Origin: a virus
Taxonomy: Duplodnaviria; Caudoviricetes
Reading direction: 5' to 3' (one strand)
IMG/VR virus record: IMGVR_UViG_3300010362_000060
Span: 1 to 34,733 of that record
DNA length: 34,733 bases
In this document: in pieces, positions 1 through 34,733 of the stretch
Layout of the letters: each line of letters starts with the position of its first letter
Position numbering within the stretch: position 1 is the first letter of the stretch
Notes under the pieces: generated by a model
Seen by the model: only the letters and a program-made list of their open reading frames with translations
The model's database searches: none
What the model was told of the DNA's origin: nothing
Position numbers and translations under genes: made by a program

Positions 1-87
1 CGCCTCAATCAGCACCACGACGAGATACACCACCGTCCAGAACGTGATCACGGCCAGCACGAACCCTTCGACGTCGTGATGCCTCAT
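1..87 (-). CDS. Small membrane protein, truncated by the window edge (MRHHDVEGFVLAVITFWTVVYLVVVLIEA...)
   Basis: ATG at 85-87 overlaps the stop of the upstream gene (ATGA); hydrophobic stretch; translated by hand. Confidence 0.6.
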   Translation of the reverse strand, partial: MRHHDVEGFVLAVITFWTVVYLVVVLIEA

Positions 88-407
88 CGCTCTTCCTGGA
101 CGATCCCGCCGTTGAGCGGCGTCCCGGCGGTGTCGTGGTCCCACATCGGGAAATCCTCGAGGTGGGCCATCACGAGGATCAGCCCGCGGGCGAGGTAGCT
201 GAGGTCGGGTGCGCCCGCCTCGACCGACTCCCGTAGCTCCTCGCCGATGCCCGCCTTGATGAAGCTGGCCATCATCGCCGCCCCCCGCCACGCCTCCGGG
301 CTCTCCCCGAGTGTGACCGCCATTTCCAGGGCGACGTTCTTGGCCCACTCGACGTGTTCTTCGCTGAGCGGGATCCGCATCGACCCTGCGTCGATCGGTT
401 CACCCAT
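84..407 (-). CDS. Hypothetical protein, paralog of 1513-1824
   Basis: 107-aa ORF; SD GGAGG upstream; shares LGESPEAWRGA with 1513-1824. Confidence 0.8.
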   Translation of the reverse strand: MGEPIDAGSMRIPLSEEHVEWAKNVALEMAVTLGESPEAWRGAAMMASFIKAGIGEELRESVEAGAPDLSYLARGLILVMAHLEDFPMWDHDTAGTPLNGGIVQEER

Positions 408-549
408 GGCGATACCTCCACTCCGCCCAGCCCCACCAGCCGCCGAGCAGGATCACCCCGGCCCACAGCAGATAGACGTAGAACGACAGGACGATCCCCG
501 CGATGAGCAGCAGGACGATGTACAGGCGGGCGCGGTTCAGTTTCGACAT
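400..549 (-). CDS. Small membrane protein (49 aa, MSKLNRARLYIVLLLIAG...)
   Basis: ATG at 547-549 with GAAGGAG upstream; long hydrophobic region; overlaps its neighbours. Confidence 0.7.
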   Translation of the reverse strand: MSKLNRARLYIVLLLIAGIVLSFYVYLLWAGVILLGGWWGWAEWRYRHG

Positions 550-1169
550 CCCGGTTCTCCTTCGGTGTTCATCGTCGACCAGTCGCCGTCGGCGCTGAAG
601 ACGATCTTGGTGTGCAGGGTCGAGCGCACCGCCCCCAGCCGGAGCACGTGGATGCCCTCGGTAGACCAGGCGCTGTAGGCGTCGGTGCGGTGGGTGAAGC
701 GACGGTCGTCCAGATAGCCCTGGGGCTGGTTGAGCACCCCGTCGAACGTCCACCGCCACCCCCACTTGGTGGTGTCGGCGTCGAAGAACAACGTCCCCGC
801 GGTCACCGTCGCGCCGTCGTAGGCGTAGGTCCGCTCCATCTCGAAGCTGAACAGCACCTGGTCTCCGAACGGGAACAGCGGGGCCCGGTACTTCTCAGTG
901 GTCGTGATCCGGCACCAGTTGGTGCCCGCCGCCGCATCCGTGACGACGGCGGGCGACGGCAGCTTGGTAGCTGTCGAAGTCCACGAGTGGCGGACCGGGT
1001 ACTCGTCACGCCAACGCGGCCGGTGATACCACACCCAGCGGGCCTGGGCCCGGGTGAGGGTGGTGTGGGCGGCGACCCCGCTCACCCACTGGCGACGGGT
1101 CATCGTGGCCCCGGCGGGTGCCGGGGCCAGCGCCAGGGCCAGCGCCCCGGCCAGGAGTATGCGCCTCAT
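537..1169 (-). CDS. Predicted secreted protein
   Basis: MRRILLAGALALALAPAPAGA signal-peptide-like N-terminus; ATGA overlap with the upstream gene. Confidence 0.75.
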   Translation of the reverse strand: MRRILLAGALALALAPAPAGATMTRRQWVSGVAAHTTLTRAQARWVWYHRPRWRDEYPVRHSWTSTATKLPSPAVVTDAAAGTNWCRITTTEKYRAPLFPFGDQVLFSFEMERTYAYDGATVTAGTLFFDADTTKWGWRWTFDGVLNQPQGYLDDRRFTHRTDAYSAWSTEGIHVLRLGAVRSTLHTKIVFSADGDWSTMNTEGEPGCRN

Positions 1170-1516
1170 ACCGTCTCCCCGTACCGCTCCTGCCATCCGG
1201 TGCCGAACACGGTCTGGATGGCGTCCTGGACGTCGCGGTGGGCGAAGCCGTCGTGTTCGCTGAGATCCAGCAGGAACTCGGCGGGTTCGTCGTCAGAGAC
1301 GAGGTTGGCGTCGTCGCGGGTCATGACGGCGAGCGTGGTGACTTCGGCGGGCTCGGCGATGCGCTCCCACCGCACCGTGTGCAGCAGGGCGACCGCCTCG
1401 GCCACGTCCTCGTCGGCGTAGGCCCCGACGACGGCGGTCGTCGCCCCGTCCATCCCGGCGTGGTGGAAGTGTTGCGTCACCACGTACACCGGCTCGATGT
1501 CGTAGCTCTTGCTCAT
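1166..1516 (-). CDS. Hypothetical protein (MSKSYDIEPV...)
   Basis: SD GAAAGGAA before the ATG at 1514-1516. Confidence 0.8.
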   Translation of the reverse strand: MSKSYDIEPVYVVTQHFHHAGMDGATTAVVGAYADEDVAEAVALLHTVRWERIAEPAEVTTLAVMTRDDANLVSDDEPAEFLLDLSEHDGFAHRDVQDAIQTVFGTGWQERYGETV

Positions 1517-1824
1517 TCGGTTTCCTTTCTGTTGGCCCGCTCGGCGCGGGCACATGGGTGGTCCAAGAACGAACCGGTGAGGATCGCGAACGCCCGCACC
1601 AAGGCGTCGGCGTCGTCGCGGTCGACGAACATCGGGGCGACCCCGACGATCATGTGACCGCAGAAGTTGATCCCCATCTCGGCACCGCGCCAGGCCTCCG
1701 GCGACTCGCCCAACACGTCGGCCAGCCCGTTCATCAGGCAGTCCATGAACTCGTGGATGCCTTCGTGGTCTTCGGCCCGGCCGCGGGCATACGTGTCGGC
1801 CAGGTCGTCCTTGGGGGTGGTCAC
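1513..1824 (-). CDS. Hypothetical protein, paralog of 84-407
   Basis: GTG start in a GTGA overlap; LGESPEAWRGA motif. Confidence 0.75.
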   Translation of the reverse strand: MTTPKDDLADTYARGRAEDHEGIHEFMDCLMNGLADVLGESPEAWRGAEMGINFCGHMIVGVAPMFVDRDDADALVRAFAILTGSFLDHPCARAERANRKETE

Positions 1825-1937
1825 TTCTCTTTCTCCTCGCACTCGCGGCACACCCCTTCGGGGATCTTGCCGTTCCATCGCCGCACCAGGATCTGGCGGA
1901 TGCGGTGACACACCCGGCAGTAGCCGACGACCCTCAT
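1821..1937 (-). CDS. 38-aa CxxC..CxxC zinc-ribbon microprotein (MRVVGYCRVCHRIRQILVRRWNGKIPEGVCRECEEKEK)
   Basis: Not in the ORF track; fills the gap exactly with 4-nt start/stop overlaps at both ends; two CxxC pairs. Confidence 0.7.
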   Translation of the reverse strand: MRVVGYCRVCHRIRQILVRRWNGKIPEGVCRECEEKEK

Positions 1938-2317
1938 GACAGCTTCTTCAGCTCGGCCAGCACGTCCTCGACGTGCAGCACCAGGTCGTACACGGACGGC
2001 AGCAGCCGCACCGGGATCAGCTTGTCCTTGCGGGCCGCGGCGAGGATGCCGGTCACCGCCTCGACGGCGCTCAGCCCCGTCAGGGGGTCAGAACCGTTCG
2101 GGGCGGTGACCGCCGGGGTGCGCTTCTTGGCCGTTCCCCGGGGCTTCTTCGGCGGGGCCAGGCCCACGTCGATCTTGTGCTTGTGCTCGTGCACGACGAC
2201 CGCCTGGAGGCTGTCCCACGGCTTGCCGCAGACCCGGCAGTCGTACACGCCGTCGGCGTGGGGCTCCAGCGGCCGTTCGAAGGCCGCCTCGACGGTTGCT
2301 CGGTCGTAGTCCATCAC
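1934..2317 (-). CDS. C2H2-type zinc-finger protein
   Basis: CRVC-x12-HEHKH followed by a basic linker; start could be 2314. Confidence 0.75.
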   Translation of the reverse strand: MMDYDRATVEAAFERPLEPHADGVYDCRVCGKPWDSLQAVVVHEHKHKIDVGLAPPKKPRGTAKKRTPAVTAPNGSDPLTGLSAVEAVTGILAAARKDKLIPVRLLPSVYDLVLHVEDVLAELKKLS

Positions 2318-2658
2318 TCACTTCCTTGGATCGCGTGCAGATGCTTGCGGCGGGTCCGGGCGGTCTCCTTGCGGGCTTCCCGGGCCTCGGTGATATGGGT
2401 CTCGATCCACGCCAGGCGCTTCTCCTGGACGGTGGGCTTGGGTTCGTCCCTGCCGTACCGGACCCATCCGGCCGGGTCGACGTAGCGGCGATAGACGAGG
2501 TCTCCGGTGTTGGCCCCGTAGGCCTCCCGCTTCTCTCGCCCACACCGCTCGCAGCGGAACGTGTACGGGTCACCGCCGTAGGGCGGTGACCAGTCGGTGG
2601 GCACCTCGAACCAGGCGTGGCCGAGGGGCGGGTCACAGGTGCGACGGATGATCGGCAT
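2314..2658 (-). CDS. Hypothetical Cys/His (Zn-binding?) protein
   Basis: 114-aa ORF with C..GHAW..CERC; coupled overlaps. Confidence 0.75.
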   Translation of the reverse strand: MPIIRRTCDPPLGHAWFEVPTDWSPPYGGDPYTFRCERCGREKREAYGANTGDLVYRRYVDPAGWVRYGRDEPKPTVQEKRLAWIETHITEAREARKETARTRRKHLHAIQGSE

Positions 2659-3254
2659 CAGTCGTCACCCTCGTGGCGTACCGCCACCGTCGTGATGTAG
2701 CCGCGTCCGGCGGCATAGGCGGCGACCGCCTGCCAGCCGTCCATCAGCTTCTGCTCGCTGGCGATCCTCCCCGCCCGATACGCCCCGTAGATGCGGTGGG
2801 GCAACCCGACGAACTCGGGGTTGTCGTCGGTGCCGACGCGGTGCTGGTGCTCCTCGTCGGCCTCGACGTCGTACGTCTTGATCACCGACTCTTCGAAGTT
2901 CTGGCAGTCGATCGCCTGCACGACGAGGCTGGTGTGGACGCTGGCGTCGCCCTGCTCGGCCAGGCGTTGCAGGTCGCCGCGCTGCATCTCCTTCTCCCGC
3001 TCGCGGGTGATGTCACCTTTCATCCAGCACTCGTTGACGGTGACGAGGTACGGCGTGTCGACCACGCTGGTGAACATCGCCGTGACGAGCACCATCAGGT
3101 CCGACGGGAAGGTGGGACATTCCCGGTCGAGCCCGATGATCAGCTCGGTCTCGCCGCCCTGGAGGGCGACGATCACCTGGAGGGAGAGCTTCGGGCTGTA
3201 GTTCAGCCTGGCCCCGAGCATGTACTCGTTGGCCAAGTCTTGAGCTTGGGTCAT
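2658..3254 (-). CDS. Hypothetical protein (198 aa)
   Basis: SD AGAAAGGAA; coupled to the downstream gene. Confidence 0.8.
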   Translation of the reverse strand: MTQAQDLANEYMLGARLNYSPKLSLQVIVALQGGETELIIGLDRECPTFPSDLMVLVTAMFTSVVDTPYLVTVNECWMKGDITREREKEMQRGDLQRLAEQGDASVHTSLVVQAIDCQNFEESVIKTYDVEADEEHQHRVGTDDNPEFVGLPHRIYGAYRAGRIASEQKLMDGWQAVAAYAAGRGYITTVAVRHEGDD

Positions 3255-3271
3255 GGTGGTTCCTTTCTGTT

Positions 3272-3303
3272 GGGTGGGGGCGGGGAGCCGGTTCCCCGCC
3301 CCC
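3272..3303 (-). other. 11-bp GC hairpin followed by ACCC, immediately before an SD (minihelix-like element or terminator)
   Basis: GGGGGCGGGGA-ACCGGC-TCCCCGCCCCC on the minus strand; no U-tract. Confidence 0.55.
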
Positions 3304-3312
3304 AGGCTGGTT

Positions 3313-4758
3313 CTAGCGCCCGTCCGCCGACAGCGTGTACTGGACGTCGCCGTCGTAGTCCTTGACCTCCGTCGCGTCGACGACGCGGCGGACCTCCTGG
3401 CGCACGGTCGCCCCGAGCGCCAGCGAGAGGTTGTCTGGCACGTAGGTGTCGCTGGCCTCTTCCATCAGCCGGAGCTGGTCACGCAGCCCGTTGGCGGCGA
3501 GCACCAACGACTCCGTGTCCAGCGGACCGAGCTTGCCGTGGTTGAGGCTGACGCTGTACCGCACCGCCCGATCGAAGGCCTCCTTGACGAACGCGGGCAT
3601 GTACCCGTCCATCGCCTCGAACACCCGGTCGAAGTTGGTGTCGGGGTCGAGCGCGTCCCCGATCACCCGTCTGGCCAGCTTCTCCACGCCCGGCCGGTCC
3701 ATCGGACCGATGTGGATCACCGCGTCGAGGCGTCCGGGCCGGACCATGCCCTTGTGGATGCGCTCGGCGTGGTTGGTGGTGAGGACGAGCAGCATCTGCA
3801 AGCCCTTGCTGGAGAAGCCGTCGAAGGTGTCGAGCATCCGGTTGACGTCCCGCTCGCCCGCTCCGGCCTTGGTGTCGAGGTCCTCCATGAACAGCACCCC
3901 CGGCTGGTAGATGCGCAGGGTCTGCATCGCGGCGTGGATGTCGTCCCGGCCGGGGCGGCACATCAGGAACGTCCACCCGTTGGCTTCGGCCACCTGTGCC
4001 GTCAGCACCGCGGCGAGGGTCTTGCCCACGCCGTACGGCCCCTCCAGCAGGACGGCCCGTTTGCCCGGCTGGCCCAGGTCGAACAGCACGTCGGCGTGGC
4101 GGATGGGCGACCACACGTTGGCCTCCAACTGCTGCATCGCGTCCTGCGTGTAGACGACGTCGTCCCAGTTCACCGACGTCGTGTCGATGAACTGGAGGTC
4201 CCCGTCGATGGCCTTGCCCTTGTAGATCGACTCGGTCCGCAGGAACTTGTCGATCAACGTGAACAGCCCGTCGATGTGGTCCTTGTACTTGCGCGGGCAC
4301 GTCACGGTGAGCTGGAAGATCTCTCCCAGCTCCTGGTGTCGGGTCGCGCCCAAGTGCAGGATCGTGTTCTTCAGCCCCGGGAAGCGCATCGCCCCCCAGG
4401 GCACCTGGATCGTCTCGTCGATCCCACAGGCCACGTCGATCAGCTGCGGCGGCTCCTTGCCGAAGAAGTGCCGCACCGTGTAGCCCACGGTCCAGCCCGC
4501 CGCCTGCTTGACGGCCTTCATCGTGGCCAGCGCCCCGTCGAACGGACGGAACGGGAACTGCCGCGACACCTGGTATTCGTGCTCCTCGTCCTCGATGCGG
4601 GCGCTGAGGAAGTCCCGGCCTTCCACCATCGACAGGTGGGCCGGGATGACGAACTTCGTCCCGAAGAACGTGACGTCCTCCTCCTTGGTCAGCTTGCCGC
4701 CCAAGATGGCGAGCGCCTCCAAGGCCTCCTCGCGTCTCTCGAGTTCGCTCTTGTTCAT
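3313..4758 (-). CDS. AAA+ ATPase (classical clade)
   Basis: Walker A GPYGVGKT, Walker B LFMEDLD, second region of homology TTNHAERIHKGMVRPGRLD. Confidence 0.92.
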   Translation of the reverse strand: MNKSELERREEALEALAILGGKLTKEEDVTFFGTKFVIPAHLSMVEGRDFLSARIEDEEHEYQVSRQFPFRPFDGALATMKAVKQAAGWTVGYTVRHFFGKEPPQLIDVACGIDETIQVPWGAMRFPGLKNTILHLGATRHQELGEIFQLTVTCPRKYKDHIDGLFTLIDKFLRTESIYKGKAIDGDLQFIDTTSVNWDDVVYTQDAMQQLEANVWSPIRHADVLFDLGQPGKRAVLLEGPYGVGKTLAAVLTAQVAEANGWTFLMCRPGRDDIHAAMQTLRIYQPGVLFMEDLDTKAGAGERDVNRMLDTFDGFSSKGLQMLLVLTTNHAERIHKGMVRPGRLDAVIHIGPMDRPGVEKLARRVIGDALDPDTNFDRVFEAMDGYMPAFVKEAFDRAVRYSVSLNHGKLGPLDTESLVLAANGLRDQLRLMEEASDTYVPDNLSLALGATVRQEVRRVVDATEVKDYDGDVQYTLSADGR

Positions 4759-5147
4759 GTGGTTCCCTTTCTGTTGGGTTTCCGCTGGGTGCGGCTGTAG
4801 GGCTGGCGTGACGCCGGGAGGCTTGGGATGGGCCTCTCGAACGTCTCCAGCGCGTCGGCGGGGAAGCGCAACTGACGCTGTGGCGTCATCACTCCGCCTT
4901 GGAGGATCCCCCGTTTGTGCCAGTCCCGGACGGTGTCGCGGGTGACCCCGAGGGCGCGGGCGATGTCCCTGACGGACAGCCCGTGGTCCCGCTTGCGCGC
5001 CTCTATCGCGCTGAGCGGGATGAAGATGCGGCCCTCGAACTTCTGGCCCGGGAGCTTCCCGGAGTTGACCAGGCCGTGGACTCGTTGTCGGCTTATGCCG
5101 AGCAGCCGGGCGGCGTGATTGACCGACACCAGCTGCTCATCGGGCAC
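4755..5147 (-). CDS. Tandem excisionase/MerR-like HTH DNA-binding protein
   Basis: Two HTH_17-like repeats: SVNHAARLLGISRQRVHGLVNSGKL and SVRDIARALGVTRDTVRDWHKRGIL; GTG start inferred. Confidence 0.8.
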   Translation of the reverse strand: MPDEQLVSVNHAARLLGISRQRVHGLVNSGKLPGQKFEGRIFIPLSAIEARKRDHGLSVRDIARALGVTRDTVRDWHKRGILQGGVMTPQRQLRFPADALETFERPIPSLPASRQPYSRTQRKPNRKGTT

Positions 5148-5194
5148 GACATCTCTCCATGGTGTCTCCTTTCGGTGGGTGGGCAGGCGCGCGT

Positions 5195-6388
5195 TCAGCG
5201 CACGAACGAAGTGGCCGGGTGCATCGGCCCGATCTCGCCGTCGTCGGGGCCCCGCCAGTACGGCTCGATCAGCACCCAGCGATGGTTCAGCGGGTCCATC
5301 TCCCCGTTGGCCATCCGGGCCGGTCCACCCAGGCTCGGGTAGTACTGGTAGCTCCAGTGCTTGCGGACCAGCTGGCGGTACTCCAACGGCACCCCGATGC
5401 CGGTCGGCTTGTAGCCCGGATCGACCACCCGCCGCAGCCGCAGCACGGTGTAGTCGAGCAGCGCCTTGCGCTTGGCCAGTCGTTCCCATCGGCGCAGCTC
5501 GTGACGGTGGGGATGCCCGGCGCGGCGGACGATGATCTGCTGCCACATCAGGCGCATGAACACGTAGAACCAGCGGCGCTGGAACCCGACCGGGTACGGC
5601 ACCGTGCCCGGCACGTATTCGCTTTGCTCGCGCATCGTCCACGGCACGTCGAAGCTCCACGGCAGCACCTCGACCGGGAGGAACCCGTCGCGCACCGTCG
5701 ACGGGTCGAAGATGTCCATCCCCGCCGCCTTGGCGGTGGCGTAGTAGCCCTCGGCGAAGTCCTCCCGGGTGGTGTAGAAGAAGATGCTCACCCCGGCCCG
5801 CACCGTGTCGTCGACCTGGCTGAGGATGTTCGGCTCTCGGCACCACCCGATCGCCCGGATGTGGACCCGCAGCGTCGGGTGGGGCAGACCAGACCTGGGG
5901 TCGAGGTCGGGAAACACGACCGCCCGTTCGAACACGGCGAACCCGTCCTGGGCGAACAGGTCCGTCTCGTGCAACACGTCGGGCACGGCCAGCTCGGCGG
6001 CCTCGTCGATCTCGTCCAGCACCTCCGCCGACACGTAGTGGCTGACCGCCCGGTCCAGCATCTTGTGCTCCCGCACCGCCAGGTGCAGCCCCTGGCGGAT
6101 GGCGGTGTCGTCGCCGGAGAACTGCTCCCGCCCGACGATCGTCTGGCCGTCGGCCAGCCCGCCCATGATGATCGGGTTGCCGTCCGGCCCGACGAAGCCG
6201 TAGCTGGCCCCGAACTGGATCCACGCGTGCAGCCACGGCTTGGACAGCAGATCGCGGGCGATCTGCGCGTTCATCGGGCTGTGCGGCCGGTAGTACTGCT
6301 CGGCCAGAAGCACCTCCCGTTCGGCCTGGGCCCACCGTTGGAGATGGGCGTCGACGGCGGGGCCGATCCCGGCCCACTTGGCGCTCAT
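5195..6388 (-). CDS. Hypothetical phage protein (397 aa)
   Basis: ATGA overlap start; aromatic C-terminal motif VRKHWSYQYYPS..HRWVLIEPYWRGP. Confidence 0.8.
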   Translation of the reverse strand: MSAKWAGIGPAVDAHLQRWAQAEREVLLAEQYYRPHSPMNAQIARDLLSKPWLHAWIQFGASYGFVGPDGNPIIMGGLADGQTIVGREQFSGDDTAIRQGLHLAVREHKMLDRAVSHYVSAEVLDEIDEAAELAVPDVLHETDLFAQDGFAVFERAVVFPDLDPRSGLPHPTLRVHIRAIGWCREPNILSQVDDTVRAGVSIFFYTTREDFAEGYYATAKAAGMDIFDPSTVRDGFLPVEVLPWSFDVPWTMREQSEYVPGTVPYPVGFQRRWFYVFMRLMWQQIIVRRAGHPHRHELRRWERLAKRKALLDYTVLRLRRVVDPGYKPTGIGVPLEYRQLVRKHWSYQYYPSLGGPARMANGEMDPLNHRWVLIEPYWRGPDDGEIGPMHPATSFVR

Positions 6389-6687
6389 GGCTCGGCCCCG
6401 GTGATGCGTCGGATCAGCCGGGTCGACTTGCCCCAGGCGTAGGGGAAGTTGATCGGGGCGTCGGAGAAGTCGTCCGGCGTGAGCTCGCGCCCCAGCCGGG
6501 TCTCGAAGCAGCCCACGCACAACATGCCCAGGCCGGGGCCGGTGCGTTCGGTGCAGACGCCGTCGTCGTCGAAGACGAGCACGATCTGCCCGACGATGTG
6601 TTCCCACAGCTCGTCGGTGACCATGTACATCTCCCCGATGTCGAACGTGTCGACGCCGCAGTCGAGACACTCGTGTCGAGTGCTCAT
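6385..6687 (-). CDS. CxxC..CxxC Zn-binding hypothetical protein
   Basis: CLDCGVDT..YMVTDELW..LCVGCFETRLGREL; SD GAAAGGAA. Confidence 0.8.
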   Translation of the reverse strand: MSTRHECLDCGVDTFDIGEMYMVTDELWEHIVGQIVLVFDDDGVCTERTGPGLGMLCVGCFETRLGRELTPDDFSDAPINFPYAWGKSTRLIRRITGAEP

Positions 6688-7091
6688 GGGGTGTTCCTTT
6701 CTTCGTCGGAGACGTTCCACGGTCCCCAGTGCAGGTGGCGCAGCATCTCCACGCGGGCCTGATCCCACGTGTAGCGCTGCACCTTGTCGGGATGGATGCG
6801 GGCGACCTGGTAGTAGAAGGCCGCCGGAGCGGTGACGTCGTTGCCGTTGGAGCGGTCCACGACGTACGTCAGTGTCGTGTCCCGCAGGTGTTCGAAGCCG
6901 GGCGGTCGCTCCTCGACCGGGGGCAGCTTGATCACCTCGTCGTATTCGCACCAGGCGTGCCACAGCCGCCTGCCTTCCAGCGGGCCCTGGCCCTGCACCA
7001 CGCCGTGGCACAGCAACCAGTCGCGGTGTTCGGTGGCCAGGCGACCGGCGACCTGGAAGCAGTCGCCGGTCGCCTTGGGCCTACGCGTCAC
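6684..7091 (-). CDS. Hypothetical protein with a possible Cys-His-Asp (transglutaminase/papain-like) triad
   Basis: GDCF...HAWCE...VVD pattern; fold call is inference. Confidence 0.7.
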   Translation of the reverse strand: MTRRPKATGDCFQVAGRLATEHRDWLLCHGVVQGQGPLEGRRLWHAWCEYDEVIKLPPVEERPPGFEHLRDTTLTYVVDRSNGNDVTAPAAFYYQVARIHPDKVQRYTWDQARVEMLRHLHWGPWNVSDEERNTP

Positions 7092-7281
7092 CCTTGGGCA
7101 ACCGCTCGTCGAGCAGCGCGTACAAGGCCAACAGCGCCTGGGCCACGGCCACCGTGGCCAGCGGCGCGGCGTTGGTTGGGCTCCGCCCGGTCAGGTTCAT
7201 CGCCTTGACGAGGTTGGTGTCGGCAAAGCGGGCGAAGTCGCCGTGCCGCATCGGTTCGGGCTCAGGCTTCCTGGTCGGCAT
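7081..7281 (-). CDS. Hypothetical protein (66 aa)
   Basis: GGAGG upstream; overlaps both neighbours. Confidence 0.6.
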   Translation of the reverse strand: MPTRKPEPEPMRHGDFARFADTNLVKAMNLTGRSPTNAAPLATVAVAQALLALYALLDERLPKGDA

Positions 7282-7450
7282 TGGCCTTCGCCTCCTCGGC
7301 CTGGTAGTTGGCCCACTCGTCGTCGTAGTGCCACGGCTTCTCGAAGAAGTGGAGCAGGTTGCGGGCGTCGTAGCCCTCGTTCTCGACGAGCCACTCGCCC
7401 AAGGAGACGAGGTTCTCGTGGGTCTGCCACCATTTCAGTTCGATGGTCAT
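7262..7450 (-). CDS. Hypothetical protein (MTIELKWWQTHENL..., 62 aa)
   Basis: SD GAAAGGAA; ATGA overlap. Confidence 0.75.
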   Translation of the reverse strand: MTIELKWWQTHENLVSLGEWLVENEGYDARNLLHFFEKPWHYDDEWANYQAEEAKANADQEA

Positions 7451-7698
7451 TGCTGGGTTCCTTTCACTGGTTTGTACCAACGGATGACGAGGTGCCCTTC
7501 CCCCAGGTCGCACACCTGGGGGACGACCACCACGTCGGGGTCTGGATGGACCGGCAGGGTGCCGTCCCGCCTCCAGGCTGCCTCGTCGGCGGGCCCGAAA
7601 CGGTAGACCCCGGCTTGTCCGGCAGCGAGCGCGGCTCGCTCGTCGGCGCTGAACTCGACCCCCGGGAACAGCACCTCTGCCATCTGTTGCGGCGTCAC
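7447..7698 (-). CDS. Hypothetical protein
   Basis: GTGA-overlap start (alternative start 7707). Confidence 0.7.
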   Translation of the reverse strand: MTPQQMAEVLFPGVEFSADERAALAAGQAGVYRFGPADEAAWRRDGTLPVHPDPDVVVVPQVCDLGEGHLVIRWYKPVKGTQQ

Positions 7699-8150
7699 GT
7701 GGGCCACGGGTCACCCGGCTTCCAGTCGTCGGGCAACGGGACCACCTGGGGCGGCGGGATGGTGTCGGGGTTGGCCGTCAACACCAGCACCTGGCCGATG
7801 TCGGCGGCGTTCGTCACCACCCGATGCCACTGCTGAGCCAGGCTGGTCAGCACCTGCATGTCCTCGGCGGTGGCGGCCAACGTGTTGCCCTCCTCGTCGG
7901 GCTCGCCCGCGCACAGCACCACCGGCCCGTAGATCGGCCGACCGGCGAACCAGCTGGCCGGGACGTTCAGGTGGGCCTCGTCGAGCATCCCGTTGTCGTC
8001 GATGAAGTACCCGGCGGTCTCGCTCACCCGCAGGAACGTGAGCACCGCCTGATCCAAGCCGAACTTGATGCCCTCGTAGCTGTTGGGCACCGGGTCGATG
8101 CGGCCATCCGGCTTGATCGCCAGCAGCAGCTTGCGCTCGTCACGCGCCAT
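7695..8150 (-). CDS. DUF3846-like protein
   Basis: Pattern FIDDNGML..LNVPAS..IYGPVVLCA.EPDEEGNT resembles DUF3846; SD GAGGAGG. Confidence 0.7.
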   Translation of the reverse strand: MARDERKLLLAIKPDGRIDPVPNSYEGIKFGLDQAVLTFLRVSETAGYFIDDNGMLDEAHLNVPASWFAGRPIYGPVVLCAGEPDEEGNTLAATAEDMQVLTSLAQQWHRVVTNAADIGQVLVLTANPDTIPPPQVVPLPDDWKPGDPWPT

Positions 8151-8448
8151 CGTGATCCTCCTCGGTGTTGTGGGCGATGTTGGTCAGGGCGTCGTTCAGG
8201 TAGGCGTGAACGGCGTGGGCCAGCGGCAGCTGGCACTCCGGCCCGTGCACGAGCACCTGTCCGCACAGCGGACATTGCCGGTCGGCCCGGTCGTGCCAGT
8301 CCTCCTCGATCACCTCGAGCAGGTTGACCAGCTGCCAGCTGAGCTCCCCGACCATCTGGAAGATGACGTGGAGCGCTTCGTTGTAGGGCTGGTTCTCGGG
8401 CAGCGCATCGGCCAGCGCGTCCCGGGCCCCTTGCAGGTCACCGCTCAC
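8140..8448 (-). CDS. Hypothetical protein with CPLC..H..C motif
   Basis: 102-aa ORF; SD GGAGGTG. Confidence 0.75.
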   Translation of the reverse strand: MSGDLQGARDALADALPENQPYNEALHVIFQMVGELSWQLVNLLEVIEEDWHDRADRQCPLCGQVLVHGPECQLPLAHAVHAYLNDALTNIAHNTEEDHDGA

Positions 8449-8623
8449 CCCTCACCTCCTCGTAGACGATGTCCACGGCGTCGCGGAACAAGCCGGTGAG
8501 GGTGGCCGAGTCCCACGAGCGAATCTCCTCGCCCGCCTCGTCCTTGAGCGTCGCCTCCCAGTGGGTGATGTGCCCCTCGTCGAACTCTGCGTACAGGTCG
8601 ATGGCGCAGCGGAAGTCGCTCAT
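8438..8623 (-). CDS. Hypothetical protein (MSDFRCAIDL..., 61 aa)
   Basis: ATGA overlap; acidic. Confidence 0.7.
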   Translation of the reverse strand: MSDFRCAIDLYAEFDEGHITHWEATLKDEAGEEIRSWDSATLTGLFRDAVDIVYEEVRGER

Positions 8624-8925
8624 GGCTTCTTCCCGACCTGCCGGATGGCTTCGGCGAGGACCGCTTGGACGGCCTGCATGAAGCGGTCGTAGCAGTCCTC
8701 GCAGTAGTACTGGCCGTCGTCCGCCTGCCAGGTGGCCTGCCAGAACAGGCCGGACACGACGTTGCCGTGCATGTCCTCGGTCTCGGACAGGACGAACCCG
8801 ATCGACTCGCCGCACTCCGGGTTGGCGCACATGGCCTCGTCCAGCGGCAGCTCGACGGGCGGGTTCGGGTAGCGACCCCCGTCTTCGTCGTAGGTCTCGA
8901 ACTCGATGGGATCGACGGGCCTCAT
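8620..8925 (-). CDS. Acidic Zn-finger-like protein
   Basis: CANPEC...CEDC; ATGA overlap. Confidence 0.75.
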   Translation of the reverse strand: MRPVDPIEFETYDEDGGRYPNPPVELPLDEAMCANPECGESIGFVLSETEDMHGNVVSGLFWQATWQADDGQYYCEDCYDRFMQAVQAVLAEAIRQVGKKP

Positions 8926-9164
8926 GACACCACCTGCCGACAGTGGCTGCACGTGGTCACCCGATCGACGCTGACCAGCTCGTTGGTGTGCGACATGAGC
9001 CAGAACGGCAGCAGCAGCCCCCCGCTGAGGATGGTCAGCATCAGCCACCCGAAGCCGAACTTGCTATGGCGGCGGACGTAGATCGGCGTCGTCACGACAT
9101 AGCGCGGCGCGCACATCCCGCACGCCGGGCACGGCGGGAACACCGGCGCGGGAAGCCCGGTCAT
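8922..9164 (-). CDS. Membrane-associated zinc-ribbon protein (LITAF-like architecture)
   Basis: CPAC - hydrophobic FGFGWLMLTILSGGLLLPFWLM - CSHC; SD GGAGG. Confidence 0.7.
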   Translation of the reverse strand: MTGLPAPVFPPCPACGMCAPRYVVTTPIYVRRHSKFGFGWLMLTILSGGLLLPFWLMSHTNELVSVDRVTTCSHCRQVVS

Positions 9165-9334
9165 GACTCCTCCCGGTGCAAGGTGACCGGAGGCCCCCAC
9201 ACCACGGAGCGGTTGGCCTCCGGGCGGGTGGCCGCGGTCATCATCTGCTCTTCGCCGTAGCGGTTGACGTACCGCTCGACCATCAGCTGGGTTCCGTCGG
9301 GGAAGGTCCCGACGTAAACGATGCGATCGGACAT
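9161..9334 (-). CDS. Hypothetical protein (MSDRIVYVGTF..., 57 aa)
   Basis: SD GAAAGGAA. Confidence 0.75.
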   Translation of the reverse strand: MSDRIVYVGTFPDGTQLMVERYVNRYGEEQMMTAATRPEANRSVVWGPPVTLHREES

Positions 9335-9368
9335 GATGTTTCCTTTCCGTTGCCCGCCGGGTTGGCGG

Positions 9369-9446
9369 GAGTGGACCGGCGGGGAATCGAACCCCGCGCC
9401 AGGAGGAACAGACCAATGAAGTTCCTGGCCCCACCGAGGGCGGCCC
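9369..9446 (-). ncRNA. tRNA-like cloverleaf RNA with an arm antisense to the early-gene start motif
   Basis: GGGCCG/CGGUCC acceptor stem, CCCU-CGGU-GGGG arm, CCAGGA/UCCUGG arm enclosing ACUUCAUUGGUCUGUUCC, GCGGGG-UUCGAUU-CCCCGC T-arm, 3' ACUC. Confidence 0.7.
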
Positions 9447-9463
9447 GTATACGTGCCCAAATG

Positions 9464-9640
9464 CGTCCCACTGATCTGCCGGGGAGCTTTCCCCGCTCCC
9501 GCGGCCGGGGACGAAATCTCGTCCCACTGATCTGCCTACGGCCTGAGCCGTAGCCCCGGGTGGCCCGGGGTCGTCCCACTGATCTGCCGGGCTCCCCAGC
9601 CGGAGCCCGGGGAGGCCATTTCTCGTCCCACTGATCTGCC
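9464..9640. repeat. Four direct repeats of CGTCCCACTGATCTGCC at 52-56-nt period with hairpin-forming spacers
   Basis: Copies start at 9464, 9520, 9572 and 9624; related copies near 12236 and at 13122-13150. Confidence 0.9.
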
Positions 9641-9762
9641 GGGGCCCTCAGCCAGCCTGAGCCCGGCCGGGGAGCCCCGGTCGCCTCCTGCCAGCTCTCA
9701 GCCAGCCAGCCGGGGCCATGAGCCCCGGCCCCGTCCCGTCCTGTGGTGGCCTGGTGGCCTGC

Positions 9763-10059
9763 TCAGTCGGGTCCGTCGTCCTCCCCGAGCCACTCCAGGA
9801 ATCGGCGTGCTCGCCGCTCCCGGGCCGCCCGCTGGTCGGGCTCGTCAGCCGCCGATGCGGCATCCTCGCCCGCTGGTCTGGCCCCACCACCTGATTTCGA
9901 GGTGAGTTGACCTGATCCGGGGCAGACCTCGGTGACCGCTGTCATCCACGGAGAAACCGCGCAGTAGCGACAGATGACATCGTCCCCGTCGCCGACCCAC
10001 GTGTGCGAGTCCGCCCCAGCCGGGTTCTCCGATTGACGCTGGGCGTCTGGGTTGGTCAT
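9763..10059 (-). CDS. Hypothetical protein (H..CxxC..C motif)
   Basis: SD AGAAAGGAA; 98 aa. Confidence 0.7.
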   Translation of the reverse strand: MTNPDAQRQSENPAGADSHTWVGDGDDVICRYCAVSPWMTAVTEVCPGSGQLTSKSGGGARPAGEDAASAADEPDQRAARERRARRFLEWLGEDDGPD

Positions 10060-10125
10060 GGTTTCCTTTCTGTCCCGGGTTCCTGGGCCCGGGATCGTGG
10101 GCGGGGCCGTTGCCCCGCCCGGGTG

Positions 10126-10212
10126 CTACCGCACCAAGGCGACGACGAGCATCAGCCCCAGCGCCCCGATGAGCGCCAGGCGCAGCACCCGCAGCCGTTC
10201 GTGTGGCGTCAT
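10126..10212 (-). CDS. 28-aa single-TM microprotein (MTPHERLRVLRLALIGALGLMLVVALVR)
   Basis: ATGA overlap, GGGAG upstream; not in the ORF track. Confidence 0.55.
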   Translation of the reverse strand: MTPHERLRVLRLALIGALGLMLVVALVR

Positions 10213-10409
10213 TGGCGCGACTCCCTTGCCGCCGCAGCGGCCCGGGAGACGCGGACTTCGAGCCGCTGGATCACGCCCAGCAGCTCCTCGGCGTCCGTGA
10301 CGAGGCGCATGACCTCGTTGCGGACGGCGGTCACCCGCGCCTGGAGCAGCTGGGCTGCGGCGTCGACGCGGGCCAGGATCTGGTCGTCGGTCATGTTGGC
10401 TTGGCTCAT
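10209..10409 (-). CDS. Small coiled-coil protein
   Basis: Start motif GAAAGGAAACAGACCATG; heptad pattern. Confidence 0.75.
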   Translation of the reverse strand: MSQANMTDDQILARVDAAAQLLQARVTAVRNEVMRLVTDAEELLGVIQRLEVRVSRAAAAARESRQ

Positions 10410-10440
10410 GGTCTGTTTCCTTTCGTCCCCCGGGATGGGG

Positions 10441-10474
10441 GAGTGCCCGGGCGAGGGGCGAACCTCGCCCGGGC
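10441..10474 (-). other. 12-bp minihelix element (UUCGCC loop, 3' ACUC)
   Basis: GCCCGGGCGAGG-TTCGCC-CCTCGCCCGGGC-ACTC. Confidence 0.85.
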
Positions 10475-10479
10475 CGTGT

Positions 10480-10746
10480 TCACCCGCGGGTGAACATGAT
10501 CCGGTGGCCGTCTGACATCTCGACGGTCACCTTCCGCACGGTGCGCCCGCGCTGGTCGGTCGCGGTGAACAACGACCCGATCGAGCGATCCTGGCGGTAG
10601 TCGTCCACCTGGTCCACCGAGCGATGCGCCCATTCCAGGTACTCCTGGCGGCGCAGCCGGATGTTCGGCCGTACCGGGACGGCCCGCTTGGTCTTGACCT
10701 TGCGCTTGACCGAGTTGCCCTGCCGGTCACGCCGCGTGCTGGGCAT
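10480..10746 (-). CDS. Basic hypothetical protein (88 aa)
   Basis: ORF ends just before a minihelix element; Lys/Arg-rich N-terminus. Confidence 0.65.
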   Translation of the reverse strand: MPSTRRDRQGNSVKRKVKTKRAVPVRPNIRLRRQEYLEWAHRSVDQVDDYRQDRSIGSLFTATDQRGRTVRKVTVEMSDGHRIMFTRG

Positions 10747-10996
10747 GATCGTCGTGGACCACGGTCACCCGGCATTCGTTGCCGTTGGCCATCGGGAAGG
10801 TGTAGGTGCCGGGGGCGTCGTGTTCGGCGATCAGCATGAACGCCGCCACGTGCGGCGGATGTGGCCCGCCGCCCGCGATCACGACCCGCCCGATCACGCA
10901 CGTGACGTCGAAGCCGGGCATCGTGTCCAGCTCGTCCTCACGCCACGGGCGCTTCACGCCCTTGCCGTTGGTGGTGCGGGGATTGGTGGTGGTCAT
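10727..10996 (-). CDS. Hypothetical protein (89 aa)
   Basis: Start motif GAGGAACCAGACCAATG. Confidence 0.75.
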   Translation of the reverse strand: MTTTNPRTTNGKGVKRPWREDELDTMPGFDVTCVIGRVVIAGGGPHPPHVAAFMLIAEHDAPGTYTFPMANGNECRVTVVHDDHAQHAA

Positions 10997-11030
10997 TGGT
11001 CTGGTTCCTCTCTTCCCCCCACCGTGGGGG

Positions 11031-11064
11031 GAGCGGACGGGGAGCTGGCGAAAGCTCCCCGTCC
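11031..11064 (-). other. 12-bp minihelix element
   Basis: GGACGGGGAGCT-TTCGCC-AGCTCCCCGTCC-GCTC. Confidence 0.85.
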
Positions 11065-11066
11065 CT

Positions 11067-11387
11067 TCAGTCCTCGTGGACGACGGGCAGGCACTCGTCG
11101 ATCGAACGCTCGACGAGCTGCTCCGCCGCCAACACGATCACGCTGGGATTGGCCTCGGGGTCGAGGCTCAACGCGGCGATTTCGAGCTCGATCCATCGCA
11201 TCCCCAACGCGCCCGCGATCCGCTCCAGGGCCCGATGGCTGGGCATCTTGACCCCGTTCTCGATCTCGGACACGTACGGGTACGACAGGTCGGCGTGGTG
11301 GGCCAGTTCCCGTCGACCCATGCGCAACTCGGCGCGCCGGATCGCGATCGCCCGGCCCAGCCGGTCGCTGAAGGTGAGCCCCGTCAT
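11067..11387 (-). CDS. XRE-family HTH transcriptional regulator
   Basis: LGRAIAIRRAELRMGRRELAHHADLSYPYVSEIENGVKMPSHRALERIAGAL is a typical HTH_3 pattern. Confidence 0.88.
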   Translation of the reverse strand: MTGLTFSDRLGRAIAIRRAELRMGRRELAHHADLSYPYVSEIENGVKMPSHRALERIAGALGMRWIELEIAALSLDPEANPSVIVLAAEQLVERSIDECLPVVHED

Positions 11388-11674
11388 GGCAGCTGTTCCA
11401 GCTGGGCCACGCAGCGCTCGCAGTCGCACATCATGTCCCCGATCAACTCGTCGTCCGGGTTGACCAGGGTCACCTGGTACTTGGGCTTCTCGATGGCGTA
11501 CCCCGTGCCGGGGTCCCACCACGCGACGCCTCCGCTCACGCCGAGCCGGTTGTACATGATCCCGCACAGGGTGACGTGGCCGTCGACCAGGTCGACGTCC
11601 ATCACGGTGTCCTCGAGGATCCGGTTCCCGGACTTCAGCACGAAGCGCACCTGGGTGCCGTGCTTCACTCGCAT
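11384..11674 (-). CDS. Hypothetical protein ending in CDCERC
   Basis: Start motif GAAAGGAAACAGACCAATG. Confidence 0.78.
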   Translation of the reverse strand: MRVKHGTQVRFVLKSGNRILEDTVMDVDLVDGHVTLCGIMYNRLGVSGGVAWWDPGTGYAIEKPKYQVTLVNPDDELIGDMMCDCERCVAQLEQLP

Positions 11675-11706
11675 TGGTCTGTTTCCTTTCTCCCCCCTGG
11701 CGGGGG

Positions 11707-11740
11707 GCGTGGACCGGAGCGCGGCGAAACGCTCCGGCCC
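11707..11740 (-). other. 12-bp minihelix element
   Basis: GGGCCGGAGCGT-TTCGCC-GCGCTCCGGTCC-ACGC (two G-U pairs). Confidence 0.85.
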
Positions 11741-11747
11741 CAGGGGA

Positions 11748-12209
11748 CTAGTTGTCCCGGCGCACCGCGACGAGGGCCATCTCGTCGCCGAGGGCCTCGT
11801 AGCAGCGGCAGGCCCAGCGGTCGCGGAATCCCCGCACGTAGCCCTCACGGGTGTCGGGGATCGGCGGCCACCAGTCCTCCTCGGCCATCCACTTGATCGC
11901 CTGGGCGAACGTGAGCGTGGTGGCGTCGGCGCGGCTGGACCCGAGGCGATACGCGATGTACCACTCGTAGTCCAGCTTGACCAGGTCGTGGCAGGTGTCG
12001 TCGCCGAGGAACTCGTTGACGTGCTCGTCGCACACCGTCATCACGTGATCCTGGCCGTCGGCCGGGCACGAGTGGATGATGCGCGCCGTGGCCACGGTCT
12101 TGCACTCGTAGCGGTCGGGCGGTCCGAACTCGGCGCAGCCGGGATCCGGATAGCCCTCCCACACGTAGTCGCACAACGGCATTGCCACGCTGGGCAGATT
12201 GTGGGTCAT
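11748..12209 (-). CDS. Cys-rich hypothetical protein (153 aa)
   Basis: Start motif GAAAGGAACCAGACCATG. Confidence 0.78.
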   Translation of the reverse strand: MTHNLPSVAMPLCDYVWEGYPDPGCAEFGPPDRYECKTVATARIIHSCPADGQDHVMTVCDEHVNEFLGDDTCHDLVKLDYEWYIAYRLGSSRADATTLTFAQAIKWMAEEDWWPPIPDTREGYVRGFRDRWACRCYEALGDEMALVAVRRDN

Positions 12210-12255
12210 GGTCTGGTTCCTTTCCTGAAAGCCCCCCGACTGATCTGCCGGGGGG

Positions 12256-12289
12256 CAGCGCCCGGCCAGGAGGCGAATCCTGACCGGGC
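12256..12289 (-). other. 12-bp minihelix element
   Basis: GCCCGGTCAGGA-TTCGCC-TCCTGGCCGGGC-GCTG. Confidence 0.85.
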
Positions 12290-12324
12290 CGTGGCTCGCG
12301 ATGGACCAGCCAGCCAGCCGGGCC

Positions 12325-12522
12325 TCAGCCCTGGGGGGCCTCGGCCATCTCGTAGCTCCTCATCCGGGTCCAGTAGCGGTCGCCGTCCCGACCCTGGAGC
12401 ATGAACGCCCCGTCGTCGCTGACGACCACCACCCGGCGACCCAGGACGTAGATCGCCCGTATGCCCTGGAAGGTGTCCGGGGCCGCGGCGAGTGCCGCTG
12501 CGGCGGTCTCGTAGTGGTCCAT
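12325..12522 (-). CDS. Hypothetical protein (65 aa)
   Basis: Start motif GAAAGGAAACAGACCAATG. Confidence 0.75.
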   Translation of the reverse strand: MDHYETAAAALAAAPDTFQGIRAIYVLGRRVVVVSDDGAFMLQGRDGDRYWTRMRSYEMAEAPQG

Positions 12523-12558
12523 TGGTCTGTTTCCTTTCTCCCTGGTCACGGTGACCAG

Positions 12559-12593
12559 GAGCGCCCGGACGGGGGGGCGAACCCCATCCGGGC
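12559..12593 (-). other. 12-bp minihelix element
   Basis: GCCCGGATGGGG-TTCGCCC-CCCCGTCCGGGC-GCTC. Confidence 0.85.
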
Positions 12594-12600
12594 CGTGCGG

Positions 12601-13038
12601 TCAAACGACCGGATACGGGCGCACGCGGCGGTACTCCGCCCCGGTGACGATCTCGTAGTCGTCGCCCTCGGGGCGCAGCTGCATCACGCAGTCCGGGGCG
12701 TCGTTGAGGCACCGGACCTCCCACCACCCGAAGTCCCCCTCGCCGGGGGCCTGGATGGCGTACATGAACCCGTCCTCCGCACCGTGGAAGTGCCAGGCGT
12801 CGTCGCCCACCCGATACGCCACCCAGTCCGCTCCGCCCCAGTGGCGAGCGGCGAAGGCGACCGTGGGAGGCGTGTCGTGGCACACCGCCCACCGCCGCCA
12901 CCGGCTGACGTAGACGGGGTCCTGCCGGGCGCGTGCCGTTTGGCGGGCCTGGGGCAGGGTGTCGTCCAGAGGAGCGAGGTCGAAGCACATGCGGCTCAGC
13001 TGGCGCTCGATCGCGTCCTTGCCGTAGCTGTCGGTCAT
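12601..13038 (-). CDS. Hypothetical protein (145 aa)
   Basis: Start motif GAAAGGAAACAGACCAATG. Confidence 0.78.
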   Translation of the reverse strand: MTDSYGKDAIERQLSRMCFDLAPLDDTLPQARQTARARQDPVYVSRWRRWAVCHDTPPTVAFAARHWGGADWVAYRVGDDAWHFHGAEDGFMYAIQAPGEGDFGWWEVRCLNDAPDCVMQLRPEGDDYEIVTGAEYRRVRPYPVV

Positions 13039-13074
13039 TGGTCTGTTTCCTTTCCCCGTCCCCGTTCGGGGGCG

Positions 13075-13108
13075 GAGCGCCCACACGCAGTTCGACCTGC
13101 GAATGGGC
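13075..13108 (-). other. 12-bp minihelix element (variant loop)
   Basis: GCCCATTCGCAG-GTCGAA-CTGCGTGTGGGC-GCTC (one mismatch, one G-U). Confidence 0.75.
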
Positions 13109-13260
13109 CGGACCATTTCTGGTCCCACTGATCTCCCCCACTGATCTGCCGGGGGGCGGCGGGGGGGCTGGCGGCCCGCATCACGTGTGCGTGGCCGGAG
13201 CCAGCCAGCCAGCCAGCCCAGCCCTAGCCCCCAGCCCCCTCCCGTCCGTCTCCGTCCGTC

Positions 13261-13406
13261 CGGGGGTCAGGGGCCCCCCGTGCGGGGTCGTGCCCCCCGG
13301 TCGGGGGTCACGTGCCCCCCGGTGGGGGTCGGGTGCCCCCCCGGTGGGGGTCGGCCCCCCCGTCCGGGGGTCGGGTGCCCCGTGGTCGGGGTACGCCTGC
13401 CCCCCG
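13261..13406. repeat. About seven tandem ~20-nt G-tract/C-tract hairpin repeats
   Basis: Units like cgggggtcacgtgccccccggt and gggggtcgggtgcccccccggt. Confidence 0.8.
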
Positions 13407-13586
13407 AAGTGGGAGTCGTGGCTGGTCAGGGATCCTTTCGTCGGATCGTGCCTGGTCAGGAGCGTGACCGTGCCCCCGCCCCCCGCCCGACCAGGGATGG
13501 GAACGCTCAGGACGCATGGGCGTTGCTCAGCGGACGTCCGGCGGGAGCCCTCCACAGAGGAGGACCCCCGGTCCGTACGTGCTACC

Positions 13587-13925
13587 TCAGAGCGGGCTGC
13601 GGCCCACCCGACCGGCCCACGGCCGTGCCGTTCGCTTCGGCTGCCGGGGGAATGGTCGGGCCTGGCTGCCCCTAATGGGGCGAGGGGCCTGGCGTCCAGC
13701 CGGATCTTTGTCCCGTCCCCTCGGTCCGCCCCTACGGTCGTAAAGGTCGGCGGGGGGCGGGACGGCTGAGGGCCTCCTGAGCAGGCGTGCTGCTAGGGGC
13801 GGTCCGGCGTCGGGAGGGGCGGGGGCGAACGTCCGCTTAGATGCGATTCGCTCCTCCGCCTCACGTCCGTTGCAGATGGTGCACCAGGCCTTGCGGCCCA
13901 GTCCATGAGGACAGTGCTTGCCCAT
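13587..13925 (-). CDS. Hypothetical protein with N-terminal C-H-CxxC motif
   Basis: Start motif GAAGGAACAGACCACCATG; MGKHCPHGLGRKAWCTIC; C-terminal half is low-complexity and uncertain. Confidence 0.6.
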   Translation of the reverse strand: MGKHCPHGLGRKAWCTICNGREAEERIASKRTFAPAPPDAGPPLAARLLRRPSAVPPPADLYDRRGGPRGRDKDPAGRQAPRPIRGSQARPFPRQPKRTARPWAGRVGRSPL

Positions 13926-13958
13926 GGTGGTCTGTTCCTTCCTTCCGCCCGGAGGGCG

Positions 13959-13992
13959 GAGCGCCTGGCCAGGCGGCGAAACCTGGCCAGGC
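13959..13992 (-). other. 12-bp minihelix element
   Basis: GCCTGGCCAGGT-TTCGCC-GCCTGGCCAGGC-GCTC. Confidence 0.85.
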
Positions 13993-13998
13993 CATCTA

Positions 13999-14349
13999 TC
14001 AGTAGTCGCAGTCGATGCCGATGACGCGGTAGTGGTAGACGGAGTTCTTCCACTTCAATGGGCCGCACCCGTAGTCCCGCAAGGTCCGCTCGGCCCACCG
14101 GACGCTCCGGTCGCCACCCCAACTAGGGCGGAGCCACCGAGGAGCGTCCAAACGGCCGATGACCAGGTCCAATCGCTGCGGGGGATCGACGTTCACTCGT
14201 TCACACGTCAGGTGCACTCGAACGATGGACTGCCTCGGTACGAGGTCGTAACATGGTCCGAAGCGTGCACCCTCAGCGTGATCGACTGTTCCGGCGATCG
14301 CGGCGACGGTCGCCCCAAGGGCGAACGCCAGGCGTCGGGTCATCTTCAT
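13999..14349 (-). CDS. Predicted secreted protein (116 aa)
   Basis: MKMTRRLAFALGATVAAIAGTVDHAEG signal-like N-terminus; start motif GGGAACAGACCAATG. Confidence 0.75.
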   Translation of the reverse strand: MKMTRRLAFALGATVAAIAGTVDHAEGARFGPCYDLVPRQSIVRVHLTCERVNVDPPQRLDLVIGRLDAPRWLRPSWGGDRSVRWAERTLRDYGCGPLKWKNSVYHYRVIGIDCDY

Positions 14350-14382
14350 TGGTCTGTTCCCTTCTTCCGTCCCGGCGGGACG

Positions 14383-14416
14383 GAGTGCCCGGATGAGCGG
14401 CGAAACTCATCCGGGC
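14383..14416 (-). other. 12-bp minihelix element
   Basis: GCCCGGATGAGT-TTCGCC-GCTCATCCGGGC-ACTC. Confidence 0.85.
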
Positions 14417-14427
14417 CATTGTTCCGG

Positions 14428-14826
14428 TCAGTACGGCAGGTTGTCCGCCCATCCAACGTGATACGGGCACACGTTGTGCCCCTCGATCACGCAGGTAGCG
14501 GTCCGCTGGCAGCGTCCCCCATAGTTGGGATTGGCGGCCTCGCACTGTCCCTGAGCAGGGGCGACGTCGATATGGTCGACGTACTCGTCCTTCTCAGGGA
14601 GGTTGACGGTCATCCGCAGGTTCGCCAGATTCACGGCGAACTCCATGAAGACGACGCGCTTCACGTCATCTGTCGTGTCGTTCCAAACCTGGCTCCAGGT
14701 AGCCCATGCGTCGTCCGTGGGACTGTCGTTCCACGACTCGGTGAGCATGAGCTTCGCCGCCCGATAGGCCGCGTGGCGGAGGTCATCCTCTGCATGGCGT
14801 CGGGCGAGCTGGTCTGCTGCGTACAT
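14428..14826 (-). CDS. Hypothetical protein with C-terminal Cys/His cluster (132 aa)
   Basis: Start motif GAAAGGGAACAGACCAATG; C..C..C..CPYH. Confidence 0.78.
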   Translation of the reverse strand: MYAADQLARRHAEDDLRHAAYRAAKLMLTESWNDSPTDDAWATWSQVWNDTTDDVKRVVFMEFAVNLANLRMTVNLPEKDEYVDHIDVAPAQGQCEAANPNYGGRCQRTATCVIEGHNVCPYHVGWADNLPY

Positions 14827-14865
14827 TGGTCTGTTCCCTTTCCCCCACCGTTCCCTGACGGTGGG

Positions 14866-14898
14866 TAGTCCCGCCCCCCCCGGATTGGGGAGGGCGGG
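14866..14898 (-). other. 12-bp minihelix element (variant loop)
   Basis: CCCGCCCTCCCC-AATCC-GGGGGGGGCGGG-ACTA. Confidence 0.65.
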
Positions 14899-14924
14899 GG
14901 GCCGCAACTAGCGGCCGATGGCGA

Positions 14925-15626
14925 TCAAGCCGCGGGCTCCGTCACCGGTCCCTCGGCCGCAGCTGAGGGCTCCTCAGCAGGGGCGGGGACCGGCGGCTCC
15001 GGGGCCGTATCCGGCTTGATCTTGGGCTCCGTGGACGACCGGATCTTTCCGGTCGAGGCGGGGGCCGTGGCCGTCCCGGCGGTCGCCTTCCGGCTCCGCT
15101 TGGGCTTCTCATCCGCCCCATTCGAGGCGGACTTCTTCTTGGTATCCGGCGCTGCCGCCGCGGCCAGGGCCTTCTCCACCTTCTTCTGCTGGGCAGCCGT
15201 CAGGTTGACACCTGCCGCATTGATGGTGGTGATTGCCGCCGCCACCTGATCGGTGAGGCTCTTCGCCGCCGTCCCCTTCCGCACGAATGCGGGCTTGGAG
15301 ACGGCCCCCGTCCGCGCCGAATGGGCCCGGACGGCGATCGCGATGAGTTCCGGATGCTGGACGTGGAGGGCGAAGCTCGCCTCCTTCTTCGACGGACGCG
15401 GCGTCAGCTGCATGACGTCGAACACCAGCTCCTGCACCTTCTCGTTCTCGTGGTTGGTGTAGGTCCCGGACGGGTAGCGGAGATCCGGCTGACCCGGATC
15501 CTTCCCTTCCCCATACTGGGCGACGAAGGACTGCCGCGTGAGGCGACCGTTCTTCTTCTCCCATTCCTTGACGAACTCAACGACGTGAGCTGGCGCGGAA
15601 GTAGCGATACCATTGAACTTGGCCAT
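14925..15626 (-). CDS. First early gene; Lys/Ala/Pro-rich C-terminal tail (233 aa)
   Basis: SD GAAAGGAAACATCATG; MAKFNGIATSAP... Confidence 0.8.
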   Translation of the reverse strand: MAKFNGIATSAPAHVVEFVKEWEKKNGRLTRQSFVAQYGEGKDPGQPDLRYPSGTYTNHENEKVQELVFDVMQLTPRPSKKEASFALHVQHPELIAIAVRAHSARTGAVSKPAFVRKGTAAKSLTDQVAAAITTINAAGVNLTAAQQKKVEKALAAAAAPDTKKKSASNGADEKPKRSRKATAGTATAPASTGKIRSSTEPKIKPDTAPEPPVPAPAEEPSAAAEGPVTEPAA

Positions 15627-15639
15627 GATGTTTCCTTTC

Positions 15640-16235
15640 GGGAAGGTGGGGCCGAAGCCCCTGCTCACGGACGGCGGGATTGCCATCCGCTAGTCCCCCT
15701 CCGGGAATTGCGCCCGGACCATTGGAATCAATGGGCCTCTAGGCGGGGGCCCGAAAGGAATGGACGGTCGTCAGGTAAAGCTCCGCACCGCCCGGATGGG
15801 CGAAACGGGTGGCGCTGACCGTTACCGGATGGGGCCTTTCAGCCCGCCCCGGATACCGTCCGCTACCGCCCGATCCCGCATCCGGGAGTGAACTAGCACC
15901 CGTTACGTCCCTTTCGGGATACCCCGTACCCTCGACCCCGTAGGGCCTCAATGCGTGATCGCACGTCATCCGCCAGGTAGCAGATGGGCTAGCCCTCCCG
16001 GACTGGCATCCCCCGGATGGGGGCCGTTAAGCGTTCGGGCTAGGGATTGGTCGATGTGTCGCCGTCCCCTCAGCGGGGGCGATAGCTGACCTAGCTAGTC
16101 GGTCGCCTTACGTGCCGCTAGCCGCGACGCCCGGGGCGGCTGGGGCTCCTGGACCCCTCACCCTTATGGACCCCCCGGGGCCGGTACCGCCCCTGTCGGG
16201 GTCCCGCCCTCAGGGGGGCGGGGGGGCCGGTACGG
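15640..16235 (-). ncRNA. ~600-nt structured non-coding leader or ncRNA
   Basis: No credible ORF; several GAAA/UUCG/UACG tetraloop hairpins on the minus strand; lies downstream of the predicted promoter. Confidence 0.45.
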
Positions 16236-16240
16236 CCCTC

Positions 16241-16269
16241 AGCCTACTGGTCGGTGGTCGGGCCGTCAA
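16241..16269 (-). promoter_or_regulatory. SigA/sigma70-type leftward (early) promoter
   Basis: TTGACG (16269-16264) - 17 nt - TAGGCT (16246-16241). Confidence 0.75.
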
Positions 16270-16431
16270 GCGTTGCGGGGGGGCGGTAGTCGGCGCATCA
16301 TGGCAGAGCGATCGTGGTCGGGCTTTGCCTACCAGCGGGTTTCCGGCGCGCCCGGGGTCAACCGGCGTCAGCTTGCCTCACGTTGCGTCAGGTTCAGGAG
16401 GGCTGCGACAATACCTCACGGTGTGCCAGGG

Positions 16432-16528
16432 CGTATACGGAACGCCATTTGGGGCTGAGGTATACGCATCAGGCCCGTTTTCGGCCCTCATCCGTATACG
16501 GCAGCCCTCTGGAGGCCCAACGTATACG
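16432..16528. promoter_or_regulatory. Four (C/G)GTATACG palindromic sites, candidate operators
   Basis: At 16432, 16459, 16493 and 16521; the last overlaps a TACGCT -10 lying 6 nt before the GTG at 16537. Confidence 0.55.
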
Positions 16529-16536
16529 CTTGGGCT

Positions 16537-16842
16537 GTGCCTACCCCGCTGCGTCATCCGGAGTCCGGCCCGTTGGTCGTGTTGTCCGTCAGGGTCTCCA
16601 CCACCGCCAAGGCAAGGGCTCAAGCAAGGGCCCAAGCTCGCGGCTGCGGCGTGGGCGAACTCATCGAACAGCTCATCGTCACCGGCACCGCTCAAGGCTC
16701 CTCACAAACCAGTGCACAACAGGCCGTCAGCGGGGTTACGAACGTCTGTTCGCACGAGCACACGGTGGTCAACCCGGCCACCAACATCCGCACGTGTCGC
16801 GACTGCGGCGCGCACCGGGGGGCGGGCGGCTGGGTCCAATGA
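16537..16842 (+). CDS. Ribbon-helix-helix-like protein with C-terminal Cys/His motif
   Basis: VVLSVRVSTTAKARAQARAQARGCGVGELIEQLI; CSH...CRDC. Confidence 0.65.
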   Translation: MPTPLRHPESGPLVVLSVRVSTTAKARAQARAQARGCGVGELIEQLIVTGTAQGSSQTSAQQAVSGVTNVCSHEHTVVNPATNIRTCRDCGAHRGAGGWVQ

Positions 16843-17111
16843 GCGACGACGAAGCCATGCCCGTCACGGTCGCGCTCACCCCCCGGCTGACCCGGGCCGT
16901 CGACGGCGTGGCCAAGCGCAAAGGCCAGAACCGCAGCGCCCTGGTGCGGAGCATCCTCGAGGCCGACCCCGACGTCCGCGACGAGCTGCTCGGCTACGAA
17001 TGCGTACACGCATCGTACGACATGATGTTGGGCGGGTTGTGGGTGTGTCGGCGGTGTCACGCGTCGTCCCGCGACGACGGCATGACCTGGCAGCCAACCG
17101 GCGGCAGCTAG
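16839..17111 (+). CDS. CopG/RHH-like protein with C-terminal Cys/His motif
   Basis: VTVALTPRLTRAVDGVAKRKGQNRSALVRSILE; CVH...CRRC; ATGA overlap. Confidence 0.75.
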   Translation: MSDDEAMPVTVALTPRLTRAVDGVAKRKGQNRSALVRSILEADPDVRDELLGYECVHASYDMMLGGLWVCRRCHASSRDDGMTWQPTGGS

Positions 17112-17123
17112 CGTCCGGTTCCT

Positions 17124-17369
17124 ATGCCGCAACCCCACAAGGGACGCCGGGTCAAGCTGACGGTGCGCCTGCCGTACGACCTGGCCGCCGAATGCGCCGT
17201 GCGGGCCAAGGCCCGGCGGTGGAACATGAGCGAGTACATCGGGTGGTGCGTGGAGAACACCCTCAACCCCATCGGTGTGCGGGCCGACGAGCGCCGCGAC
17301 CCCACCCAACAGCACTACGGCAACGCCTACCAGCACGAACGCCGGGTCCGGCAGGCCCAAAGTGGCTGA
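17124..17369 (+). CDS. RHH DNA-binding protein
   Basis: KLTVRLPYDLAAECAVRAKARRWNMSEYIGWCVE. Confidence 0.75.
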   Translation: MPQPHKGRRVKLTVRLPYDLAAECAVRAKARRWNMSEYIGWCVENTLNPIGVRADERRDPTQQHYGNAYQHERRVRQAQSG

Positions 17370-17832
17370 CCCCCGCCCCGGCAACCAGGGCACCGCCGCC
17401 GTCGCCCTGCGGCTGGCGGGGGCCTCCTACGCGGAGATCGCCGACGCCCTGCTGTACGCCAACGCCCGCGAAGCCCGCCACGCCGTCGAAACCACCCTGT
17501 CCCAGAACATCCCCGACGCCAAAGCCCGCGACGTGCTCCGGGCGGAGGAAGCCGGACGCCTGGAGCGGCTGCTGCGCTCCGTGTGGCCCAAAGCCACCGA
17601 CCCCAACCACCCCGAACACCTGCCCGCGGTCAAGACCGCCACCGGGATCATCGACCGGCACATCCGCCTGCACGGATTGGATGCCCCGGCCGAAATCGTC
17701 GTCCACACCCCCACCGCGGCCGAGATCGACCAGTGGGTGGCCAAGGTGACGGCCAGCACCGTGGGCGTCCTGGCCGAACTGGAGGACACCGTGATCGACG
17801 TCGAAGAAGTCACCGATGACCTGGCCGGTTGA
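17362..17832 (+). CDS. Probable terminase small subunit (HTH)
   Basis: AVALRLAGASYAEIADAL HTH and ...RIRLHGLDAP; lies upstream of TerL. Confidence 0.7.
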   Translation: MADPRPGNQGTAAVALRLAGASYAEIADALLYANAREARHAVETTLSQNIPDAKARDVLRAEEAGRLERLLRSVWPKATDPNHPEHLPAVKTATGIIDRHIRLHGLDAPAEIVVHTPTAAEIDQWVAKVTASTVGVLAELEDTVIDVEEVTDDLAG

Positions 17833-18139
17833 GCCCGACGTGGACAAGCTGATCGACGACGTGCTGGACCACCAGGACCAGACCCGCCACCGCATGTGGC
17901 GGTACCGGGCCGTGGGCACGGACATGGCCACCGCGCTGGCCGCGGTGGAACGCGAACCGCGCAAGGTCACCCTCAGCCCGCCCCGCGGCGAGCTGCGCCT
18001 GGTGGCCCGGTGCGCCCGGCTGCGCGGCCTGTCCCACACCGACCTGGCCCGCCAGGCGCTGGCGACGGTGCTGGTGCGGGAGCACGGCATCGGCCCCGAG
18101 GAGATCCCGTGGCTCAGCGCCAAGGGGCTGCTGCCGTGA
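17816..18139 (+). CDS. Hypothetical protein with RHH-like C-terminal half
   Basis: KVTLSPPRGELRLVARCARLRGLSHTDLARQAL; overlaps both neighbours. Confidence 0.65.
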   Translation: MTWPVEPDVDKLIDDVLDHQDQTRHRMWRYRAVGTDMATALAAVEREPRKVTLSPPRGELRLVARCARLRGLSHTDLARQALATVLVREHGIGPEEIPWLSAKGLLP

Positions 18140-19533
18140 GCGACGACCTGGAGTCCTACAAGAACTGGACCCCCGCCGCCCAACAGACCGCCCTGGATCG
18201 GTTGCGCCGGGCCACCAACGACAGCTGGCGCCCGTTCTACTGCAAGCGCGACGACTGCGACGGCAGCCCCCACGACGACTTCACGTGGCCGCACGCCCGG
18301 CGCGACCAGCGGCCCCCGCCGGACACGGAATGGCTCACCTGGCTGCTCAAGAGCGGCCGGGGCGCGGGCAAGACCCGCGCCGGGGCCGAATACACCTTGC
18401 GGATGACCGCCGTGACCAAACGGATCGCCATTGTCGCCGCCACCGGGGCCGACGTGCGCGACATCTGCCTGGAAGGCGAATCCGGCGTGCTGACCGTGGC
18501 CCGGCCCGGCCTGCGCCCCCACTACGAACCCTCCAAGCGGCGGTTGACCTTCCCCAATGGATGCATCGCCACGACGTTCAGCGCCGAAGAGCCCGACCGG
18601 CTGCGCGGCCCCGAGCACGGCTACGCCTGGATCGACGAACCGGCCCACTGGCCCCTGGTCCAGGAGACGTGGGACAACTTGATGTTCGGGTTGCGCATCG
18701 GCAAGCGGCCCCGCGTCGTCGCCACCACCACCCCCAAGCCCCGCCAGTGGGTCAAGGACCTGGTGGCCGACCCGCGCACCCGGGTCACCACCGCCAGCAC
18801 CTACGACAACCTGCAGAACCTGGCCCCCGTCTTCGCCGACCGGATCATCGCCCGCTACGAAGGCACCCGCCTGGGGCGGCAGGAGATCCTGGGCGAAGTG
18901 CTGGAGGACGTCGAAGGCGCGCTGTGGACGTGGGACATGATCGAACCGGACCGGCTGGCCAAGGCACCGTTGCATTTGCAACGAGTCGTCGTCGGGGTCG
19001 ACCCGGCGGGCGGGGCCAAGCCCCACAACGACGAGACCGGGATCGTGGTGTGCGGCCTGGCCGACGACCACCTGTACGTGCTGGCCGACCGCTCCGGGCG
19101 GATGAGCCCCCACGGGTGGGCCTCCGCGGTCGACGCCGCCTACGACGACTTCGCGGCGGACGCCGTCGTCGCCGAGAAGAACTACGGCGGCGACATGGTC
19201 ACCGCCACGTTGAAGGCCAGCGGCGTGCCCAAGCGGGTCATCACCGTCAGCTCGCGGCGCGGCAAGGCGATCCGCGCCGAACCCATCGTCGGGGTGTACG
19301 AGCAGCACCGCGCCCACCACTGCGGCGTCTTCGCCGAGCTCGAGGACCAGATGACCACGTGGCAGCCGTACGAGGACACCTTCAGCCCGGACCGGGTCGA
19401 CGCCCTCGTCCACGGGGCCACCAACCTGTTCGGTCGCACCACCATCACCAGCGTCGCCACGCCTGCCGCCTTGCGGCGGGAACCCGCCCAGGGGCGGCGA
19501 CACCTCGGCGCGCAGGTTCCGTCGCCGCGGTGA
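18136..19533 (+). CDS. terL: Terminase large subunit
   Basis: Walker A SGRGAGKT, Walker B YAWIDEP, VATTTPKP motif, nuclease GVDPA and SPDRVDALV. Confidence 0.93.
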   Translation: MSDDLESYKNWTPAAQQTALDRLRRATNDSWRPFYCKRDDCDGSPHDDFTWPHARRDQRPPPDTEWLTWLLKSGRGAGKTRAGAEYTLRMTAVTKRIAIVAATGADVRDICLEGESGVLTVARPGLRPHYEPSKRRLTFPNGCIATTFSAEEPDRLRGPEHGYAWIDEPAHWPLVQETWDNLMFGLRIGKRPRVVATTTPKPRQWVKDLVADPRTRVTTASTYDNLQNLAPVFADRIIARYEGTRLGRQEILGEVLEDVEGALWTWDMIEPDRLAKAPLHLQRVVVGVDPAGGAKPHNDETGIVVCGLADDHLYVLADRSGRMSPHGWASAVDAAYDDFAADAVVAEKNYGGDMVTATLKASGVPKRVITVSSRRGKAIRAEPIVGVYEQHRAHHCGVFAELEDQMTTWQPYEDTFSPDRVDALVHGATNLFGRTTITSVATPAALRREPAQGRRHLGAQVPSPR

Positions 19534-19565
19534 CTTCTCGGCAACAGTGAGAGGTTGCATCTGCA

Positions 19566-19913
19566 ATGACCCTCGACGAACCGTTCCCGCTGCTGCTCGC
19601 CGTCGTCGTCGGCACGCTGGCCGCGGCCCGGGTCGTGCGGCTGGTGGTGGACGACGACTGGCCCCCGGTGGCGAAGTTGCGCGAGTGGTACGTGACGAAA
19701 GCAACCGAACAATGGCAGCCTCTGATCGAGTGCCCGTGGTGCGTGGGCGTGTACGTTGCGGGCCCGGCGGTGGTGTGGTTCGCGTCGCTCGTCGCGTGGC
19801 CCGACGCCACCGCCAACCTGTACGCCTGGTGGATCGTCAACGGGTGGCTGGCGGTGGCCTGGGCGGCGGCGTACCTGTGCCTGCGCGACGTTCCGCCCGA
19901 CCAACGCCAATAG
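19566..19913 (+). CDS. DUF1360-like membrane protein
   Basis: RVVRLVVDD...LIECPWCVGVY with TM helices. Confidence 0.75.
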   Translation: MTLDEPFPLLLAVVVGTLAAARVVRLVVDDDWPPVAKLREWYVTKATEQWQPLIECPWCVGVYVAGPAVVWFASLVAWPDATANLYAWWIVNGWLAVAWAAAYLCLRDVPPDQRQ

Positions 19914-19932
19914 GACTAAGCTTCCCGCTCCG

Positions 19933-21714
19933 ATGGCGCGGACGAAGACCCCCGCCCCGGCACCCGTCGCCCCTCCGGGCTTCGTCGCCAGCGCCGTGCG
20001 CCTGCCCACCATCAGCCGCCGCAAGGCGGGACGGCTGGAAGGGTGGCAGGGCGAGGCGTGGAACTACTGGGACACCGTGGGCGAGTTGCGCTACGTGGCG
20101 ACGTGGATCGGCAACGTGCTCAGCCGGGCCCGCCTGACCGCCGCCGAACGCCAAGACCACAGCCTGGTCCCGCTGGACGACGGCCCCGCCGCCGAGGCGA
20201 TGGACGTGCTCTACGGCGGGCCCCAGGGCCAGGCCGAGATGCTCCAGCAGAACGGCGTCCACCTCACCGTGGGGGGGGAGTGCTACGTCGTCAACCGGGC
20301 CCGCGACGACAGCTGGTTCGTGCTCAGCTCGGGCAAGGTCACCGAGATGGGCCGGGGTCGGCTCCAGGCCGACTTCGGCACCGAGGGGGGTTCGCAGCCG
20401 CTCGCCGCCGACGACCTCGTGATCCGACTGTGGACCCCCCATCCCCGTGACCCCACCCGGGCCGACAGCCCCGTGCGCTCCAACCTGGGCACGCTGGCCC
20501 AGATCGCCGCCTACGACGCCCACATCTCCGCCCAGCTGCGCTCCCGGCTGGCCGGGGCCGGGATCCTGTTCATCTCCAACGAGATCAGCTTCCCCACCCC
20601 GCCCGACATGGACCCCAACGCCTCCCAGGCCGACATCTTCATGACCCTGCTGGGCGAGTCGATGCTGACCCCGATCGAAGACCCCACCAACCCGTCCGCG
20701 CTGGTCCCGATCGTGGCGATGGTGCCCACGGAGAGCCTGGGCAAGAACGAGCACGTCAAGTTCTGGACCGAGCTCGACGCCAACGCCGTGGCGATGCGCG
20801 ACGCCGCCATCAAACGTCTCGCCCTCGGCTTGGACGTCCCCCCGGAAGTGTTGTTGGGCGTGGCCGACGCCAACCACTGGAACGCCTGGCTCTCCGAGGA
20901 GTCGGCGGTCAAGGCCCACCTGGAGCCGCGGCTGGCCGTGATCGCCTACGCCCTCACCGAGACGTACCTGCGCCCGGCGATCAAAGGCCAGGTCGACGAC
21001 CCCGACGACTTCTTCGTCATCGCCGACACGTCTTCGATCCGCCTGCGCCCCAACCGCAGCTCCGAAGCGATCGAGCTGTACAACCTGGGCGAGCTCTCCG
21101 GCCCCGCCCTGCGGCGGGAGACCGGGTTCCAGCCCGAGGACGCCCCCGTCACCGCCGAGTTCCGCCAGTGGCTGCTGCGCCGGTTGAGCGTCGGCTCGAC
21201 CGACCCGTCCCAGACCCAGGCCGCGTTGAAGCTGCTCGGGATCGACCTCGGCACCGACACTGCCCCGGCCCGGGTCAACACCCCACCGCCGGACGACTTG
21301 CGCACCGACACCGCCCCGGCGCTCCCCCAGCGCAACCCGCCGGGCATCGACGCCGGACGTCAACGGGCCGACGAACAAGCCGCCCAAGGGCTGGCGGCGG
21401 CGTGCGACGTGCTGGTCTATCGGGCGCTGGAACGGGCGGGCAACCGGCTCAAGAACGCCCATCCCCGCACCGACTCCTCGCGGGTCGCGGCGGTGGCGAT
21501 GTACCAGAAGTTCTCCGCCGACCCGGACAAGCTGCTGGAGGGGGCGTGGGCCTGCGCGCCGGAGGTCCTCGCCCCCTACACCGACGACGTCGCCGGGGTG
21601 GTCGAGACGCTGGACTTCTACGTGCGCGGACTGCTGGCCTCGCACCGCCCCCATTCCGAAGTGGTGATGAAGGCGCTGCTGGCTTCCCGCCCCCAGGCGC
21701 TCGCGGCGGGGTGA
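19933..21714 (+). CDS. Portal protein
   Basis: Position after TerL; size 593 aa; motifs VGELRYVATW, SRLAGAGILF, RLALGLDVPPEVLLG..ANHWNAW. Confidence 0.85.
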   Translation: MARTKTPAPAPVAPPGFVASAVRLPTISRRKAGRLEGWQGEAWNYWDTVGELRYVATWIGNVLSRARLTAAERQDHSLVPLDDGPAAEAMDVLYGGPQGQAEMLQQNGVHLTVGGECYVVNRARDDSWFVLSSGKVTEMGRGRLQADFGTEGGSQPLAADDLVIRLWTPHPRDPTRADSPVRSNLGTLAQIAAYDAHISAQLRSRLAGAGILFISNEISFPTPPDMDPNASQADIFMTLLGESMLTPIEDPTNPSALVPIVAMVPTESLGKNEHVKFWTELDANAVAMRDAAIKRLALGLDVPPEVLLGVADANHWNAWLSEESAVKAHLEPRLAVIAYALTETYLRPAIKGQVDDPDDFFVIADTSSIRLRPNRSSEAIELYNLGELSGPALRRETGFQPEDAPVTAEFRQWLLRRLSVGSTDPSQTQAALKLLGIDLGTDTAPARVNTPPPDDLRTDTAPALPQRNPPGIDAGRQRADEQAAQGLAAACDVLVYRALERAGNRLKNAHPRTDSSRVAAVAMYQKFSADPDKLLEGAWACAPEVLAPYTDDVAGVVETLDFYVRGLLASHRPHSEVVMKALLASRPQALAAG

Positions 21715-21715
21715 C

Positions 21716-23668
21716 ATGGCGACCGTCGCCGAGCTGGTCCGTCTGATCCGGTCCGACGTCGTGCGGGCGCTGCGCGACGACGACGCCGTGGCCCGCACCC
21801 AGAAGCTGCGCGACATCGCCGAGGAGGCCTACGAGATCGCCTACGGCGACTACGGCAGCGACACCGCCTGGGTGCCCACGGGCCAGGTCAGCTTCGCCGG
21901 GAGCATGACCAACGCCTGGCTCCACACACAGCCCGACGGCACCCCCGAACAGGTTGAGCGGGTGGCGACGGTGATCGCCACCGCGGCCAACAACTCGGCG
22001 TTCCTCGACGCCCAACCCGACGGCGTCGACGTGGAGTGGCGGACCATGCGCGACGACCGTGTGCGCACGCTGCACCGCCCGCTGGACGGCCAGATCCAAC
22101 CGGCCGGGCAGCCGTTCATGGTCGGCGGGTTCCCGCTGTCGTACCCGGGCCAGCCGGTGGGCCCGCCGGAGGTCTGGATCAACTGTCGTTGCCGCCTGCT
22201 CACAGGAGGACTCATGAGCACCACCGCCACCGCCGAACCCGACAGCCTGGTCGCGGTCTCGGACACCCCGTGGAGCCAGTTCTCCGCCTCCGACTACTCG
22301 ATCGAGCAGTGGCGGCGGGCCTGCCTGCTGCGGATGCCGGGGGGCGACCCGGAGTCGAAGTCCACGTACAAGCTCCCGGTGCGCGAGCCGGGCGGCGCGT
22401 TGAACCGCAACGGCGTCCACGCCGCGGCCGCGGCCTTGGGTGGGGCACGCGGAGGTGTCGATGCCCCACCCGAGGCCAAGGACAAGGCCCGGCGTAAGCT
22501 GCGCGGGCTGTATCGCCAGATCGGTGACGAGATCCCCGAGAGCCTCGCCGCCGACGGCGAACCCGCCGACAACGAACCCGCCGCCGACGACGAGCTGGTC
22601 GCGGTCAACACCCACGACGCCCCCGGCTGGATCACCAACCCGCGTGACACCCAGCGTCTGCGCGACTACTGGGCCCACGGCGAAGGCGCGGCCAAGATCG
22701 GCTGGGGCACCCCCGGCGACTTCAACCGCTGCCGGGCCCAACTGGGCAAGTACGTCCACAACCCGGCCTGGCTGGCCGGGACGTGCGCCAACCTGCACTA
22801 CGTCGCCCTCGGCTTCTGGCCGGGGGGCGAGACCGGCTACCGCAACCGCCGCGGTTCCATCGAGGAGGAGAACCCCGTGCCCGACGACCCCACCACCCTG
22901 GCCGTCTACGACGCCTTCCAGACCGCGGTCACCGCCGCCATCGAGACCGACAACGGCCTGCCGCCGGTCGAGTGGTTCCAGAACCCGAACCTGACCGCGG
23001 CCACCCCGGCCACCGTCGACGGCGACCGCTACTTCTCCCACCTCGCCGCCTGGGGCACGTGCCACGTCGGCATCGAAGGCTCCTGCACCACCGCGCCCCG
23101 CAGCGCCGCCAACTACGCCTACTTCCGCACCGGGTCGGTCAACACCACCGGAGGCCCGGTGGCGGTCGGCCACATCACGCTCGACACCGGCCACGCCGAG
23201 AAGCACCTCGGCCCCAACGACACGATTCGCCACTACGACGACACCGGCACCGTCGTCGCCGACGTCGCCGCCGGGGAAGACGAGTTCGGCATCTGGGTCG
23301 CCGGGGCGCTGCGCCCCGGCGTCACCGACGAGCAACGGCGGGCGCTCCAGGCCGGTGCGCTCAGTGGCGACTGGCGGCGCATCGCCGGGAACCTCGAGCT
23401 CGTCGCCGCGCTGGTGGTCAACGTGCCCGGCTTCCCGATCCCCCGGCCCGAACTGGCCGCGTCGGGCGAGGTGGAGCTCTCGCTGGTCGCCGCGGCGATC
23501 GTCACCGTCGACCCCAACGTGGCCCAGGCCGACGCCATCGCCACGATCGTCGTGGACAAGATGACCGCGGCCGCCAAGCGTCGCCAGCGGGCCTACCGCC
23601 TCAACGAGGAGATCCGCCGCCGCCGCATCGCCGCCGTCCACCGGGCCACCGCGGTAGGTTCGGACTGA
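21716..23668 (+). CDS. MuF-like head morphogenesis / capsid maturation protease fusion
   Basis: MuF motif WRTMRDDRVRTLH...INCRCRL; C-terminal HLAAWGTCH..HYDDTG..LSGDWR..VNVPGFP; lies between portal and capsid. Confidence 0.75.
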   Translation: MATVAELVRLIRSDVVRALRDDDAVARTQKLRDIAEEAYEIAYGDYGSDTAWVPTGQVSFAGSMTNAWLHTQPDGTPEQVERVATVIATAANNSAFLDAQPDGVDVEWRTMRDDRVRTLHRPLDGQIQPAGQPFMVGGFPLSYPGQPVGPPEVWINCRCRLLTGGLMSTTATAEPDSLVAVSDTPWSQFSASDYSIEQWRRACLLRMPGGDPESKSTYKLPVREPGGALNRNGVHAAAAALGGARGGVDAPPEAKDKARRKLRGLYRQIGDEIPESLAADGEPADNEPAADDELVAVNTHDAPGWITNPRDTQRLRDYWAHGEGAAKIGWGTPGDFNRCRAQLGKYVHNPAWLAGTCANLHYVALGFWPGGETGYRNRRGSIEEENPVPDDPTTLAVYDAFQTAVTAAIETDNGLPPVEWFQNPNLTAATPATVDGDRYFSHLAAWGTCHVGIEGSCTTAPRSAANYAYFRTGSVNTTGGPVAVGHITLDTGHAEKHLGPNDTIRHYDDTGTVVADVAAGEDEFGIWVAGALRPGVTDEQRRALQAGALSGDWRRIAGNLELVAALVVNVPGFPIPRPELAASGEVELSLVAAAIVTVDPNVAQADAIATIVVDKMTAAAKRRQRAYRLNEEIRRRRIAAVHRATAVGSD

Positions 23669-23799
23669 TGCCCTGCGGCTGCGGAAAGAAGAAGGTCTAC
23701 GTCGTCACCCGCAAGGACGGCACCAAGATCACCGTCGACAGCCTGACCGCGGCGATGAACGAGGTGCGCCGCTACGGCGGCAGCTACGAACGCAAGTGA
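23668..23799 (+). CDS. Small basic protein (MPCGCGKKK..., 43 aa)
   Basis: TGATG coupling; CGC N-terminal motif. Confidence 0.75.
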   Translation: MPCGCGKKKVYVVTRKDGTKITVDSLTAAMNEVRRYGGSYERK

Positions 23800-24008
23800 C
23801 AGGGTGACACTCGGCTGAATACCCGGCGCTCCGCTAGGGCTGCCAGCGGCCGGGTGATCGGGGAGCGCAGCCACCTGTCACACCCATGGTGTAGAGTCCC
23901 CACCAACGACCCCCGGGTTCTGAGCGAAGCTCCCCGGGAGCGGGCGCATAGCGCCTCGTGTGGTCGGTGCCGTTCCCTGTCCACGTTCCACCGCGACGGA
24001 GGCCCCAC

Positions 24009-25904
24009 ATGGCGTACGAACTCCCCGAGGATCTGGGTGCGCAGTCGCCCGACCAGCTCCAGGCGTTGATCGACCAGGGCCTCGACGCCCTGCGCGCCCT
24101 GGGCGTGACGGAGGACTCCGACGACGAAACCCTCACCGCCGGTGAGCGCATCGTCGGCTTGATCAACGAGGTCCAGGCCGCGCTCACCGACAAGCAGACC
24201 CGGGCCACCCGGGCCCAAGGCGTGAAGCTGTTCCTCGACACCCCTCCGCCGCCCGCCGTCAGCACCGACGAGCCGCCCGCCGAAGAAGGCGGCGACGAAC
24301 CCGAAGCTCCGGCTGAGACCCCGGCCGAGGAGCCCGGCAGCGAAGGCGGCGACGCCGAGACGATCACCCCTGACGAGGTGATCCAGCCGGTCGCTGCCTC
24401 GACCTCTCCGGCGCGACGCGCCGCCGCCAACGCCGCCAAGCCGATCGTGCCCCGACATCGTCCACCGGCCGCCAGCCTGACCGCCGCCGCCGACGTGCCC
24501 GGTCTGCCCACCGGGGCCACGCTCGACGGGCTCGACGCGGTGGGCGACGCCGTGATCCGCCGGATGCGCTCGCTGCCCACGACCCGCGTCGGCGGCACCG
24601 ACGGCGTGCGGATGCAGTACGGCGCGGCGATCATCCGCAAGAACGGCTACGACGGCCTGACCCAGGACAACAACGACTTCGACGACCACAGCCTGGTGTG
24701 GGCGACGGGCAACGAGTCCCGCCTGCCGGGGGGCTCGCTGGTCGCCGCGGGAGGCTGGTGCGCCCCGTCCGAGACGCTCTACGACCTGTGCCAGTTCGAG
24801 TCGGTGGAGGGGCTGTTGAGCATCCCCGAGTTCCAGGTCACCCGGGGCGGCATCCGCTGGACCCAGGGCCCGGACTTCTCCGACATCTACGAGGCGTGCG
24901 GCTTCTTCATCACCAACGCCCAGGCCGAAGCCGGGGGGCCGTTCGACAAGACCTGCTGCATGGTCGAGTGCCCGCCGTTCGACGAGATCCGCCTGGAGGC
25001 CATCGGCTTGTGCGTGAAGACGCCGCTGTTGACCAACGCCACCTACCCGGAGCTGGTGCGGCGGTTCATGGAGGGCGCGCTGGTCGCCCACCAGCACAAG
25101 GTCAACAAGTACCTGCTCGACCAGATCAAGGCCGCCGCCGGGACGCCGTTCATCCCCGCCGACACCGGCAGCGTGATCCGCACCCTGGAAGCGATCCAGT
25201 ACACCGCGATCGGGATGCGCTACCGCCACCGCCTGGGCCAGTCGACCACGATCGAAGTGGTCATGCCGCTGTGGTTCCGGGGCATGCTCATCGCCGACCT
25301 GACGCTGCGCCAGATGCCGCCCGCCTCGGCCGACGCCTTCCTCAACGCCTGGTTCGCCGACCGGATGCTGGCCCCGCAGTGGGTGTTCGACCTGGACGAC
25401 CCGACCGTCAACGGCTGCGACGTCGACTTCCCCGAATGCGCCACCGCCCTGCTGTACCCGGCGGGCACGTGGAGCCGGGGTTCGCTCGACGTGATCAACA
25501 TCGACGCCGTATACGACTCGACGGGCCTGGCCGACAACGTGTTCACGGCGCTGTTCATGGAAGAGGGCATCCTCGCCGTGCAGCGCTGCACCCACACCTG
25601 CGCCGTGTGCATCCCGGTCTGCGTCAGCGGCCGCACCGCGGCCAACGACATCTCCGAGTGCCTCGTCGTCAACGCCGGGTCCGGCGGGGGCGGCGGTGGT
25701 GGCGGGGCCACCGGGGCCACCGCGGGCACGCCGGGCACGTGGACGCCTTCGGGTTCGGCACCGTCGGCCAGTGCCGCCGACGCCAACGGCGACGGCATCG
25801 TCGCCAGCCCGGCCACGGCCTGGACCACCGGCCAGTACGTCGTGTCCGGCGGCGGCGACATCCACTGGAACGGCACCTCGTGGGTCGCCGGACGGGCCCC
25901 GTGA
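24009..25904 (+). CDS. Major capsid protein (hexamer type) with N-terminal scaffold-like region
   Basis: SD GGAGG; acidic/coiled N-terminus; SLVAAGGWCAPSETLYD motif; synteny. Confidence 0.85.
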   Translation: MAYELPEDLGAQSPDQLQALIDQGLDALRALGVTEDSDDETLTAGERIVGLINEVQAALTDKQTRATRAQGVKLFLDTPPPPAVSTDEPPAEEGGDEPEAPAETPAEEPGSEGGDAETITPDEVIQPVAASTSPARRAAANAAKPIVPRHRPPAASLTAAADVPGLPTGATLDGLDAVGDAVIRRMRSLPTTRVGGTDGVRMQYGAAIIRKNGYDGLTQDNNDFDDHSLVWATGNESRLPGGSLVAAGGWCAPSETLYDLCQFESVEGLLSIPEFQVTRGGIRWTQGPDFSDIYEACGFFITNAQAEAGGPFDKTCCMVECPPFDEIRLEAIGLCVKTPLLTNATYPELVRRFMEGALVAHQHKVNKYLLDQIKAAAGTPFIPADTGSVIRTLEAIQYTAIGMRYRHRLGQSTTIEVVMPLWFRGMLIADLTLRQMPPASADAFLNAWFADRMLAPQWVFDLDDPTVNGCDVDFPECATALLYPAGTWSRGSLDVINIDAVYDSTGLADNVFTALFMEEGILAVQRCTHTCAVCIPVCVSGRTAANDISECLVVNAGSGGGGGGGGATGATAGTPGTWTPSGSAPSASAADANGDGIVASPATAWTTGQYVVSGGGDIHWNGTSWVAGRAP

Positions 25905-25918
25905 TCGGATCCTGACCG

Positions 25919-26710
25919 ATGGTCACCACGCTCCCGCTCAACTACGTCGAGGTCCCTGCCCCCGCGGTCGCGGTGGGCGGGGTACTCGCCGCGGCGCGCG
26001 TGGTCCCGGCGGCTTCCACCCACGACCTGGGCGGGGCGCAGTACCTCACCGACGCCTGCGCCGAAGGCAACGTCTGGCTGGAGTTCTGCTTCGACGCCGC
26101 GTCCAACGCGACGAAGGAGTTCGCCGACGCCCCCGAAGTGGTCGAAGGTGCCCCGTTCGCGGTGTACGCCGGGGTCGGCTGCGACCTGGCCCGGCCGCAG
26201 GATTCGGCCACCCGGGCCCGCAATCGGCTCGACTACACCGAGCGGCACCAGATCGACCTGCACGTCGTCGACTGGCTCGGCACCAACTCGGCCGACCTGG
26301 GCGGGCCGCTCCCGATCGCCCGGGCGATCGGCATCTTGGAGAACTACATCGCCGCGGCCTACGGCGGGGTGCCGGTGCTGTACATCCCGCGGGTGTTGAT
26401 CCCCGAAGCGGCCCAGCAGGGCCTGGTCACCCCGAGCCTCAACGGGGGGCTGGTCACCGCCCAGGGCTCGGTCGTCGCCAACGTCGACGTCGACCCGACG
26501 ACGACCACCTTCTCGATCTTCGCCAGCGGTCAGATCACCCTCATCCGGGGACCGCTGATCGAAGCGCTCGCCCCCGCCGGGGGCATCCAGGCCGACGGCA
26601 CCGCCGCCAACCCCAGCCGGGCCTTGGCCGAACGGATCTACGTGCCCCTGATCGAGTGCGTGGCGGCCCGGCTGACCGTGTGCGACGCGGACTGCGGGAC
26701 CACGCCGTGA
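25919..26710 (+). CDS. Second capsid protein (probable pentamer protein)
   Basis: Follows the major capsid gene; PFAVYAG..C and ALAERIYV motifs; analogy to cluster-B-like actinophage layout. Confidence 0.65.
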   Translation: MVTTLPLNYVEVPAPAVAVGGVLAAARVVPAASTHDLGGAQYLTDACAEGNVWLEFCFDAASNATKEFADAPEVVEGAPFAVYAGVGCDLARPQDSATRARNRLDYTERHQIDLHVVDWLGTNSADLGGPLPIARAIGILENYIAAAYGGVPVLYIPRVLIPEAAQQGLVTPSLNGGLVTAQGSVVANVDVDPTTTTFSIFASGQITLIRGPLIEALAPAGGIQADGTAANPSRALAERIYVPLIECVAARLTVCDADCGTTP

Positions 26711-26741
26711 CCACCAACCCATCCACCGCGTAGGGGGTCTG

Positions 26742-27671
26742 ATGCCCACTTCTTTCCCCCTGGTCCGGGGCCGGACGATGCGCGTGACCAAGGTCGACGG
26801 GTGCTGCTCGCCGCTGTACGGGCCGGACAACATGGTCGTCACCGACGGCTTCGTCTCGGTCGCCCTCACCGCCAACGTCACCGCGCCCGAGGAGATCGTC
26901 GTCCAGAACGCCAACGGCCAGACCTGCGTGCGCGATCCGGGGTGTCCGGAGTTCAACGGCTACGGCGTCGAGATCACCTTCTGCGACGTCACCCCCTGCC
27001 TGTTCTCGCTACTCACCGGCCAACCGGCCGTGCTCAACCACGCCGGAGACGTGGTCGGCTTCCGGATGAACTCCGACACCAACGTCTGCGGCATGGAGTC
27101 GCGCGGCTTCGCCCTCGAAGTGTGGATGGGCGTGCCCGGGGTGGCCTGCCTCGGTGAGGAGGGGGCCTTCGGCTACCTCCTGCTGCCCTGCCTCCAGGCG
27201 GGGGTGGTGGGCGACTTCACGATCGAGAACGCGGCGATCACGTTCACCGTCACCGGGGCCAGCACGAAGGACGGCAACGGCTGGGGCGTGGGGCCGTATA
27301 CGGACGTCGTCACCGACGACACCGGAGCTCCGGCTGCCCTGCCCGACCCGCTCGACGCCAACGACCACCTCTACGTCGCCTTCACCACCCAGCAACCGCC
27401 GCCGCCGACCGACGGCTGCGCCGAGCTGGTGGCCCCGACCAACGCCGCCACGGGTGCGACCGAAGTCGTCGGTGCCGCAGGCACGTGGACCCCGGCCGGG
27501 TCGGTGCCGCCGAACACGGTGTCGGCGCTCATCGCCGGGTCGCCGGTCACTGTTGTCGCCTCCCCGACCACGGCGTGGAGCACGGGCAGCTTCGTCCAGA
27601 CCGGGACCGCCGGGACCGCCGGGCAGGCCCACTGGAACGGGACCGCCTGGGTCGCCGGAGTGGCACCCTAA
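26742..27671 (+). CDS. Major tail protein
   Basis: VRGRTMRVTKVDGC..GFVSVAL..FALEVW..GYLLLP..GDFTIENAAITF; synteny. Confidence 0.8.
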   Translation: MPTSFPLVRGRTMRVTKVDGCCSPLYGPDNMVVTDGFVSVALTANVTAPEEIVVQNANGQTCVRDPGCPEFNGYGVEITFCDVTPCLFSLLTGQPAVLNHAGDVVGFRMNSDTNVCGMESRGFALEVWMGVPGVACLGEEGAFGYLLLPCLQAGVVGDFTIENAAITFTVTGASTKDGNGWGVGPYTDVVTDDTGAPAALPDPLDANDHLYVAFTTQQPPPPTDGCAELVAPTNAATGATEVVGAAGTWTPAGSVPPNTVSALIAGSPVTVVASPTTAWSTGSFVQTGTAGTAGQAHWNGTAWVAGVAP

Positions 27672-27689
27672 GCCGTCTAGCCTCCTGCC

Positions 27690-28781
27690 GTGGCCGAGAC
27701 GGGTTGCGTCGACTGCGCCACGTGCGTGCCGTGGCGGGCCGACATGGCCTGCTGCGACAGCTGGGACGAGCTCGACCCGGACCTGCGCGTGCGCGCCCTG
27801 GACCTTGCCTGGTCGACGTTGCGCACGCTCAGCGGCGGCCAAGTGGGCAACTGCGCGGTGGTCATGCGGCCGTGCCTGGGCCCGCCGTGCGACTGGTGCC
27901 TGACCAACTGGTGGCAGCCCACGATCGTCAACGGGCAGTGGGTCAACCAGCCCTGCGGCAAGCCGCCGTGCTGGTGCGAGCGGCTGTGCGAGATCGTGTT
28001 CCCCGGCCCGGTGGCGACGATCGACACCGTCACCGTGGACGGCGCGGTGCTCCCGGGTGACGCCTACCGGCTGGACAACGGGCACCGCCTCACCCGTGTC
28101 GACGGCGAGTGCTGGCCGTCGTGCCAGCACGTCGATCTGCCCCCCACCGAGGTCGGCACGATGGTGATCACCTACGTGCCCGGACTCGTCCCCGGCCCGG
28201 CCGGTCTGTGGGCGGCGGGGGTGCTCGCCTGCGAGTTCGCCAAGGCGTGCACCGGAGCCAAGTGCCGTCTGCCGTCGTCGATCACGTCGATCGCCCGCCA
28301 AGGGGTGGCCTACGAGTTCTCCGACGGCATGTTCCCCAACAACCAGACCGGCATCCGCGAGGTCGACGCCTACGTCCACTCGATCAACCCCCGCGGCCAC
28401 TCGCGTCCGTCGCTGGTGTGGTCGCCGGACGTGTCGTGGGCCCGCCACCGCTACCAGCCCGCCCCCGCCCCGGCCCAGTCGATCGACCTGGCGTGGAGTC
28501 AAGGGCAGGCGCTGGTTCGCACGATCGTGCTCAGCGCGGTGGTGTCGCGGGGCTGGGAGGGCGACTACACCGCCCCGATCAAGGATCGCAGCGGGATCCT
28601 GTACGGCGAGTTCGACGTCACCGAACAAGTCGTCGGGGACGACATTCGCCTCACCCTGACCCTGTCGTCGGCCACGTCGGCGGGGATTCCGGCGGGCAGC
28701 TACACCTTCGATCTGATCCAGGACGGGACCACGGTCCGCGTGCGCGGCACGGCCACGGTAGGAGCGCTGGTGACGGTATGA
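27690..28781 (+). CDS. Head-to-tail adaptor with extra C-terminal beta domain
   Basis: [33 protein letters not shown] motif; synteny. Confidence 0.72.
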
Positions 28782-29881
28782 GCGACACGATCTGCGTCAC
28801 GGTCACCGACGACAGCGGCCCGCAGGGCCCACCCGGCCCACCCGGCCCGGCCGGTCCCGAAGGCCCTGTGGGCGACACCGGCCCCGAGGGTCCCCAGGGC
28901 ATCCAAGGTGAGCCTGGCCCCACCGGCCCCACCGGGTCCACCGGGCCGCAAGGACCGCAAGGCCCGCAAGGCGAGCCGGGATCCAGCGTCACGATCATCG
29001 GCGAGCTGCCCGACGTCGGCTCGCTCCCCCCGTGCACCAACGCCGGTGACGGCTACCTGATCAACGGCGACCTGTGGGTCTGCGACGGCACCAACTGGGA
29101 GAACGTCGGCCCGATCCAAGGCCCTCCCGGCCCCCAGGGCCCACCTGGCCCGGCTGGCCCAACTGGGTTGACCGGAGCCACCGGCCCGGCCGGGGCTCAG
29201 GGCCCCCAAGGCATTCAGGGACCGCCGGGGCCTGCGGGCACGACCACGTGGGATCCCGGGATGATCGTCATGTTCGGGGCTGCCTCCCCGCCCGTGGGCT
29301 GGCTGCTGTGCGACGGCTCCGCGGTCAGCCGCACGCAGTACCCCGCACTGTTCACCGCCATCGGCACGACGTGGGGCCCCGGCGACGGGACGACCACGTT
29401 CAACCTGCCCGACTTCTTCAACTTCTTCCCCTACGGCAGCCTGACCCCGAACCAGACCGGCGGTTCGGCCGACGCGGTGCTCCCCGCCCACACCCACACG
29501 ATGGCCCACACCCATGCCGAGACCGCCCACACCCACACGATCAACCACGGCCACAGCGCCTCGTCGGCCAACGAGCCCGGCCACACCCACGCCGTGTTCC
29601 GTTTCCGTCAGCCGACCGGAGCCAGCGGACCCGCCGAGGAGAATGGCGTTTGCGGGGCGATGCAGGGCTCCGGCGTGCTCACCAACGCCCAGACCGGCAT
29701 CCAGGGTGCCCACAGCCACGCCATCACGGTGAACAATTTCAACGGCCAGTCGGGTTCGGCGGGCGGCGGCACCACTGGCCCGTCGTCGACCGCCAACACC
29801 GGCCAGGCCGGACAGACCGCGACCAACGCCAACCTGCCGCCCTACCGCACGGTCCCGTTCATCATCCGGGCCGATCCGTGA
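28778..29881 (+). CDS. Collagen-like fibre protein with tail-collar domain
   Basis: Two Gly-X-Y tracts; collar motif [39 protein letters not shown]; HxH repeats; NLPPY..FIIR end. Confidence 0.88.
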
Positions 29882-30375
29882 CGATCGCCGCCCCCCGCCA
29901 GCTGACCCTGGCCGAACGGCTGCTCGCCCTGGCCGACTGCGTCTGCGAACAGCTCGCCATCACCGGGGCCGGGCCGACGTGTTGGTGCGGGCTGTTCCCC
30001 GGGCTCGAGGTCTCGTGGGACTTCTGCACCGACTGCGCCAACGACGTCTGCGGCATGGGCTGGGTGCGGGTCAACGGGGCCAACCCGTACGACGTGTTCC
30101 CGACCGCCACCGTCGACCTGCACTGCGCGATGCCGCTGGCCGTCGAACTGGAGGTCGGGGCGATCCGCTGCATGCCGCTCACCACCGACGGCGCGCTGCC
30201 CACCCCGGAGCAACTGGGCGACGTGACGCTGCACCAGCTGATGGACGCGCTGGCGCTGCGCACGGCGATCCAATGCTGCGGCGTGGCCGACATCGCCTTG
30301 GGCCTGTACACCCCGACCGGCCCCGAAGGCGGATGCGTGGGCGGGTTCTGGAGCGCGTTCCTGGCGGTCGACTGA
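29878..30375 (+). CDS. Probable tail terminator / completion protein
   Basis: Cys-rich, ends [11 protein letters not shown]; synteny. Confidence 0.6.
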
Positions 30376-30812
30376 TGGCGTCGGCGTCGGTCAACATCGA
30401 CAGCACGGCGATCATCGCCGAGCTCAACACGCCGGGTGGGGCGGTGTTCGTCTGGCGTGACGAGGCCGCCCAGGCGATCGTCGAGAAGGCCGAGGCGACC
30501 AGCCCGGTGAACAAGAAGGGCAACGCCACCCACCGCGGCGGGCTCACCGGCACGTACAAGCGGGGTTGGCAGTGGGACGGTCGCGGCTCCAACGGCAACA
30601 CCGTGCGGGCGACGATCTGGAACACCGCGCCCCACGCCCCGATCGTCGAGTTCGGCCGTGGACCGGCCAACTTCACCCGCCAGACGTTCGCCTGGACCAA
30701 GTGGCGCGGCATCCGTACGACCTACTTCACCCGGGCGCGGCGGGGCAAGCACATCCTCCAGAAGGCGGTCAACGCGGTGGGCTCCGCCACCGGCGACTGG
30801 AGCCCGTTGTAG
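30375..30812 (+). CDS. HK97 gp10-like neck protein
   Basis: SPV..TGTYKRGW..NTAPHAPIVEFG..HILQKAV pattern. Confidence 0.7.
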   Translation: MASASVNIDSTAIIAELNTPGGAVFVWRDEAAQAIVEKAEATSPVNKKGNATHRGGLTGTYKRGWQWDGRGSNGNTVRATIWNTAPHAPIVEFGRGPANFTRQTFAWTKWRGIRTTYFTRARRGKHILQKAVNAVGSATGDWSPL

Positions 30813-30823
30813 GCTCGCCCGCC

Positions 30824-31243
30824 GTGAAGCAGTTCACCACCGCCGCTCGGCGGGGGACCTCGGCGCTGCCCGACGCCACACCCGTCGAGTTCGAATACGA
30901 GGTGCGTGACGGTGAGTTCGTCACCATGCACGCCCACCCTCCCACCACCGGCCAGCTGGCCCTGTTCGTGTCGGACCAGGCCACCAAAGGCGGCATGGGG
31001 TCGATCACGGCGATGCTGGAGCTGTTCATGGTGGTGCTCGACGAGAAGGACTACGAGATCATCAAGGACCAGCTCCACGACGGGCTCGACCTGGAGGTCA
31101 TCACCGAGATCTTCTCCTGGCTGATGGAGGAGTGGGGTCTGCGCCCTACCCGGCCGTCCTCCGGCTTGTCTCCATCGCGGCGTACCAATGGTCAGCGATC
31201 GACGGCGAGGCGGCGAGCCGCGGTCTCGACTATTTCGACCTGA
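30824..31243 (+). CDS. Tail assembly chaperone (G)
   Basis: Position before the tape measure gene; overlapped by a -1 frame ORF. Confidence 0.75.
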   Translation: MKQFTTAARRGTSALPDATPVEFEYEVRDGEFVTMHAHPPTTGQLALFVSDQATKGGMGSITAMLELFMVVLDEKDYEIIKDQLHDGLDLEVITEIFSWLMEEWGLRPTRPSSGLSPSRRTNGQRSTARRRAAVSTIST

Positions 31244-31464
31244 CGTTCGACCGCTTCCTCAACGTCATCTACTGGTGGGCGGTGCGTCGGGTGCAGGACC
31301 CGAACCGCTTCGCCGAGGAGTTGGAGCGGCCGCTGGACGGTCACCGCCACGTCACCGAAGCGGAGATCGAGCGCGACGGCGCGGCGTTCGTCGCCTTCGC
31401 CGCGGCGATGGGTGTCCGCCCTCCGGCCGCTGACGCTCTACCATCTTCGCCCAGCACGTCGTAA
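31132..31464 (+). CDS. Tail assembly chaperone frameshift extension (GT)
   Basis: -1 frame ORF overlapping G by ~110 nt; LTFDRFLNVIYWW. Confidence 0.7.
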   Translation: MGSAPYPAVLRLVSIAAYQWSAIDGEAASRGLDYFDLTFDRFLNVIYWWAVRRVQDPNRFAEELERPLDGHRHVTEAEIERDGAAFVAFAAAMGVRPPAADALPSSPSTS

Positions 31465-31482
31465 GCCCGCGGAGGTTGCTGG

Positions 31483-34400
31483 ATGGCTGGGCGGTCGATC
31501 GGACGCGTCGAAGTCTCCGTCGACGCCGACACCGGCAAACTGAAAGCACAGATCGTCAAGGCCTCGGAGGAAGCAGGCGAGGCCGGTGGCGAAGCGATCG
31601 AAGAAGGCCTGGCCGACGTCAACGGTCGCGAGGTCGTCAACAAGATCAAGAAGATCCGCGCCGAGATCCAACAGGAGCTGCGCGGCCTCGACGTGGACGT
31701 CGGCGTGGACGACGCCAACGCCCGCGCCGACCTGCGCCGGTTGCAGGCGCAACTGCGGGCCCTCCAACTGTCGCTGGACGTGGTGCCGGGCGTCGACCAG
31801 ACCAAGGTGCTGGAGGAGATCGTCCAGCTGCGCGAACGGATCGCCAAGCTGCTCAAGGTCTCGACCAAGGTCGAACTGGACCAGCGCACCGTCACCGAGG
31901 TCAACGCCGCCGTCCAAGCGCTGATCGACGAGCACGTCACCGTCCACGTCGAACCGGAGGTCGACGACGCCCAGGCGGCGGCGGCGATGGCCCGGCTGCG
32001 CGCCCAGGCCGAAACCGCCGGGTCGAGCAGCGGTGGCGGATTCATGCAGGCGTTCTCGGGGGCGTTGTTCGACCAGGAGAAGCTGGCCGCGGCGGCGATC
32101 GGCCTGTTGGGCAACGACATCGCGATCCTGTTGCAGGGGGCGGTGGCGGCGTCGGTGGCGGTCGTGTCGAGCGCCTTCGGCGCGCTCACCGCGGCGATCG
32201 GCGCGGCGTTGCCGCTCATCGCCTCGCTCATCCCGGCGCTGGGGGCAGTGGTCGTCGGGTTCCAGGGCATGGGCGACGCGCTGGGCGCGGTGACCAAGGG
32301 CTTCAAGGAGGCCACCGCCGCCGGTCAGGCGTTCGACATCACGTCGATCAGCGATCAGTTGCAGGGCCTGGCCCCGGCGGCGCGGGCGTTCGTCGAGGAG
32401 TTCGCCCGCATCTTCCCGCAGCTCCAGGCGATTCAACAGCAGGTCCAAGGGGCGCTGTTCGCCAACTTGGACGCTGCGCTGGGCGAGTTGGCGACGACGA
32501 CGATCCCGTCGATCGGCCAGGCGCTCACCGTCGCCGCCGAGTCGATCAACACATTCTTCCTCAAGATCGCCCAGGCCTCCGAGGGCATCGACTTCGGCGG
32601 GTTGATCGAGGACCTGCAACCGGCCATCGACGCCGTGGGCGACGCGCTGGTGTCGCTGTTCCAGTCGTTCGCCCCGTTCATCGAAGCGGCCACGCCCGCC
32701 GCCCAGCGGCTGGCCGAGAGCTTCCGCGCCGCCGCCGACGGGCTGCGCGAGATGATCGAATCCGGGTTGCAGTCGGGGGCGATCAACGACTTCTTGCAGC
32801 GCGGCCTGGACAGCTTGAAGCAGTGGGCGGCGCTGGCCAAAGCCACCGCCGACGCCCTGTTCACGCTGTTCTCCGCCGGGCAGGCCCAGGGCGACAGCTT
32901 CGTCAAGAGTCTCACCAACATCATCTCGAAGTTCGACGCCTGGATGGAGTCGGCCACAGGACAGACCGCGCTCCAGGACTTCTTCCGCCAGGGGGCGGAC
33001 ACGCTGAAGGCCCTGCTGCCGATCCTCCAAGGCGCGCAGGGGCTGTTCGACAACCTGGTCACCGAAGACTCGATCGCCCGCTTCACCCTCCTGGCCGATT
33101 CGCTCGGGCGGGTTCTGCCGTTCCTCGGTCAACTGCTCGACATCACCGGGCGAGTCGGGATCGTCTCCACGTTCGTCGAACTGCTGGCCCGCATCGGTGA
33201 GGCGCTGCAACCGGCGATCCCGGCGTTGCAAGACCTGGCTGACGCGATCGGGTTCGCCCTGATCACCGCGCTCGACGCGATCACCCCACTGCTGGACGGC
33301 CTGGGTCCGATCATCGGCAACCTGGCCACGTCGATCAAGCCGCTGCTCCCCGTCATCGCCGACCTTGAAACCCGGTTGATCAAGATGATCACGCCCGCCC
33401 TGATCGACGCGCTGATCGCCTTCGCCGACGCCTTCGGCGCGCTGGTCCCTATCGCCATCGAACTGCTCGCCGACTTCCAGCCGGTGATCGACGTCTTCGG
33501 CGAGCAGTTGGCCGCGGCGCTCGAAGCGGTGACCCCGCTGCTGCAACTGCTGGCCGACATCTTGGAGGCGCTGCTGCCGGTGGTCGAAGCGTTGGAGACG
33601 CCGCTGCGCGTGCTGGCCGACGCGGTCGGCCTGGTCACTCTGCCCATGACAGCGCTCGGCAAGGGCATCGAATTCGCCGGTTCCAAGCTCCACGACGTCT
33701 TCACCCCCGAGCTCGACGCCTCGACCGACGCCAGCCTGGCCCTCAACCGCCGCATCCGCGAGCTGGGCAACGAGGAGGGGCGCTTCCGCAACCAGGTCGA
33801 CGCGATGGCGGGAGCTCAGAAGCAGCAGGCGGCCCAAACCGAAGCGGCGACCGAAGCCTGGGTGGCATATGCGAAAGGGATCATCGCCGCCGCGAAGGCG
33901 CAGGAGGCCGCTAACGTCGCCGCCGAACGCAACCGGGTGCACATCGAGGCGCTGCGCGATCGCCTGGAAGAACTCAACACCGCGGGCAGCGACGTCATCG
34001 ACCCGCTGGAGCGGGCCGGGTTCGCCTTCGATGCCGCCGCGGGCGCGGCCAAGCGCGCCGCCGACGACGCCGAACGGCTCCAGCAGGTGTTCGAAGACTT
34101 CATCGACCCGGCGCTCAACGCTCAGGAAGCGGCCCGCAACATGGCCCAGGAGTTCGCCGACTTCGGCGAGACGATCAAGGGCCTGATCGAGGAGAACGCC
34201 CTCGCCGACATCGTCACCCAGACCGACGAGGCGACCGCCGCGATCAACTTGAACACCCAGGCCGGGCGCGATTTCGCCCAGGGCCTGGAAGACCGGATCA
34301 AGGTGATCGAGGACTCGACCACGGCGACGATCGGGATGGTCGACGCCCAGACCGGGCTGGCCAAGTCGGGCGGGCAGGCGGCGCGCGAGATGGTGCTGTT

Positions 34401-34733
34401 GCGCCAGCAGTTGATCGACCAGGTCACCGCGCTGGGCCTGACCAACGAGCAGGCCACCGCCCTGGTCGACACGTACGGGCTCACCCCCACCTCGATCGTC
34501 ACCACCTTCACCCAGGCCAACATGGACGACGCCCAGAAGGAGGCGTTGCAGCTCGACGAGAACCTGAACGGCATCCCGGACTCGATCGAGACGATCATCT
34601 CGATGCCCGGGATCACCCAGGCGCAGAAGAACGCCCTGCTGCTCGACCAGGACCTGGACCAGATCCCCGACGTGATCGACACCGAGGTGACGACCCCCGG
34701 GCTGAAGGAGGTGCGGGCGGCGATCCAGGGCTA
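31483..34733 (+). CDS. Tape measure protein (truncated by the window end)
   Basis: SD GGAGG, ATG at 31483 (MAGRSIGRVEVSVDADTGKL...); frame appears open to the end; Ala/Leu/Gly-rich helical repeats; follows the chaperone pair. Confidence 0.9.
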   Translation, partial: MAGRSIGRVEVSVDADTGKLKAQIVKASEEAGEAGGEAIEEGLADVNGREVVNKIKKIRAEIQQELRGLDVDVGVDDANARADLRRLQAQLRALQLSLDVVPGVDQTKVLEEIVQLRERIAKLLKVSTKVELDQRTVTEVNAAVQALIDEHVTVHVEPEVDDAQAAAAMARLRAQAETAGSSSGGGFMQAFSGALFDQEKLAAAAIGLLGNDIAILLQGAVAASVAVVSSAFGALTAAIGAALPLIASLIPALGAVVVGFQGMGDALGAVTKGFKEATAAGQAFDITSISDQLQGLAPAARAFVEEFARIFPQLQAIQQQVQGALFANLDAALGELATTTIPSIGQALTVAAESINTFFLKIAQASEGIDFGGLIEDLQPAIDAVGDALVSLFQSFAPFIEAATPAAQRLAESFRAAADGLREMIESGLQSGAINDFLQRGLDSLKQWAALAKATADALFTLFSAGQAQGDSFVKSLTNIISKFDAWMESATGQTALQDFFRQGADTLKALLPILQGAQGLFDNLVTEDSIARFTLLADSLGRVLPFLGQLLDITGRVGIVSTFVELLARIGEALQPAIPALQDLADAIGFALITALDAITPLLDGLGPIIGNLATSIKPLLPVIADLETRLIKMITPALIDALIAFADAFGALVPIAIELLADFQPVIDVFGEQLAAALEAVTPLLQLLADILEALLPVVEALETPLRVLADAVGLVTLPMTALGKGIEFAGSKLHDVFTPELDASTDASLALNRRIRELGNEEGRFRNQVDAMAGAQKQQAAQTEAATEAWVAYAKGIIAAAKAQEAANVAAERNRVHIEALRDRLEELNTAGSDVIDPLERAGFAFDAAAGAAKRAADDAERLQQVFEDFIDPALNAQEAARNMAQEFADFGETIKGLIEENALADIVTQTDEATAAINLNTQAGRDFAQGLEDRIKVIEDSTTATIGMVDAQTGLAKSGGQAAREMVLLRQQLIDQVTALGLTNEQATALVDTYGLTPTSIVTTFTQANMDDAQKEALQLDENLNGIPDSIETIISMPGITQAQKNALLLDQDLDQIPDVIDTEVTTPGLKEVRAAIQG

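Follow-up and report, generated by a model that had tools for sequence, protein, structure and literature searches.

A 34.7-kb virus record assembled from soil metagenomes (about 69% GC; the whole of this stretch is called the window here) contains, on its minus strand, a predicted 78-nt RNA that is shaped like a tRNA and carries a loop complementary to the translation starts of nine genes. Judged by its sequence, the RNA element is real, selected and uncatalogued, and its predicted targets are unusually specific. It is on balance probable that this RNA is processed from a longer transcript and acts in trans, as an antisense RNA that represses the initiation of translation in a block of nine likely early genes, in a manner resembling the phage RNAs C4 and CI.

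The head and tail genes of the phage lie on the plus strand, from about 17 kb on. The terminase is 43-50% identical to terminases of Arthrobacter and Curtobacterium phages and 63-69% identical to those of the four closest uncultured relatives. A cluster of small genes runs leftward, beginning near 15.6 kb; because of their position and the gene layout in the relatives, these are likely to be early genes. No sigma-70 promoter consensus was found in 8500-17500, and a single shared transcript for the block is therefore an assumption. There was no integrase or antirepressor among the PHROG matches shown for 39 ORFs of this partial 34.7-kb contig, the relatives of which measure 60-65 kb. The stretch that contains the RNA is not an assembly artefact, since a 209-nt contig (runs X4/X5, probably one data set deposited twice) spans 9278-9486 with zero differences at a depth of 2.3. 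The pieces shown of runs X2 and X3 did not cover the RNA, and no variant letters were listed.

Two further features of the window, and one of a relative, may be mentioned here. ARAGORN reports a tRNA-Arg(TCG) at 32146-32217 on the plus strand, within a long plus-strand ORF, and this call is probably spurious. The minus strand of 13130-13500, between genes 13925 and 13038, is GC-rich and poor in ORFs and contains repeats of 41-63 bp (GACCCCC-GGGGGG units); it is a possible origin or structured RNA. About 1 kb of low-complexity repeats rich in GGCAGGC/GGCATGG lies between the early genes of the relative G001 (L127:7950-8900).

The cloverleaf and its predicted pairing with nine translation starts

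Does the RNA fold into the cloverleaf that was claimed for it in the preliminary description? The cloverleaf is indeed the MFE fold of 9369-9446 on the minus strand, with -39.3 kcal/mol and a z score of -2.1 (7 of 200 shuffles are equally stable). The acceptor and T stems add up to a helix of 6+6 = 12 bp, and the RNA starts with GGG (Table 1). When the RNA is folded together with its flanks (9330-9470), the MFE structure is not the cloverleaf (z 0.55); when it is folded together with the downstream leader, the cloverleaf is retained. The altered MFE structure with 24 nt of 5' flank may reflect a need for 5' processing, or it may be an artefact of folding.

As had been anticipated, ARAGORN gives no tRNA at 9369-9446, and no Rfam family reaches its gathering score for the RNA. 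The top half of 6+6 bp, the 3-bp D-like arm, the 20-nt loop and the lack of a CCA after the stem all depart from a canonical tRNA. Two other identities were considered and rejected. There is no Rfam match to Y RNA (YrlA). The loop contains words from the loops of both tRNA-Met (UUCAU) and tRNA-Asn (CUGUU), and because neither word is conserved in the homolog from phage G009 that is described below, an origin from these tRNAs is not claimed.

The antisense loop is largely unpaired in the 78-nt RNA, also with the downstream leader attached, and its complementarity is one contiguous stretch in one arm. The longest match on record, a 17/17-nt complement between 9405-9421 and the start of gene 14349 (14344-14360), was reproduced, and so were the match lengths given for 14826, 13038, 12522, 11674 and 10996. 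The matches at 13925, 10409 and 12209, described before only as partial, could be given lengths of 12, 9 and 7 nt. All of these targets are encoded 1-5.4 kb upstream of the RNA. The distribution of CAGACCA on the minus strand was also as described: it is confined to 9880-14833, and there is none below 9.3 kb. The starts at 15626 and 10059, which belong to the same cluster and lie upstream, lack the motif. The anti-Shine-Dalgarno (anti-SD) core CCUCCU that had been noted is present in the RNA, but part of it sits inside the stem of the arm.

How specific is the predicted pairing? Allowing at most one mismatch, CAGACCAATG has 8 matches against a shuffle mean of 1.43, and none of 100 shuffles reaches 8. 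The ranking of targets proposed earlier was carried out on 267 SD-like starts from both strands, and block genes make up seven of the top eight non-self duplex partners; the remaining site is the plus-strand start at 8496, while 10409 and 12209 rank 14th and 17th. The mean duplex energy is -24.5 kcal/mol on the nine CAGACC block starts versus -13.1 on nine other starts of the same strand. Matches of at least 9 nt occur at 9 of 95 starts; when the RNA interior was shuffled 20000 times, 7 shuffles did as well. Net of opening costs, the block mean is -11.9 versus -2.7 +/- 1.2 for shuffled loops (0 of 200 as good). Two starts outside the block, 15626 (-8.9 net) and 5159 (-7.1), are bound about as well as the weakest block genes. 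The predicted complexes of the RNA with its targets partially open the acceptor stem. The start directly downstream of the RNA, 9335, has a net pairing of 0.0; its ORF encodes 57 aa with a GC3 of 0.46 and is doubtful as a gene.

The DNA beside the RNA carries repeated motifs that may give it a control of its own. The CGTATAC(G) palindrome at its 5' end has four more copies at 16432-16528, in a divergent control region, and it occurs also at 25508 and 27295. The small ORFs that adjoin the copies in the control region show a weak signal (E 0.08) for a ribbon-helix-helix fold. It is kept in the divergent control region of G009, G007 and L019 and is absent beside the G009 RNA; it is a possible operator. 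The four upstream repeats are 13 bp long, and further copies of GCAGATCAGTGGG at 12236, 13124 and 13137 (12236-12248 and 13124-13149) bring the total to 7 matches against a shuffle mean of 1.26. Each cluster of these repeats is preceded by GGCTGGCTGG runs. Exact copies of GCAGATCAGTGGG were found in none of 5 relatives, and the repeats do not lie beside the G009 RNA. They are candidates for an operator, a promoter element or a site where a protein binds RNA.

Table 1. Coordinates of the predicted RNA, of the repeats next to it and of the leaders of the nine target genes; lengths in nt after a gene name refer to the match with the antisense loop
Feature	Position	Strand	Basis or detail
tRNA-shaped RNA, 78 nt	9369-9446	-	MFE fold; homolog G009 6136-6207
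Acceptor stem, 6 bp, has G3-U70	9441-9446/9373-9378	-	fold
D-like arm, 3 bp, CCUCGGUGG	9430-9440	-	fold
Antisense arm	9399-9428	-	fold
Antisense loop, 20 nt	9404-9423	-	core UGUUCCU common to G009
T arm, 6-bp stem, UUCGAUU loop	9379-9397	-	fold
3' tail ACUC	9369-9372	-	fold
Second hairpin, SD and ATG directly 3' of the RNA	9335-9368	-	layout as in target leaders
CGTATACG palindrome abutting the 5' end of the RNA	9446-9453	.	motif: 13 strand matches vs 0.48 expected
Four GCAGATCAGTGGG repeats upstream of the RNA, hairpins between	9467, 9523, 9575, 9627 (9467-9639)	-	spacing 56, 52, 52
Leader of gene 14349 (17 nt), best target	14344-14416	-	12-bp helix, UUCGCC loop, ACUC, second hairpin, SD-ACAGACCAAUG
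Leader of gene 14826 (14 nt)	14824-14898	-	12-bp helix, 5-nt loop, ACUA tail, C at +1
Leader of gene 13925 (12 nt)	13923-13992	-	12-bp helix, UUCGCC, GCUC
Leader of gene 13038 (13 nt)	13036-13108	-	12 rungs, one mismatch, GUCGAA loop, GCUC
Leader of gene 12522 (12 nt)	12520-12593	-	12-bp helix, GCUC
Leader of gene 12209 (7 nt exact), weakest target	12207-12289	-	12-bp helix, GCUG; second hairpin holds GCAGATCAGT repeat
Leader of gene 11674 (12 nt)	11672-11740	-	12-bp helix, ACGC
Leader of gene 10996 (11 nt)	10994-11064	-	12-bp helix, GCUC
Leader of gene 10409 (9 nt)	10407-10474	-	12-bp helix, ACUC

Target leaders and the homolog in phage G009

All nine targets are preceded by the same module, which consists of a helix of 12 rungs, an unpaired R-C, a second hairpin and an open SD-spacer-AUG. 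In seven of the leaders, the helix has 12 bp without a mismatch and the loop is UUCGCC(C). Eight combine G+1, 12 rungs and R-C; the leader of 14826 has the 12 bp and AC but C at +1. In eight aligned copies, which were chosen for showing the hairpin and are paralogs within one genome, 11 of the 12 pairs change on both sides and 99% of cells are paired (0 of 500 shuffles). The cloverleaf occupies the slot of the minihelix in these leaders, with a 12-bp top half followed by ACUC, a hairpin and an SD. As for the target genes themselves, an HTH gene (11067-11387) follows gene 11674, the N-terminus of gene 13925 has a homolog upstream of the G009 RNA, and homologs of the gene 10996 protein are found in L019, L021 and L129.

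The 12-bp length is not confined to the window. In GC-rich loci, hairpins lying 20-65 nt before SD starts peak at 12 bp (31 of 156 distinct hairpins, with 8 at 11 bp and 9 at 13 bp). An R-C tail follows 23 of these 31 hairpins versus 6 of 66 hairpins of 9 bp; seven of the 23 are from this window and 16 from other loci. By a looser count, further leaders are present in G001, G002, G004, G005, G007, L019 and G009. Leaders with 12 bp, RC and SD numbered 0 in the stretches from five cultured phages (McProf, Tank, OneinaGillian, Ronaldo and Sunfish), and a scan for the leader pattern returned 12 loci, all of them chance matches.

Which enzyme might act on such a module? RNase P measures the 12-bp length of the acceptor stem plus the T stem, and G+1 is its usual start. 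Hairpins can serve as its substrates, and R73-C74-C75 pairs with a GGU of the enzyme, according to one report (PMC12710915). By extension, the RCUC of the leaders could make the GGU contact with one wobble. With its 12 bp and R-C tail, the cloverleaf RNA has a geometry compatible with a 5' end made by RNase P. The loops of the leaders measure 6-7 nt and mostly lack the T-loop A58, and the tails are RCUC, ACGC or GCUG and not RCCA. The leaders thus have neither the canonical 7-nt T loop nor a 3' RCCA, and cleavage by another nuclease (e.g., RNase Z), or no cleavage at all, is therefore conceivable.

Shrunken or extended tRNA-like elements are also found directly before SD starts, at L274:4099, G008 26637 (minus strand), L097:5450-5505 and L101:1644 and in L140, L167, L197 and L205. 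They are without antisense matches and look like intermediates between a tRNA and a minihelix.

A homolog of the RNA was found in one relative. When the 283 tRNA-like elements of the loci compared, a set that includes 242 ARAGORN tRNAs as a natural control, were ranked by their matches to starts, this RNA came first with 10 starts (adjacent start codons unmerged) and an element in phage G009 came second with three. G009 is a relative with a complete sequence of 64 kb (67-68% in the terminase, 57% in the capsid), and its element is syntenic, following an HTH gene and preceding the g8150 homolog. The G009 RNA retains the D-like arm CCUCGGUGG, the T arm and the loop core UGUUCCU. A comparison by hand indicates that all four helices are kept via four double changes and one single change, and that 6+6 bp are swapped for 7+5 bp, the sum of which is still 12. 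The loop core is unchanged while the flanking stem has changed on both sides in two of its five pairs. The comparison with G009 thus indicates selection on the fold, on the 12-bp length and on the anti-SD core.

The G009 loop is predicted to be unpaired, and its core is complementary to the Shine-Dalgarno motif of that phage. Three starts match it over 9-10 nt, and one of the three follows the G009 RNA directly. These three longest start matches carry AAGGAACAC versus AACAG in this phage, which amounts to one reciprocal change. The target specificity in G009 is weak, as matches at 3 of 155 starts are equalled by 970 of 20000 shuffles (p about 0.05); the AUG is left uncovered, and a non-start site ties with the best start. 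On G009 starts, the longer loop of this phage does no worse than G009's own loop (-14.9 versus -13.2). The covariation between arm and start motif that the preliminary description looked for is thus found in part: the homolog keeps the cloverleaf and the anti-SD core, but it has no long match that covers the AUG. Because the G009 matches are weak, the long AUG-covering address is known from one phage only.

Further searches gave no third member among the matches listed. Among the relatives, no tRNA-shaped antisense RNA was found in G001-G005 and G007, which carry leaders and several of which are fragments. A blastn search with 9300-9700 against 50,697 phage records gave no match, and the G009 RNA matched only the T arms of tRNA and tmRNA. 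A viral scan for the antisense word together with a T loop gave 17 loci and no homolog, and a scan with ORF 4755-6377 gave no loci. The combination of D arm and T loop, scanned for in 43 of 64 parts of the viral sequences (at least 120 loci, 80 of them with flanks) and in genome sequences (89 loci), had at least 210 matches, at least 190 of them distinct, and among the matches listed only G009 was recovered. The antisense match is absent from L303, L305, L308, L343, L370 and L371. A model built from the two sequences, the T arms of which align imperfectly, found only its training sequences in 82 sources (1.38 Mb).

Several other elements deserve mention. A conserved non-coding region of 350-400 nt (L021:2880-3240 and L019:1300-1720, minus strand) starts with a compensated 12-bp UUCGUAG helix and ACAU; beside a long hairpin it exposes CAGGUUCCUUAGCA, which is complementary to the AAGGAACC motif of L019 and L021. 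A long intergenic hairpin in G007, at about 43710 on the minus strand, has a 13-nt loop UCUCGUUCCUUUC that is complementary to the GAAAGGAAC motif of that phage. In Curtobacterium phage Sunfish, an annotated 'tRNA-Asn + intron' at 63127-63219 (L504:13128-13220) is a tRNA-like element with an extended arm that ends in a GUUCC loop. It lies among the first leftward genes, before an SD, has no long target and is present in no other record.

Proposed mechanism and rival explanations

In the proposed mechanism, the RNA would be transcribed together with the likely early genes. The long early transcript would be cut into gene-sized mRNAs, each with a protective hairpin at its 5' end and a single-stranded SD-AUG, because RNase P would recognise the 12-bp acceptor-plus-T helix by its ruler and the R-C tail by the R73/C74 contact (described in PMC12710915). 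The cloverleaf would be cut like the leaders, since it is the same module plus two extra arms, and its 5' end would in this way be released by the RNase P of the host. Its 3' end might be trimmed, or the RNA might stay as the 5' head of the downstream mRNA. Once released, the RNA would pair in trans with the SD-spacer-AUG of the nine genes and block ribosome loading. Encoded downstream of its targets and folded stably enough to build up, the RNA would dampen expression of the block at a later stage of infection; the timing is the weakest step. The results support the original interpretation in part, namely as to tRNA mimicry kept by selection, an accessible loop, predicted specific pairing with nine genes, RNase P-type geometry in the leaders and an improbable plus-strand ORF; the covariation with the one homolog, which has no long match, is modest.

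The main rival to an antisense repressor is a general anti-Shine-Dalgarno decoy, in which the scaffold would display a core resembling the 3' end of 16S rRNA and damp many phage and host mRNAs, the long match being a local extension. G009 and this RNA share only UGUUCCU, the complement of the family-wide AGGAAC(A), and the G009 loop pairs over 7-10 nt and with similar energy with all 13 AAGGAAC starts listed. The RNA of this phage contains CCUCCU as well, and the cultured relative Sunfish has its GUUCC in the extended loop of a tRNA-like element that lacks a long target. However, predicted binding to the nine CAGACC starts exceeds that to nine others with similar SDs by about 11 kcal/mol; seven of these others reach only 0 to -3.1 net, and CCUCCU lies partly within the stem of the arm. 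A decoy fits G009 better than this phage, and for the RNA described here it is rather unlikely. It is improbable, too, that the cloverleaf is only a processing signal, i.e., the RNase P site of the downstream mRNA, with an arm that arose as an inverted start region by leader recombination and has no regulatory effect. In its favour, the cloverleaf takes exactly the place of the minihelix in the order helix, RCUC, hairpin and SD seen in the other leaders, duplication of the leaders is evident, and tRNA-like leader elements without antisense arms occur in L097, L101, L108, L308, G008 and at G009 4099. Against this stand the match, which is limited to the open loop, and the G009 loop core, which is identical although two of the five surrounding stem pairs have changed on both sides; moreover, 17 nt complementary to an RBS that is highly expressed would be unlikely to persist if they were neutral.

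The same sites might also be paired with a different outcome, such as RNA decay, premature termination or early action, instead of a delayed brake on translation. In satellite phage P4, pairing of the CI RNA leads to termination of transcription (PMC4825925), and the palindrome and four repeats upstream of the RNA could supply a regulated promoter of its own. Yet the paired region is precisely the SD-spacer-AUG, and between the targets and the RNA encoded downstream of them lie 1-5.4 kb; these outcomes have little probability. Could the real feature instead be the plus-strand ORF 9416-9553 (45 aa), so that the complementarity merely reflects a start motif on the opposite strand? A perfect AGGAGG does lie 7 nt before its ATG. 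But the ORF has no Pfam match and no tblastn match in the loci compared, it runs through repeats, and its GC3 of 0.67 is below that of the nine targets (0.73-0.96). On the opposite strand of G009, the SD-like word is not followed by a start codon, and the conserved fold is on the minus strand. Without a family, a homolog or a G009 counterpart and with its low GC3, the ORF was therefore rejected as very unlikely indeed.

Comparison with known RNAs

To our knowledge, the antisense RNAs with a tRNA-like shape that are known from phages are C4 and CI, each of which controls one operon in an enterobacterial phage. In phages P1 and P7, RNase P cleaves C4, a loop of which covers an RBS; C4 measures about 77 nt, has several stems and a 5' GG end, and carries a variable target sequence on a fixed scaffold (PMC5320573). 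The RNA described here, with 78 nt, a GGG start and a loop that would cover the RBS of its targets, is similar in these respects. However, the Rfam C4 model gave no match with E<=1 in the window or with E<=10 in 9300-9720, and none at the G009 homolog. C4 has a pair of loops, a' and b', for a bipartite target, in contrast to the single contiguous antisense loop here, and it acts on one operon, whereas the nine targets of this RNA have a common start motif and carry 12-bp helices of their own. The present phage is also a high-GC phage related to actinobacteriophages, and no immunity cassette was seen in the partial contig.

The CI RNA of satellite phage P4 is an antisense RNA that is processed from the transcript it regulates (PMC4825925), and the same origin is proposed for this RNA. 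CI pairs with flanking sequences, seqA and seqC, and thereby terminates transcription; the targets of this RNA are 1-5.4 kb away on its upstream side, and the adjacent start at 9335 is unpaired. By analogy, it is proposed that the RNA works like C4 and CI. It belongs to neither family, as it has no model match, one loop and distant multiple targets.

Shapes resembling the top half of a tRNA, or hairpins, mark cuts in several other transcripts, as in mascRNA, the tRNA punctuation of mitochondrial transcripts and the RNase III sites of T7. The leaders resemble these RNase P minihelices and related signals in that a shape would mark the cuts in a long transcript; they differ in standing before individual phage genes and in ending with RCUC and not CCA. 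There is also a likeness to tmRNA, since the tmRNA model can be aligned with the G009 homolog over its whole length (E 1.7e-7) and this RNA has G3-U70 and A73. The score is, however, 22.5 bits versus a gathering score of 47, no tag frame, pseudoknots or mRNA-like domain is present, and G009 has G3-C70. A tmRNA is thus at most a possible origin of the scaffold.

In the literature searched, which left most subscription papers, including the original work on C4 and CI, outside, no description was found of such an RNA or of phage early operons punctuated by RNase P. What appears to be new, from sequence comparison, is a predicted tRNA-shaped antisense RNA with a shared-start address in nine genes, set in a repeated leader architecture. 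If the proposal is true, phages can time early genes without a protein regulator, nine of them via one shared start motif, and the RNase P of the host can punctuate phage mRNA. Because its loop could be exchanged, such a compact scaffold could also be of use for silencing genes in actinobacteria.

Cluster K mycobacteriophages contain 11-19 start-associated sequences (SAS), and those of K1 have one reverse copy, the role of which is given as unknown in their description (PMC3203893). In 2024 the role of SAS was still called unknown (PMC11373665). It is tempting to speculate, as a tentative reading, that there is a circuit made of RNA only: the early region would consist of RNase P-cut cassettes with a common start 'address', which would be read by one RNA of the array, derived from a tRNA or tmRNA, that shuts off the block. 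Such a circuit would also account for the SAS of cluster K and offers an idea about these sequences in a phage that can be grown.

The likeness to SAS and ESAS lies in a motif that extends beyond the SD at many non-structural gene starts, in long intergenic gaps and in the one reverse copy (PMC3203893 and PMC11373665). The sequence is a different one, however, and the motif here, SD-ACAGACCAAUG, departs from the 13-bp SAS consensus. ESAS are inverted repeats with promoters and not 12-bp RNA helices, and the reverse SAS of cluster K is in the loop of a plain hairpin and not in a cloverleaf.

In phage Adephagia (JF704105, about 58650-58720; L493:30650-30720), the reverse SAS lies in the gap between genes 92 and 93, in the loop of a long hairpin. 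The region of this gap is present in 155 records. In an alignment of seven (L493-L499, picked down the ranking), compensatory changes preserve the hairpin. Its loop contains CCUCCUAUCC in three of the seven, a similar pyrimidine run in two and an unrelated sequence in two, and is thus anti-SD-like in five of seven. These sequences suggest that the cluster K hairpin is a candidate for an analogous anti-start (anti-SAS) RNA.
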